Shown here: piece by piece, positions 1-64,000 of the stretch | Layout of the letters: each line of letters starts with the position of its first letter | How positions within the stretch are numbered: the stretch's first letter is position 1 | Made by a program: the position numbers and the translations under genes | Assembly (NCBI GenBank): GCA_044892525.1 | Contig: CM097885.1 | Location: 32,614,001 to 32,678,000, forward strand | Reading direction: 5' to 3' | DNA from: Schmidtea polychroa | Taxonomy: Eukaryota | DNA: 64,000 nt | The notes under the pieces: generated by a model | Database searches by the model: none | The model's input: only the letters and a program-made list of their open reading frames with translations | What the model was told of the DNA's origin: nothing

Positions 1-1661
1 TTTGCAAAAATTATTGCAGCTTAAATTAATTAGTAAATCCATTAGGAAAATGAAATTCAAGCTCTCTAATCGACTCAGTCTTGAATTACATTGACCATTT
101 TTGGACATCAATTAATGGAAATTGCTTCGAGTTTTCATTTGCCAATAAACCTTTATTGAATGGACCAATATCTAGCAAAATAACCGTATATTCAGTCATT
201 TTGGTTATATTAGGTTGGAAAGTTATTAAATTTGTTTATTATTTCTTCATTTTTGTTTGTTATGTTACAGTATTTATTGACTTCTTATTAGGTCCCTAAA
301 ATTGTGTTATTTATATGAGAAAATATTTAATTTGATTGTCATAAAAGTCTATTTCCGTATTATAATGTTATTTGAGGGTGTGACGGATATAGAAATATGT
401 ATTTTCTATTTATGAATATGAGACAGTGAGTATGTGGATATTTCAAATTTGGTTCAAGAAAATTGTGTCCGAAGATAGAAGGCTTGAAGGTAAAGATGGT
501 CGTGGTTAAAAACCTTTAAATATAAAACACATGTTGTTTGACATGGTAAATTCTGATCTATTTATATCATCAAGAGATATGGCTGAAATCCTCGATCATT
601 TTTATTTATAAATGCTTTATAATCTCAAGCACAAAATTTCCGAAAATGGAGTCTCATTGTTTACGTTTGCAGTTACAGTTCGCTCTTTCATATTAATTAC
701 AGTGTGTCATTTTGTAATTATATATCTACTTTATTCAGCAGACTTGAATTCAAGCGATTTCTTAACCGGAAAATTGTTAAACTACTATTCAAAATGTTAA
801 CTGATTAACAGTATTTTCAGTTTATTTTCTGAATAACCTGAGATAATCCTTCAAATCAAAGAGCTTCCTGTGCATTTTGAAAATGATCATTTTTAAGTTT
901 TAAAACAAATTTTATTAGGATGTTTTGTCCATTTGTTAATAGATAATAGCCTTTATCAAGCGCTGAACAACCAACCTGGATTTTGTTAAGTATTTCTTAG
1001 AAAAAAAGAAGAATAATAACTCTCGACTAACACTTGATAAAGGTTGTTATAAGAATTTGTGGTTATCAGGTAACCTGATTCAGGTTAAAAGAAAACATTG
1101 ATCTATAGTAAATAACTTCTATGTAATTTAATAAAGTCTTTTGAAAACCTTTTTTTATTTTTGATTGTCATGTACATTTCGATATTTCTGATTTTAAAAT
1201 TTCAAATTGTTTTGTAGGTGAAGAAAATTTTATTATTAAATATTAAATAATAAAGTGATAATTAAAGTAATAATAAAGTGAATATTAAATATTAATGAAA
1301 AAATTACTTTGTATATTATTTTTGAAAAATATTTTGATTAAATATTATTATTAATATCTCAAATTTCTTCATTAAGACTAAAATTATTTAGTATTTAAAA
1401 AAGATCTGTTATTTACAATTTCATTTATCAGCAAACTTTCAGATTATAATAATTAATGTGCTTTATATTTAAAACCTTAAGTTATGAATGTAAATGAAAA
1501 ATTAAAGGTTTTATGCTACATTTCTGATTCTTTCAAAGGTAAAAAGGTTGAATTAAAATTTTACATTCAGTGAGATTATCAAATTAATTTAACGTCTAAT
1601 TTTATTATAAAATACATTATTGACTAATTATTGCCTATTATAATAAGAAAATACTTATAGT

Positions 1662-1663
<2 letters not shown>

Positions 1664-1737
<74 letters not shown>
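1664..1737. repeat. (AAT)n microsatellite
   Basis: Uninterrupted AAT run seen directly. Confidence 0.95.
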
Positions 1738-2858
1738 GTAGTTTATATTAATAAGAATAAGAAGTCACTACAGGACATCATTACAACATTTTCGTAAGAA
1801 AACAATGTGGATGAAAATTTTTTGGTGCATTTAAAAATACGAGATTTAATTTTGAATGTTTTCTTTATAATTAATTAAAATGATGTTTGTATTTACCTTT
1901 TCGTGTTCCACTATTCTATAAAACTTTTATAAAAACATAACAAATAAAATAGAATAATCCTGTAGTATCTTGTTACTACCTCAGAATAACTCGACATATC
2001 AATTCATATAGAGCTGTCTGCTAATTCAGTTATCTCTGACGTTAATAATATTGTATATGGATGTATATAGATTTGGCTCAAGTAACATTTAGAATACTGA
2101 CATGAAGTAATTATTTAACAATTGAATTACTGACAGTTCTGTGTTTTTTAGGATATGAAAGAAATTACAATTTTGGAATACTTTGTCAATTTATATATAA
2201 ATGTTGTAAGCATGTCTCTTAAAGATATCATGCAATTTTAACATTATTTCTATTTCAATTTTGTCAACTTTAAATTTAAACCAAACTTCGGTGCACTGAA
2301 AAAAATTGGGCGAATTTCTTTGCAGTTTTATGATTGAAGTGCATTATGAAATTTACTGTAAAGTGCGTTCTCACTTTATGACTGACCATTCTATTTTTAT
2401 AAATCATACAAGTCAGCTTGTTGTCGATTTCGTAAGTGCCGGTTCACTACAAGCTGTGATAGCAAATGGACTGCATTTATTAATTTGTCGTAAAAGGCAT
2501 TTTATACACTAATTATAGTTAAGTGTTTTAATAGAATTGTTTTGATTATATTTGTAATCTAAGAATTCTATTAATTATTTATATATAAACATTTTATATT
2601 TCGCTTATAAATAAAAATTGACATTTGGTTATATAAAAATTTAAATTAATAAAATCATAATCATTTTTATACACTTATTTTTGTAACTTAGTTTTATTCA
2701 TAATATCAAATCAAATACTATTATTTTGCATAATGGATTTGAAACACCTAAACTATTTTAAATCATTCAGTTAATGTGTAAAGATTTGATTTTACATTTT
2801 AAAATTTAAGAAAAATGAAATCTTTATGATGTATAAATAATTTTGATTATAAAAATAA

Positions 2859-2862
<4 letters not shown>

Positions 2863-2919
<57 letters not shown>
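2863..2919. repeat. (TA)n(TG)n compound microsatellite
   Basis: Seen directly, just upstream of the first GPCR exon. Confidence 0.95.
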
Positions 2920-2970
2920 TATAAATATAATTCTCAAAACATAAAAGCTAAACTTATTTTATTTTTTTAG

Positions 2971-3124
2971 ACTATTGTAAACATTACAACAATAATTCTT
3001 TTGTTCTCTCAAGCCTCAAATTATCTCTGGATGTTCGTTGAAGGGTTCTATTTATTAATAATTATTGTGTGGACTTATGGAATAGATAAATTAAAAATGT
3101 GGCATTACAGTCTTATTGGATGGG
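2971..3124 (+). CDS. Class B (secretin-like) GPCR exon, TM3-ICL2-start of TM4
   Basis: ttttag| acceptor and |gttaat donor. Translates TIVNITTIILLFSQASNYLWMFVEGFYLLIIIVWTYGIDKLKMWHYSLIGW(G); NYxWMxxEGxYL and GWG are class B signatures. Ends in phase 1. Confidence 0.9.
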
Positions 3125-6100
3125 GTTAATATTTTGATATTATTTTTGTTATAGTTTAAACATTGAATTTTTTCATCTATTAATGAGTTAATACTTGAAT
3201 ATAAATTTTTTCGACATATTAATTTTCTTTCACTGAATCTATTAATTGATTGTTTTCAATTTCTTTGGAACATTTATCTAATTATCTATTTTCCCATTCG
3301 AAAACAAATTAGTTTTTTATATTTATCTTGATATAAATATTTGTAAATGTAAAAGAAGTTAGCATTTTAAAATTTTGTGGACAGAAGTTGTTTTATTTTT
3401 ATGATTATTATATTTATTTCAAGTAAATTATTTTTTATAATTATTATAATAAATAATAAAAATAATAAACGATTTAAACGATATTTATCCAATACATTTA
3501 CTTTTAATATATGATAAAATTATTATTTTGTTTCATTTTGAGTTAAATTATTTAAAACACTTGAAAAATGATCTACAAAAAATTTGTGTTAAATAAATTA
3601 AAAAATAAATTTCTTTAATTTGAAAATAAATAGAGATAATTGAAATTGAAAATAGAAAGGTTAAAAGAATAAAGTTTTTACTGATATAATATTATATTTT
3701 TGAGACAATTTACATTAGCGCATGCAATTATATTTTACCTCTATTGTTCTCAATTTTATTGAAGGATATTGGGTTATATTGGGTTTATTTCAATATAAAC
3801 TGTATAATTTTTTTATTCATTATTCAGTGTTAATTGTATTGAATAAAAATAATATTATAATCTAGAATTTTCGTAATTATTATTAGTTCAATATTAAAAT
3901 TTTAAAACCATAATTGAAATGTTTATTTGAAAATCTGCGTTGTATTTCACTTTATTAAAACACAGTAATTTATTAATTTGGTGGTTTATAAAATAATTTT
4001 GTTATAATAATTATAAATGTGAAGAATTCATCATATTAATTATGAAATGTATGATTTGTACAATTTACACAATCAGAATATTATTCAATAAGTGTTTTCT
4101 CAAATATTGTATAATATAATTTTGTATTATATAAATATTGTATTATATAATTTGTATTTTTCTATATATTTAATTGATTTATATAAACTTATGTTTTAGT
4201 AAATATATCAAGTACATTATAAAACGAACAACATATATAGGTTTTTACATTCGTAAGATATAGATTATTTGCCATATGGTTTAATATGTCAATGAACCCC
4301 AACACAACATTTATTGATCATGTGCGAAAATCAATGATAAGTGCTGAATACCAATTTTATGAAATGAACAATATTAATTTTTACACTACACAAAAGTAAT
4401 ACATTTGAAACTACCAATAAAATTTGACAGTCGAAACACATTATAAACGTATTGTTACAAAAAATATACCTTGATTAAATAAAATCTTTAAATAAAATAG
4501 ATTTGCTTTTTGTACTCAAGTTAATATTTGAAATGAAAACAATATTTTGTTGGTATACCATGAGAATAATATATTTTATTAGTTTTGATAATTGTTAGAT
4601 ATTATTAATTCTAAAGATCATTCATTTGACTCCATTAAATGTAATACACCAAAGATTAAGTCATCAGATTTTTAATATTCTACTATATTAGCCATAAGTT
4701 GCCCACAATAAATGGGAATTAAGGGTTTTCAATATATCCTCAGTTTTTATTCCTTAATTTTATAGAAATTAATGTGAGATCCTTATTTCAATATAGTTTT
4801 TTCAGGAAACATGGTATAAAATATGTAGAAAATTGATTTCCTTACTATGACATTGATGTACAAAAAATGATTTCTGGAAAAATTACATTTTGCTAGACTA
4901 CAAGAACACAAGTTACGGTATCCTTCAAATATATTATTTTTATACGCCCGTTTGTATCACCGATATTAAAATATGTGTTATCTAAAACAAACAGGAACCA
5001 GAAGCGTCATTTTAACTCTGCACTCAAAGTACTTAATGACAACATTTGTCGTTGTACTCGATTTGTACTTACAAGTACAGGGCGTTAAATAAAAATTTTG
5101 TAATTAAAATTAATATTTATTAATAGTTATGATTAATTAAGTTATTTCAGATTTATTTAAACGCATTATTTAAATATCAATTTTAAATATGAAATTTTTA
5201 CTATTTTGTCATTTGTAAAGTTATAATATTTTGTAATTTGACAGTATTTTAAAGTAATGTATATATAATATATGATATTTTTATATAAAAGTTCATCTTA
5301 TGCTGCCACAGGCTTCTCTTTTAAAAAAAGTCCTAATCCTAATATATATGAACATATATTATTTAAGAATGGTTAAACTTTTAAATTACGAATAAGAAGC
5401 CATTATCAAATTCAAATTGCATTAAAACCAATCTGTTTGGTGAACAGTATAATTTAGAAAGAATCTCGTGTATTCACAAAGACTGTTCTAAAAATTAAAA
5501 AATGCAACAGAAAACGCAAGACTGAACCAAAAGAGGACACAATAATGAATGAAATCTAAAGTAACAATAATTAAATAGAATTCAAAAAAATCAACGGCTT
5601 TCAAAATCAGAAAAAACAGATCAATACACCAGTTTTAGCACTCTTAAGAGCTTAAACATAAAATCTGCAAAATCGAAATATTTAATATATATTTTCAAAC
5701 TTGAAGATTCAACAATTAATTCAATAAATTAGGAACCTTTTAAATAAAATCAATATAGATCAATTTGCACATGGATGTAAATTTATTAAAAATGGCTTAG
5801 ATATGGGTTTGTGCAGTTGGGCTATCCACCATAAAGAAATAAATTGAGAAATAAATGCTACATATCTGTGTTGTAGATATTAAAGAATTTGGCTCCACTA
5901 AATATATTATTTCTATGTGAGTCTAAGGACTTTTAAGCCTTACCACGTATAACAAAAATAATTCTTATTCGTGATAAATTAATTATGACTTATTTAATTT
6001 TTGGATCATCAAAGAATTTGAAATGTTCATGAAAGGATATAATTAATTTTTGTTTACTATAAAATCTATATTATTATATTTTTTTAAAATCATTAATGAC

Positions 6101-7628
6101 ATTTTTTATAAGCAAAGGTTTTTTAAATAGACTGAGTACCTGTAGAATTTCAACTTTAAAGAAAGGATTTTAATAAATTCAATGATAAATAATTTAATTA
6201 ATGAGGTCTAATTAATGAAGTCTAGATTTCAGTTGAAACTCATGAGTTGTTGAAATTGATCACAACGGATGAGGTTTATGAACTAATTTGATGATATTTG
6301 ACCTATTATAGGTAAGCAAAAGGAGGTCCACGAAACATTTGATAATTGCAACTGAAACTTAATAAATATCAAATGTATAGGTAAAATGTAATTACTAAGT
6401 TTAGAATTTGAATTTCAACGAAAAAAGTTTAGATTAAGAGAAAATAAGATGAATTTTGATTAATTATTTCTTGTTGTATTATTATATCTTGATAACTTCT
6501 TTTATAAATCATCATGCGATAAAATATAAGTTTTACACAATTTTTACATTTCAAAATACATTGGTTTTATATATTTAATTTTAATTAAAATAAAATTAAA
6601 ATTTATACACTTTATTTTAAAACTCTCAACATTCAGCTCGTTATGACAGATGAAACTTCATTAATTATTGTCTTCAATGAAAAAGCAGATTTGGAGAATT
6701 ATATTGTCAATTTTCCACTTGTGAATGAAATAAGATAAAATTTGCTTTCTGTATAGAGTTGTTAAATCAATAAAAAACAATAAATTTACATAGAAAAGAT
6801 AAAAAATTTATAAAAAGTTTATAAAATATATATATAAAATATATTGACTAGATTTGACCTAATCAAATATAATCACATTTCAATTATTTCAAAGTTTGCT
6901 AAAATATGTCAAGGAGAAGTTTTCATTTCTGCAAAATGTGATTGAGGATATTCAAAGAATGGTAACGCACTTTTAACAAAACTCTTTAACAATATTGAAC
7001 TTTTAAATATAAAAAATATTCAAAGTTAATATATGTCAATCTATGGTAATGATTTAAAAATCATAATGAATTCTAGATTAAATGTCTTTGGATTTGGATT
7101 TGAACTATAAATTTAGTTTTATCATCTGTATGTAACGAATGATATTCTAAAGTAGGTTCTAAAATTCCCATAAATCTAAAATTTTTAACAGAAGCACTTG
7201 ACCATCTCAACACAATTTACATTATTTATCTCATCGTTTCAGACCGTTGGATTAAAAGCTAATTGGAAGGAACATAAAAACAACGTGACAAGTGTTGAAG
7301 GAATTTACGTAAGAGATCAAGTTGTACATCGTATATTTTCCGGATATTTTCCTGTTAGATCATTACTTTTTCACATCTCTTGGCATTCATATGCACAATG
7401 AAAGATTTATGTATTGAACTATGTGCTATATAATATTATAATTTCCTAATGATTTTGTATAGTATAGTGGGCATTGTTTTAGTTTTTAAAATATAACGTT
7501 GAATATTTATTTGATATTTAGTTAATTTTTCGCCAGTATTATTTTATGTAAATCTACTTAGTAATTTAATAAATTTGATATAATAAATTAATTATTGAAA
7601 TGAAATTGTATTCTAACATTTGAAACAG

Positions 7629-7692
7629 GTTTCCCGACTTTACTATCAAGCATCTTAGCTATTTCAATTGCACTAACTGAAAATTTTAACGA
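7629..7692 (+). CDS. Class B GPCR exon, TM4
   Basis: acag| ... |gtaagt. Phase matches the previous exon, giving GWG-FPTLLSSILAISIALTENFN(E). Ends in phase 2. Confidence 0.85.
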
Positions 7693-8925
7693 GTAAGTTT
7701 GGCTTGTCATTTTTTATTTATTAATTAATTTTATATTTTTCATTTCATATACTTTTGATTTTCAATAATTCCTATAAAATATTTCTGAAATTTCCATAAA
7801 TTATTTAATTATACGTTTGACTTCCGAATTGATTATAATCTCTGAAGGGTGGTCTAAAAATAATTCTTTGTTATATTTATTTGTTTAGATGATATAATAT
7901 AAATGTGAGTATTTCATTTAATCTGTCTATAAATCGATTTCATTGCACTGATTAGAATATTATTGCAAAAATTAAATATTCAATAAAACAGTGTTTATTG
8001 ATTAAATTTAAGTTAAGGTGAAACATGTGAAGAAAGGTTTATCCAGCATTATTATTATACTAGTTTCAGTCAAATAGTTACCATTTTCAATTAATCCTGA
8101 CATTGTTTTTCTATAAAAATTGTTTGTTTCCATTTATACATTATGTTCGCTAAATGAAGAAGTTTTAATACACGCCTCTTTCATTCAGGAAGCTTCTTCA
8201 TTATAATTTCAAATCTCTTTTCAAGTTGCAAAAAAAAGAGTGGAATATTGATTATGATAAATTATTGTTACTTAAAAATTTCATATAATGAAAAAAGTAA
8301 AAAATACAAAATTAAACAAATGTTAATATTTTCTTTTTATCAGAAATTATATTTTAGTTTTTTATTGATCATTATTATAATAAGTTGAAAGTATGCTTTT
8401 TTTCAGGCTGTAAGAGTTGAAATAATATTTATTTCCAATAATTTCTATTTTATACATTACTCGCATTTAATCGTCAATAAAATATTAGAAATGTTTTCGG
8501 ATTTTAATTAAATTTGATAAATTTATTTAAATTGCCTTGAATCAGAAAGGTTTTGATAAAACTTTGATAGTTCCTTGATATGACATGTTGAAATCGAACA
8601 TATGAAAATTTGTAAAAATAACCTTTCATTTCGATCAAGCAGCAGAATTATTAAATAAATTAATTGAATTTTTAAAGTATTATTTTATCATTTTAAAACT
8701 AAATGAATTTTAACAAAATATTTAAGTAAATAATTTTATCTTGAATTATATTTTAAAACATTGAATTTCCCTTTAATTAAATATAAAATCAAATCATTAT
8801 TCGATTGAAAGTTTGTCACGAAAAATTTAAGAATAACGTGAATGGCAGATAATAAGAAATTTTTTTTCATTGAATTAATTATTAAATTATTTATATTTAT
8901 ATTTAATAATTTGATAATTTTTCAG

Positions 8926-9001
8926 AAGTTGGTTCAACAGTTCCAAAGCCAAACCTTTAAAGTTGTATATTATTCATATTCCCATTCTTATATCAATTAT
9001 A
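8926..9001 (+). CDS. Class B GPCR exon, ECL2-TM5
   Basis: ttcag| ... |gtgagt. Reads (E)SWFNSSKAKPLKLYIIHIPILISII, phase-compatible on both sides. Confidence 0.85.
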
Positions 9002-11736
9002 GTGAGTCTTCTTTTTATTACTCAATAATGTTTTTAATTTTTATTATGTTTAAAATTTGTATTTAACCTTTAAATACTTTCTCTGCACGCAACTACTATT
9101 TAAAATTTATATTTTCGCAATATTGTAATTTACTCTAATTTAAGAAGTTTGTTCTTTCATGAGTGAAAAAATGCATAAGTTATCTTATCAAATTTTCTTT
9201 TCATTATTTTTACATGAATATGCATTTAACTCATACTAACGCCGCTGATATGAACTATTACATTAATTAATTAGTTCAAATGGATTACAATAGGTTGCAT
9301 CTAAGAACGCCGTGCAGAAAATATGAGTGATCTCGTGGCTCGGAAACATCGGTAAACTTGTAAGCCGTCAGTAGTGTGTTAATTTATTTACAAAAGTGGT
9401 ATCGAACTATGATTTATAAAGATTTTATGTATTTACAAAATTAATTAAAATTAAAAAAATATTCGAATTATGTATTAAACTTGTATTAAATAAATTCAAA
9501 ATAATTTAATTCACTGACATCCATAGAAACCCGTTTATTAGAATCATTTATTGTAGTTATATTTTACAAAATTCTATATAAGGATTTGAACTTTGCAGAG
9601 ATGTTGATGTTCGTCATGTCAAACCGCACTTATGACGACTCAGCAACCATAACTAATCTTCTTTTTCATAGTTAATTTACTTTAGTCAAATGTTAGCGCA
9701 TTTTTTTATAATAATTATACTTTGGATTAAAAAAATATTTAATTTCTTTATGAAAAATGTTTGTTGCTTTATTTTAGATGTGAACCAGTAAAACTTGAAG
9801 ATAACTATTTTATAATAAAACTTTTGTATTTTTGTTTTTAATAGTGTGTGTATGTAAATTTATTGGTTGTTATTGTAAATAAACATATTTAATTAACATC
9901 ATATATCATTTATTCAGTGATTCATTTGTATGGGCATTTACCTATGCATATGATTAGCATTTTATATGTCAGGTGTTATCAATAAAAAAATATTATTCAT
10001 TAGAATTTGTTGATTCCCAGACTTTTGATCGACTAGTGCAGGAGTGGGTACACGTGAGGTCAATGAAAGCAGGGTGATGGTTTTTGTATATTATAAATAG
10101 TTAATTATTGTTAATAAAGCAACATTTTCTAAACATTCTTGTAAGGTTCTATTTTCTTTTTTGTATATTTGTTTTTTTGATGTTTTCTGAGGTCATGTAA
10201 ACGAAATATTTGATAAATTTATTTCCTTAAAATGAAACAAAATAAAATATAATTAATAAAAAAAGATTCTGTGAAGTTCTGAAATAATATAAAACTGATT
10301 TCTATTTTTTATGTGATAAGCTGTATTTTTCCACCATGGGAATAGTCAATCTTTATAAATAAACATGACATTATTGATTAATTAAAACATAAAATAATAA
10401 AAAGGAGTCGTTGTTGGTTGATTTTTGATGACTCCAGCTACGGCTACAAATTCAAGATCCTAGTGATAAAAACATAGTGAAATTTTATCAAACTACAAGC
10501 ACGCGTTTGTTAATGAACTTTTTATTATTACATACATTGAATGATAAAGAGTTGAAATTTTATTCGAAGATTTAAGATCATAAATTATTCAAAGGGAAGA
10601 GAAATAGATCAAAATTAATGTAAAAATAATAAAAGAAATAAGTGGCAACTACAATCAAGCAAAAAATATTACTATGCACGATTTATTGAAGAATTTTCTG
10701 AAGGATAAAACGATTGAAACAATATGAAGAGTGAAGTTCCAACTAAGATATACATTGCGGTTTAAATGGCTTACTGTAATAATAAACTAAACTCAATAAA
10801 ATATTAATAATAATTGATTATTTTTCGACATTTAATTTTTAAACGATTTTGTGTAAGGTTTTTTGTTTTATCTATTTCTTATTTTAAGTATTTCAAAGAA
10901 GAAAAAGTTCAATAAATATTAATTAAGAATACTATTTTTTTGATATTTAAATTAGTTAACTCTAAAGCATAAGTTTGTGTGAAATAAGGTCAAAATATCT
11001 AATTTTAGAAAATTGTCGATGAAAAATTTGCATAATTTACTTTTTGTCATTTTAACAGATCGATGACTCAGAATTCCCATGTGAAATAAAAATTTTCATC
11101 AGTTTTTTGGAAAATGATGATTTTATAAATTTGATTTATTATTTTTCAGAACTTGACTGTTATAGTAAAAATATTTTCAATCCCATGAGTAAACTTTTTA
11201 TACATTCCTAACCTATTTTATGATAAATAAATCACTTGTGATATATTAGTTACAGTGAAATTCGTATTTATCACGTGCATAAAATAACAATTTTCCAATT
11301 ATTTCCCCAAAAAACAATATCTTTTTACAATATTATTAAAACAAACACAATAAATTCGAGGAGTTTTTTAAGAGTTAAATATTGATATTTTTAGAAAAAC
11401 AGATTTCATTCTTCATTTATTTCATTCGCATCAACATACTAAATATATTATTTTAAATTTATAAAAATTTAACATTATACATTTAAAATATTAATTTGAA
11501 AATTCTATTTTAAAATATTTTATATTATATTAATTTTTTATTAATCTTTAAAGTTAATATTTAACTTTTTAATATATATTTATATGATGTACTGGATAAC
11601 CAACATGTTGATTTTTAAATATTTGGTTATTTTAGTACTTTTTGTGATTTATAATATTCGTGAATTATTTGGGGTTAAACAGTAGTTATGTTTATTAATG
11701 AGTTTTAATATTTTATTGAATTATTGTTTTGTATAG

Positions 11737-11852
11737 GCAAATGTATTTGTTCTGGCTGTAATTATCTATACGGTTTTCAAGAAATTGAAACAGACAAAAA
11801 TACCTGTTACTAGACGCTCTAGTAAACTATCTCTTTTCTCAACAGAATATCG
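11737..11852 (+). CDS. Class B GPCR exon, TM5-ICL3
   Basis: tatag| ... |gtaagt. Reads ANVFVLAVIIYTVFKKLKQTKIPVTRRSSKLSLFSTEY(R), matching the N...I...KL pattern of class B TM5/ICL3. Ends in phase 2. Confidence 0.85.
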
Positions 11853-11983
11853 GTAAGTTGAAATTATTTACAATTATTTAATTGTATTCAAATCGTTTGA
11901 TTTGTAGAATATTTTTCTTTTAAAAATAGTGTTGTTTATTTTAAATATTTTCTATGGGTAAATCAGAAATTCGTAATGACAAT

Positions 11984-12650
11984 CAGAGTCGTAGCTAGGT
12001 GTGGCGAATGGGGCGAAGTCGAAGGGCGCCAAAACTGTGAAATGATCATTCAAATTTTTCTTTTCTTTCTTTTTTTCATATTAAATTTTTATATTCTGCT
12101 TTCCATGTTTACTTTTTTCAAAAGTTAAAACAAAACTGTTTTGCTGGTCTATCTAAAGGTTTTTGCAAACTTGCGACTAAATTTGAAGGTGGCCGATCAT
12201 GAAAACAGTTTTGAGCATAGAAAATGCTATTTAGCCTGGAAAGATCTTGAAATTCGTTTGAAAGATGGAAGGACAATTGATGATAATAATTATAGATATC
12301 GATATAAAAACTAGAAATAGTCTATTCAATATTGAGAAAAGAATCAGAATTATTTTTTCATAGTAAGGGAAATTTTGTGAAACATGGCAACTCATTTCTT
12401 GCAAACTCGGCCACCCGCTGATATGTAAGATGAAGCTATATATGTATATACACATGCATAATAAATATTTATAATTAATTGGTTTTCGTTATAATATAAG
12501 TTTAGTGAGGCATTGCATCTTAATTTGACTCTTCAAGACCAATTCCATTCCTGTAAGTACATAATAATTGGGAGTGGTGGATTCTTTTGGCACCAGGGGC
12601 GTCAAATTTCAATCTCGCTCCGGGTGCCATTTTCCCTAGCTACGGCTCTG
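11984..12650 (+). mobile_element. Non-autonomous hAT DNA transposon
   Basis: TIRs CAGAGTCGTAGCTAGG / CCTAGCTACGGCTCTG and a perfect 8-bp TSD ATGACAAT (11976-83, 12651-58). An internal relic, DHENSFEHRKCYLAWK, resembles the N-terminal zinc region of hAT transposases. Confidence 0.9.
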
Positions 12651-12695
12651 ATGACAATGTATTTTAACTTACAGGATAAATATTTTAATAAGAAA

Positions 12696-15300
12696 TGTAG
12701 TTTTATTTACAAGATGAAAACACGTTTTTAAATTCTATTTTTATTACAAAATGAGCATGTTAAAACAAATTTAATTATGCAATTACATCTCCGCGTGATT
12801 TTCATCTTAGTTCTCGATAAAATTGGTTTCAAAATCATCAAAATATCGAGGTCTTTTTGTCCTGCCTCTACGTTCATCTCGGCGTATTGAGTTGAGTATA
12901 GGATTGTCTACGTCTGTTAATTCTTCATCGTCGTTGTTCTCCACTGACGCTTCGTTGATAGTCAGCCGTATGTCGGAATAGTGTCGCGGAATCCCGTTGA
13001 AGTTGGTGGATGAATTTACCTTCGTTACCATCACCTCACCCCATGTCGATGTGCACTTTGCGCTTGGTGGTTTAACATAAACTGCATCGCAAACTTGGAA
13101 CGTGTCCTGTGTCTTCTTTTCTGTATAACGAGCGCCAACTCCTTTCCACCATATGAAAACACGGATGAAGACAGTAGAGTTCCGCACTTGTCTTTGGGTG
13201 CTAGGTTATACCAATATACCATTTCCAATATTCCCTTGTTAGTTCTTGCTGCCATGCATTTTATTGTACGATGGTTCCGTTCTATTATGCCGTTTCCTGA
13301 TGGCCGATAAGCACATCGAAACATACATTTCACATCCCATTTGCGGCACAGTATTTTCATTTGTGTCGACAGAAATGATGTCGCATTATAAATCACCAGC
13401 TCATCGGGGAACCTCGTTTTCTAAAGATCTGTTCAAGATTCCGTGTAATGGTCTTCGCGTCTTCACCTCTTATTTCTCTACACAGAGCGAAACGACCCGG
13501 TCCACAGTCAATCATAGTTAAATAAAGCTTACTTAGATAGTGTGTAACATCCATAGCCAGTCTTTTCCACGTCTCCTTAACACTTAACTCTCCATGCTCC
13601 CAATTTACAGGCTTCGGATCGATAGATTGACATTCTGAACATTCACCAATTATAGCCTTTACATCCTCAATTGTACGTCCGGGCAAAGTTGCTTTGCAAA
13701 ATACAACGTCTTCTTGGCACCGAAATGGTGTTGTCGATGACTTTCTCGTAACACTTGGCTCACAATAGCAACGGTGCTTGCAGTTGGTTCGACACACGAT
13801 TTAACCCATGTCAGCCATTTATTACTGACTCTTGTGAGTTAATCTGCTTTGCTTTTATCTGTCGGGACAAACTCAACTGAGATCGATGAGTCATAGCTTT
13901 TTCTTAATTCACAAATGATCTGCAGACGTCTTCGGACTAGCATCTCAGCAATTCCATGAGTTCGGATTCTGGCAGTATCCGTTAAAACTGAATCTATCCA
14001 ACTCCTGGCGGTAGCGGAATCTGTTACTACAAGTTGCTTCTTTCCCAGCTGATAGCTAAGTTAATTCCCTTTATCACAGTGTCTAACTCTGCAAGGTTTA
14101 TATGAGCAAAATCGTTTTTCTTCCTCATCCATGATGCATCTACGACGACTTTTCCTGATATTTCTAACACAACTCCTAAAGTCAGATTGCTCGCATCGCA
14201 CCAGACAATCGTAGATCCGTCCTTGTTTACGTGCCACTCTTTCACACGATACATCATTTCGTTAACCATTTTTAACGCGATTTTTCCAATCGTATCATCC
14301 CACTTACTTCCAGCACTGTGTCGTTTTATATAGTTACTTGCTACTCTTAACGATCCAGCAACGGGATAGTGACATAGTTGTAAACGCACTGTGTGTCAAA
14401 ATGTTTCCACGATGCCACGTACGACCGTTATTAATACTTGTTTGAAGTTTGAGACCTAGCATTCTTGCATCATCAAACTCTTCCGGTAGCTTTGTAATTA
14501 GCCCGCATGCTGCTAAATGGCTTATTACTTCATTGACGTTTATTCTCGACTGGTTGACAATAATCCGTTTCTTTCCTGATATCTTCTCTTAAACTCAGTA
14601 CCTTTCGTAATATTGTTGACATTATTTTCGGAGCCACATTTAAACCAAGAGTCTCGTTAGAAAGTATCCGTTTCCTTTGTAACTAACCCTTTGGTGCTCC
14701 CATAGGTCTTCATCAACATGTATCTGAAGATAAGCATTTTTAAGATCAATTAACATAACCTGTTTGCCCATCATTCGCTATCGCCTTAATGATTCGCCAC
14801 ATACGTCACTTTGTCCAGTATGGCTACTAACATATTTATTTAGTTCTCGAAAATCCATTAACGGGCGAACTTTTCCTTTGTTTACTTGCTCTACTGCCAA
14901 TAACGGAATTTTTCCATACACGACGTCTTTCGTTGGAATTAGCCATCCTTCTTGAATCCACCGTTCAACATCCGTGTCAAACATGTGCTGCAGCCCTGGA
15001 TCAATTTTATAATTTGAAATTCTATTCAATAGTACAGCTGGTTCTACTTTCCATTTCCACTTTACGGTCCACTTGCCGTCACTAAATTCTGCCGAAAAAT
15101 CACAATCTTCAATTCGCAAATACTAGCTTCACTTTCTGAATCCACAGTTGAATGTCACCTTCTCCATTAAAAATAGGTATCATCTTGTTCATTATATGGC
15201 CGCGATAGCTTGTAGTTTTATTGACAAGGTGAAACCACAACGTTTTTTAAATTCTATTTTTATCACAAAATGAGCATGTTAAAACAAATTTAATTATGCA
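12696..15300 (-). mobile_element. Internally deleted LTR retrotransposon with very short LTRs (RT-RH-IN order)
   Basis: Direct repeats TGTAG...TGCA at 12696-12781 and 15211-15300, flanked by a 5-bp TSD AGAAA. Contains minus-strand pol fragments. Confidence 0.85.
12807..15119 (-). pseudogene. Fragmented pol (RT, RNase H, integrase)
   Basis: RT VRPLMDFRELN and IDLKNAYLQI; RNase H WCDAS and HINLAEL; integrase CSECQS, LAMDVTH and YRPSGNGIIERNHRT. Split by several frameshifts and stops. Confidence 0.85.
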
Positions 15301-16269
15301 AGAAATGATTATAAATATGTATTATTCTTGATTTAAGTTTATACATAATTGGTACTCGACAGTTCAAAGAAAATTTGCAAGAGTATCATTTCCAGTAATC
15401 CCACATTCAGTAATCTCGCTAAATGTAATTTCCAGTAATTTTAATTTCTGTGTCTTTGTGAATAATTTAATTAGTGACTAAGAAAATGATTCTAAAGAAC
15501 GACTAAAGAACGACCTAATAATCCAACAATTATTTTAAAATATTTACGATTAAATTTATTTGCGTATTATGCTAGAATTTAATATTTAGCACATTAAGCT
15601 AATACTTGTCTGTAAAAATATTTATTAAATTCAGGTGATAAATATGCAAATTTAAGCGTCAGATCCTAATTTTAAATAAATAAAAAATGATCAAGTGTCA
15701 CAATTAATTAAATTATATTTTTATTGGAATGACTTTTATTTTGAGAAAGGTTTGCGGTTTTTGGTTAATACTCATAACACATTTCTGTGTAATGTTTGAG
15801 TTTTGTTAACATATAATATTGATAAAAATTGTATTTGGTAAGAATTTTATTAAAATCAGCAAAATATTATTAAAAATTAATATAATAAGATTTTTATTTG
15901 CCAAAATTAAATTAAAAAACCAAATGTAATTTCTGAAAATTTTTAAAAATTATTTAATCAAGATTTATTAATTTAAATATTCTAATGATAAGCTCCCACT
16001 AATCTTCTGGATGAGTACTTCTTTGTCAAATTTATTGTCATCGAATGATTTATGAACAATCTTTACAAGACAAAAAGTTCTGCTTGTTGGTTAAATCCTA
16101 GGAAATTTTTTTGCGATTTTCGAGCTCAAATTAAATTTTAAAATTTTGATTATATTTTCTATAAATCTAATATTTATCTTACAATTTGTACTTAAAATTT
16201 AACAATTAATTTAATAATGTTTACTGTATTGTTCAATATCTCAACATGCTAAGAAATCTTCCAAGTACA

Positions 16270-17088
16270 TGTTGGGTATTGGTGCAAGTCGGTATCACTG
16301 TCTGACTCCTTCGTGTCCTTTGAAAACAAATTAAACACCCAACACAAAATCCTTATTTAAGACTAATACAATTACACTTTTGTTACACTTTTACTGATTC
16401 CACTACACTTGATACAACAACTTTTTGCACCTTTCAATACTACTGCAAATCTCACGTATGGATGAATGGGAGATGTCCCTTTCTGGTAGGTTCAATTTAA
16501 ATTATTCAATTGAAACTAACTTCACGGTTTTTCTTGTTACTCTGTATAAATTTCTAGCTTTCTTTTCTTCGCCAAACTGGTGGCTGGTTCACTTCTGATG
16601 TCTCTTTTTATACTTTTTATGAGAGGCCAATTATCTAGAAAATTGTGCTAAATTATTTCCTCGGGACCCAAAATCAATATTTGATGATTTTTAGATAATT
16701 TTGATTTATTTATCCTTGATTAGAGCTCAACATATTTCTTCTTTTTATCTTGTTGCTCGGGTCTCATTGCGCACCGGGTTTTCTACAGTGCTCGGGTTTC
16801 TAATGGGCTCGGGCTTCACATTAGCTCGGGTTTTCCATTACTGATTAATTAATTTTAATTAATTTGTTTTTCGCATTAACTTTCTCTGTGAACATCTTAT
16901 TAAATTTTTATTATAATTTCTGAAGTCGTCTATCAATTTGGCGTTCAACCCGATACCCGATACCGTTCAATATTGATTTTTGATTTTTATTAAATTTTAA
17001 TTAATTTTGCACTTTTATTGATTTTACTAATTTTTGTTATGCTTTCTTTTTATATGTGAATTTTTTGGTTTTAGTGCTAACCCCAACA
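16270..17088. mobile_element. Solo LTR (gypsy-type)
   Basis: TGTTGGG...CCCAACA termini with a 4-bp TSD TACA on both sides; no coding content. Confidence 0.8.
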
Positions 17089-20000
17089 TACATGTGAAGG
17101 TGTAATGATTTGAACTTAGAATTGGTTATAGTCAGTATCTTACCAAGGGTTGTGCATGGCAGAGTTCGCAAATTACATGAGGAAATAACCTTAATTATTC
17201 CAAAACTTTAATTTCACAGACAATATGATATTATTTTTATTCAAAATTAAAAGATGAAATGCTTTTTTTTGATAGACCTAGAAAATCAAAGTCTGTAGTC
17301 TAGGAATATATCAGTTGATTTATCTCTCAAACAGTTAGTTATATGTATTCAATATCTGAGAGATTCAGGCATAATAATATGTGTTGATAAACCATTATTT
17401 AGATTTTGCAAAAAAAATATTTATTCAAACTATAAAGATGGGCGTCATATTTATGCAAGACATAAATCTCGAGTTAAAGATGATGAGAATTAATATGTAG
17501 AAAAGAAATAATTATTAATATTTCTTTTCTGTTTTAACGGTGTGTTTTAAATTATTTTTTAATTTCCCAGGAAATATGATCCAATTTAATGCTTGGATAT
17601 ATAAAGTGAATGTTATTTTTCTTTATTTCTTTTAATACTAAAATGTTTTTTTTAATTATTATATTTTTATTTATTAGTTTTAAGTTAATAAAATGGCTCT
17701 CTTTAGCGAGATCTAAAAATGATCAAACGCTATCATTTTTGGTTAGTAGTCTATTTTATTTTGTATTTATTTCCTATTGTTATTATAAATTTCTTATTAA
17801 ATGCATAGGAAGTCCTTAAATTTGAAATTTCTCCATAAAACCTTTCTTTTTTGCAAAACCGTAACTGTATATTTTAATTGTTTAAATCACATTGCTAACT
17901 TTACTTCTAGTATATCATCATAACTTTATTTGAAGTCTTAAAATATTTTATTTACTTCAAGAAACTTTAGATAAAGAGCTTCGTAATTGCAAAGTGATTA
18001 AGTTAATGGTAATGTTCATAGGATACTTTTAACTTAACATGATCTAACCCAAAAGTCATTAAACTACGGTGTTCAAGTCGTGGGAAATATGTATGCATTG
18101 GCGTCAAAAGACAATGTGACCCTGACCAGGATAACCATCTGACCCTATCTCATTGGTCTTGTCTGTAAGTCCACATCAGTTTTACTGTATTAAGTTATGA
18201 GCATTTGAGCAATTTTCCATGTAAATTATTTTATTTAAAATAACAATTGTAATAAATTACAACTAGTGTATATTTAAAGGGTCAGAGTCAAATGTCTCTA
18301 TAAATATTAGAAAAATGTACAAATTATTTATAGTTCCACATAAACAAAGACTATGGGTCATAATTGGTAAGGCAAAGAAAAATCAAAGAAATTGATATAA
18401 AATATAACAAAATAAAAAATGAGAAAATATTTTTCGAAACGAAAAACGTTTATTGTAAATTAATTTTTAAAGTATTTATAAAGTAATATAATTTTATGGT
18501 GGGGTTAAATGTACCTATTTATTTAGTATAAAAATACTGTAGATAAACACAGGTGTTATTTATGATTAATTTTTTTACAAGATTTCATTTTATTTTTTAA
18601 AAAATGTCGATTTTGTTTCTTTAATTGACTATTTTATCTTGTATTTTAAAAAATTGACTAAGTAAAATGTCAAAAAATGGAAAATGGAAAGAAAATTCCA
18701 ATTTCATTGTTTTTGATTATTTTTCAAATGAAATAGTTTGAAACTAGCAGGGCAGGTATTTGAAACATATCAAGGACTCATTCGAAAAAGGTTTATGATT
18801 GCCAAATTATGAAATTTTGCATTACTTATCACGATTGTTTCAAAATCTTTATAAATATTTATTTTTCTGTGTTGAAATTAAAAAATAAAGAGAAGATTTG
18901 TATTTGGAAAAATATATAATTTTTTATTAAAATGATTTGTTATATTTAATAAGTGATATCGAGTCAAAGATGCCAGTTTAAATAATTTTTATTTTCTTGA
19001 TTATGAGAAAATAAAAATTTATTCGAATTGTAATTAAAATATGGTAAAAGCTTTGGACAATTAATTCAAGGCATAATGTTTATAAAAGAAATTGGTGATC
19101 TTTATTAGATAATATTTTTATAAATATTTTTTTCAGATTTTTGAATAAATCTTTTTAATTTTAAATTAGTAATGGTTTTAAATATTTATTCGATTTTCTA
19201 TGAATTTTTAACAAATTTTCACGTGTGAAATTTATATTTGCTTTTTCTTTTCATCGTTCATAACAGCAGTTTAAGATTGCATTTTTCAGATGTTAAGTTT
19301 ATGTTTTATGAGTGAAAATTAAAATTGAAATTCGCAGAATTCGAGTGTAACTTAATTTAAATTCGGAAAAAACAAATTTAAGTGCAAAAATAATTAAAAT
19401 TTTGAAAAATTGCAAAGTCAATATTTCATGGGGAAAGTATGACTAGGTAGATAGTGCGTAAAAAAAATGTAAGACGAATATAATAATATTAAATCTATTT
19501 AGATCCCCAGAAAATATAATTGCGAAAATACAAATAAATTAATTAAAATATTTGTTGATGGTATTAACCATTTTAGTTTAAAAACAAAATCACTGGATTT
19601 TTTAATATTCTTCATATTTATTTTATGACGATTCTTTTCATCTCTTAAACATTTCGTTGGACATGTCGCCCACTAAAGAACTTCAGAGTGCATTTTTGGT
19701 TTTGATGATTTCAAAAAACCGGTTGATGATTACAAAAAATGAAATTTAGTGATATTTAGTGAACTCTTTGAATTGCAAGTAATTCTTATCAACGTTAAAG
19801 ATCAAACTTTAATTAACATTCCATTTTATTTTCTTTTCAGTGTTGCAAATTTAACATCGTTCTTAAAATTATCTGAAGATTTTTAAAATTAATTATTAAA
19901 ATTTTAGACCTTAAGAGCCTAGATATATTTGCTTTTAAAAAAGGTGTTGTTAGAAATTTTCAATATCATCTTTATTTAAAATGTGTTTAAAAAAAATCTT

Positions 20001-20519
20001 CAAATTTATATATTTTATTTCAACTGATAAAGTTTATCAAAGGCTTTGATTCCGCTAACAAAATCAAAAATTTATGTTACATAAATATCTTGGGCAAATA
20101 TTTTATGAACAAACTTTAAATTAAAGTAAACATTTTATGTCAATCGAGTAACTGCATTAGCAGTAAAATTCTAATCAGGTGGAAAAATCAAACTTTTATC
20201 AAATTTTGTATTTCATATTTTTGTTTATGCACTTTTTTGTTTTACAGAATTGTCTAGTAAACAAAATTTTCTTAAATAAAGAAATATAATTTAAAATATT
20301 TGATCTAAATTTCTGATTTCATGAATTGTAAATATTTTTGCTTTATCATTAATTTGATTATTATTAGTTATGAAATTATAGCAATTACACTAATTATTTT
20401 ACACGATATAAACACTAAAATTTTGTATTATTATAAGAACTTTTATTTCTTCCAATTTCACCACTGATTATTTTTTCCATTGAATTTATTAAAAAGAGAG
20501 TTTGAAGACTATAAATCAG

Positions 20520-20805
20520 TTTAGAGTGCTTTCTATCTTTCTACTCTCATAATAAACTATATGTAGAGAGATTGGTAAAATTGGCTTATCATTGAAGGAT
20601 CTGCTTTAACCTTAAACGTTCTATGAATTCTTTAGTTTCAGCTCTTATTGTCATACTCAAATTATTGATTAAATTGGCGTCAGTTATTCCAATTCTAGTG
20701 CCATAATTGTTAATTTCTGGATCTTTATCGGAAATTATCTTAATCCTCAGTTCCTTCGCAGTGTCAAATACTGATGAGTCTATTAAACTTTTGTATTGGA
20801 TCAAA
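20520..20805 (-). pseudogene. Degenerate Hsp90 N-terminal ATPase-domain fragment
   Basis: IQYKSLIDSSVFDTAKELRIKII...IGITDANLINNL...TKEFIERL, then ADPSMISQF in another frame. Parallels Hsp90 [20 protein letters not shown]...[28 protein letters not shown]...ADISMIGQF. Confidence 0.75.
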
Positions 20806-22277
20806 CGCGTTATTATACATTGAAATTACGATGTTCATCATTTGACTGACTTCAATATCGGTTTAGGCGTTCTACAACAGCGGTTCCCAGCCTATGGGTC
20901 GCGACCCCAACATTATATGCTGAAAATAATTTATTTGCGCAAGTCCATAGTTTCTTACTGTCTATATATAATATATTATAAGAACTTTTTTTAATTTCAC
21001 CACTGATTTCTTTTCCATTGTATATCTTAAAAAGCTTAATGACTATGAATCAGTAAATATATCGATGTAAATATATCAGTAAATATATCGATGTAAATAT
21101 ATCAGTAAATATATCGATATATATAGATAAATATATAGCGTGTAGGACTTACAGTTTAAAGTGAGTAACAAATCACTTAGCAGCCACGTATAAATATCTT
21201 GAATATATTATATAGTTTTGTAGTAGGCAAATAATAAAAAGATTTTCATATTTCACAATTTTTTTCGCTGTAGATATTTTTTAAATGAACTTGGCAACAA
21301 AAATTTACTCATTTTACCTTGAATACATTATTATGTATAACAAGGTATTTATGTATACCCCAATCACAGCCGGGCAGTAATTTACTATAAAAATACGAAG
21401 AAATTAATAATTAAATTTTTAGTTTAAAATATTGATAAAACAAAATAATAAATTGACATTTAATTTTTAATTTTAATTAGATATAATGTTGTTTACTTTG
21501 GTCAGACATTTGCGGAGATCAAAATTTCGCCGACTTTATTAATGACAATAAATATTTTGTTTGGCTTCTCAGAATTTTATTAAAAAGCATAAAAATTTTT
21601 TTAACACAGGTTAGTAAATAAGAATAATTTTTCTCAATAAAATTAATTTACAATATATACAATTTATATTTTTACCCTTAAAAAGGTTTTGAAATAAAAA
21701 AAACTCCATTTGTTAATATCTATTAAAATGTTAAACTTGAATCCATCCAATTTTTATAAAAAATCTAAATAGTTATCATTTCGTAATTCATAATTAAAAA
21801 TTATGAATTATGACTAATTTCATCCAAATTATTTTTCAATTATAAATGATTACTTGTTTTTAACTAATGCCATCATCTACATAGAGTTTCATTTAATAAT
21901 TTGATGTATGGCATCTGTTATTGAAATAGAAAAACAAGAGACAATATTTTAAGTATTACCCACAATTTCACGAATACAATAAGTTTTGTTTTCATTGAAT
22001 TTTTCTTAACATTACATAAATAGTAACCAAATGAGGTTTAAGTATTTAAATGTTAAGAATCACTTAGATTTATTTACCTTATTTTAATGTGTTTAATTAG
22101 TAAGCCAGATTAATTAAGAAAACTAATTCTTTACAAGTCATGTTAAAAATAGTTTCATTGTCGTTTTATTATTGTTTGACTATATATATTGTAGTTATTA
22201 CACATGAAACATTTGAATTATTAATTTCCCATTTTTGCATAAGTAGGGTATTGTGTGGACCCGGAAACAAAGACATA

Positions 22278-22590
22278 TGACGTCATCGATGACGTCACAA
22301 AGACATATGACGTCATACCCCCGGGGGAGGGGTTTTTTTTTTAATTTTTTTTTTTTAATTTTTTTTTTAAATTTTTTTTTTTTTTTTTAAATTTTTTTTT
22401 TAAAATTTATATTACGTTGCGGTTTTTTAAAATTTATATTACGTTGCGGTATTTTAAAATTTATATTACGTTGCGGTATTTTAAAAATATATTACGTTGC
22501 GGTATTTTGAAATTTTAATTATTAAATATATTACGTTGCGGTATTTTAAAATTTTAATTATTAAATATATTACGTTGCGGTATTTTAAAA
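22278..22590. repeat. Terminal motifs: 3x TGACGTCA and 6x TATTACGTTGCGGT (mirrored at ~32105-32391)
   Basis: TGACGTCA at 22278, 22290 and 22308; six TATTACGTTGCGGT copies over ~22409-22581. Confidence 0.9.
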
Positions 22591-22863
22591 ACTTATTTTG
22601 ATGGTTAAATAAAATAAAATTATTACACACAATACTCAGACAAAATATTCTGTTCCCCTATGGTCACACACACAATGTATAAAAATATTATTATTAATGT
22701 CCACACACGCAACAAGTTAGTGTTCTCATCGATATATTATTAATCTATATACTCCGAGTTTATCCGACAAAATATTCTGTCCCCCTATGGGATACTGCTA
22801 ACAAGGGTACTGGTCGCGCTCAACAACTCGCAAGGGTATTATTAAACAATGTAATAAAACATA

Positions 22864-22864
<1 letters not shown>

Positions 22865-22932
<68 letters not shown>

Positions 22933-23033
22933 CATTATTATTATTATTATTATTATCATTATTATTATTATTATTATTAATATTAATATTATTATTATTA
23001 TTATTATCATCATTATTATTATTATTATTATTA
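22865..23033. repeat. (ATT)n tract in the left arm (mirror (AAT)n at ~31655-31826)
   Basis: Seen directly; it produces the spurious poly-N and poly-I ORFs in the track. Confidence 0.95.
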
Positions 23034-23285
23034 TGGGTACTGCTCACAAAGGTAAATGTCACAAAGTTACTGTTAAAAAATATTCAAGACAAAACATTAA
23101 CAAAGAAATTATACTTTAAATATACACTAAAATTTATTAACACACTGGGTAAAGGTGATAAAGGTAACTAACAAAACTTTAACATATTATTATTACACAC
23201 AATGTATAAAAATTGTTCACAAAGTTACTGTTAAAAAATATTCAAGACAATATGACTAATACATTTATTAAATAATTTAAACACA

Positions 23286-26243
23286 TCATCGAAAATAATC
23301 ATGTCCAAAATAATTATCATCTGCTGGATCATGGAAATCATCTGTATCATCTGCTGAGATAGCTTCCGTTGAATCTATAAATATAACGGTGTCACCGCCC
23401 CTATAATGACCATATGCCAAACTTTGATTTTTATCCACCCAATTTCGCTTATCATCTCTACATGTCAAGGCTCTTTTATTATTTTTAATACTAAAAAGTT
23501 GGTGATTTTTTGACGTTATTCTAAACTGAGGGACTGTGTATATTTTATCATTTAAATAACAATCTAGATACGACTGATGTGTTAGTCCAGTATCTTTCAT
23601 ACTTATCCCCTTAGCCTTCATACTTTCCTCATCACCCATCAAACTGTAACATTTAGGTCTCAAGAACACCCAATCTTTATATAATAACCCTTTATTCTCG
23701 TCTTTGAATTTACCAATGACAGAATCAAGGTTCCTACTATATAAAGGATGATTTGGGTCATAATTCGAAGTATCTAATAATTGATCTCTAATCATCGCAG
23801 GTAAAAGAATGTCAAGACTACAATGTTTAATTTCCAAGAAGAAGGAATCTGTGTCTCCAGCAACGATATTAATTTCGCAGTTGAATTCGTCGCGATATTT
23901 TTGCAACTCTTCATACTGCAGCTGGTACATCCTGAGTTTGGATAAATCAAGTACGGTTTGACCAATGTAACTAGGTCTATTCAAACATACTATGTCCTTC
24001 CTCAATAAAACCGAAATCAAGTCATCATCGATTTTCGTGGATTTACGAAAAGTCGGTTTCGAACAGAATGTTAATAATCTCTGTGAAGAATTACACAGAC
24101 GTAAATTAATACGTTTTTTAAGATTTTCAACAGTCTTGCCGTAAAGACTGTTGTTTAATAATTTATAAAAATTTTTATCGAGTTTATTTGTCGACGCTGC
24201 TCGTAACGCCGTATTTGTGTTAATATAATTTTTGAAAATTTTATCTTGTTTAAATTTAATTGCTCTATGTGTTTTTGATATTTTAACACCTAATTTAATA
24301 AATATTTGTAGAAGCCTCCAATGAAGAACGTAGTTCCTCTTGGGGCTGTGTGTAAGCAACAGCTTCTCTATTTTCGAACCCGGTACACACATCTTTTCAG
24401 CGGCAACGGGAAGATCGTCCAGTTTGTCGTGAATTGACGTCGGTATTTCTAAATCCACTTCTATGGTATAACCATAATCAAGCAGATCTAAATCTACCGT
24501 TGTGCATTCAACAATTATATTATTTAATAAATTATCATCAGTAACCCATTCAAAGTCACTGCAAGGTAATGGTTGACTTAAAGCCCAACCGTATAAATTA
24601 TTTATATCTATGTAAAGCAAAGCGGTATCCGGGTCTGTTTTTACATAATGTTTATTTACAAAAGTTAGTCCGCCACGGATACCGCCCTCGAAAAAGTTAT
24701 ACATCTCCATATCGGTGAGGAGCTCAATTGGAGAGTTTAAAGTTAATAAGGCTGAATTCCAAGACATACCTGGAATCCCTAAGAAATTTAATGGCTCTAG
24801 TCGGTTATGAGCAATGGACTTAGCTCTAAATTGCTGGAAAAAATCGGCTAAAAGGAAAACATCAAGTTTTAAATAAACCATCATGTAATCGAAAAGTGAA
24901 GTACATGAAGTTTCAACCCAAATTCGCTGAGCTGTCTCATATTCAGCGGGAGTCACATCTTTCCAAATAGGAGGTAACTGATGAGTGTTATGCAAAACCT
25001 CTAATGAAGTTGCGGCATCATAAGGAAAAATTCCCTTTGCAGTTATTATTGTACCCTGAAATTCTGATTCGGTCAAGGGTAAAGATGATAAAGTTTTGAC
25101 AGCATTATTTAAAGACTCGCTGACAAATTGATAAGAGTCTATAAATTTAACAGTTAATGAGTCAATCCTAGCAAAAAGACTAAGGAATTTCTCGCTGGTT
25201 AAAGGAATACAACTAATATTCCATGAATGATATTTTGAAAGGCCAAATTTCAAGATATGATGCAGATCATAACCCTTTAAATTATGAAATACTACAGGAA
25301 GGGTATGTCTAATTTGCCTCGACAGATTACAAGTTGTACAAGCGGCACCAAGATATAGACCGGTAAAATGATCATGGTCCCTAACTGGACTAACTAAAGG
25401 CTTATTGCACAAATAACATGATGTGCTGTTTTCAAACATTAATTGTTGCTCATCTGTAATTATCATTTTCTTTTGATAATTTTTATAATAATAAGGAGTT
25501 ACAATATATTTCCCTATCATTTCAATTTCAGTAAGAAATTGATCGACACAATCTAAACCGGTGAACGACTTATAAATTTTTACGCCCGTGAAATTATTAA
25601 TAAAAAGCATACCGGCAGAAATAGGCAGATGACGTTGAAAGTAGCGAGTGTCTTTAGGTAAGATAGCCTCAAAGTCAGCGTAAATAACAAAGGGAGGAGT
25701 AACTGTTTTACTCCAATCAGTAAATTCTAAATATTTATTTTTAGGCAATGTGTACAAGGTAGTACCAAGCTGATTTTTATCGCAAAGACCCTTATGTCTA
25801 TTAAAAGCGTCATCATTCCTAAAACCGTTTAAACATCTAGGGCACCACTGACTACAAATCCTAACAGGAGTGATTGAACTATTCCTACAATTAAGAAATC
25901 TATTTAGGTCTGTGATTCCAAGATAATGATAATTATCATTCTTTTCAATTAATAATAAATTGATAGGTATGGCTCCTACTATCTTACTCCTATATATTAT
26001 ATCAATAAAGGGATGTTTCATAACTGCATCTTCATCGGAAATGTCAATCAAAGCCCTTTCGTTATAAGTAAGAACATTAATACTATAACCCGGATTTTGT
26101 TGTTCAAATTTACTTATATTTGATAGTTTCATCGGCATATCATTAGGATCAAATTTAATTTCAGAAAGATTGTAGGAATTAGGGCGATTTCTATATTGCC
26201 TATTTATACTATCATATTTAATAATTGACAAGAAACTATACAA
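23286..26243 (-). CDS. Protein-primed family B DNA polymerase, 5'-truncated copy
   Basis: Same sequence as the + copy. The frame is open to about 26437, but the N-terminal coding region was removed by an 822-bp deletion. Confidence 0.85.
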   Translation of the reverse strand: MYSFLSIIKYDSINRQYRNRPNSYNLSEIKFDPNDMPMKLSNISKFEQQNPGYSINVLTYNERALIDISDEDAVMKHPFIDIIYRSKIVGAIPINLLLIEKNDNYHYLGITDLNRFLNCRNSSITPVRICSQWCPRCLNGFRNDDAFNRHKGLCDKNQLGTTLYTLPKNKYLEFTDWSKTVTPPFVIYADFEAILPKDTRYFQRHLPISAGMLFINNFTGVKIYKSFTGLDCVDQFLTEIEMIGKYIVTPYYYKNYQKKMIITDEQQLMFENSTSCYLCNKPLVSPVRDHDHFTGLYLGAACTTCNLSRQIRHTLPVVFHNLKGYDLHHILKFGLSKYHSWNISCIPLTSEKFLSLFARIDSLTVKFIDSYQFVSESLNNAVKTLSSLPLTESEFQGTIITAKGIFPYDAATSLEVLHNTHQLPPIWKDVTPAEYETAQRIWVETSCTSLFDYMMVYLKLDVFLLADFFQQFRAKSIAHNRLEPLNFLGIPGMSWNSALLTLNSPIELLTDMEMYNFFEGGIRGGLTFVNKHYVKTDPDTALLYIDINNLYGWALSQPLPCSDFEWVTDDNLLNNIIVECTTVDLDLLDYGYTIEVDLEIPTSIHDKLDDLPVAAEKMCVPGSKIEKLLLTHSPKRNYVLHWRLLQIFIKLGVKISKTHRAIKFKQDKIFKNYINTNTALRAASTNKLDKNFYKLLNNSLYGKTVENLKKRINLRLCNSSQRLLTFCSKPTFRKSTKIDDDLISVLLRKDIVCLNRPSYIGQTVLDLSKLRMYQLQYEELQKYRDEFNCEINIVAGDTDSFFLEIKHCSLDILLPAMIRDQLLDTSNYDPNHPLYSRNLDSVIGKFKDENKGLLYKDWVFLRPKCYSLMGDEESMKAKGISMKDTGLTHQSYLDCYLNDKIYTVPQFRITSKNHQLFSIKNNKRALTCRDDKRNWVDKNQSLAYGHYRGGDTVIFIDSTEAISADDTDDFHDPADDNYFGHDYFR

Positions 26244-26418
26244 AAAGCAGAAGTGGTCATTATTAACTACATTAACGAGACAGCTTAAGTTTCTTAAAGA
26301 TTTTGGGGTTTCAATAAAACTTCTACCACTTAACCGACTTATTTCAGCAAATTTAGTCAGAACAAAGCTTATGTATTCTATTTTATTGATAGTCCAATTA
26401 CTACCTTTCTCATTTCCA

Positions 26419-27451
26419 ATAGGATGTAGGTGACACCGTTATATTTGTGACTATAATATCTTTCCATTATATCATCGCAGTCATTATGATATTGACTATT
26501 ACAAAAGTTTTGGTATTTCAAACCTATGAAAATATTTTTATCATAAAATGTTTAAAAAATAATAAGATAATAATCATTTTTAAAGTTTAAGATATTTTTC
26601 GTAAGATATTATTCAAAATTGACTTTTAAATAGTATCTTATAAAAAATAATATAAAATATATAATTTAATTCATTTTCATAAATAAATAAATAATTCATT
26701 TTCAAAAATAGATTTTATGTTTAATATATTATTATTTTATGTTTAATATATTATTTGTTAAATTTTATGTTTAAAAATATTATGTAATACTATTACATGT
26801 TCAGTGCATGCACAGTGCAAAGTAACAAAGCACTGAACATGTAATAGTATTACATAATATTTTTAAACATAAAATTTAACAAATAATATATTAAACATAA
26901 AATAATAATATATTAAACATAAAATCTATTTTTGAAAATGAATTATTTATTTATTTATGAAAATGAATTAAATTATATATTTTATATTATTTTTTATAAG
27001 ATACTATTTAAAAGTCAATTTTGAATAATATCTTACGAAAAATATCTTAAACTTTAAAAATGATTATTAGAAGATTTATTTATTTATGATGATTTTATAA
27101 AGAAGATTTATGAAATATGATGATTTTGAACATTATAATTAATAACTTTTATATATTATTTATGAAAATCTATTTTAGAAAATGAATTATTTATTTATGA
27201 AAATGAATTAAATTATATATTATTTTTTATAAGATACTATTTAAAAGTCAATTTTGAATAATATCTTACGAAAAATATCTTAAACTTTAAAAATGATTAT
27301 TATCTTATTATTTTTTAAACATTTTATGATAAAAATATTTTCATAGGTTTGAAATACCAAAACTTTTGTAATAGTCAATATCATAATGACTGCGATGATA
27401 TAATGGAAAGATATTATAGTCACAAATATAACGGTGTCACCTACATCCTAT
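26419..27451. repeat. Inner inverted repeat and central hairpin of the element
   Basis: 26419-26807 pairs with 26830-27451, where the right side carries an extra ~233 bp bounded by a direct repeat. The loop is 22 nt (26808-26829). Confidence 0.9.
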
Positions 27452-27453
27452 GA

Positions 27454-27573
27454 CCTAAATGTGAGGTTATTGAAGTTATAACGTATAAGGAATTTTATAA
27501 TAAGCATAGACTCCATCTCCAACAATTTAAACCTTCTAAGAAGTCTCTTTTCTATAGCTTATATGAATCGTTT

Positions 27574-27604
<31 letters not shown>

Positions 27605-28098
27605 TCAACAACAATAATAATAATATCAACAACACTAATAATAATATCAACAACACTAATAATAATATCAACACTAATAATATCAACAACAATAATAATA
27701 TCAACAATAATAATATCAACAATAATGATATAAACGAAATAACTAAACTAAAAGATCAAGTAAATAAATTAAATGATCAAATAAATAATCTAATTAATAT
27801 GAATAAAAGAAAAAATAATGAAAAAATCAATTCAATACCAAGTAAAAAATCTAAAGTTATTGAAATAATCAACATAAGTGATGATGATGAAATATTCAAC
27901 ATAAGTGATGATGAAATTGATAATAATAATAGTAGTAGTAATATTTATTATAATAATGGTAATAATAATAATATTAATCAAATAGGTTATGGTGTCGTAG
28001 ATGTCACCAGTGATTTAAATAATAATCATTATATTAAAAATGGACGTTTCGTCTTTAGATTTAAAAACGGTCTCTGTACCAGACATTTTAATAAATAA
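27454..28098 (+). CDS. Asn-rich ORF, probable frameshifted N-terminus of PolB
   Basis: Frame is open from 27454 (after TGA 27451) through the track ORF 27799..28098. Contains poly-N, a basic NLS-like patch and a QIGYG motif, and overlaps the PolB ORF by 59 nt. Confidence 0.5.
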
Positions 28099-31000
28099 AT
28101 TAAATTTATATGTAAATAAATTAAAATCATGTAAAATTCAATTTTGTCTAAAGGTGGAATTTATAAAAGATGATGAGTTACAATCTTTTGTAATCTCGAA
28201 TTCCGCCCGAGTTTGGAGCGATACATTCATTGACGAAGGTATTGCTCGTTTAAATGAAAAAATAATTAAAATTAATGAGAAAGGTAGTAATTGGACTATC
28301 AATAAAATAGAATACATAAGCTTTGTTCTGACTAAATTTGCTGAAATAAGTCGGTTAAGTGGTAGAAGTTTTATTGAAACCCCAAAATCTTTAAGAAACT
28401 TAAGCTGTCTCGTTAATGTAGTTAATAATGACCACTTCTGCTTTTTGTATAGTTTCTTGTCAATTATTAAATATGATAGTATAAATAGGCAATATAGAAA
28501 TCGCCCTAATTCCTACAATCTTTCTGAAATTAAATTTGATCCTAATGATATGCCGATGAAACTATCAAATATAAGTAAATTTGAACAACAAAATCCGGGT
28601 TATAGTATTAATGTTCTTACTTATAACGAAAGGGCTTTGATTGACATTTCCGATGAAGATGCAGTTATGAAACATCCCTTTATTGATATAATATATAGGA
28701 GTAAGATAGTAGGAGCCATACCTATCAATTTATTATTAATTGAAAAGAATGATAATTATCATTATCTTGGAATCACAGACCTAAATAGATTTCTTAATTG
28801 TAGGAATAGTTCAATCACTCCTGTTAGGATTTGTAGTCAGTGGTGCCCTAGATGTTTAAACGGTTTTAGGAATGATGACGCTTTTAATAGACATAAGGGT
28901 CTTTGCGATAAAAATCAGCTTGGTACTACCTTGTACACATTGCCTAAAAATAAATATTTAGAATTTACTGATTGGAGTAAAACAGTTACTCCTCCCTTTG
29001 TTATTTACGCTGACTTTGAGGCTATCTTACCTAAAGACACTCGCTACTTTCAACGTCATCTGCCTATTTCTGCCGGTATGCTTTTTATTAATAATTTCAC
29101 GGGCGTAAAAATTTATAAGTCGTTCACCGGTTTAGATTGTGTCGATCAATTTCTTACTGAAATTGAAATGATAGGGAAATATATTGTAACTCCTTATTAT
29201 TATAAAAATTATCAAAAGAAAATGATAATTACAGATGAGCAACAATTAATGTTTGAAAACAGCACATCATGTTATTTGTGCAATAAGCCTTTAGTTAGTC
29301 CAGTTAGGGACCATGATCATTTTACCGGTCTATATCTTGGTGCCGCTTGTACAACTTGTAATCTGTCGAGGCAAATTAGACATACCCTTCCTGTAGTATT
29401 TCATAATTTAAAGGGTTATGATCTGCATCATATCTTGAAATTTGGCCTTTCAAAATATCATTCATGGAATATTAGTTGTATTCCTTTAACCAGCGAGAAA
29501 TTCCTTAGTCTTTTTGCTAGGATTGACTCATTAACTGTTAAATTTATAGACTCTTATCAATTTGTCAGCGAGTCTTTAAATAATGCTGTCAAAACTTTAT
29601 CATCTTTACCCTTGACCGAATCAGAATTTCAGGGTACAATAATAACTGCAAAGGGAATTTTTCCTTATGATGCCGCAACTTCATTAGAGGTTTTGCATAA
29701 CACTCATCAGTTACCTCCTATTTGGAAAGATGTGACTCCCGCTGAATATGAGACAGCTCAGCGAATTTGGGTTGAAACTTCATGTACTTCACTTTTCGAT
29801 TACATGATGGTTTATTTAAAACTTGATGTTTTCCTTTTAGCCGATTTTTTCCAGCAATTTAGAGCTAAGTCCATTGCTCATAACCGACTAGAGCCATTAA
29901 ATTTCTTAGGGATTCCAGGTATGTCTTGGAATTCAGCCTTATTAACTTTAAACTCTCCAATTGAGCTCCTCACCGATATGGAGATGTATAACTTTTTCGA
30001 GGGCGGTATCCGTGGCGGACTAACTTTTGTAAATAAACATTATGTAAAAACAGACCCGGATACCGCTTTGCTTTACATAGATATAAATAATTTATACGGT
30101 TGGGCTTTAAGTCAACCATTACCTTGCAGTGACTTTGAATGGGTTACTGATGATAATTTATTAAATAATATAATTGTTGAATGCACAACGGTAGATTTAG
30201 ATCTGCTTGATTATGGTTATACCATAGAAGTGGATTTAGAAATACCGACGTCAATTCACGACAAACTGGACGATCTTCCCGTTGCCGCTGAAAAGATGTG
30301 TGTACCGGGTTCGAAAATAGAGAAGCTGTTGCTTACACACAGCCCCAAGAGGAACTACGTTCTTCATTGGAGGCTTCTACAAATATTTATTAAATTAGGT
30401 GTTAAAATATCAAAAACACATAGAGCAATTAAATTTAAACAAGATAAAATTTTCAAAAATTATATTAACACAAATACGGCGTTACGAGCAGCGTCGACAA
30501 ATAAACTCGATAAAAATTTTTATAAATTATTAAACAACAGTCTTTACGGCAAGACTGTTGAAAATCTTAAAAAACGTATTAATTTACGTCTGTGTAATTC
30601 TTCACAGAGATTATTAACATTCTGTTCGAAACCGACTTTTCGTAAATCCACGAAAATCGATGATGACTTGATTTCGGTTTTATTGAGGAAGGACATAGTA
30701 TGTTTGAATAGACCTAGTTACATTGGTCAAACCGTACTTGATTTATCCAAACTCAGGATGTACCAGCTGCAGTATGAAGAGTTGCAAAAATATCGCGACG
30801 AATTCAACTGCGAAATTAATATCGTTGCTGGAGACACAGATTCCTTCTTCTTGGAAATTAAACATTGTAGTCTTGACATTCTTTTACCTGCGATGATTAG
30901 AGATCAATTATTAGATACTTCGAATTATGACCCAAATCATCCTTTATATAGTAGGAACCTTGATTCTGTCATTGGTAAATTCAAAGACGAGAATAAAGGG

Positions 31001-31402
31001 TTATTATATAAAGATTGGGTGTTCTTGAGACCTAAATGTTACAGTTTGATGGGTGATGAGGAAAGTATGAAGGCTAAGGGGATAAGTATGAAAGATACTG
31101 GACTAACACATCAGTCGTATCTAGATTGTTATTTAAATGATAAAATATACACAGTCCCTCAGTTTAGAATAACGTCAAAAAATCACCAACTTTTTAGTAT
31201 TAAAAATAATAAAAGAGCCTTGACATGTAGAGATGATAAGCGAAATTGGGTGGATAAAAATCAAAGTTTGGCATATGGTCATTATAGGGGCGGTGACACC
31301 GTTATATTTATAGATTCAACGGAAGCTATCTCAGCAGATGATACAGATGATTTCCATGATCCAGCAGATGATAATTATTTTGGACATGATTATTTTCGAT
31401 GA
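28040..31402 (+). CDS. Protein-primed family B DNA polymerase (Polinton/adintovirus type) with an endonuclease-VII-like zinc insert
   Basis: Exo I YADFE, Exo II FHNLKGYD, Exo III YLKLDV; Pol A YIDINNLYG, Pol B KLLNNSLYGK, Pol C AGDTDS, then KCY and KAKG. Also CYLC..RDHDHFTG..GAAC..CN and the KGSNW N-terminal motif. Confidence 0.93.
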   Translation: MDVSSLDLKTVSVPDILINKLNLYVNKLKSCKIQFCLKVEFIKDDELQSFVISNSARVWSDTFIDEGIARLNEKIIKINEKGSNWTINKIEYISFVLTKFAEISRLSGRSFIETPKSLRNLSCLVNVVNNDHFCFLYSFLSIIKYDSINRQYRNRPNSYNLSEIKFDPNDMPMKLSNISKFEQQNPGYSINVLTYNERALIDISDEDAVMKHPFIDIIYRSKIVGAIPINLLLIEKNDNYHYLGITDLNRFLNCRNSSITPVRICSQWCPRCLNGFRNDDAFNRHKGLCDKNQLGTTLYTLPKNKYLEFTDWSKTVTPPFVIYADFEAILPKDTRYFQRHLPISAGMLFINNFTGVKIYKSFTGLDCVDQFLTEIEMIGKYIVTPYYYKNYQKKMIITDEQQLMFENSTSCYLCNKPLVSPVRDHDHFTGLYLGAACTTCNLSRQIRHTLPVVFHNLKGYDLHHILKFGLSKYHSWNISCIPLTSEKFLSLFARIDSLTVKFIDSYQFVSESLNNAVKTLSSLPLTESEFQGTIITAKGIFPYDAATSLEVLHNTHQLPPIWKDVTPAEYETAQRIWVETSCTSLFDYMMVYLKLDVFLLADFFQQFRAKSIAHNRLEPLNFLGIPGMSWNSALLTLNSPIELLTDMEMYNFFEGGIRGGLTFVNKHYVKTDPDTALLYIDINNLYGWALSQPLPCSDFEWVTDDNLLNNIIVECTTVDLDLLDYGYTIEVDLEIPTSIHDKLDDLPVAAEKMCVPGSKIEKLLLTHSPKRNYVLHWRLLQIFIKLGVKISKTHRAIKFKQDKIFKNYINTNTALRAASTNKLDKNFYKLLNNSLYGKTVENLKKRINLRLCNSSQRLLTFCSKPTFRKSTKIDDDLISVLLRKDIVCLNRPSYIGQTVLDLSKLRMYQLQYEELQKYRDEFNCEINIVAGDTDSFFLEIKHCSLDILLPAMIRDQLLDTSNYDPNHPLYSRNLDSVIGKFKDENKGLLYKDWVFLRPKCYSLMGDEESMKAKGISMKDTGLTHQSYLDCYLNDKIYTVPQFRITSKNHQLFSIKNNKRALTCRDDKRNWVDKNQSLAYGHYRGGDTVIFIDSTEAISADDTDDFHDPADDNYFGHDYFR

Positions 31403-31758
31403 TGTGTTTAAATTATTTAATAAATGTATTAGTCATATTGTCTTGAATATTTTTTAACAGTAACTTTGTGAACAATTTTTATACATTGTGTGTAATAATA
31501 ATATGTTAAAGTTTTGTTAGTTACCTTTATCACCTTTACCCAGTGTGTTAATAAATTTTAGTGTATATTTAAAGTATAATTTCTTTGTTAATGTTTTGTC
31601 TTGAATATTTTTTAACAGTAACTTTGTGACATTTACCTTTGTGAGCAGTACCCATAATAATAATAATAATAATAATAATGATGATAATAATAATAATAAT
31701 AATATTAATATTAATAATAATAATAATAATAATGATAATAATAATAATAATAATAATG

Positions 31759-31827
<69 letters not shown>

Positions 31828-32427
31828 TATGTTTTATTACATTGTTTAATAATACCCTTGCGAGTTGTTGAGCGCGACCAGTACCCTTGTTAGCAGTATC
31901 CCATAGGGGGACAGAATATTTTGTCGGATAAACTCGGAGTATATAGATTAATAATATATCGATGAGAACACTAACTTGTTGCGTGTGTGGACATTAATAA
32001 TAATATTTTTATACATTGTGTGTGTGACCATAGGGGAACAGAATATTTTGTCTGAGTATTGTGTGTAATAATTTTATTTTATTTAACCATCAAAATAAGT
32101 TTTTAAAATACCGCAACGTAATATATTTAATAATTAAAATTTTAAAATACCGCAACGTAATATATTTAATAATTAAAATTTCAAAATACCGCAACGTAAT
32201 ATATTTTTAAAATACCGCAACGTAATATAAATTTTAAAATACCGCAACGTAATATAAATTTTAAAAAACCGCAACGTAATATAAATTTTTTAAAAAAAAT
32301 TTTTAAAAAAAAAAATTTTAAAAAAAAAATTAAAAAGCCCCCCCGGGGGGGTATGACGTCATATGTCTTTGTGACGTCATCGATGACGTCATATGCCTTT
32401 GTTCCCGGGTCCACACAATACCCTACT
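28274..32427 (+). repeat. Right arm of the giant inverted repeat (pairs with 22242..26414)
   Basis: Junction read directly: 26401-26414 CTACCTTTCTCATT is the reverse complement of 28274-28287. Confidence 0.92.
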
Positions 32428-33666
32428 TGCATAGGATCTGGCCAATTAATCACAATGAATTATGAGTTTCTGCCCTCTGTAGATGTTTTTATGTAATATA
32501 ATTTGATTGTTTTTAATGTTCATCATAGGTTATTAATATATTATATCAAGTTGCGAATTTATTGTAACATTGATACATTAATAGGAATTTCCAGTATGAA
32601 TAAGTGAATTTCGTTACGTTTAATGTGGTATTTATATCTTTATTTATTGTTTATTTATTTTTAAAGTTTATATGTCCAATTATTGTTAAAGTTCAGTTAA
32701 AAATTAATGCAAATTATTAAAGAGTGAATTTTTTTCCATTTATTTTCACTGAGTCGGACAATTGTGTAATGAGCGCTTAAAATATTTATTCTTTAATTTA
32801 AACTTAGTTTCAATTTGGTAGCTCAAATACAAATAAATTGAATCAGTTTTCAATTATCAGCTTTAGTCTATCATTTTTCTGTGATTTCAAATAAGAATTG
32901 AACGGATTGTAATGAATATTTTTAGTTTACTCAAACCCCTATGGGTTCTGACAAACATTAAAAGATTGAATCTTTGATTTTAAAATTTGTCTTGATTTGT
33001 ATCTTGAGATTATAATATTATATATTTACAATTTATATGGACATTCTTTTTAATAGCATCATCTTCGTCTTTTCTTGAGAACATTATCCACAGCATTGCT
33101 ATACTGTAGCACTGCTTTTTTAACAGTCATAATTATCTGCCAATTTGCAATTTTATTTTATTTTAATTTTATGAAAACATTTGGATCATCTGTAATATGG
33201 AAATATTTTATGAAAGGAAGTATTACAGTTAAATTCTTTTTAATATATTTTAAAATTAATATAAATATATTATTGTCATATTATTTTTCATATATTTTGA
33301 TAAACATATCGTTATTAAAAGTGAATTATGAAAGTAACTCAGTGTTTGTCTACAATTAGTAACTTATTGATAGAATATTGAGTCACATTGGCGTATCAAA
33401 TGTTAAAGGGTTAAAAGGATGAAAGGTATTTTTAAAATGTATGTTGATGAATGTTGTAAAAATGGTTGTGGCGGGAACAGTTCGGGATCATTCTTTTTTA
33501 AATAGTTGATTTGATTGATAAATATGATAATATAGTTCATGATTAAATAACACATATTTTTATAAAATATTTCATAGGAAGAAAATTAGAGTTGATCCAA
33601 AGATATTTTATTGTTTTAATTTTCAACTTGTAAATCACATTTTGATATTTCGTTTATATTCATTAT

Positions 33667-33783
33667 GACAAAATATCAAAAAATTAATTTTCTATGCAAC
33701 ACAATTTTTTTTTCAAGTGTTATTGATAAAGGCAAAGCCGGAAATTTGTGTAGCATAGAAAATTAACTTTTGATCTTTTGTCA
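33667..33783. repeat. Small imperfect inverted repeat (possible MITE core)
   Basis: GACAAAA..AATTTTCTATGCAACACAA pairs with TTGTGTAGCATAGAAAATT..TTTTGTC. Confidence 0.55.
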
Positions 33784-33927
33784 CAATTAAAATTAATGAT
33801 ATATCAAAATAAGAAAACAGATCAATGGTGACCAAAAAAATTAAAGATTTTATTTATTGTAAATCAGTTTTCTTAATAAAAATTATTACGTTTTTAATTG
33901 ATTTTTATTAATAATTTAATATTTTAG

Positions 33928-34060
33928 AAAAGCTATTAAAGCTGCTGCTGTTCTGATTCCCTTGTTAGGAATAGCACATTGTCTTTTTATGTTTGAATCC
34001 AAAAGTTTAAAATATCCAGATGCATACAAAATATTTACTGCGATTTTAACATCGACACAG
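33928..34060 (+). CDS. Class B GPCR exon, TM6-TM7
   Basis: ttttag| ... cag|gttaat. Reads (R)KAIKAAAVLIPLLGIAHCLFMFESKSLKYPDAYKIFTAILTSTQ, with the LIPLLG and SxQ|G signatures. The first base completes the CG|A codon across a 22-kb intron. Confidence 0.9.
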
Positions 34061-34890
34061 GTTAATAATTTTTGTTGATCTAACTTTATTTTGGCTAAAT
34101 CTGAATTTTGATTAATTTATTAATTAATTTATTAATCTTATTCATGTTAAAAGTATTATGTTACCATTTTAGCACATCCATATAAATTGAAGATAAGTCA
34201 AGATTTGTTAATTGAAATTTTTATTGAAATCTGTTTATACTGATTATAATCTATTTTTATGATGTAAAAGTTAATATTTTCTTTTTCACGTTAATAGAAA
34301 ATAAATGTCTTTCAATTTCGATAATAAAATCGAATCTTTTAAAGAATATTCAGGATCTAAATCTCACTAAAAATGTCAGTTTACCATGAACACCAACATT
34401 ACAAATTTGAAAATGTTATCAAGGCAAATGGAAAATTTGCTGATTTCAATTTACGATTGGCGTATTAGTTAAAATGAACATTTATTAAATTGTTTAAAAT
34501 ATAGTTTTATATGTATTATTATTATTTTAAGTTAGTGTTTGATGTTGAGTAGGATGAAGTTTCCTAAACTTTACCTATGAGACCCAAATAAGCTTGAAAC
34601 TAGTTTACCATTGCAAATTATATCAAATTAAAAAAGATTTTAAACAGTCAGTATATTGTAAACTAAAACTAAATAATTGTTTGATTTTGAACTTATGAGT
34701 CTCTAATTTTCTATATTTTTTTATTATATTTATACAAAAACTAGACGTAAACTCTTTAAAATAATATATCATGTTATAGAATTAAATTTTGCCATTTTCT
34801 AATATCATTTTTACACAACAATTACATAACAAGTGAGTACTTTTGAAACTGTATTCTGGTTGAATTATGAATAATATATGAACTCCTATG

Positions 34891-35136
34891 CTGCCCTCCT
34901 TATCAAATAGACCGTAACTGACAAAACTACAAAAATCGAGTTAGAGGCGTCAACTGTATGCAGTTGCAATTAACCTTCATTCTGCTTAGCGATAAGACCG
35001 TATCTAGTCCGAGGCCTTAGAAATTTGATTACTTACATCGACCGTATCTGCTCATGGCGGTGGTATGCTTGAACGTTTTGCTATTTATCTCCTAAGTGTA
35101 TTTTTGCAGTTACGGTCTATTTGATAAGGAGGGCAG
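34891..35136. mobile_element. MITE with 30-bp TIRs (superfamily unresolved)
   Basis: CTGCCCTCCTTATCAAATAGACCGTAACTG and its exact reverse complement; TATG on both flanks (4-bp TSD candidate). Confidence 0.85.
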
Positions 35137-36171
35137 TATGCATGAAATTATATTAAAATGTTTCAATATTTATTACAAATTTGTAAAATGTAATTGATAT
35201 GTCTGCGACTAATTATGCTCAAATTAGTGATTCCAAAACTTATCTTACCCACATACCCTAATCATGAATTTAATATACCCTTTCTCGTAGTAAGACCCTA
35301 ATCATGAAGACCAAAGTGAAATAATTCTATATGACTGCATAATAGAAAAATTACAAATTTCGCTTTATCGTGAATGGTTAATAAAGAACTGAAAATAAAT
35401 TATAAATAAAAAATTTTGATATTTAAAATAATATTTATTAAAATTATAACTTTGGTTTTAAAATATAAAAACGCCATTTTTTTTGACTTGATGATATGAG
35501 ATTATTTATGTTTGGTTCAATGTTTGCGAGTAAAATTCATAGGTCTAATTTGCAGTCGATTTCGTTTCCTTGTGATGAGATTTGTGACTGCACTGAATCC
35601 TCTTTCTGCTGAGTATGGTGGCGGGAAGTCAATCAAAAGCTTGTGTACAGTGCCACATAATGTATGATTTAAAATTGGTATCCTCTTTTGTAACCAAAAG
35701 TTTTGTTATTTTCGTTCAAACATTGGCTTTGTGGATAATTCAATAAGTTTACCATGGGCACATCTGAGTTTGTGGGTGTACTTGCAAAATCGTTTAACGG
35801 CCGATCGAGGATGCTCAAGGGAAAATGTCTTCAGATCTTTGGCTGAAGTCAGAATGAAGAGCGTTTGACGATAAGTGTTGACGATAAACAAGCAAATCTT
35901 CATCTGGTTTTCAAAATTTTGTAAGATTTGGAAATTGAGAGCATTCGCCTTTCTTCAAGTTTATTTTTTACAGGAATGGTTTTGCAGCAAACGTAGATAT
36001 TATACTTTTAGTTTTGAATAAATTTAATTTTTCACTTTTTAACTTCCAATTGTTTTCGTTAAGTTTGGCAAATAATAATCGTAATATAAACTATGTCATA
36101 TTTTGAATTAATTAGATTGAGCCGCAAATCATTGTCTTTGGTTTCCAGGAATTTCAATACTGAATAAAAGA

Positions 36172-37064
36172 GTGCATAAAACCAAACAAACATTTACCAA
36201 AAATATTATCAATTTATCAGTCTTGATAAATTTGTTTGAGTTGTTGGTGAAGAATGGTTATTCAAAATCCTTATTATTAACTATGATAAAAGAGACCGCT
36301 GATAAATTTATTAAAAATTCTAAGGATCCATGTTCGAGAAAATCTGGGTGTAATTTTATTGGCATAAATGAGTTTGATAATAAGTTAATAAATAAATTAA
36401 ATAGCAAGTCTAAGAGCGACGAGCCTAAATTTGTGTTGGTTTTGCCGTACTCAGAAGGTTTTACAGATTATAAATGAAAGATAAGCAAGCAATTGGGGAT
36501 TTTGATTATAAGATTCATGTCAAGTACGCAATATGTTTATCAATAAATCTAAAACTCCGGTTGGATTGTGTTCTTATCTCGTTTACAATTTGCATGTAAT
36601 GGGTGTAATGTAAAATGCATTGGAGAGGCTTTCCATCATCTCTGTATTCGAGCTCGAGAATATTATAGACTGGAGGCATTGACCAACATAAGGCTGTAAG
36701 AGAAAAAAAATCTTCTGATTTTAAAATTTTATTAAAATATTTCAATAATTATTGGGAGCGTGTAATTTGTAAAGTGTTTGGATCTGAAAAATAATTTGCA
36801 AATTGAGTGTTTTAAATGTTTTTAGTAGTTTTTTTCTAAATTTTATATGGATTGTTGTTAAATTAAATAATTTTATATTTCAATATTTTAAAATTTACCT
36901 TTTTTTTGGTTTTTTATTTAAAAAATGATTTATTATTTAAATTAGAATTTATATAATTTTAAAAATATGATATAATTAATGAATTTGTTCAAAAATCTAT
37001 AGTTTCTATAGTTATTATATCCTATCTGATGATGACAGGAAAACCGTTGAAATATATCGTAAAA
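36172..37064 (+). mobile_element. Penelope-like retroelement 3' relic (RT thumb/linker plus GIY-YIG)
   Basis: LVKNGYS...FVLVLPY, then frameshifted LVY-FACNGCNVKCIGE..HLCIRARE (GIY-YIG pattern), followed by an AT-rich tail and a hammerhead-like core. Confidence 0.75.
37021..37064 (+). ncRNA. Degenerate minimal hammerhead ribozyme of the Penelope relic
   Basis: CTGATGA (37026), stem II GACAGG-AAAA-CCGTT, GAAA, palindromic ATATAT, then C. Stem I is only partly paired. Confidence 0.55.
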
Positions 37065-37373
37065 CGAAGCAGTCACCATTCTTTTTCAAACCCTTCACGA
37101 ACTGCTTAAATAAACAAAGTTTGATGTTAAGCCGTAGCAAAATGATTTATTGTCTGTCAGCGAGTGCCACATAAATGATGTTAGCTGTACCCATAATCAT
37201 GTTTCCCATGCAAGCCAAAGAAAATTTACTCTTATCTACATGTTCAATTAAATAATCTCTCCTCTCTTTTTTTATTGTTAGGGAAAATTAAGGTTAAGAG
37301 GTATGTCATTTACCACTACTATAATTTTATAATGTACGCTTGTTTATTTGAGTTTTTAAATTAAAAATTTTAA

Positions 37374-37619
37374 CCTCTTAAGTGGTTATGACGGATATAT
37401 ACGGCATCAACTAAATTGACCTAAATTGACAAAATATGTTAAAAATATATCATAAATAATACTTTTTTTAACATAGTATCTTAATAAATATCATCCAATA
37501 AGATATTATTTTATTTTTTGTAACACTATGCCCAAGATGTGTATATATATACGCTAGCGGATAACAAAACTCGCCTATGAGGAGCGCATTTCGTTTGACG
37601 AAATAAACCACTTAAGAGG
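37374..37619. mobile_element. piggyBac-type MITE
   Basis: TIR CCTCTTAAGTGGTT / AACCACTTAAGAGG, flanked by TTAA on both sides. Confidence 0.85.
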
Positions 37620-37641
37620 TTAAAAATATTTTTGAAAATAT

Positions 37642-38330
37642 ATGAATTACCATCACGCTTCAAGTTCCGAAAAAAGGAAGCGTAAGAAGTTGAAGGAAAA
37701 AACAAGGAAACACTCTTTTAATATGTTATTCATACAAAAACATACTATCAAAGCGGAAGTTGAGTCTGAAGAAAAAATTAAAGAAGAGGAAGTTGGTCAA
37801 TTTTCTGGAAATAGTGAAAACCAAGAAATACACGTAGAAAAGACAGAAAACAATTAAAATACAATCGAAGTAGTAGAAATGAAAAAATATAGAATATGAA
37901 GACATATCAGAGATTGAGAAAAAAACGAAAATGCAATTGATGAAGCAGAAATGCAAAATATAGTAGTTTAATGACACAATTAATGATATTTTAGTTTTTG
38001 AAAAATTGGACATTTCTTTATGGCATTCAAATTTAACAACAGACATGCAACGTTATTTGCTTAAAAAATAAATTACATTCAAATATTTCTCTTGTATATA
38101 TCACTAATAAAGTAGTGACAGAAGGTGGAAAGTATTTTTATTCGCAACAAAGCAAACTGAAAAAATTGAGTGAGAACGGTTAGTATGCAATTCAAGAAGT
38201 AAACTAATTGGTTGCTACTTTTTCAAGATATTTTTGAACAGAGGACCAACTTTTACAAGAAGATACTCAAACTGGAAAATGTGAATGTAAAAGTGCAAGC
38301 TCATGAAAGTACTTATACGAAGTAATGAGA
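37642..38330 (+). pseudogene. Decayed 5' part of a hAT-type transposase
   Basis: Basic start HASSSEKRKRKKLKEK and downstream broken motifs resembling ZMYM-like hAT N-termini; many stops. Confidence 0.4.
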
Positions 38331-39053
38331 CTTTTTGTTAATGCGCAATTATTTTAACAAAAAATGCGCGCACGATACTCCGGCAAATATAGTATTTGAA
38401 AACAAATATTTGATATACAAATATATTACAATATTTACAATAAATTTTGGTTAAAGAGTTCTGAATAAAATATATTCATTTTATCAATGAATCTGACGCT
38501 TATGCTGGAAAAATGAAACATTTCTAAAAAAAGTCAAATTTTTATTTAAATAATTATCAATTTGTTTTGATTGTTGAAATCTTACTAGTTCACGTGGTCA
38601 GTGAAATGCAAACCAGATCATTTATTATTCATATTATTTATAGTCTAGAAATATTCTCTACTCTTTAAGGACCGATATTTCACTTTTAAGACAATATTAT
38701 TTTCTGACCAAAGAACAAAAATAAAATAATATGCAATAATTACAAGTTCCTTTTTACTTTTGAAAACAAGATCTAAGGAAACATATTAAAATATTAACAA
38801 AATATTAACAAAAAATAAGTACTAGTAGGTTAAGTGAGACAATATAGTTAAGAAAGATCGAGTATTATTTAGCACGTGGCCGTGAATGGTGGTTGTTAGA
38901 TGTTTCAAAATACAAAGATTTCTATAAATTAATTGTAATAAAAGAAGTGTTTTGTAAAGAAAACAATTCTTTTAAAGTAAAAATAATTATCAAGTAAAAT
39001 TTTTAATAAATAGAATAGTTAAAATCAAATTTAAAATTACAATAAAAAGTATA

Positions 39054-39100
<47 letters not shown>

Positions 39101-39719
39101 TAAAATATAACTGAAATTAATTTAAAAATAAATTCACAATGAATAAAATACAGTAATTAAAAATTAAAAATCGTATGTATGAATATTTAAAAAGATCATG
39201 TCAAGGAAAATTGCATAGTTTGAATTCTCCTAACTTTGTTTAAATGTTGTGTAATAAAAATATATTTTATTGAAAGCGTGAATTTTCTTGGAATTTAATG
39301 ATCGATGCAATTAACACCCGAAGTTTGTGAAAAGAAGAGACTAACAGCGGTTAATCCATTCTACATGAATCCTTAATCCTCTAGTTCCCTAAACTGCAAA
39401 TGATATATGAATTATATATGAACATTATATATGAATAAATGTTGCAGTAATGTCTCATCCCACTTATAGTCGCCTATAAAAAGAACAAGATATTTGACTA
39501 ACTTTAGAGATCAGGTTGTACTCAAATTTGGTGTAAACTCTAAACTGTGTTATAACCTTGAAACCTTTTGTGCACTAAGGGGTTAATCAAAAAATGATAT
39601 CGTTATTAGTCATAGTACAAATGTATTTATTCGTCAATCTATATGTGTAGATAACATGAATGTACTCGTCATGGTTTGATGCGTCTCTTAAAAACGTTTC
39701 AGTAATTAAAGAATGCAGA

Positions 39720-40404
39720 TGTAGTGCCTCTGACTAGCACTTTTATCAATTTAATAGTTGAACTAAAAATATATTAAATTAATTAAATTTAAAAAAAATT
39801 TAAAACGATATTGACATCAATCACGTCATGATCAACCTTTCCAGATTAAAACCAGCCTTTTGCACCCTTGAATACGACGAAATCCCAAACAACCATATCA
39901 CAAAAGACTATAACATAAACGAAGACATATTAGAAGACATGGAACAACCGACAACACTACCAGACACACCAAATGTTCAACTCCTTCAAAAACATCCGCC
40001 ATTCCCCTCCAGGCGAACACGTAAAATCCCTCAATACCTCTCGGATTATTATCTTCAGTGACTGCTTCCACCATTATCGCCGTCTTTATCTTTTGATACG
40101 CTCCGCGTACTTCTGTGGGGGCTATTGTAGTGACTCTGACTAGCACTTTTATCAATTTAATAATTGAACTAAAATGTCTAACGAAGTCACTGAAGTCGAA
40201 CAAGTTGAAGAAGTTGAAGAATCATCAAATCGAGTCAAAATCAATAGATCAAATACGTCAGAAATACAGGAAACAGAAACCTTCATCTTATTCACAATTA
40301 TATCTCTGATGATGTTCAAGATCTTCAACAATTTTAATTGCAATAAAGTTCAAATTAATTGTATGTCTCTGCAATGTGATTAATAATTATTAAATTCTAC
40401 TACA
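39720..40404 (+). mobile_element. LTR retrotransposon relic (partial 5' LTR, integrase tail, 3' LTR)
   Basis: Repeat TGTAGTG.CTCTGACTAGCACTTTTATC at 39720 and 40126. The ORF ends RRTRKIPQYLSDY (gypsy integrase tail), followed by a G-rich PPT and an LTR 40126..40404 ending ACTACA. No TSD seen. Confidence 0.65.
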
Positions 40405-42970
40405 AACTCATAAGACAAAGTTTTTTCATATTTAATGACAAACATTTTAAACAAAAAATTAAAGTTGAGATTACAATTCCAATGTTAAATTTCATTATGT
40501 TTATGGCATTGCTCTAATTAAACTTGTCCAAACTTGTCACTCATAGCTAATTGAATTTTCATAAATTAGAAATTAATTTATACAATTTCATGAATTATTA
40601 ATAATGAAAATCTCGCTGGTGCTGTTAGAAAATATAAATAAAGTAAGCCACCTGTTGGTCATACACAAATCGCTTATTTGTATGAAAACTTGTAAATACT
40701 GTAAAAGGCTGACATGAAATTTGTCACAATGTCAGATTTAGAATCATATTAAAATCTATAAAAATTTAATCATTTTCTAATGAAGCTGATTTCCTTGTTC
40801 ATTGTCTGTCAACCGTTTTATTTTTATGTTTCTGTATTTCTTAATTGAACCTCATCTAGATCAGTATTTATTTATTAATATTTAGGTATAATCTAATCGT
40901 TTCGCGAAATTTTAAAAATGTAGAACTAATTTTTATAAAGCTATTTAAAAATATTTTTTTGAAGTAGCACTCAAACTCGTGAACATTTATTATTACCTTG
41001 ATAAGCGTTTTTTCATAATTTTTCTTAAATAATATTGTCATTGATCCGCGTAAAAGAAGTTGAATATTTTTTGATTCGTTGTAAGTTTTGGGTTGAGATA
41101 TTTAAGTATTTCTATTTTACAAATTTTAGTTTCGTGGAAAGTACAATTTAAAACTATTATAATACTATAATAAATAATATGTGTCAATTAATTTGACTAT
41201 GTCATTTTGAATCTATGTTCCAGGAGTCGGATCAACTTGTGCATAAGAAGGTATTTATTTTTCTTATTCCATTTTTTCCCTGTCCTTTTTCATTTTTAGA
41301 CTGAAACTATTCTGTCGATTTCAGTGATTTTTTATCTCATAAAATGATATAAATTATGTAAAAATTAATGTGAATATTCTGAATACCATTTACATGTAAA
41401 CTTATTTATAGTACTTGATTCCAGAGAGAATAAGTGCCCCTTTCCTTCTCTGTGGACGCTCATATTTGTTTGTATTTTTGATAAATATATTAATTTAAAT
41501 ATATTAAGTCAAAATTAGTTAAATTATGTTGAATTAAATAAATTTAAATAAAGTTAAATTCAGTCAAAATTAAGTTATTTTTAAATATTCTACAAGTTGG
41601 CAATAAATCATGCCGACGGTATCCAAATTTAGCTCTGTGTGAAGTTAGGTACACTTTTTAATGTACACTAATTAAATTTTATAAATAACTCTTTATTGTC
41701 TAGCAATATATCTATTAGAAGCTGCTAACACATCTTCTAAATTGTTTTTTAAATCCGGTTCAAAAGTTAATTTCGTAATTCCAAGTATTTATTTAATGAA
41801 ATATTGTATAATTTCCAAACAAATTTTCAGCGTTGAATAAAATATTTCAAAAACCATTTATTAAAATTTTGATATTTAAAATATATTTATTTAAAAATGA
41901 TTTACTAATAAAAAGTGTTTAATTTTACAATTTAACAATTTCAAAATGTCAATTTAAAAAATTCAATTTTATAATTATTTTAAAAGTTATTTTAATCGTC
42001 AATTATTTATCATTTAAAATAAATCTTAATAAATCATTGAAATATTTAATTCTCAGCTGAAAACACCTCACAATATCAATGTATTTGTAGGTAGTGAAGT
42101 CTTAGTCAACTATTTTAACATTATTTCTATTAAAAATAGAAGCCATCGTCAGGTAAGAATTATAGATATTATAGATTTTATGAACAAATTTTATAGATTT
42201 TTCTTTAAAAAAATATTTTAATTTAAATATTAAAATTATTTTACAATTTGTACTAAATATGTTTATTTATTTTTTTAAAGTTGTTTAAATTTATTTCTAA
42301 GTAGAAATTCCATCGTCCTAATTGGTACTACGTTTACTTTTCAGAAACAGAAAATCTATTAGATGCATGTCATAATTTGACAGAAATAATGTATAAATTA
42401 TACACCATAATTTGATGATGGATTACATTGATGACTTACATCCTATTTTATTATAGGTTTTCTTGAGAGATCTTTAAATAAACTAAAGTAATCTAGGAAG
42501 GATTTGTGTTAAATTAAGCTCACTCAACGTTTAAATGAATAACAAAAATGAATTGGTCAATTTAAAATCTAAATATAAGGATTAAATTTATTATGTTATT
42601 TTAAATTATTTTTAAATGCGAATTAAATGCGATCATGTTTTTTATAATAATAAAAATTGTTATTTAAATTTGTTTCGACAATAAGAGAGTTGTTAATCAA
42701 ATTTTATACTTGCAAATGTTATTTTATCAATATTAAAAAGTGGTCACAATTATGACTTTATTTATCGAATAAGTATTATCATCTTTGAAATTTTAATTGA
42801 ATATAATAATTTGTTAAAAGTTGTCTTCGTCTCTCAAGTTGATTTTTTTCATATTTTTATACAATTTTCTCTTAGTCTATATTGTAGTGGCAAAAAGCTT
42901 CATGGGAAATGCATCGCAGAATTACAAATCTGTATATAATTTTCGATGTTGCTAATAATATAGATTAGTA

Positions 42971-43693
42971 TGTTGGGTTATTATTATTAAAGTCGGTACT
43001 GACTCTGACTCATGCTATTTGTCTCAATTATCAAAGTAAGACCCAATACAGAACACTTTATTAAACATCAAAAAAGTTAGATACAATATTGTCTATTACA
43101 GTTTTATCTGATCTGCACTTTTCTATAAAAATTTAATAAGGTAGATTACCCAACGAAAGACCTCTTTCTATTATATTTTGAATGTGATTTTTCTTGTTAG
43201 AAATTTGATTTGATTAGAGATTAGGTCTCTTACTCTTTGCTCTTTTGTTCGATTCTCCGCTGAATTTGCTATTCTCCTTTGTAGAAACTTCCGTGTGGTT
43301 TGTTCATTCTTTGACCAAACTAGTACTTGACTATCAGTATCGTTTTTTTATATTGGTTTTCTTCATGTGATTTTTGTAATCAAATAATTGAAATAGCCAT
43401 CGAATAAAATTTGTTCAAAACAAAACAATTACGCAGGCGATCTCTCACCATTGCTCAAAGATCTCGTTTTGCAAATTCACAATTAGTTTTTTTTTATTTT
43501 GGGAGGTCTAATTTCATTATTTTCTTTACCTTTCGGGTTTCCTACATGGTTCGAATTTTCAATATGACTTGTATTCCTCACATCCTACATTGCTAATAAA
43601 TTAATTATTTATTTTTAATTAATTTGTATTTTTGAATATCTTCTACTGGGAACCCCTTTATTCGATTTGATTATATTAGTGTTTGTCTCAACA
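42971..43693. mobile_element. Solo LTR related to 16270..17088
   Basis: TGTTGGG...CTCAACA ends; shares AAGTCGGTA..CTGACTC near the same terminus. TSD is not clean. Confidence 0.6.
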
Positions 43694-45619
43694 TATGCTA
43701 TCCTTACGTATTCATTTCCCGCCAAAATTGAATACTTTAATTTTTTCAAATTTTTATAAGATTTTGGAATTTTATCGATTTCCATATTTAACTTTTTACA
43801 CGTCCAAATATCTTACGCGCTACTTTAGACGAACCCAAACAAGTAAAAATGATGAGTTCACTACAAATAAGTCCCATAAATCCTTCCTTGTCCTCAAGTA
43901 CTCGTATCTGAGTCAAATCGAAAACACAAGCAATATTAAGAACAAAATGAAATAGTACCTCCATAATAATTATTTTCTAAATTTTAGAATAGATCATTGA
44001 AAATTAATCAGTAAAAAATGTTTATTTATTATTTATAAGAGGCCCAATGCTAAATTTGCTGCGGTCCCATCTTAGTGTCAAAAGACTCGCATACTTAGTA
44101 TTAATATTCTACAGTTTTGATTTTACTATTAGTTATTTATATTAAAGCATTTATTTATTTTTGTATTTTTTATTAATGACTGTTGGGCTAGAACTGATTT
44201 CTAGACCCAAACTACTAATTGTGACTGAAACGTGCAGGTACACAACATGTAAAAAGCAAAAAGTATAGTTAAATATTAAAACCTACACCAAATAAACAAT
44301 ATTAACTAAAGGAGAAAGCAACAAAAACATAAACAAAGAAATTAAATAAAATTATACAGAAGCAAGAAGTGATGCAAAAATCTAACTCAAAAATAACCAA
44401 ACAAACATAGAATTACCAAAAGCAAACTCGAATAACTTAAAAGACGATAAAAATAGTAAAACATTCCAGAAAGACCCAGAACATTCTATAAAATGGCGAT
44501 GACCATCACAAAAGTCATCTAGAACAACAAAAGTTAAGGAAAATAAATGAATTAGTATTAAAAATAAAAAATCTCAAAAAGAAATTCATAAAAACATCAG
44601 TTAAAAATAAAAATTAAATTAAAAGTAAAATAGAATGTTCTGGAACCGTTCCAAATCCATCATGGACGTAAAGTAATGAAAAAATAATTAAAAAATAAAA
44701 ATTTAAAAATAAAAACAAAAATTATAGCACAAAAATTTCCACAAAAAATATAAAAATCATGAAATAGAAAATTCTGGAATAAAAAGAATTCGAGTTTGTT
44801 TTAACGCATCAATACATACACGTGTACAAAATAGGTATATATACTGACACGTTTCAGGCACATTAAGCATTATTTTGTTTATGCCAATATTTTATTAGAA
44901 ATTTTCCGAAAATTATTAGTAAGTAGATTTTTCTTTTGTTATTCGATGTTATCATGATTAATGTAACTATTTTAATGTAGATTAATATCCATAAGATCAA
45001 TTTCTTTTTATTTTTTATCTTTTATTAAAAATTTTTGTTTGAATACGACTGATCAGCGGCGTCTCAGTGCGTCTCTGTTCAGTCCTGCATTTGATATTAA
45101 CAATTTTTGAAACATGCAGACATGCCATATTCTATATATATATTTTTTTTTGTTTGGTCATCGGAGGTCGGCCACTTCATGGTTCTACCATGGAGTTGTG
45201 TCGATAAAACCCCTCCGCTATGGCTCTATATGCTTTATTTATCGGTCGACAGTGATGTTTCGACTCAACACAACAGTAGGGCTTGTCGTAGCGGTCACAG
45301 TGGGGCCGTGTAAGCAAGCATTCTTCCCGAGTACAAGCAAACATATTTAATTTCAACATTAAAAATCGTAGACAATAGGGTACACTAAGGTCATAATCGA
45401 GTAGATCTCAGACCCAAATTGAACACAGCAATTACAATTCAGCTAATGTAGTCGGTTAAGACCTCTCCACTTACACGTTTGTCGAACCTCATTGAGAAAT
45501 AATTTTTCGTATCAGTGTAAATGTCTCTCTCGAAATTGACCGTAATGATGCTCACGAAGGAGTTCGACAAGCGTGAATCGTAAAATGAACTATATACTCT
45601 CCTGTTACACTTAAACATC

Positions 45620-46860
45620 AGGCTATAAATGTATAATGTTCCTAAACTATAGAATATATGTTAGAATTGCTAAATACTTAGAATTCCTAAATGGTAAAAC
45701 ATAACTTACTACCGTACTTAGAATTATATGTGATAAATACGTAATACCTCTAAATTACAAATATGAGTTAATATTGTCTTCAAAAATATAATTTATAAAA
45801 GTTAAATTGTCAAATACCTCTTAATACTATGCCTGAAAATAATGCGGAATATTCATAAATTATAAAATTTTACTTTATACTATCCTCAAAATTATAATCT
45901 ATAAATGTGTAAAACATAATTTATAAATATGAAATTATAATATACATGCTTGAAAAGCAATTTTAAAAATGTGTAATATTCCTAAATTATGAAATTTTAC
46001 CCTATATTATTCTTAAAATTATAACTTATACCTGTGTAAAAATATAATTTATAAATGTCAAATTGTAAAATATAACCTAGTACTATGCTTGGAGGTATAA
46101 TTTATTATGAAATATAACCTATTTCTATACTTAAAAATATAAGTTAAAAAGGTACGTAAATAATTTTTATTGTACCTAAAAATATGATTTATAAATATGT
46201 AATATTACTAAATCATAAGATTGTATTGCTTGTGGTTCGTAAATCTTACCTTGAGATTATCAGTAGCAAACTAAAATGTAAACTCATACTACGTATAAAT
46301 TATAAATTATATCTTAGTATTTTCTGTATAAAAGTATAAAGTCATGCTACTCATAAAGTACAAATTATGTCTTAGAATTATACACAAAAATATAAACTAT
46401 AGGTTTATATTGCCCATCAATTATAGAATGTAACGTATGCATAGAATGCAAATTACAAACTATAAGGTATGATTTTGGTTATAAGTTATAATTTCGGTAT
46501 CCATAAATACAAATTATAAATTCCAAAGAATAGAAACTATAACTAGCTATATATAGCTCATGAGTCCGTAAAGTGTAAATTGCAAGGCTGAAGTGTGGAT
46601 TATGGAATAATTATATAAAGTATAAACCGTAGATTATTTTTATAAAAGTATAATCTAATTATATGTCTAAATTATAAAATTATATATCAAAATTATCTAT
46701 CTAAAAATTATATATCTAAATTACACCTCTAAATTATATATCTAAATTATATAAACTTATAAAATACCATCGTAAATTTAGATTACCAATTATAAACTAT
46801 GATTTCATACTCCATATAAGGTAAAGGACCAAATTCTGAATTCTAAGTTTATATTTCGTA
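45620..46860. repeat. Degenerate AT-rich repeat region inside the LTR
   Basis: Many variants of CTAAATTATA / AAATTATAAA units. Confidence 0.5.
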
Positions 46861-47739
46861 TATAATTGATGAATGACGAATGTATAAAATGTACAGTTGC
46901 GTATGCGAAATTAGCTAGGTTATAATTAACCCCTACGCCAAAATCATGGAGTACAATGACAAACATAAAGGAGAAGCACGCCCGACCTCTAGATCGGAAA
47001 CCGCAGTGAAGCTTGACGGTAATTTAATTAAAACTAATTTAACATCCAGTCGAAAGAGAGAATAATATTTAACATTTATTTTACAACATCAAGGTTCTAG
47101 TGGGCTGAACCAGGATTGCCGAGAGAAGTTCATTGTGGGCTGGAGTCTTGCATACTCCAGCTGTTCCCGCTCGTTGCTGGGAATTGCAAATAGGATTGAC
47201 AGTTGCGGATAATTCCTGAACTTTACGAATCTACTAATTTTAAATTTACAGTCTAACTTACTTCGAAGGATCCAGATGAATTGCAACACAGAAGGGAATG
47301 AATCTAAAAATCTAATATACCAAAATAAACTAAATTTATCAGAAAAAAGTTTTTAAATATTTAAAAGCCTTATAATTACATGTATTTAAAATTTACTATT
47401 CAAAACCATTGTAGTTTACTTTAAATTTGACCTTATTATGATTGTTACGATAAAACACCGTAAAATATGATTAATTGGTAATTTCCGCGTAAGGTAAATT
47501 TTAATGTATAGTGAAAGACTTGAATTTTAATTTAAGCAAAAGTTGAGGGTACCCTTTCAAGTACAATTTAAGTTAATCTGATTAATTGTTTAAATTATGA
47601 ACATTTGGAGTTTGTTTCATATTTTAAGCAAATTTTTTTGTTGTGTGTGGTTTCATATTAGCCCGCGAGCGTTGTAGCAGAGAGAAGCGTTCTCGTTTGC
47701 ATTGTGATAACCTTATTAATCATTGCTACCCAAACAGAT

Positions 47740-48105
47740 ATGTCACACTCAGACGACTACAGCGATGATGACGGCTACAGACAAATGATCACCCGGCTCC
47801 GGTCCCGGTACGTCTGGTTTCACATCCATCGGTGGAGCCAGGGACGGGACTTAGATTGTTCCAACCAAGTAATCCGGACGGGCCCCGAAGTGGATGCCCC
47901 GGCGTGGGTAAAAGTAGAGCCCACCAACAACGTGCTCCGGGAAGCCCGCGATCGAGCGGCCGATGAGGTGGTGGAGGCCCAAAAGCGGCTGAGGAGACTC
48001 GAGCTCCAACTCAAAGCCGAAACACTGGGGGTAACTCTTGAAGAGCTGGAGGAGACCGACACCCCTCCACGAAAACGGGGAAGGCCCCGCAAGAACCTGG
48101 CCTGA
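47740..48105 (+). CDS. LTR-encoded small protein with a coiled coil and C-terminal AT-hook
   Basis: GC-rich coding island; ATG at 47740 in frame with the track ORF; ends PPRKRGRPRKNLA. Confidence 0.6.
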   Translation: MSHSDDYSDDDGYRQMITRLRSRYVWFHIHRWSQGRDLDCSNQVIRTGPEVDAPAWVKVEPTNNVLREARDRAADEVVEAQKRLRRLELQLKAETLGVTLEELEETDTPPRKRGRPRKNLA

Positions 48106-48418
48106 CTCATCGACAGGCGCGGCTTGAATGGAATGGTTTTGACTGATTTCATCCAGTGATATTTTACCTTGTAGTAGCATGACGAATTGTATTTTTCTTT
48201 TGTTCGTTAAATCTTGACAATATAGTCTATCGTGTATCTTCGTAGTGCAATAAATTAATTTTTGTTTCGCTATTACATTTTGAACTTTATAGCTAATGGG
48301 GTGTATTCATGATTGAGGTGCCCCTTTTCTCATCACCCACTTATTAATTTCATGCACGTACTCTAACCAACTTTGCGCACCTGGATGCGAGCGATGGAAT
48401 TTATTATTATTTTCTTCA

Positions 48419-48853
48419 GTGTACCAGTTATTGGAAAACCTACGAAAGGACCGCGAACAGGCCCAGCAACAATCCGAGGGTCTCCGAGGTCGGGTCGAAA
48501 AACTCAAGCTGAAGTATCGAGAACTCCAAAGTACGTGGTTCAGTCCGGCCGACATGAAAAAACAAACTACGCGCATCTCACAACTCCAGACCCAGGCGGA
48601 GCAAGATCAGCTCGAGATCCGAGCGCTGAAGCTACAAGTGCGCTCGCTCGAGAGTAAATTGAACGAAAGGATTGTCCAGGACACCCTTTGCGAGCAGATT
48701 CGTCCTCTTGCCGTAGAGTTGGCCCGGATATACCCACCGGCCCAGACGAACAAGCCGAAACGCAAACGGTTAGGGCGGAACACCCGAGAGAAATTGAAAA
48801 GGGCCTGGCTGGCCGAGCAGGAGAAAGGGAAAGAGCCGGAAGGCAATCCATGA
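48419..48853 (+). CDS. LTR-encoded coiled-coil protein with a basic NLS-like tail (probably a spliced 3' exon)
   Basis: GC-rich, heptad-rich ORF with KPKRKR. It has no leading ATG and begins at a TTTTCTTCAG acceptor. Confidence 0.5.
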   Translation: MYQLLENLRKDREQAQQQSEGLRGRVEKLKLKYRELQSTWFSPADMKKQTTRISQLQTQAEQDQLEIRALKLQVRSLESKLNERIVQDTLCEQIRPLAVELARIYPPAQTNKPKRKRLGRNTREKLKRAWLAEQEKGKEPEGNP

Positions 48854-49235
48854 TCTTGGGAGGCGTTCGAGAGTGCGTGAACAATCCGTGTAATATGGTG
48901 GTGGCTTAATAAATGAGTCTTGTTATTTAATGAGTATGAGAGTGAACTTTGCTGTTGTCAAAAACAGGATGGTTGGCGGGAAGGCGCTTGGAAAAACAAT
49001 CTCGATGAGGGACCGAAATAAATCGGACACGTGCCTTCTATCGGCGTCCGTGAACCCATAGAGTGCTCGACAATTACAGTGCTTGGCGCGCTCACTTTTT
49101 GCGAGTACTCAACCCCTTGGTACAGTACCAACGTTGATTGCTCAACGGGTACCAAGAGGAAAACAATGTTGTATTCTGGGTTACGCTGGTAACAGCACTT
49201 AAACATTCAACCACCAGTAACCCACCATACAAATT

Positions 49236-49258
49236 TGGGGGCTCAGTCGGGATTTGAA
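49236..49258 (+). other. Primer-binding site, tRNA-Pro
   Basis: TGGGGGCTCAGTCGGGATTTGAA versus the canonical tRNA-Pro complement TGGGGGCTCGTCCGGGATTTGAA; lies directly after ...CA. Confidence 0.85.
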
Positions 49259-49951
49259 AATTTAATTGGTGAAAGAACCCGAGAATAGATATAATAGAGA
49301 GAGTAAAAGCGGATATAAAGTGATATGCATTCAAGACCGAGCAGGTTGTTTTCCCAAGCGCTTAAACTTAGTATATGGATATGCGAATATGATAAAATGT
49401 ATGTAGAATGTCTAAATGAGTGATGGAAGTTTTAAAGTATGACGACATATGAATGTATTGAAAGTGGGTATGAGAATGCTGTACGAATAACTTAGTAATA
49501 GAATGAATGAGGATAAACGAAAATTAAAACGAAAACAAATTATAATAAAATTGTAAATATCAACGATTAATAAAATGTAAATATAAGGAAATAATAAAAA
49601 TTTAAAAATAGGGAAAAGGGGGGATAGCACGCTAATAAAGATAGAACAAATGAACAATGAAATTAAACTTAATCAGAAAACGTGTAAAATATGGCGATAA
49701 GGAATGGGATATGGGTTATATATAATTAAAACGATTGTAATAAAATCACAAGATCATGAAAGAAATGTGCGCGGAATAGAGCATTAAACAGAGGGAGACG
49801 GGGTTGTTAAGGGTAATAAGTAGAATGTAAAGGTTTATCGAAGCACTAATAAAATAAAGTATTCTGGATATTAGGGGGAAAAACGATAAAAGGGGAAAAA
49901 TGACGCGGAATATTAATAAAAAGAGAACTTTAATTAATAAATCTTAATTAG

Positions 49952-50434
49952 ATGGAATCAACCGGCTACATTACAAAGAGACTCGAAAAATTCGTAGATT
50001 TAACACACAATTCGTTACAACGGCTGAATCGCAAAGCGGACCAGTTAATAAAAATCCAAGATGAGATGAGCTTGAATCCAAGACCGCAAGCTGAGGAAAT
50101 ATGTGTAATGATGAAAATAGCGACACCTAATGCAGAATTGACCACTAAAAGAGTTTATCAACTTCAAAATTTACGATTAGATAATGCCAAATTTAACATC
50201 AAATGGCAGGAGATAATGATAAAAATGGAAACGATCGAGGAAGAAATTAAAGAAGCAATCGAACATCAAGTTAAAGATTTTAGAAAATGCTTCATATGCA
50301 GAACCAATGAAATACGAGTAATGACGATTCCATGTGGTCATTTATGCTACTGCGAGAATTGCGCAGAGAAAATTAAACGATGCAACGTATGCGATACGAA
50401 TGTTAGAGAGAAAATTGTAATATACCTCCCATAA
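49952..50434 (+). CDS. Coiled-coil plus IAP-type C-terminal RING finger protein (putative E3 ligase)
   Basis: CFICRTNEIRVMTIPCGHLCYCENCAEKIKRCNVC...IYLP matches the IAP/MDM2-like terminal RING layout. No BIR domain. Confidence 0.8.
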   Translation: MESTGYITKRLEKFVDLTHNSLQRLNRKADQLIKIQDEMSLNPRPQAEEICVMMKIATPNAELTTKRVYQLQNLRLDNAKFNIKWQEIMIKMETIEEEIKEAIEHQVKDFRKCFICRTNEIRVMTIPCGHLCYCENCAEKIKRCNVCDTNVREKIVIYLP

Positions 50435-51059
50435 GGAGATGTTGTCAAATAAATTTCTTGTGAATGAATATGAAGTGATAAAATTAGTAAATTATATTAA
50501 AAATCCATTATAGCAACCGAAAGGTGTAAAACATACGATGAACATAGACATATAAAGGACACAAAATACGTTAAATAAATAGACAAGCAACACAGCAATT
50601 AGAACTAAAATCAAAGTTGAATGCAGGACTGATCATAGTCGTATGAATGAGCTGATCGCTAAGATCAGTACGATTTTTATTTCCAATTTTCTTTTCTTCC
50701 TGTTTGTTATTTTGGCATAAAGAGATACGAGAATGAGGGGATGACAAGTGAATCGTCCTTACGACACTTGCCCGGATGGGGAAATCCTGATCACCCTGAT
50801 GAGAGAATGTAGTAGGATCCATCGCAAATGTTGGGGAGTTTCTGTCCAGTGACTGATCACCACTTGTGGGAAACGAACCAACGCGATTATTATATTTTTT
50901 GTCTGGGAGACGGGGACTAACTAAAAGGGTGAATAAAAATAGAAAAATAAAATAAAAATTGAAAAACGCGCGCTAAATGTTAAAAATTTAATCCGAGAGC
51001 AGCTGCGGATTTGAAGAAACCGTTTTTGGACTTCAAATCAGATGAGAATAATGATTTTT

Positions 51060-52180
51060 CCCTAGCGAGTGATGAGGCACCCGAGTACAGCGGCTAACCA
51101 CCGGACTGTAGTGTCCAGGAGATTATCAGCCAAGGGACTGATGATGCTGGATCACCCAATACAAAAACCCGGATGCCACACCGAGTATTGGGCGCACTTT
51201 TTTGAGTTGCTAGCGGGACTTGATACAAAAACCCGGAAGGGTAGCGAGCGAGAGAGACCCAGTTACCTACACCGAGTATCAAGGAGCCCAGTGAAACGGT
51301 TGTGAGATGCGAGTCAACCGGTAAAGGACTCGTACTCAACAGGCAACCAAGATTGGACCAGTTGTGAGGCGGGAGACCGAGAGTCAACTGCATACCCAAT
51401 TTCCTTTTAGCTTCACTAGTCGGGAGATCTGGTTCATCACTTTTGAGAATCACGATCAAGGCGATTAGGCATTTCCGTGTTTTTTAAATCCTGATAGATA
51501 GGATGTTTTTTCTTCGTGATTATTGCTAGCAGGGGTCGGTACAAAACCCGGATGCCCACACCGAGTACCGATAGGCCCAGTGAAACGGCGATGAGATTAG
51601 AGTTACCGGTATTAGACTCTTTTCAATAAGCGGCCAAGAATTGAGCCAGTTGTGAGGCCTCAGCAGATTAAGAGTTTGAGTAGGAGGAGCCTCGAATTTT
51701 TGATTAGCCCGAAAGTCAACTGTCAACTCAATTTAATCGCGGTAGGGACGATAGTAGGTGTTAAAACCGAAGGCGTCTGGGGGTTGAAGAAACCTCATTT
51801 AGGGCATTTGAAACCGGTCAGGGACCGAAGACCGCGAATACGGCGTAATGGTGTAAAAGCCCAGGCGTCTAGGAGTCGTAAAAGACTTCAATTTTGATTA
51901 AACCGGCCGGAAGCCGATGCCGACGCGGAGGTCTAACAAACCAAAGCGTTGATGGGTAATAGTAGATTATATGGCGTAATGGTGTAAAAGCCCAGGCGTC
52001 TAGGAGTCGTAAAAGACTTCATGAGATTAAAATGAGTTGATTAAACCGGCCAAGGAGCCGATGGTAATTGAGTGAAATGATTTAAATGAAAATAAAGGAG
52101 TTGAACAAACCGGCCAGAGAGCCGATGGTAAATAAAGGTGGATGTAGAGGTCGCGCGAACCAAAGCATCAATGATTAACT
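51060..52180 (+). ncRNA. Array of repeated structured RNA modules in the retroelement leader
   Basis: Repeated hairpin motifs with compensatory stem changes (see findings), and an exact 49-bp repeat at 51842-51890 and 51973-52021. Confidence 0.6.
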
Positions 52181-53112
52181 ATGAAATTGATTAAACTGAA
52201 ATAGATTAAGTGCGATAAATATATAATGAGTAGAGGAGAATTATGATAAAGCGCCGGCGCAAGCGAAAATTAAACCAGTTTTTGGATGGGGAAAAGCGAA
52301 CGAATAGATAGTAGTTGAATTATTGAATTTTATTTATTAATGATATGTTTATTTTGATATTTATGTGATTAATATTATATTTCTAGGATAATTATAAAAG
52401 GGATAGATAATTGATACGAATATATAGATAATTGATACGAGTTATAGATAATTTAAAATCAACTTAAAATCAAAATGGGGCGAATAGCGAGAAGTGTAGA
52501 AAAGCTAGAAAATTTGAAGCGAAGGGACAGTAAAATAAAGGGAAAAAGGAAAGTAAATGAAGGGTTTAATAAAGAGAATTTATGATATGTACTAGAGGTG
52601 TTAATTATTTTAGAATAAAGCAAACAATTCAGAAAGAAATCAAAGAAATCAAGAAAGCAATAGAAATCAAGAGATATAGAGAAATCAATTAGAAGCGAAG
52701 AATCAAGGAAATTAATAAAACCAAATCCAAGAAGAGTTAGAGAATCGTAAAGATTAAAGCGAGAAAAATACTTAGAAAACATCGAGCTCGATTGACAAAG
52801 TAGAAAATTTATCAAAGGATATTAAAAGGAGGAAAAATTGATAGCATAGCTAACCGAACGAGGCGAAAAAGTAAAGGAAACCTCAGTTTATTGGAAAAGG
52901 AAGAGATACAAAAGGCCAAGACCAACAGAAAACTACACAGGAAGCCAGCATCAGTAGAAACAGTATTTGAATCAGACAGTTTAACAAACGAATTTGAGAA
53001 CAGCGACGATCTTAAACGAACCGAACTAGATCCGATAAGTGACATTGAATCATCAGACGAGGAAGGAAATAGTTCAGAGTCAACCAATATAACAATTTTG
53101 TGTCAAGAAATA

Positions 53113-56100
53113 ATGACAGACGGAATTCCAAATGTAACAGGGCTAACGGACCCACCGGAAACAAGTAATGTGCACGTCAACATTGGAGAATTCAGAGAGA
53201 AATTTCGAGGAGAGCCATTCGATGGAAATATAAACCAGCTGGAAACGTTTATAAAGGAATTCGAAGTATACATTACGATATGTCACTGGCCAGATATAGT
53301 CGTACGAGAACGAATACCCCTATATCTAAAGGGAAGCGCCCAAGATGTATACTTGGAGGCGAAATGTGATGCAACAAAGTTGAGAACGTGGAAAGAGATC
53401 AAGGAGTTTTTAATAAAAACATTCGGTACCGAAAAAGAGGGAAATCGAAAAATGTTAGACTTTCTGCATCGAAAGCAGAAATATAACGAATCCAACGCAC
53501 TGTACGCATGCGAATTGAGACGACTAGCACGAGAAGCCTTCGATTCAAATCAACCAGTTCCGGAAGACAAAATAATAGCCGTATTCGTAGATGGCATGAA
53601 ACGGGAGGATATACGAGCAACTTTGGGATGCCGAGCACCAGAGACGCTGGAAGAAGCACTAAAAATAGCTAACAAATGTGAAACTTACCTAACACCAATA
53701 CAAGTAGCAGCAATGACAGCAGCCCCAGCAGCTCCAGCAACAACAGCAACAACCACAAACAACCAAGTCAATAATGCAAATCCAGTAATGAATCAATTCA
53801 TCCCAGGATCGCAACAGTTGTTCAAAACTCCACAAACAAGAAACCAAAACAATGGAGGTAATATTCAAAATTTTACTAATAATTTCAGGAACAACGACAT
53901 CAACAATCGAACGTGCAACATATGCCAACGACCAGGGCATTGGAGCAATGAATGTTATAAAGCAAGGATGTGTCAAAAGTGTGGGAGAAGAGGCCACACG
54001 GAAAATGTCTGCAGAGGACCCATGATGTCTATGAGCAGAGGAGGAACCAGAACCTGCTACAATTGTAATCAGCCTGGACACATGGCAAGAGAATGCACGA
54101 TGAGAACCAAACCAAATCAACCAGGATCAAACAATCCAGTTCAGAACACACAAATCAACCTCATGCAGGAAATCGAACAATTAAAAGATATGATCCTGCG
54201 AATACCGACTAATAACCAACAACAACGAATCAACATGATGCAGAGCACCGAGGAAATCCGGAACCAACCAAGTAAGCAACAACAAGATCAGCAACGAGTC
54301 GAATGGCAAAGATTACAAAACGAGGAAGCCAGAGAAATTCAAGAAAGATGGAAACAACGGGAAGCGAATCCCGGAAGAATAAATATGATGAGATTAACAA
54401 ATAAAGAGGAATCGCACACTGCGGAGCAGTGTGTTAACAACGACGGGAGTGAACCGATAATAAACAAGGAGATAAAAACGACAAAAGAAAATGAGATTGA
54501 TCCACGAACAGAATTGAGCAGTGAAGAGAAAATACAATTGATTAAAGAATTTACCAAAGAGGAGAAAGAAAGGAGACAAAAGAGAAATGAGAGTAAAGAC
54601 GAACCAAAAAGCAATGAGATAATTACAAAAAATCGAATTCAGAGGGTACTACTACAAAAAATCGAAGACAGAATCAAAAACGAAAACCCTACATTAACTG
54701 AGGAACAAATAAAAGAAAAAGTGAAAGAGCATTGGTTTAGGAAAAATGAGTGGTTTGAAAAGAAGGAACCACATACCAAAGCTAAAATAAACATGCTGAG
54801 ACAAATGCGGAGCGATCAGACGGATCAGGAAGATGAGAAAAGTGAGGTGAGTAGCCTGGGAGGCGAATTATTTCAGTCAAGTGAGGAAAATAACGAACCG
54901 AAAACACCTCCAAACAGTGAAACACCTCAAAGTAGTGAGGAGAGTGAAAATGATGACATGAAATCAATGATAGAAAAAGATGAAGAAGAGATATTCGAGG
55001 AAATTCTCGACACAGTAACAGAAATAGAGCGAAATGAGAGCTACATCAACGAGTTAACATACAGAAAATGCTTAAAACTTATAACTCAAGTATACCAGTG
55101 TGAAGGAGGTATAATAACGGCAGCATGGAAAGATTTAGCAACAAAATATAAAGAGAAACTAAAGGAAGCAGGCCCAGATCAATATCAAGTAAGTATTCAA
55201 CACCCCGAGATTCAGATACAGACTATTGAATTAAAAGGAACAAATACCGATGAACTGTACAACTGGGTACAGGAAAAAATGGGAACGAGCCATAAAAATA
55301 AACAATTATATGTCGATGGTTACAAAGTTAAAATGGGCATACATTTGGTAGATGCGATGATATGGCCAAACGAAACTAACATCTTAACCTTAGAGAAAAC
55401 CAGAGATGACGACTCGGTAGCAGAGATGTTCAAGAAAATCCAACAAGTGTTTAACAATGAAGTGGAACCAGAATTGGAAAAGATCGAACGAAAAATAATG
55501 AAAGAAAATCAAATAATCTTAGTCAAACAAGCTATCGATCAGACAAGGAAATACATTAATAGACTGAGAGAAAGATGGCCACAACTAATGAAACAATTCG
55601 TTAAAGACGTACGAGACACGGAAATTATGAGATTTGAAGATGAACGAGCGACAGAATTGATATCCAAATACGGAGAATACGAGAGAACCAAATGCGAACA
55701 AGAAACGATAAAATTAAAAGTGAAGTTGCCAAATGAAGAGAAACAAATAATAGAAGTTAACCCCGATTGCCAAGTTGACGAGTTGGTACAAATCATAGAT
55801 CAAGAAATCATCCAAAAAGCTCGAGAAAATAGTGAGGATGGAATGATCGAAGATGTGATAATAATGTACAACATGCACATGCTAGAAAGAGGAGACCGAA
55901 CTGTAATTTACGAACTAGGAATCTGGGAAGATGGAGCCGTCATCAATATAATCGCGATGGATGAACCATCTGGTGGGCACAAAAACGCCACGAAAACCGA
56001 GCAACAAATTAAAAGATTCCAATGGGGAATGAGAGCAAAGATGGATCGAATAATAGATATTTATAACCATTGGCTAAAGGATGATAAACTAAAACTAGCA

Positions 56101-59100
56101 GCCTTCAATGACGAAGATTGCAAACTGATACCATGGAAAAAAGTGTGGATCGAAAGTGAAGCTCGATGGGATTGGGAGCAGCAAAAGTTGGAACCAAATT
56201 GGATAGATAATATACCCGAAGAGATCGCAGCAGTATGGGTAAGAGAGAAACCGATCGATACTTACCAGGATATATTACCACAAGAATTCCAAAATGAATT
56301 ACCATCAGGAGAAGATGAGGAGATACGAGAACCGGTAAAGTTAGCACCATTCACGTGGAAAATTGAGAATTGGATGGAAAAGATAAAATCAGCAAAGGAA
56401 GAGAAAATCACACGATTAGTAAGTCCACCGTTCTACTCAGGATTAGGTGAGTACAAGATGAAATTGCGAATATACCCGAACGGAGACGGGATAGGTAAAG
56501 GAAGTTATGTGTCGGCATTCTTCGTCATCTGCAAAGGAAATTATGACGACAAGGTACCATGGCCGTTTAGCAGAAAAGTGACGATAGCAATCGAACCATT
56601 GAAAGATAGCCTTAACGTACATAAAGAAATAATGAAACCAGATCCAAGGAGCGCCTGCTATCAACGACCAACAACATCAGAAAATATCGCTTCTGGGACA
56701 CCTAAATTAATACGTCTAAGTTACATTGAGAATGAGCAGTCAAAATTTGTGAAAAACAATGCTATCCAGATCAGAGTAGAAGTTGAAACAGAACAAGAAA
56801 TGAACCAACGACTGAACATACCAGAAAATCAACCGAGAATCTGTATGATGAGGAGAAGAGTGCCTGATTCAGGACATCTACCAATAGACGCAGATGCAGA
56901 TGAGGAGGAAGCAGCAACATTGTTGGAAGCACAAAAATGTAAGGAGTTGATGGAGATATTACAAAACGGGGCGAAAAATCGTCGACGAGCGGTGGTAGAA
57001 CTAGCAAAATGGATAGCCGAATCATGCAAAAGGATTCAAAACCTACGAAAGATCGTTAAAGCGATTGAAGAATATCGACGGGTATACGTATGGTACCCTG
57101 AACAATTTGGTGAAATCATCCGGAAATGGAAACAACGAGAGTGGGCCGAAAACTCACCTGAGAAATATCAATTAAAAATATTCATGCCAGATTTTGAACC
57201 AATGGAAAAGGAATTCTATACGACAGCTAAAGTCAGAGAAGTTAAAAAGAGAATACCTTATGAACTCCCATTCCACTTACAACACGAGGGACGATCATTA
57301 GACGACGATATTGAGATCGGTGTGACACCACTCCAAGGAGAAATTGTGAACAGATTAACGGTGAGTAAAATTGCAGGTAGAGAGCTAAGGAGAGGAGAGA
57401 TAAAGCAAAAATCATCCACCCAACAACCAGGAAGTTTGGACACACCAGAAGTTCCAAATGCGGTTAGTGAAGTGACGATCGAAACAACGGGAGAAGACGA
57501 AATACTGGATGAATTACAAGAGATAGTAGAAGCAGGCGAGATTATGAGAGCATCGCAATCAGGAGATCTATTTATCGACGAAGGTGAACCGACAACTGAT
57601 GATTTAGATGGATTTGTATGCGCGCAGAGACAACCAGTGGAAACGACGGAAGCCGAGACGGATTTAGATAACGTGGAAAGAGGTGCCAATAAAGATGTAA
57701 CCACAACCGATGAATGGAGCAACTGGAGAGTAGATCCAGGAGCGACCACGTCAAAAGATACAACTTACAATCCGCCAAAACGGAAAGAAACCGGAACAGC
57801 TATGGATCGACGAACAAGAGGAAGACCAAAAACAGATAAAGCAGAGATCGAACCAAAATCCAAAGTTCAGGCGCAAATGGAACAGGTAAAAACTAAAATG
57901 GATAAACTAAGTGCATTAGTAAAACAAGTTAAAGTGAAGACAAGCGTCCGAGAACAAGGGACACGATGGATAAATGACCTATTAGCCAACATGTTAGCAT
58001 TAGCAAATCCAGATGTGAAAAGAGTAATGAGGAAGGATAATATTCCGACCGAAGCCAAACAATTATGGGCAGTATTGAAACCGATAATAATGAAAATCAT
58101 GGATAATAAAATTCGATTAACGTTAAAAGATCCCGTGGAACTCAGATTAATTGTGGAACATCTATTAAGCAGATCAGAGGACCAAAATCGATTTTTAGTG
58201 GGATTAGCATATTTAGTATATAACGTTATCGGTCAATATAAAAAACGAATGCCAAAATATAACGCAACGGGTTACGAATTCACAGTAACAGAAATAATTA
58301 AACGATCAATAGAACCATATATACTTGAACAAGGGGGATGGAGAAGCTTCATCGAATCAACTGGGAAGAAAGATCAAACGGAAATGATGCAAGCAAAGTT
58401 ACGCGATTTGCTAACTGAATTCGAAGGAACAATCAATATAAACGACCCAAGAGCAAGTCGAAAGGGAATGAATGCCATAATAACCACGATATTGATATGG
58501 ATGATGTGTATCAAAGGAACGGAGTCATTTGCAGTATACGACTGCGACAACATAAAAATCCATGAGAAATATTCATTAAAGGATACGGAAGACTGTAAAG
58601 CGGCAAACCCAAGAAAATTACAAACAGTCATGGCATCAGTCTCGTACAACGTATATCAAGAAGCAGATTTCATCAAAACTATGGTCCAAGAGTGTACGAT
58701 AACCAGAAAGATATTCGCACATCACTGCGGTTCATCCTCACACTCAACAATCATAGAACCAGGATTGGAATCGACAGTAATATTACTATCAAGAGAGGAA
58801 TGCGAGGAAGGGTTCCGATCAGGGAGAATCCACTTAAGGCAAGGGATTGAAATCGCTGCAGAACCAGGAAAAATAAAAACGACTCGCGTATATACGGCGG
58901 GCAGAATCACTAAAGGAGACGGAACATGTGAGACAGGAACATACACCTTGAACGGACAACTGGTTAGTGGAGTGGTCGTAATAGAAAGTTACGAAGCTAA
59001 ATTGGAAAAGTATCAAGGCTACTTTGACCCTGACACGCAAGCAATGAAGAAATACCCAAGCTGTCTCGCATCAGATCGATCATGTTCAACCGGAATGTCA

Positions 59101-62100
59101 ACTCTGGTATACCACGCAGATCAGAAAGTATGTCGACTAATGTTACTCAAGACAGCAATATTCGAAGAAATCCAAGGGAAAGTGTACAGTGAACCAAAAG
59201 GAGAAGCAGAGAGACGAGCGATGGAAGAATTGAGAGCAAGGAAAGGATTCAGGGAAGACGTAATAACATCGAAATTGGAATCGGAAGTAACACCCACAGC
59301 GATAATCTCCAAAGACGATGGAATAGGAATGAGGTTCATAAAGAACAAAATGGTGAGTAAATGCGATGAGATGGTGATCAGCACCAATTATAAAGGGATC
59401 TACTTGTCGCGGAGAACCCTAGCAAATGCAGTCGGAAGACTAAGCGAAAAGGATGTCAAATTATATTTATACGCTAATAATAAGATGGATTTCTTATATC
59501 ACAGAGGATTAACATCTACGGAAAAAGTCTATCATGATCTGTTAAGAAACGATTGCCTGCTCAACAAAGAAATATTGAGAACAAAATTAGCAATGGCGAT
59601 TACAAATCCAGATAACGCAATTCCACTACTACCATTACAGGAAGGATATTTCGGACGAATCGTGGGCGAAGTGATGTACACCTACCAATGCAAAAAGATA
59701 ATGGCAAGATTGCCGGAAAACCCTACAATACCAAGGGATAAGTGTGCAAACGAACTCGAAATTATTCACGAAGGTAAACCCAGGTTTGTGCAAGCAGTCA
59801 CTAGGATAATGAACCCGGTAGGGTTTCAGCCAAATCTGTTTAATTGCAGTAATGCATATGGGCCAATGTATGAAAAAGAAGACGGACAATGGGTTCAATT
59901 TCCAAGTAAAACAATCGTAGTGACACCCAAGAAATTTGGATTGACGGAACTAACAACAGAATTAGAGTTCAAGCCGATAGACGTATCACAGAGTGGATTA
60001 TATACACCAAAAGATCTTGAATCAGCAAGGGCCCACATGTTATTCCCAGCACACAGACAAGCGATCCTATCAAATATAGTGACTATTTCTGGAGGAAATA
60101 ATTATGGGGAGAGCCCAAATTACGAGCTATTATTATCACCAAGTCACTATCAACAAGCAACAGCAAACATGATGAAGGCTATGTGGGGTCGATTTTTGGT
60201 ATTTGGCCAAATGATGGCAGGAATACTCGGAATTATTCTGATAATACAAATAGTCAGAGTAATACTAACCCAGATGCTAGCATGTTTTGACATCTATAAG
60301 CGCGAGAGAAAAGTAAATTGGAAACTTGCAATTGGATTCTTACCGTTCTTAGCGAAAACAATGGTGTTGCATGGACACTCAAAGGATATTCATCGAATAA
60401 AAAGATTGTTGAAAATACTAACGCAAATGAAAGGGACAGACGAAGAAGTCGGACGTAAGTTCAAAGTGATAATGAGATTAGAAGCAGAAAGAACTCAAGA
60501 GAAAGCAAAAAGAACCGGGAAGTGGAAAAAGTGGATGAACCTCAGGCGAGACGATGATAGTGACAACGACAATGATGATTTCGACGACGATGATAATAAC
60601 CAAGGAGGAGCAATGTTGATAAATAAAAATACAGCCACTTGGGAAAACGAAAAAATGAAACCATGGGGATCACCGTATTCACAGACCCCATATTTACAAG
60701 CACCAACTAATGGACCAATGCGACGACCAGGAACAATGAGAGAACGGATAAGAATGGGAACCGGGAGATTGCCCGTACCAAATATTTACCCAACGGCGTA
60801 TGAACCAAATTGGGCAGCAATGGACCCAACAATGATCAAGCCAATTAAAAATGTGGGGCAAGAGGTGGAAACACGAACGATTGCGGTATTGCAGACACCA
60901 GCAGGACCATCGTTAACTATCACGGTCGAAGTAAACGGAATAGAGATGGATGCAATGATTGATACCGGAGCAAATATCTCAGCAATAAATATGAATATGC
61001 TACCAGGAAGACTATGGCCATGCATTGAGGAAACAACCATGGATGTAATAACATGCAGCAAACAATCCATAGCGGTAGTAGGAAGAGTATGGTCAACGAT
61101 CGAATACAAAGGGGTTAAAGTTACAACGTACCTCGCAGTCATTAGACAGCTAAGCGTATCATGTATAATTGGAACAGATGTAATGCCGGAATTATTGAAA
61201 GAAATTGTGATTGATTTGAGTTCCATGAAATTAAAAGATAAAACTGGACAGATATGCACAATGAGAACAGAAGTGAGATGCTCCGAAAAAATGATAATAC
61301 CAGCACGTACCCAGACAATATGTTATGTCAAGGTCGATAACGAAGCCAAAGGAGATATGATATTCGAACCAAGTCAAAAATTTGAGAAGAGAAGAGAGCT
61401 ACCATTGGCAAGAGAGATCGTCAGTATAAATGAGGATAATGAGATACCCATCAACATCACCAATTTTGACGAAGAAGATAAAGTAATCTACGAAAACGAG
61501 AGACTTGGGAAACTCACACCAATGATGAACATCGAACTGCCGGAGTTAAAAAGCGAAGGAGCAGACGAAAAAGAATTGTGGACCATCGATAGCGAACTCC
61601 TAAATGAAGACGAAAAGGAACAACTCAGACAACTACTGATTGAGTTTAAAGATATTTTTGCGGCTTCAGATTTGGATTTGGGTACCAGCGATGTAACGCA
61701 ACACATTATACCATTAACGGATGAGACACCCATAACTTTGAGACCATATCGATTAGCCGAAGCACAGAAAACGGTAGCAGAGGAGGAAGTACATAAGATG
61801 TTAGATGCCGGAGTGATAGAACCTAGCTGTTCACCATGGCAATTTCCAGTGGTAATGGTCAAAAAGAAAGATGGCACACAGAGATTTTGTATCGATTATC
61901 GGAGGTTGAATGCAGTAACAAAAAGGGATACATACCCACTGCCAGATATTAACGAAATGTTACAGATGTTACATGGAGCAGCATACTTTACATCTTTAGA
62001 TCTAAAGAGCGGATACTGGCAAATTAAAGTTAAAGAGGAAGATAGAGAAAAGACAGCCTTTACCATCGGAAAAGATTTATATCAGTTTAAAAAGATGCCA

Positions 62101-64000
62101 TTCGGATTAACAAATGCACCTGCTTCGTTTCAAAGATGTATGAACTTTGTGACACACGGAATTAAACAATGTATGGTGTATATTGATGATCTGTTAATTT
62201 ATTCAGGTACTTTCGAGCAACACTTAATCGATATCAGAAACGTCTTCATAAGACTGAAACAATGGAAGCTGAAATTGAAACCGTCAAAATGCGATTGGGC
62301 AAAGGAGAGAGTCACGTTTTTAGGACATATTGTGTCGGCAAAAGGAAAGGAACCAGATCCGAGAAACGTTGAAAAGATAAAAAATTGCCCGATACCAAAG
62401 ACTGTGACTCAGGTACAAGAATTTCTGGGATTATGCGGATACTACCGCAAGTTCATCAAAAATTATGCAACTATAGCAAAACCAATTCAGGAACTAACGA
62501 AAAAAGACACCCCATTTTTGTGGGAAAGAGAACAGCAAATAGCATTCGAATCGTTAAGAGATAAACTAATAGCCTCACCTATTCTAATACACCCAGATTT
62601 TAAAAAGCCTTTTCTACTAGCAACCGATGCCAGTGGATATGCATCAGGAGCTGTGCTAGGACAATGGGATGAGGAGAAACGAGAAAGAGTCATCGGATAT
62701 TATAGCAAGACGTTCAAAAAGCACGAAAAGAATTACTCAGTCACAGAAAGAGAAGCCTTAGCAATAATTCAGGCGATAAAACATTTCAAATATTTATTGT
62801 GGGGACACGAGATAATTATTACTACAGACCATCAACCTCTAGTTTGGTTGGGCCAACACAAAGAAGCATCTAGTCGATTAATGAGATGGGCAATGCAGTT
62901 ACAAGAATATTCCCCATACATCAAATTCAAGTCAGGAAAAGCAAACGCAAATGCAGACTGCATGTCGAGATTTGTATTTGAGGAACTCATGGATCATGAC
63001 GTCAGACGAATATGCCTGATAATCGCGGAAGATATCGATTTTACCAATCTAAAGAACGAACAAAAGGAAGACAATGAATTAAAACTAATAATTGAGTTCC
63101 TGGAAAAAAACGATATGAAAATATTCAACAACGATGATCGACTAAAAGAACACATGGAGAAAAATCGTCACAGATATACGATCGAGAAAGGATGGCTATT
63201 GGTAATGGATGGCGACAAACGATTGATGTGTCTACCAGAAAGTAGACGGAAAGAAATTATGATTCAATACCACGATGGTAAATTGGGCGGACATATGTCA
63301 GCCAAGAAAACAGAAGCAAGGCTCAAACAGAAATATTACTGGCCAAATATGAGCGATGACGTGAAAGAATGGATAAAGAACTGCCTGATATGCGCAACCA
63401 GAAAAACAACGGGCAGTAAACTAAAGCCACCATTGAAACCAATGCCGATACCGCCAGAACCGATGACAATGATTGCAATGGATGTAGTTGGACCACTACC
63501 AGAGACTAACAGTGGAAATGTGTATATATTGGTAATAACTGATTATCTGACTAAGTTCCCTGAAGCATTTGCGATGCCAGACCAAAAAGCACGAACGGTT
63601 GCAAGGATATTAGTGGAAGAGATCTGCTGCAGATATGGAACACCAAAACAAATCTTAACTGACCAAGGAACTAATTTCATGAGCGAGATAATAAATGAAG
63701 TGACAAATTATTTTAGAATCGCCAAATTGAGAACCTCACCATACCACCCGCAAACGAATGGTCAGACAGAAAGATTTAACGGCATACTAATAGACATGAT
63801 GTCCAATTACGTGAGTAAACATCAAAAGGACTGGGATGAATATATTAAGTTGTGTCTAATGGCTTATCGAATGTCAATACACTCAGCAACGAAAATGAGT
63901 CCGTTTAAACTCATGTATGGAAGGGAATGCAACATGCCGATGGATCTCGAATACCAACCGCCAATCTCACAATATATGGAAATAGATGATTATGTGACAA
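53113..64000 (+). CDS. Giant Gag-accessory-Env-Pol polyprotein (>3600 aa, 3'-partial)
   Basis: Hand translation of frame 1 found no stop after TAG 52801; first ATG at 53113. Capsid ~53200-53690; CCHC knuckles at 53914, 53971, 54055; MATH 56350-56787; BH2-like YILEQGGWRSF at 58318; glycoprotein 58468-~60380; protease AMIDTGA (D at 60961); RT YIDD 62179; RNase H TDASG, TEREALA, TDHQPL; integrase HHCC from 63271, AMDVVGP, TDQG, HPQTNGQTER. Confidence 0.93.
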   Translation, partial: MTDGIPNVTGLTDPPETSNVHVNIGEFREKFRGEPFDGNINQLETFIKEFEVYITICHWPDIVVRERIPLYLKGSAQDVYLEAKCDATKLRTWKEIKEFLIKTFGTEKEGNRKMLDFLHRKQKYNESNALYACELRRLAREAFDSNQPVPEDKIIAVFVDGMKREDIRATLGCRAPETLEEALKIANKCETYLTPIQVAAMTAAPAAPATTATTTNNQVNNANPVMNQFIPGSQQLFKTPQTRNQNNGGNIQNFTNNFRNNDINNRTCNICQRPGHWSNECYKARMCQKCGRRGHTENVCRGPMMSMSRGGTRTCYNCNQPGHMARECTMRTKPNQPGSNNPVQNTQINLMQEIEQLKDMILRIPTNNQQQRINMMQSTEEIRNQPSKQQQDQQRVEWQRLQNEEAREIQERWKQREANPGRINMMRLTNKEESHTAEQCVNNDGSEPIINKEIKTTKENEIDPRTELSSEEKIQLIKEFTKEEKERRQKRNESKDEPKSNEIITKNRIQRVLLQKIEDRIKNENPTLTEEQIKEKVKEHWFRKNEWFEKKEPHTKAKINMLRQMRSDQTDQEDEKSEVSSLGGELFQSSEENNEPKTPPNSETPQSSEESENDDMKSMIEKDEEEIFEEILDTVTEIERNESYINELTYRKCLKLITQVYQCEGGIITAAWKDLATKYKEKLKEAGPDQYQVSIQHPEIQIQTIELKGTNTDELYNWVQEKMGTSHKNKQLYVDGYKVKMGIHLVDAMIWPNETNILTLEKTRDDDSVAEMFKKIQQVFNNEVEPELEKIERKIMKENQIILVKQAIDQTRKYINRLRERWPQLMKQFVKDVRDTEIMRFEDERATELISKYGEYERTKCEQETIKLKVKLPNEEKQIIEVNPDCQVDELVQIIDQEIIQKARENSEDGMIEDVIIMYNMHMLERGDRTVIYELGIWEDGAVINIIAMDEPSGGHKNATKTEQQIKRFQWGMRAKMDRIIDIYNHWLKDDKLKLAAFNDEDCKLIPWKKVWIESEARWDWEQQKLEPNWIDNIPEEIAAVWVREKPIDTYQDILPQEFQNELPSGEDEEIREPVKLAPFTWKIENWMEKIKSAKEEKITRLVSPPFYSGLGEYKMKLRIYPNGDGIGKGSYVSAFFVICKGNYDDKVPWPFSRKVTIAIEPLKDSLNVHKEIMKPDPRSACYQRPTTSENIASGTPKLIRLSYIENEQSKFVKNNAIQIRVEVETEQEMNQRLNIPENQPRICMMRRRVPDSGHLPIDADADEEEAATLLEAQKCKELMEILQNGAKNRRRAVVELAKWIAESCKRIQNLRKIVKAIEEYRRVYVWYPEQFGEIIRKWKQREWAENSPEKYQLKIFMPDFEPMEKEFYTTAKVREVKKRIPYELPFHLQHEGRSLDDDIEIGVTPLQGEIVNRLTVSKIAGRELRRGEIKQKSSTQQPGSLDTPEVPNAVSEVTIETTGEDEILDELQEIVEAGEIMRASQSGDLFIDEGEPTTDDLDGFVCAQRQPVETTEAETDLDNVERGANKDVTTTDEWSNWRVDPGATTSKDTTYNPPKRKETGTAMDRRTRGRPKTDKAEIEPKSKVQAQMEQVKTKMDKLSALVKQVKVKTSVREQGTRWINDLLANMLALANPDVKRVMRKDNIPTEAKQLWAVLKPIIMKIMDNKIRLTLKDPVELRLIVEHLLSRSEDQNRFLVGLAYLVYNVIGQYKKRMPKYNATGYEFTVTEIIKRSIEPYILEQGGWRSFIESTGKKDQTEMMQAKLRDLLTEFEGTININDPRASRKGMNAIITTILIWMMCIKGTESFAVYDCDNIKIHEKYSLKDTEDCKAANPRKLQTVMASVSYNVYQEADFIKTMVQECTITRKIFAHHCGSSSHSTIIEPGLESTVILLSREECEEGFRSGRIHLRQGIEIAAEPGKIKTTRVYTAGRITKGDGTCETGTYTLNGQLVSGVVVIESYEAKLEKYQGYFDPDTQAMKKYPSCLASDRSCSTGMSTLVYHADQKVCRLMLLKTAIFEEIQGKVYSEPKGEAERRAMEELRARKGFREDVITSKLESEVTPTAIISKDDGIGMRFIKNKMVSKCDEMVISTNYKGIYLSRRTLANAVGRLSEKDVKLYLYANNKMDFLYHRGLTSTEKVYHDLLRNDCLLNKEILRTKLAMAITNPDNAIPLLPLQEGYFGRIVGEVMYTYQCKKIMARLPENPTIPRDKCANELEIIHEGKPRFVQAVTRIMNPVGFQPNLFNCSNAYGPMYEKEDGQWVQFPSKTIVVTPKKFGLTELTTELEFKPIDVSQSGLYTPKDLESARAHMLFPAHRQAILSNIVTISGGNNYGESPNYELLLSPSHYQQATANMMKAMWGRFLVFGQMMAGILGIILIIQIVRVILTQMLACFDIYKRERKVNWKLAIGFLPFLAKTMVLHGHSKDIHRIKRLLKILTQMKGTDEEVGRKFKVIMRLEAERTQEKAKRTGKWKKWMNLRRDDDSDNDNDDFDDDDNNQGGAMLINKNTATWENEKMKPWGSPYSQTPYLQAPTNGPMRRPGTMRERIRMGTGRLPVPNIYPTAYEPNWAAMDPTMIKPIKNVGQEVETRTIAVLQTPAGPSLTITVEVNGIEMDAMIDTGANISAINMNMLPGRLWPCIEETTMDVITCSKQSIAVVGRVWSTIEYKGVKVTTYLAVIRQLSVSCIIGTDVMPELLKEIVIDLSSMKLKDKTGQICTMRTEVRCSEKMIIPARTQTICYVKVDNEAKGDMIFEPSQKFEKRRELPLAREIVSINEDNEIPINITNFDEEDKVIYENERLGKLTPMMNIELPELKSEGADEKELWTIDSELLNEDEKEQLRQLLIEFKDIFAASDLDLGTSDVTQHIIPLTDETPITLRPYRLAEAQKTVAEEEVHKMLDAGVIEPSCSPWQFPVVMVKKKDGTQRFCIDYRRLNAVTKRDTYPLPDINEMLQMLHGAAYFTSLDLKSGYWQIKVKEEDREKTAFTIGKDLYQFKKMPFGLTNAPASFQRCMNFVTHGIKQCMVYIDDLLIYSGTFEQHLIDIRNVFIRLKQWKLKLKPSKCDWAKERVTFLGHIVSAKGKEPDPRNVEKIKNCPIPKTVTQVQEFLGLCGYYRKFIKNYATIAKPIQELTKKDTPFLWEREQQIAFESLRDKLIASPILIHPDFKKPFLLATDASGYASGAVLGQWDEEKRERVIGYYSKTFKKHEKNYSVTEREALAIIQAIKHFKYLLWGHEIIITTDHQPLVWLGQHKEASSRLMRWAMQLQEYSPYIKFKSGKANANADCMSRFVFEELMDHDVRRICLIIAEDIDFTNLKNEQKEDNELKLIIEFLEKNDMKIFNNDDRLKEHMEKNRHRYTIEKGWLLVMDGDKRLMCLPESRRKEIMIQYHDGKLGGHMSAKKTEARLKQKYYWPNMSDDVKEWIKNCLICATRKTTGSKLKPPLKPMPIPPEPMTMIAMDVVGPLPETNSGNVYILVITDYLTKFPEAFAMPDQKARTVARILVEEICCRYGTPKQILTDQGTNFMSEIINEVTNYFRIAKLRTSPYHPQTNGQTERFNGILIDMMSNYVSKHQKDWDEYIKLCLMAYRMSIHSATKMSPFKLMYGRECNMPMDLEYQPPISQYMEIDDYVT

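Follow-up and report, generated by a model that had tools for sequence, protein, structure and literature searches.

A palindromic Polinton copy in Schmidtea polychroa is probably a fold-back derivative of an ordinary multi-copy family

The closest described relatives of the element reported here are the Polintons (Mavericks), for which I follow the definition given in passages of PMC4196379 and PMC6431247. How these elements replicate is, in the relevant passage of PMC4196379, a model derived from sequence analysis. Outside the Polintons, snap-back or copy-back defective genomes and the palindromes of phi29 have one end inverted and duplicated by template switching and depend on a helper (excerpts of PMC13506859 and PMC2175359). 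In Galileo of Drosophila mojavensis, internal sequence beside one terminal repeat is duplicated in inverted orientation beside the other, and break repair using the other repeat has been proposed for these extended repeats; the same source states repeat expansion in Polintons as an earlier report, with three references including Jurka et al. 2007 (PMC3573991, in the sections dealing with these repeats). In the fold-back inversions of yeast and cancer, priming at a short natural inverted repeat near a break leads to an inverted duplication that is stabilised via repeats (part of PMC10622511). My literature search returned no description of whole-element fold-back Polintons, and a precedent in print is possible, given that Polinton repeat expansion has been reported. 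The nematode Polinton preprint makes no mention of 'palindrom', 'inversion' or 'rearrang', and the protist preprint, in the portion concerned with palindromes, describes short terminal ones only.

The window referred to throughout is the whole stretch of S. polychroa DNA that was analysed, 64,000 nucleotides in length. The element within it spans 10,186 bp (22242-32427) on contig C1 of a 781-Mb assembly and lies between two copies of a 6-bp TSD, TGCATA (Table 1). An earlier, sequence-only reading of the window had noticed this TSD and described the flanks as unrelated, and both observations stand, the 2-kb flanks having no similarity when compared with each other. The left flank occurs once in the assembly, save for one weak 73% match, and a search with it found no empty-site allele in the assembly.

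The same reading took the insertion for a single inverted repeat about a 22-nt loop, which holds for the arms and the centre. Arms 22242-26414 and 28274-32427 are 99% identical, their inner 3403 bp contain no substitution in a global alignment, the remaining differences are one TAT unit and changes confined to the outer ~160 nt, and a perfect inner palindrome of 240 bp encloses the loop. It does not hold for the element as a whole, however: the loop centre (26818.5) is offset by 516 nt from the element centre (27334.5), the two halves about the loop measure 4566 and 5598 nt, and the left arm has no counterpart of an 822-nt segment of the right arm, with 4 filler nt in its place, nor of one 233-nt repeat unit.

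The claim that both ends are the same PolB terminus needs a similar qualification. Both are indeed PolB-side Polinton ends, but the two PolB copies are unequal and neither is intact. In the right copy, the reading frame is interrupted by an early stop codon (27451-27453) and broken again near 28030; the window differs at 27453 from 20 of 20 relatives and at 28030 from 18 of 20, and in 15 of the 19 nearest relatives PolB is a single frame of ~1370 codons from stop to stop. Their polymerase motifs suggest a putative protein-primed family B polymerase. A Pfam search gave no PolB match, and the right copy contains an endonuclease-VII-like stretch slightly below the Pfam cut-off. The earlier observation that integrase, ATPase and capsid genes are missing was borne out by tblastn, which found no match in the element to the ATPase, integrase, two capsid-like and TBP-like proteins of an ordinary copy. 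The window element has neither the intact PolB nor the integrase of an autonomous Polinton.

Table 1. Features of the window element (window positions) and positions of the other palindromic elements (contig C1).
Feature	Position	Strand	Evidence or comment
Left TSD copy, 6 bp	22236..22241	+	flank comparison
Left terminal inverted repeat	22242..23034	+	AG start, C/G/T tracts, 27- and 39-bp tandem repeats, TAT-tract end
Left PolB copy	23286..26414	-	5' end removed by 822-nt loss
Filler, 4 nt, at left-arm deletion junction	26415..26418	.	junction once in genome
Inverted parental sequence from upstream of PolB	26419..26716	-	minus one 233-nt repeat unit
Parental segment, 125 nt, from ~0.9 kb further in	26712..26836	+	inverted, via 5-nt microhomology; exact match L021, L028
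Native 7-bp stem closing the 125-nt segment	26801-26807 / 26830-26836		
Loop, 22 nt, at fold-back point	26808..26829	+	native to ordinary copies
Self-copied arm after fold-back	26830..26925	+	junction 26836/26837 once in genome
Repeat unit, 233 nt, right arm only	27070..27302	+	87-nt direct repeats 26983-27069, 27216-27302
5' part of PolB frame, right arm only	27452..28273	+	carries private breaks
Right PolB copy	27454..31402	+	two frames, 27454-28098 and 28019-31402
Right terminal inverted repeat	31654..32427	-	
Right TSD copy, 6 bp	32428..32433	+	flank comparison
Element B	C1:223807129-223820304		13.2 kb; one switch inside capsid-like gene; 301-nt spacer, 5-nt overlap
Element C	C1:160675183-160682193		7.0 kb; tight hairpin, 20-nt filler, 1.7-kb deletion in one arm
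Element D	C1:169319389-169323919		4.5 kb; one switch, 1.8-kb spacer
Element E	C1:79514219-79525934		11.7 kb; switch near AAT tract; 8 mismatches in 4979 aligned nt
Far/far element, sister family	C1:4159947-4177111		4.4-kb arms, 99.5%; TSD

Relatives of the element were taken as the best 19 of 11059 candidates by score, and the sample is therefore biased to young, close and complete copies. All 19 are full-length Polintons of ~15 kb with capsid-like, integrase and ATPase frames beyond the loop, and both ends and a 6-bp TSD are visible in 17 of them (two ends fell outside the stretches examined). The terminal inverted repeats of this parent family begin with AG and measure ~0.8 kb; at the far ends of ordinary copies, the match to the left terminal inverted repeat of the window element stops past the TAT tract. 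Because positions 22591-22863 hold no fixed difference between PolB-end and far-end repeats, the two kinds are indistinguishable by comparison of this stretch. Copy L024 matches PF04665 (A32-like packaging ATPase, E 2e-7) and PF00665 (rve integrase, E 2e-7, slightly below the curated cut-off). A 407-aa frame resembles jelly-roll clusters of the Atlas (score 0.98; PF21738 is present in 15-24% of their members), which is a lead only to its being capsid-like, and the same frame had no match among PDB sequences. The frame after it is putatively protease-like, as judged by its motifs. In 16 of the 19 copies, PolB differs from that of the window by only 0-4 substitutions per 3129 bp, so the family must be young; the window arms themselves carry no private substitution in these 3129 bp and are identical to copy L006. 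A 26-mer beside the loop has 243 matches genome-wide, and nested copies of the family exist (L075-L077). The parent family fits the Polinton definition as worded in those passages of PMC4196379 and PMC6431247.

The anatomy of the centre was resolved by exact matches to an ordinary copy, L021. Window positions 26921-27278 equal L021 from position 9643 onward, and 26712-26836 equal L021 8708-8832, ending in the native stem around the loop; 26830-26925 are the reverse complement of L021 8708-8803, and 26568-26716 that of L021 9643-9791. The same 5-nt overlap is found at both outer junctions of the centre. Of the 810 nt that precede PolB in the parent, the element keeps a 99-nt match inside the repeat unit and nothing else. 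With up to two mismatches allowed, a search of the 781-Mb assembly gave one site for the fold-back junction and one for the deletion junction. The window element thus bears the hallmark of a snap-back genome, one end inverted and duplicated with a template-switch junction.

These matches are read most simply as the track of one strand. Heading inward from the PolB end, it changed template through the 5 nt of microhomology, took up 125 nt of the parent in the opposite sense, turned back on itself at the 7-bp stem-loop native to that segment and then copied itself outward. The half with the integrase, ATPase, capsid-like and protease-like genes was lost, together with the 810-nt region before PolB. 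The second junction is an exact mirror of the first, so the left arm was presumably the template and complete when copied, and would have dropped its 822 and 233 nt later. With high probability, the element is a dead product of fold-back that derives from an ordinary Polinton of a young, multi-copy family. A template-switch (snap-back) origin had been one of two proposals in the sequence-only reading, and it gains from this junction anatomy as well as from the four independent sister elements described below.

The second proposal fared differently. On that view the element is a distinct ~5.6-kb replicon, protein-primed at one end and closed by a hairpin at the other, in the form of its unfolded dimer, and hence a new satellite class, which I find barely credible. 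The centre does fold as a long hairpin topped by a small, branched loop, and the polymerase is the sole gene kept, but the genome contains the centre junction only once, full-length copies have the loop as a native, internal feature, every sister palindrome has another centre, and both PolB copies are broken with the region before PolB gone. The relatives, the best 19 of 11059 candidates by score, all run on into full Polintons and not into the same hairpin centre, the very outcome by which the sequence-only reading had said this proposal would fall, and no flipped loop orientation was seen in the one copy available to examine. Since the relatives are ordinary Polintons, the loop and stem are native, and the junction is found once in the genome, the replicon or satellite reading fails. 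As far as its sequence can tell, the window element is not a new replicon; whichever route produced it, it lacks the means to produce a polymerase of its own and has remained a single copy.

Two family members inserted back to back or nested, and then trimmed by deletion, are another conceivable source of the palindrome. The family is so young that the absence of PolB differences between the arms does not prove self-copying, and nested copies are known in it. Nevertheless, there is a single common TSD, the centre junction is mirrored exactly, and the 455-nt inner terminal repeat is identical in both arms whereas its length differs in 17 of 17 ordinary copies, all of which makes two insertions most unlikely. 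Because of this identity in a repeat that is unequal within every one of those ordinary pairs, the arms are copies of each other, in keeping with fold-back.

The window element is not alone. Marker pattern lists covered C1 (76 and 96 exact matches) and the start of C2; eight other inverted pairs of PolB-side or centre markers were examined, four of which are PolB/PolB elements of 4.5-13.2 kb with perfect TSDs (B-E). Their switch points differ from one another, and for B, C and D no second full-length match to the junction was among the 40 candidates scored for each. One arm of element B is missing 1.35 kb. Element C repeats the pattern of the window, a tight hairpin with a deletion in one arm. 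Of the far-end pairs, four inward-facing and one back-to-back were examined, and one proved to be a far/far element with a TSD. As the PolB/PolB elements and the far/far element have their own switch points, fold-back seems to have started from both ends and at many positions. At least five PolB/PolB elements on C1, set against roughly at least 100 family loci, correspond to a few percent, the denominator being approximate. Judging by these junctions, fold-back is a recurring by-product, with several independent events in this genome.

Several other loci were considered as fold-back elements and set aside. C1:9.106-9.121 Mb is a larger chromosomal inverted duplication in which no termini were found, C1:49.45-49.46 Mb is a decayed copy of nearly full length in which ~0.5 kb of PolB end lies beside the far repeat, and C1:259.76-259.78 Mb and 263.66-263.69 Mb are separate elements. 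Among the far-end pairs, one is a nested insertion and the back-to-back pair is two separate elements. Two further far-end loci have one junction in common and look like segmental duplication; they are not counted as spread, because their flanks are shared as well and termini are absent. A different palindrome, of ~15 kb, lies at C1:96934-112066.

Long inverted repeats are prone to assembly error, and the palindrome could in principle be an artefact of sequencing or assembly, made from fold-back reads or a misjoined repeat. The contigs of four public runs gave no piece shown to span the centre: with positions 26250-26872 compared to Logan contigs of these runs, none of the 32 pieces displayed of 412 lay over either junction, contigs of this kind dropping rare variants. 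Fold-back reads, however, lead back into the flank from which they came, whereas this element has unrelated flanks and a TSD. The arms differ by two deletions, filler and private substitutions, the junction sequences are absent elsewhere, so that there is nothing to misjoin, and five further cases each have their own TSD. An artefact is, on this evidence, very unlikely. Of the words of 21300-22330, a fraction of 1.00 is present in each of four runs of one study and 0.68-0.69 in two runs of another; these may be the source of the assembly itself and do not count as support here.

Fold-back may have taken place after integration, when a break in a full-length copy was repaired within the chromosome, and I would put the chances of this at about even. 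The new strand would have been recaptured by the copy's other terminal repeat, as in the model put forward for the extended repeats of Galileo, and the old TSD would survive. Between the two ends of each of B, C, D and E, the terminal repeats show differences like those in ordinary copies, and the arms of the window element differ in the outer ~160 nt and otherwise by one TAT unit. In element C, 1737 bp of inner arm contain no substitution, while several indels and substitutions separate the terminal repeats; in element D, 13 substitutions in 488 nt of terminal repeat compare with 1 in 389 nt inside. Because terminal repeats differ while inner arms match, and because no tested junction recurs, the data lean to repair in place, which seems to fit the terminal-repeat differences at least as well as does an origin on a free genome. 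The case is weakened by the nature of the repeats, which are rich in homopolymers and tandem repeats and may diverge after insertion or by assembly error. The lack of private substitutions in the 3129 bp of PolB in the window arms speaks against repair in an aged copy.

The free-genome route is a variant within the fold-back explanation and is not exclusive of it. In that case, the Polinton's protein-primed polymerase would have folded back on a free linear genome, the hairpin would have been replicated to a palindromic duplex with two PolB-side ends, and the integrase of a helper copy would have integrated this duplex in trans; I regard this as possible but somewhat improbable. It would account for the perfect TSD and unrearranged flanks in five of five PolB/PolB cases and for the identical inner terminal repeat in the two arms of the window element, and it has a parallel in phage phi29, whose terminal-protein-primed replication yields short palindromic DNAs (a passage of PMC2175359, citing Esteban et al. 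1997). However, self-copying to the end predicts identical terminal repeats, and those of B, C, D and E differ. Nor was any tested junction found twice (window, B, C and D), and the two loci with a common far-end junction also share flanks, making segmental duplication likely. The wider suggestion that these elements are fossil snap-back defective genomes, in which the polymerase folds back from either end and a few percent of copies are palindromes inserted in trans, is accordingly offered as a tentative one.

What carries the interest is recurrence; taken singly, the window element is a dead accident. A genome with several independent palindromic copies, each with exact switch points, gives a way to test the Polinton replication model. 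If the free-genome origin is true, they would be the defective-interfering genomes of a Polinton, and if the snap-back reading is true, a trace left in vivo by the strand-displacement replication of an animal-type Polinton. If instead they are chromosomal, terminal repeats would contain fold-back repair and turn a 0.8-kb repeat into multi-kilobase arms.

Set beside the known systems, the window element is Polinton-like in its 6-bp TSD, its terminal inverted repeats of ~0.8 kb and its PolB gene, and its parent in the rve integrase, the A32-like ATPase and the capsid-like and protease-like frames; the window copy departs from a Polinton in having two PolB-side ends, arms of 4.2 kb, no other genes and no intact PolB. 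It shares the inverted and duplicated end with snap-back genomes, but is fixed in a host chromosome between TSDs and may have formed there in place. The resemblance to Galileo lies in inverted duplication beside a terminal repeat, although the longest repeats given in that part of the Galileo source are ~1.26 kb, whereas in the window element the duplication takes in almost the entire length on either side of a true fold-back centre. Finally, the likeness to the fold-back inversions of yeast and cancer extends to priming at a short natural inverted repeat, with the difference that here the event stays inside one element, bounded by its terminal repeats.

The paired ends of the palindromic elements carry more substitutions than those of ordinary Polintons of the parent family. 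Over the first 66 nt of the termini (22242-22307 and 32362-32427 in the window element, plus copies B to E, the four other palindromic elements with two PolB ends on contig CM097885.1, hereafter C1), I counted 10 clean substitutions in five pairs, as against only four in 16 pairs from ordinary copies, a set that is biased to young copies and leaves out L016 because of an indel (Fisher p = 2e-4). The window element also lacks a parental region corresponding to oriented positions 8833-9642 of L021, an ordinary parent-family copy. Judged from its sequence, this region contains putative CCAAT- and TATA-like boxes as well as short segments bounded by GT..AG.

Another, longer palindrome on C1 (Table) has no match of at least 200 nt to the window-family copy L007/L027. 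Elsewhere, the stretches L068 (C1:8.84-8.85 Mb) and L061/L062 involve a fragment of a deleted Polinton, ~3.46 kb in length. It occurs as head-to-tail repeats, and at 9.11 Mb an inverted duplication of larger extent contains it as well. Within the window, the RING-finger frame, which sits in a more GC-rich stretch beginning at ~48 kb, is unconnected with the fold-back Polinton.

Table. Locations of the additional palindrome and of the TBP-like and RING-finger frames
Feature	Location	Strand	Details
~15-kb palindrome	C1:96934-112066 (L098-L100)		arms ~7.4 kb, spacer ~0.9 kb
TBP-like frame, parent family	L024:2719-3183	-	154 aa, PF00352, E 5e-15
TBP-like frame, sister family	L074:5865-6329	+	154 aa, PF00352, E 3e-15
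Frame with C-terminal RING finger	window 49952-50434	+	160 aa, PF13920, E 3e-12

Genome-wide, the far-end 26-mer has 2092 matches, compared with 392 for the PolB 3' 25-mer and 243 for the centre 26-mer. This surplus arises, at least in part, because the far-half genes are common to sister families, related Polintons whose termini differ from those of the parent family and whose PolB protein is 59-60% identical. One sister-family element (L090 with L078, C1:11.74-11.75 Mb) retains both termini, a TSD, and capsid-like and integrase frames; no match to PolB was found within the part of it that was searched.

In this sister-family copy (L090) the integrase frame is 351 aa long and includes a chromodomain. 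The parent-family integrase frame, which starts near position 4500, ends after 153-178 aa in all 19 copies scored (L021-L039), and an intron or a slippery tract may lie behind its shortness. In both the parent family and the sister family, the ATPase gene and the TBP-like frame are arranged head to head.

Follow-up and report, generated by a model that had tools for sequence, protein, structure and literature searches.

The window, that is, the whole stretch of 64,000 nucleotides analysed here, contains, from position 44181 on, part of a 35.5-kb Burro-type Ty3/gypsy retrotransposon, the leader of which carries the RNA motifs described below. The element runs from window position 44181 to L032:5691 and is bounded, at the ends inspected, by a 4-bp target duplication, TGAC. 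Several hundred copies of it are present in the genome (G000). Its main features are:

44181..49227, + strand: 5' LTR, TG...CA, 5,047 bp, 99.94% match to the 3' LTR at L032:644-5691
49236..49254, + strand: primer-binding site, 8 nt past the LTR, recognised by sequence
49952..50434, + strand: upstream RING-finger ORF, 160 aa (PF13920, E 3.4e-12)
52837..63999, continuing into L031, + strand: gag-MATH-env-PR-RT-RH-IN polyprotein ORF (Pfam), probable AUU start at 52837-52839

According to Pfam, the polyprotein contains zinc knuckles, a MATH domain, a Monjiviricetes-type fusion protein, PR, RT, RNase H, integrase and ankyrin repeats, with the fusion protein (env) placed between gag and protease. 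TRAF-like and BIR-RING ORFs lie 3' of it (Pfam); BIR and RING together form a separate downstream ORF, and the polyprotein has no Pfam Bcl-2 match. Burro/GYPSM1 of planarians are giant gypsy-like LTR retrotransposons (PMC6431247). In the available portion of that account, the features shared with the present element are a length above 30 kb with LTRs (long ones here, 5.05 kb), one polyprotein of ∼4,780 aa with CCHC knuckles, MATH and a fusion glycoprotein between gag and protease, the PR-RT-RH-IN series, ankyrin repeats, and BIR and RING in accessory ORFs; the same portion mentions tandem repeats and contains no leader RNA structure, AUU start or non-autonomous lineage (PMC6431247). The host element is Burro-type by layout and domain content, having been set beside Burro's description rather than its sequence. 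Burro1 is reported to be active in planarian stem cells and regeneration, as cited in the accessible part of PMC13465017.

Two ORFs with basic tails are found within the LTR (window 47662-48105 and 48317-48853). They are only 60-71% identical among the LTR types (L079, L125, L169-L198) found on the same internal family. Diverged LTR types run into the internal family of the host element at 7 of the 30 ends examined, and the joining of divergent LTR types to one internal family indicates that LTRs have been swapped among copies. The primer-binding site, which we take to be of the tRNA-Pro type, recurs behind 7 of 30 related LTR ends examined. A tRNA scan found no tRNA.

The polyprotein frame is open for 103 codons ahead of its first AUG. 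Similarity between lineages starts at a K-I-D triplet, whose middle codon (52837-52839) is AUU, with A at -3 and G at +4. This codon is AUU in 62 of the 68 loci listed and AUG in 6, which are non-autonomous copies. Judged from this conservation, gag probably starts at the AUU at 52837, in a strong context. A conserved splice acceptor just 5' of the gag-pol start was not found among the copies, and a candidate acceptor at 52386 was rejected, as its AG occurs in no copy but that of the window. In another gypsy family of the same genome the frame likewise opens, with a similar K-I-D, ahead of the first Met (L114:7394 onwards).

Leader modules and their predicted folds

The earlier note had described a core (here module A) occurring three times in the leader, each time closed by a different but complementary stem, and the sequences and coordinates are exactly as claimed. 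The modules that it reported as shared after copies 2 and 3 are likewise present, at 51286-51333/51575-51620 (module B) and 51359-51390/51647-51722 (module C). Its delimitation of the region, 51155..51722, took in real modules but was too narrow, as the conserved block extends from ∼51041 to ∼52470 and includes a further module, D. The features of this part of the leader are:

51041..52470, + strand: block homogenised between autonomous and non-autonomous lineages, from site-by-site difference tallies
51058..51218, + strand: predicted multi-stem domain around A copy 1, with 51058-51068 complementary to 51207-51218
51155..51192, + strand: module A copy 1, 8-bp closing stem CCCAATAC/GTATTGGG, A-rich internal loop, CGG/CCG stem, short variable tip
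51219..51283, + strand: module A copy 2 with inserted hairpin, closing stem CTTGATAC/GTATCAAG
51286..51333, + strand: module B unit 1, predicted H-type pseudoknot, stem 1 51297-51302/51315-51320, stem 2 51310-51314/51328-51332
51352..51400 (core 51359-51390), + strand: module C unit 1, basal stem AUUGG/CCAAU, CAGUUG/CAACUG stem
51536..51571, + strand: module A copy 3, closing stem TCGGTAC/GTACCGA
51575..51620, + strand: module B unit 2, predicted pseudoknot, stem 2 with A-U where unit 1 has C-G
51639..51733 (core 51647-51722), + strand: module C unit 2, long variable hairpin, 10-nt palindrome TGAGGCCTCA at 51653-51662
51755..52130, + strand: module D array, three full units and one partial, copy number differing among loci
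52151..52260, + strand: GC-rich palindromes TCGCGCGA (52151) and GCGCCGGCGC (52251), retained in both lineages

Module B is laid out as stem 1 (CGG.../...CCG), a UGAGAU loop and stem 2, and in many copies an A-to-G change at one and the same pair in both units gives a G-U wobble. Unit 1 of module C has a UGAGG / A(A/G)AGU internal loop and a CGG/CCG tip, and the additional basal stem of the module shows two double changes. A kink-turn reading of C and a T-loop reading of B, judged against what we take to be the consensus of these motifs, were rejected, since neither fits both units. In the MFE fold, the multi-stem domain around A1 has a competing partner at 51524-51529. The D units, of which a pattern found 1 to 8 per locus, have covarying stems of their own (GUU/AAC versus GUC/GAC, CGGUC/GACCG versus CGGC/GCCG) and a GGCGUC tip. 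Nine instances of a small motif, AAA-(C)-CGG...CCG-purine, lie within the A, B and D units of 51150-52130, against a mean of 0.65 and a maximum of 4 in 500 shuffles.

Module A behaves as a portable module: the decayed locus L085 has an additional, fourth copy of it, closed by a stem of different sequence again and sitting on the end of a hairpin whose counterpart in the window is short, and A2 lacks the inserted hairpin in the old copy L088. Across 404 kb, a model of module A (R1) recovered nothing but the three A copies of each element and a weakly scoring hairpin in U5. This hairpin (49115-49157; E 0.07) has the closing stem CTTGGTAC/GTACCAAG, almost that of A2, and could pair with the A2 strands at long range. 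Upstream of the block, 50741-50890 is a second conserved structured stretch, with 0 near-fixed differences between lineages in 50841-50890 and 485 genomic matches to its core. A TATA-like TATAAAAG followed by three AGATAA repeats lies inside the leader at 52393-52460, and is a possible internal promoter or binding array.

The closing stem of module A was compared in six aligned copies, three from the window and three from two other loci: 46 of 47 cells are paired and 5 of 8 pairs have changed on both sides, while slid registers of the same stem, used as a control, are 27-40% paired. For modules B and C, four rows (two units in each of two lineages) gave 81 of 84 cells paired and 3 of 21 pairs changed on both sides; with only two independent units this covariation is suggestive and not a powered test, and, no divergent internal family having been found in this genome, module covariation overall rests on two to four paralogous units. 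For the 691-nt block, the folding z-score is -3.17 on the + strand versus -1.18 on the - strand (20 shuffles each), and single modules fold weakly alone (z -0.46 to -2.88, the latter for unit 1 of module C).

The short A core has 771 matches in the genome, about two per element, versus 0 for a reversed control, and the B core 586 versus 1. The match sites examined are copies of one element, so that these counts show a repeat family and not independent origins. Rfam 15 gave no credible match in window 49000-54000 (E <= 5) or at three other loci (E <= 1), in line with the statement of the earlier note that the fold matched no family known to it.

Two lineages and a shared leader block

Copies of the element fall into two lineages, between which the RING ORF is 74-75% identical. 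Two lineage-2 elements were followed in full. They are ∼16 kb long, have LTR pairs that are 99.8-100% identical over long stretches, except for one repeat tract in one of them, and lack window coordinates 55705-65386 (MATH, env, PR, RT, RH, IN) and most of the accessory region. The jump from 55704 to ∼65387 was found in 12 of 13 lineage-2 copies, the thirteenth stretch ending short of the junction, and all 7 of the other copies that cross this region do so uninterrupted. The remaining lineage-2 ORF has gag and zinc-knuckle matches; a domain search of it returned no PR, RT, RH, IN or env. In both of these elements the RING ORF is frameshifted with stops, and their LTRs have no match to the two basic-tailed LTR ORFs. 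The shared deletion of pol and env and the near-identical LTR pairs indicate that lineage 2 is non-autonomous and has been recently mobile. One ∼16-kb derivative extends from L141:1049 to L143:2058 (G000:C1:19484048-19505057 region) and another is found at L145-L147, which look like a tandem with a common LTR; in these derivatives gag is fused in frame to the C-terminal part of the polyprotein, without pol, env and accessory ORFs.

Lineage 2 is 66-86% identical to the window in gag, the 3' part of the ORF, U5 and the alignable parts of the LTR (gag 74-84%, U5 end 82%), versus 90-97% in three 500-nt bins over 50700-52200, with the leader block itself at 94-99%. Outside the D array, near-fixed differences were tallied site by site between 47 lineage-1 and 32 lineage-2 copies. 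Per 100 nt they number 18.8 in the RING ORF, 13.0 in 50435-50740, 9.3 in 50741-50990, 0.6 in 50991-51150 and 0.0 in 51151-51835, there being none in the whole of 51041-51835; they number 0-4 in 52075-52474 and 9-19 from 52475 on. The two lineage-1 and lineage-2 sets contain the full series of three A, two B and two C modules, by pattern, in 45 of 47 and 29 of 32 copies. These counts leave out L001 and L035 (duplicates), L068, L100 and L085 (rearranged, truncated and decayed, respectively) and a further 7 loci that are intermediate or truncated. Identity to the window was the basis for choosing 29 of the lineage-1 loci, and tandem duplicates are among the loci counted.

Twenty sites within 50991-51835 vary in each of the two lineages, and the haplotypes are mosaic. 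These shared polymorphisms and mosaic haplotypes, which are concentrated in ∼51041-52470, imply that the block has been exchanged between the lineages and not only conserved. Its identity across lineages equals that within lineages, spacers included.

Variation among 82 copies, three of the 7 omitted intermediate or truncated loci having been restored for this set, bears on selection. Per 100 sites, variants present in at least two copies number 6.9 at paired positions, 4.8 in conserved loops and 16.1 in the rest; the corresponding values for single-copy variants, most of which date from after insertion, are 19.7, 9.5 and 15.5. The depletion of spreading variants in stems and conserved loops has a Fisher p of 0.005 (2+ copies) or 0.002 (5+ copies), in a test that is not blind, as the pair list was drawn after part of the variation was known, and in a sample that favours window-like copies. 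All 4 paired-site variants found in 16 or more copies give G-U wobbles. The pair is kept by 11 of 34 single-copy variants at paired sites, and 5 of the 11 shared variants at such sites break it (4 of them in 2-4 copies, one in 5). Covariation and this depletion together support the selected RNA fold claimed in the earlier note: the modules are real, selected RNA structure.

Function of the block

Structured leader signals are expected in LTR elements; in the Ty3/gypsy elements of invertebrates, the mapping of cis-acting RNA signals is poor. The block lies on the genomic strand, 3' of the primer-binding site (49236) and 5' of the probable gag start (52837). We put at about 0.5 the probability that this ∼1.4-kb block is a packaging and dimer-linkage signal, read by the proteins of the helper and homogenised by template switching. 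Of the three functions proposed earlier (IRES, packaging or dimerisation signal, ribozyme), it is the one that fits best. Within the genomic transcript the block would be read as RNA: Gag of the element would bind to its repeated stem-loops, and two genomic RNAs would pair at it. In heterodimers, reverse transcriptase would switch templates at the block and so bring about exchange between lineages, and the RNA of the non-autonomous lineage, which has no other supply of RT and integrase, would be packaged together with the polyprotein of the helper. Any sequence that is read by the proteins or RNA of the helper has to be retained in a dependent element; the U5/PBS region drifts by ∼18%, and the block does not. 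Several palindromes and the nine AAA-(C)-CGG...CCG motifs are to be expected if there are several binding sites. A scan of homodimer energies placed the strongest 60-nt windows at 52120-52280 and 52740-52840, not in modules A-C, and pointed to the two GC-rich palindromes (52151 and 52251) that lie towards the end of the block.

In the available parts of the sources, retroviral dimer-linkage and packaging regions are located between the PBS and gag, template switching in MuLV clusters at palindrome-mediated RNA-RNA contacts (PMC5874298), and recombination requires co-packaging and is stimulated by hairpins (PMC5086612). SL-A to SL-D of the gammaretrovirus MuLV are, like the block, situated between the PBS and gag and comprise several stem-loops and palindromes; the MuLV dimer-linkage region is also, as far as the same excerpt goes, a preferential site of template switching (PMC5874298), and exchange is centred on the block here. 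Compared with what is described there, the block is ∼1.4 kb and not 170 nt long, has repeated modules and two predicted pseudoknots, and shows no sequence or Rfam similarity, with a putative function; GACG tetraloops, the gammaretroviral core signal, were absent from the modelled stems. VL30-type elements, which use a helper's particles, resemble lineage 2 in being mobile without pol and env, and rat VL30 keeps a small dimerisation and packaging signal 3' of its 5' LTR, to judge from the portion of PMC4859993 at hand. Unlike VL30 as presented there, the dependent lineage derives from its helper, keeps a gag ORF and has the leader block near letter-for-letter (PMC4859993). A natural pair of helper and dependent element marks out, to ∼1.4 kb, the one internal region unable to diverge, and the selection, pairing or export of a 30-kb retroelement RNA becomes testable on short RNA fragments.

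Some points go against the packaging reading. With the RING ORF in between, the block is 1.8-3.2 kb away from the PBS, farther than textbook packaging signals are. The exchange could be DNA-level conversion between genomic copies, or could follow from high identity. An export element would be kept equally well by the non-autonomous lineage, and a nuclear-export or other post-transcriptional element for the unspliced 30-kb RNA (CTE-, MTE- or RRE-like), read by a host factor or an LTR-encoded basic protein, is an alternative that we consider unlikely though not negligible. An AG stands directly 5' of the RING ATG in the window and in 43 of 43 matched sites (of 47 lineage-1 copies), which would be in line with leader splicing, and an unspliced RNA would then need an export signal. 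Loss of both basic-tailed ORFs from the non-autonomous LTRs would lock that lineage to the helper's binding site. In its repeated internal loops and pseudoknot the predicted fold resembles those of export elements (CTE, MTE, RRE); the MusD transport element, other retroviral export elements and the Ty1 leader pseudoknot are compact cis-acting pseudoknotted RNAs of LTR retrotransposons, as here, in the accessible part of PMC5767303. Relative to the MusD element and Ty1 as covered there, the block has no sequence similarity, its layout is one of repeated modules, and its export role is putative (PMC5767303). However, export alone does not predict exchange confined to the block, the basic-tailed LTR ORFs diverge to 60-71% identity among LTR types whereas the block barely varies, and Rfam holds no match. 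A more specific version, which we regard as speculative and rather improbable, is that the modular array, with ∼ten AAA-CGG...CCG copies and two pseudoknots, is a platform for an LTR-encoded basic protein, a Rev/RRE-like switch in an invertebrate Ty3/gypsy element, hijacked by a non-autonomous lineage that continually re-copies the helper's block. The packaging and export functions are not mutually exclusive.

Another reading, improbable in our view, is that the block is an array whose repeats stay similar through gene conversion or recent recombination, and whose folds are either incidental or work at the DNA level (as an enhancer). Recombination alone would suffice for an identity that is the same across as within lineages, D units vary freely in number, and the folding z-scores of single modules are modest. 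Yet the closing stems of the A copies differ and stay complementary, C-G is replaced by A-U in the pseudoknot, and the basal stem of C has its two double changes; moreover, spreading variants are depleted in stems and loops while single-copy ones are not, and the + strand folds better than the - strand.

Slightly more doubtful still is a role as an IRES or shunt, by which ribosomes would reach the gag-pol ORF past the LTR and RING ORFs. Such a device would be needed in principle, because 94 AUGs lie between the end of the LTR and the first in-frame AUG, and the probable AUU start in strong context, the missing conserved acceptor just 5' of the ORF and the retention of the gag ORF in the non-autonomous lineage are all compatible with it. 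This candidate of the earlier note is weakened by distance: 1,115 nt separate the last module C from the AUU, 11 AUGs fall in 52181-52833, and the final 360 nt ahead of the AUU have diverged between lineages (9-19 differences per 100). In the intergenic IRES type, with a pseudoknot at the start, the structure abuts the first codon and the start is non-AUG; here the start is non-AUG too, but the block does not abut the first codon (11 or more AUGs intervene). The K-I-D gypsy family at L114 opens similarly with a leader of ∼200 nt and without modules A-C.

A new self-cleaving ribozyme, or an exonuclease-resistant RNA yielding a subgenomic RNA, is highly improbable and gained no positive support: catalytic and nuclease-blocking RNAs are built, as the block appears to be, from invariant loops in covarying stems with variable inserts at the tips and a pseudoknot, and the UGAG.../...CGAAA of module C resembles one half of what we take to be the hammerhead consensus, but no Rfam ribozyme matched at E <= 5, the hammerhead core (CUGANGA + GAAA + UH in a three-way junction) was not found in 50400-52300, where two CUGANGA matches lack the following GAAA arm and the - strand has none, and efficient cleavage within the genomic RNA would destroy the template. 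Known LTR-element ribozymes sit in the LTRs of retrozymes, according to the part of PMC6765202 available.

Occurrence elsewhere

The host element is of a known kind; the modules have no Rfam family and were not found in the other gypsy families examined in this genome, in viral contigs or in metagenomes. An exclusion pattern for diverged internal families gave 18 genomic matches versus 27 for the control, which is chance level, and two of the 18 were copies of the family itself. No A-module match was found in the stretches examined of an env-bearing (3,334-aa frame) and a Bcl-2-bearing (3,053-aa frame) family, and a genomic search for BIR returned mostly frames of the host family's size. Viral contigs had 0 matches to the A and B patterns, and metagenomes 0 to the gag protein and 0 to an upstream motif. 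In the literature covered, which did not include Grohme 2018, the Repbase entries and the 2026 Burro1 paper, no Burro leader structure or non-autonomous Burro was found.

Some other repeats were recorded in passing. One abundant family, distinct from the host element and represented by L071, L073, L079 and L083, encodes a Monjiviricetes-type fusion protein within a frame of 3,334 aa (2,581 first-look domain candidates). A gypsy family represented by L114-L127 is likewise distinct; its frame of ∼3,050 aa includes a Bcl-2-like domain, and the leader that follows its PBS is short. Within the window itself, 22241-32428 holds a 4.2-kb inverted repeat of 99% identity with a palindromic centre, which is unrelated to the leader modules.

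Follow-up and report, generated by a model that had tools for sequence, protein, structure and literature searches.

A class III envelope-type protein encoded in frame ahead of the protease in the single polyprotein of a giant Ty3/gypsy-type element of Schmidtea polychroa

A stretch of 64,000 nucleotides from Schmidtea polychroa (contig CM097885.1, positions 32,614,001 to 32,678,000; hereafter the window) was analyzed. Positions 58468-60381 encode, in frame, a signal peptide followed by the ectodomain of a class III fusion protein and by a transmembrane (TM) helix. According to domain profiles and LTR comparison, the carrier is a Ty3/gypsy-type element of about 35.5 kb on the + strand that lies partly beyond the window. 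It is probably a Burro-type giant Ty3/gypsy element that is intact and was inserted recently, and whose env encodes a functional class III fusion protein produced as part of one polyprotein. The following features were assigned:

44177..44180, no strand: target-site duplication TGAC, 4 bp; second copy just after the 3' LTR (L012:6691-6694)
44181..49227, +: 5' LTR, 5,047 bp, TG...CA, from comparison of the LTR pair
49236..49258, +: primer-binding site, 8 nt past the LTR, from complementarity to tRNA-Pro(TGG)
49952..50434, +: accessory ORF, 160 aa, with an IAP-type C3HC4 RING (zf-C3HC4_3, E 3e-12)
52804..64000, +, running past the window: polyprotein ORF, first ATG at 53113, from the ORF list
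53113..54099, +: Gag, a capsid-like region and three CCHC knuckles (aa 371-432), from zf-CCHC, sequence reading and BLAST to relatives' Gag regions
54151..56850, +: five [RKQ]I[NCF][LM][MLI] motifs (aa 450, 475, 525, 661, 1345), candidate sites for the element's protease
55699..55983, +: weak ubiquitin-like domain (OTU1_UBXL E 0.005, UCH_UBL1 0.06, UBX 0.16, all below cut-off)
56350..56784, +: MATH (TRAF-C) domain (MATH_2, E 1e-28)
57949..58353, +: Bcl-2-like domain (BH1/BH2 region, GGW at 58333), from a profile of 5 sequences
58468..58527, +: putative internal signal peptide MNAIITTILIWMMCIKGTES (aa 1889-1908), with a basic n-region upstream and T/S at -3/-1
58528..60183, +: Env ectodomain, class III (gB/chuvirus-type), with 14 Cys and one N-glycosylation sequon
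60184..60267, +: membrane-proximal region and TM helix (core aa 2470-2488), from hydropathy
60268..60888, +: presumed cytosolic tail of about 205 aa joining Env to Pol
60919..61194, +: aspartic protease (PR), DTG at 60961, from Pfam and sequence
61858..62910, +: reverse transcriptase (RT; YIDD at 62179) and RNase H (RH), from Pfam and sequence
63235..64000, +: integrase (IN; H2C2 and rve core), truncated at the window edge, from Pfam

The boundaries and internal features of the element were those of Ty3/gypsy: LTRs, a target-site duplication, a tRNA primer site, the order PR-RT-RH-IN and gypsy-type domain profiles. The two LTRs, of which the 3' copy (L012:1644-6690) lies outside the window, differed at 3 of 5,047 sites, and the 5' LTR contained two short ORFs (47662-48105 and 48317-48853). 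The primer-binding site paired at 23 of 23 positions with the 3' end (+CCA) of a genomic tRNA-Pro(TGG). Inspection of the sequence ahead of the 3' LTR revealed no clear polypurine tract. The BEL/Pao elements mentioned at the outset as captors of such glycoproteins are not the carrier type here, the domain profiles being of Ty3/gypsy type. None of the BEL/Pao profiles (DUF1759, DUF1758, Peptidase_A17, DUF5641) was among the 17 families matched at E<=0.5, nor did any match in the C-terminal part. An Anakin-like BEL/Pao layout, in which env is expected downstream of integrase, was rejected as well, with env preceding PR here.

The polyprotein ORF (frame +1, 52804..>63999) ran without a stop from Gag through PR/RT/RH/IN and comprised 4,791 codons stop to stop, in agreement with the predicted gag-env-pol order in a single ORF. 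Its last 1,059 codons lie past the window edge and add ankyrin repeats (Ank_2, E 6e-8) and a second signal-ectodomain-TM module; a BIR domain (E 2e-15) was also found beyond the window, and the ORFs downstream of the polyprotein were TRAF-like, BIR-RING and coiled-coil. Env had been placed in frame between Gag and protease. The frame and the single ORF held; some 1,450 residues (spacer, ubiquitin-like, MATH and Bcl-2-like) lie between Gag and env, whose immediate upstream neighbor is the Bcl-2-like domain. The Bcl-2-like domain lies 65 residues ahead of the signal cleavage site. The profile built from five sequences matched Bcl-xL/Bcl-2 (E ~8e-4) and the relative P0008 had a Pfam Bcl-2 match (E 1e-3), while this region of the window copy alone had no Pfam match. 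An ESM Atlas search with it returned weak transposase rows, which were rejected, and nothing usable. Residues 2793-2919, where a dUTPase-like domain as in Burro elements was sought, had no Pfam match.

Pfam, AlphaFold and Foldseek agreed on the proposed chuvirus-type class III fusogen fold. Env matched PF24664 (Monjiviricetes_fusion) with E 3e-71 and 240.6 bits, where 27 is the cut-off, and 990 proteins of a representative library matched at E<=0.001; the likeness is far beyond chance. The AlphaFold model (pLDDT 87.7) gave Tacheng tick virus 4 G (7e-41) and chu-related viruses as top Foldseek rows in BFVD, and herpes gB (5e-14) in the PDB. In VIA-align, HSV-1 gB (Z 9.7, rmsd 12.1, 433 aligned) was followed by thogotovirus GP and rhabdovirus G (Z 5-6). 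A PDB sequence search with Env alone found nothing (1 match, E 1.6). The motifs named beforehand were all located in frame +1: FAVYDC (58528-58545), HHCGSSSHS (58720-58746), YANNKMDFLY (59470-59499), GEV (59665), CANEL (59743), SGLYTPKDL (59992-60018) and the TM segment (60184-60255). Twelve columns were invariant across 86 sequences of the env family, which share a Cys/Gly pattern. Both fusion-loop motifs, assigned by analogy, were present; most stand-alone relatives have a less polar putative loop 1. By sequence and model, Env has the class III fold with a conserved disulfide pattern, a signal and a C-terminal TM segment.

The anticipated internal signal and TM anchor were both recognized by hydropathy and the -3/-1 rule, on which these assignments are based. 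Among the 3,732 in-window residues, the Env TM segment (aa 2470-2488) was the sole 19-residue span with a Kyte-Doolittle mean >=1.5; the signal h-region was visible at width 11. In 17 of 18 embedded Envs, the same register had small residues at both -3 and -1; of 12 other registers, 11 scored 0-8 of 18 and the one at +3 scored 14. A hydrophobic h-region was present in all 18, and a net basic n-region in 16. It is improbable that Env-Pol derives mainly from an RNA that begins at Met1889 through splicing or internal initiation, which would make the signal an ordinary N-terminal one and the open frame to Gag secondary. Such a start would remove the problem of the Gag:Pol ratio, and the signal does begin exactly with Met here, seven of the 18 embedded Envs having a Met at most 8 residues before the h-region. 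However, the other 11 have no Met just upstream of the h-region, all long relatives are free of stops between env and the domains ahead of it, and in 5/5 elements having a Bcl-2-like domain, it precedes the cleavage site by 49-79 residues. Contigs of four sequencing runs, guessed to be RNA, covered env with no listed joint removing it, which has no bearing on expression or splicing.

Copy counts were taken from the best-scoring matches (the best 79 of 2,692 candidates) and are therefore biased toward intact copies. Env lacked a stop in 79/79 of these scored copies, and 59 had an open frame of at least 4,770 codons around env, so that the frame is open in most scored copies, in line with the original reading. 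Since the copies are 98-100% identical, there has been little time for decay, as would suit an env that is a non-functional passenger in young copies. This reading is very improbable and largely refuted by the selection data drawn from the sequences. Across nine copies plus the window, variant codons of the ectodomain were synonymous in 17 cases and non-synonymous in 10 (pN/pS ~0.16). A second family in the same genome gave dN/dS 0.13-0.16, and between families dS was saturated with dN of 0.23-0.67. The comparison across copies proposed at the outset thus revealed purifying selection on env. Low diversity over 57000-60500 was considered as a sign of a selective sweep of env, which is not claimed because RT diversity was also low and the copies were picked by similarity.

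Position and topology of env were likewise kept in relatives of 25-41% identity. Of the 15 closest relatives in the scan, 11 had env followed in frame by PR, plus RT/IN in sufficiently long records; in the remaining four, the record ended or PR had no match. P0152, P0154, P0155 and P0156 had the same env-PR layout. The second signal-ectodomain-TM module, C-terminal to integrase, was common to 5/6 relatives. It had no Pfam match, and the modules of four relatives had none at useful E. Homologs were absent from 6,407 and 561 candidates of limited length ranges, and BLAST of second modules between families was significant only for P0155/P0156. A single-sequence model (mean pLDDT 50) had no Foldseek match at E<=0.001, and an ESM Atlas search gave no usable match. 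The relatives' modules contain an L.P.T.Y motif, which may be of fibronectin type.

Besides the five candidate protease sites upstream of env, a sixth such motif occurs where RH meets IN (aa 3402) and a seventh, beyond the window, where IN meets ankyrin. The window polyprotein had 6 motifs, whereas 500 shuffled versions averaged 0.13 and never exceeded 2; the test overstates this excess because the motif was taken from that polyprotein itself. The strict form was found in 0/13 relatives. The first looser motif, RTIAVL, lies at aa 2692, immediately ahead of PR.

The best-supported processing model is the one originally suggested, in which signal peptidase and the protease of the element itself cut the polyprotein. 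Gag-spacer-Ubl-MATH-Bcl-2 would be translated in the cytosol, whereupon the internal signal would thread the Env ectodomain into the ER and signal peptidase would cut before FAVYDC. The spent signal would leave the upstream precursor tail-anchored, as cellular Bcl-2 proteins are. The Env TM segment would stop transfer, so that PR-RT-RH-IN-ankyrin stays cytosolic on the Env tail, and a second signal and TM segment would thread a second glycoprotein at the C-terminus. Threading in one polyprotein would thus keep Gag and Pol on the same side of the membrane with no need for a frameshift. Cleavage by the element's protease at the recurring motifs would then free them, and particles would acquire Env on budding and fuse with the membranes of other cells to enter them. 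The resulting 1:1:1 Gag:Env:Pol ratio is unlike that of retroviruses and speaks against this model, as do the polar putative fusion loop 1, the lack of the strict protease motif in relatives and that of a clear polypurine tract.

The element may be infectious, as the original reading proposed. In the most far-reaching form, which is tentative and rather doubtful, Burro-type elements would be infectious invertebrate retroviruses with a flavivirus-like polyprotein: four membrane crossings, a tail-anchored Gag/Bcl-2 precursor, a class III fusogen carrying Pol on its tail, and, where env usually lies, a second, fast-evolving Ig/fibronectin-like surface protein acting in attachment or as an immune decoy, with two-glycoprotein entry and spread between cells at present. 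Env has one N-glycosylation sequon only, which was counted against an infectious reading. With the same polyprotein and processing, Env might instead serve not free virions but ER/vesicle budding, cell contact or a role in host-cell membranes. This is unlikely. Fold, selection and intact copies indicate a needed protein, not an extracellular phase; the polar putative fusion loop and the single sequon fit, and the high copy number is accounted for by ordinary retrotransposition in stem cells. Against it, the full class III ectodomain is kept with its family-invariant Cys and Gly (12 invariant columns, 86 sequences), and the simplest use of a class III fold is entry by fusion. The literature searched contained no report of enveloped particles of such elements entering other cells. 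If the proposed mechanism holds, a retroelement can use its envelope protein rather than a Gag-Pol frameshift to package Pol, and the giant repeats that are most abundant in planarian genomes could travel from one stem cell to another as viruses.

Drosophila errantiviruses (gypsy, ZAM), the model for infectious retrotransposons, are env-bearing Ty3/gypsy elements like the window element; they differ by an F-type (class I) env in a separate spliced ORF after pol. Chuvirus/Jingchuvirales-type glycoproteins share Pfam family, fold and Cys/Gly pattern with the window Env, but stand-alone members are only 19-23% identical to it. In a quick, midpoint-rooted tree without named references, the 15 embedded rows formed a separate group on a long branch, split with SH-aLRT 100 from 45 of 98 unnamed stand-alone rows. 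By sequence, Env appears to be a distant sister of the sampled stand-alone chuvirus-type proteins. Fold and family are those of the chuvirus type; a recent capture is not indicated, since Env does not appear nested among those proteins. Mosquito BEL/Pao elements reportedly captured chuvirus-type glycoproteins (Dezordi 2020, PMC7642597, as described in PMC13524379); the window element differs by its Ty3/gypsy-type carrier and env before pol.

The layout had been presented as a departure from the norm, yet env in frame between gag and pol was already described for planarian Burro elements (Arkhipova and Yushenova 2019, PMC6431247, citing Jurka 2007 and Grohme 2018 for Burro/GYPSM1) and extended to several phyla in 2026. 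According to the text of PMC6431247, Burro exceeds 30 kb and has LTRs and one ORF of 4,873 aa with Gag (three CCHC), MATH, ubiquitin-like, Bcl-2-like, env, PR-RT-RH-IN and ankyrin, plus BIR and coiled-coil; its env matches mononegavirus-type glycoproteins and is also likened to gypsy Env and F proteins. The likeness, drawn from the published description, covers size (35.5 kb, 5,047-bp LTRs and 4,791 codons versus >30 kb and about 4,800-5,100 aa), env in frame between Bcl-2-like and PR, and the MATH, ankyrin and BIR cargo. The window element differs in that its ubiquitin-like domain precedes MATH and its Env is modeled as class III. Internal signals, membrane topology and a second membrane protein are not mentioned in the article text of PMC6431247; no description of the second membrane module was found in the literature text searched, and published figures or supplements may already show it.

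GAG-ENV-POL elements with gB-type ENV are described from several phyla, Platyhelminthes included (eLife 2026, PMC13524379), in a main text that does not mention polyprotein, in-frame, fused or Burro. Among them, Smed_errantivirus_6, the nearest named sequence, has the same order and gB-type fold as the window element. Its printed 260-residue env stretch aligned without gaps to Env aa 55-314 with 172/260 identical residues (~66%, hand count), and since about one third of residues differ, the window element represents a sister family. Smed_errantivirus_6 is listed at 1 copy, versus at least 59 open-frame copies of the window element. Since the headline layout is already published, the value of the present element lies in a very young, many-copy family with a second membrane protein; the present analysis adds the conserved signal-peptidase register (17/18), the open frame in 59/79 scored copies, purifying selection and the second module after integrase.

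The polyprotein ORF was followed through the flanking stretches to its end outside the window, giving a total of 4,791 codons. The features of the element were placed as follows (aa, ORF residues; L011 and L012, adjoining DNA beyond the window edge):

52804 to beyond 63999, frame +1: single polyprotein ORF (open-frame reading)
aa 368-432: zf-CCHC (Pfam)
aa 1183-1327: MATH (Pfam)
58468-60381: env, Monjiviricetes_fusion PF24664 (Pfam; E 3e-71, 240.6 bits against a cut-off of 27)
aa 2706-2797: aspartic protease, PR (Pfam)
L011:2689-4179, aa ~4296-4791: second signal peptide, Cys-rich ectodomain (5 sequons), TM segment and tail, after integrase and ankyrin repeats
L011:4832-6229, 6435-7613, 7694-9295 and 9413-end, and L012:259-1284: five accessory ORFs between ORF1 and the 3' LTR

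RVT_1, RT_RNaseH, Integrase_H2C2 and rve were also matched in the ORF by Pfam. From the domain order and the uninterrupted frame, env therefore sits between the Gag side and PR. All motifs quoted in the original prediction were found in the ORF at their given positions, and the predicted in-frame embedding of env was free of intervening stops from the Gag side to PR. This picture was refined in that a Bcl-2-like domain immediately precedes env, the CCHC knuckles lying about 1,450 residues upstream. The GGW motif of the Bcl-2-like domain was located 49-79 residues upstream of the signal cleavage site in the five elements having the motif. A five-sequence profile of this region matched Bcl-xL and Bcl-2 weakly (E ~8e-4), which is in line with the published Burro annotation.

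The whole is almost certainly an element of the Burro type whose env belongs to class III. The LTRs of the element (5,047 bp, TG...CA ends) differ from each other at 3 sites, and the family is very young. TGAC flanks both LTRs, the element is about 35.5 kb long, and its primer site matches the 3' end of genomic tRNA-Pro(TGG) at 23/23 bases; no clear polypurine tract was seen in the element. By its Pfam domain profiles the ORF is of the Ty3/gypsy type; none of the Pfam matches was to a BEL/Pao-type family, and a BEL/Pao carrier was not borne out. The accessory ORFs encode a near-complete TRAF-like protein (zf-TRAF + MATH), an IAP (BIR + RING), two coiled-coil proteins and one product that begins with a signal-like stretch and has a TM-like segment. 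According to the accessible text of PMC13465017, which relays a result of Lee 2026, the Burro1 IAP supports regeneration, and that of PMC8532177 describes Burro1 expression upon piwi knock-down. Two short ORFs, one ending in an AT-hook-like RGRP motif, were observed at 47662-48853 in the GC-rich part of the LTR and are found in both LTRs. tRNA-Pro-like genes form a tandem array with a period of ~475 bases at another locus (L044 and neighbours), and the tRNA-Pro pattern had 1,574 genome-wide matches at ≤1 mismatch.

The env was modelled by AlphaFold with a mean pLDDT of 87.7 (alignment of 86 sequences). As anticipated, Foldseek searches of this model were led by chu-related viruses among viral models, with the Tacheng tick virus 4 glycoprotein on top (7e-41), and by herpesvirus gB in the PDB (5e-14). 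VIA-align ranked HSV-1 gB first (Z 9.7, rmsd 12.1, 433 aligned), followed by other gB, thogotovirus GP and rhabdovirus G. The modelled fold is that of a class III fusogen. A quick midpoint-rooted tree was drawn from 15 polyprotein-embedded envs plus 45 of the 98 stand-alone relatives that were usable (rows unnamed); in it, a long branch (SH-aLRT 100) separated all embedded envs from the stand-alone proteins. The assignment to chuvirus-type glycoproteins stands for the fold and the PF24664 match; from the tree, 'chuvirus-like' would denote a distant sister of the stand-alone proteins, recent capture not being indicated. At least two more env-bearing families were observed in this genome (L045-L048); their envs are ~35% identical to that of the window and 65% to each other, and in their loop-1 motifs they are similar to Smed_errantivirus_1 and _2.

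In the env signal, a basic n-region precedes a hydrophobic core, with T/S at -3/-1. Cleavage by signal peptidase, as predicted, found comparative support: among 18 embedded envs (window, 15 library proteins and two genomic loci), the small-residue rule applied in 17 at one register, 3 residues ahead of the conserved [YF]DC, whereas 11 other registers gave counts of 0-8 and the +3 register gave 14. An internal signal is favoured because 11 of the 18 have no Met just ahead of the hydrophobic core. Judged from hydropathy, four membrane crossings would make a coherent topology that leaves all enzymes in the cytosol. Candidate protease sites ([RKQ]I[NCF][LM][MLI]) lay on or close to domain borders: six in the in-window part of the ORF, against a shuffled mean of 0.13 for a motif derived from this same sequence, and a seventh farther on. 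The strict form was present in 0/13 relatives. Since no such motif lies between aa 1346 and the env signal and the first looser one downstream of the TM is just ahead of PR, cleavage would yield a product that contains the Bcl-2-like domain and is tail-anchored, plus a long-tailed Env. The whole predicted chain, from a membrane-threaded polyprotein to infectious particles, is the most likely reading and, on balance, a probable one.

That env might be a non-functional passenger is unlikely given the selection and open-frame data. Env was free of stops in 79/79 copies scored by protein search of the genome, 59 of them within a frame open for 4,770 codons or more; these were the best 79 of 2,692 candidates, a set biased toward intact copies. 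The comparison of dN/dS across copies, proposed with the original prediction, gave a pN/pS of ~0.16 in the ectodomain (17 synonymous and 10 non-synonymous variant codons; window plus nine copies ranked on 8 kb, eight of the nine stop-free in the covered part). For three copies of a second family, one with a stop, dN/dS was 0.13-0.16. Most stand-alone relatives have a less polar putative fusion loop 1, and env carries a single N-glycosylation sequon; both would count against full fusogenic activity.

Element copies L002-L010 are mosaic over 55500-64000, with 0.5-1 kb blocks that differ per copy (up to 33 differences per 500 nt from the window copy) and near-identity elsewhere, as would be expected from recombination between subfamilies. 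Contigs of sequencing runs X11 and X14 skip 860 bases at 55510-56371; 12 different letters take their place, and the loose ends to either side are AT-rich. This suggests that a fragmentary derivative exists at another place.

The C-terminal module, added by the present analysis, is a second membrane protein and occupies the place where env usually lies. Its signal-to-TM plan recurs with unrelated sequences in 5/6 sufficiently long relatives (P0003, P0005, P0152, P0155 and P0156); in the sixth, P0016, the C-terminal signal is present and the TM ambiguous. The Burro-like env-pol polyprotein P0005, which was deposited under a Flavobacteriaceae MAG as a hypothetical protein, is probably eukaryotic contamination. 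A weak Ig-like sandwich model was obtained for one domain of the module (pLDDT 70-80; best Z 8.5, rmsd 3.3, 94 aligned). Among 100 scored copies out of 558 candidates, a set likewise biased toward intact copies, 98 were stop-free in the module, and 45 combined a stop-free match with a surrounding frame open for 4,770 codons or more. That the element is an infectious retroelement with two glycoproteins appears doubtful. In the literature searched, no published account of the module or of Burro particles was found; the module may be in Grohme 2018, Jurka 2007, Sacco 2022, Lee 2026 or figures.

Elsewhere in the window, a near-perfect palindrome (22376-32315; arms of 3,551 nt, 100% complementary) may represent either a fold-back element or an artefact of the assembly. 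It holds a 1,127-codon ORF (28019-31402) and an inverted partial copy thereof; the ORF matched only Endonuclease_7 in Pfam, and its motifs look like those of a protein-primed family B DNA polymerase of the Polinton type. A degraded LTR retroelement remnant with RNase H-like and integrase pieces lies at 12800-14400 on the minus strand (DUF7047, E 7e-12).

New here are the very young family, the comparative support for internal signal cleavage and the second membrane protein, placed where env normally lies. The gag-env-pol layout is not new: env in frame between gag and pol of planarian Burro elements has been in print since 2019 (PMC6431247, accessible text), so the element joins an already known kind. 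The accessible part of PMC13524379 describes GAG-ENV-POL elements whose env is of the gB type; they come from Nematoda, Bryozoa and Platyhelminthes, and six Schmidtea mediterranea elements are listed. A match to one of these six makes a dugesiid planarian the most likely host: the env segment printed there for Smed_errantivirus_6 aligned without gaps to env aa 55-314, with 172 of 260 residues identical by hand count.
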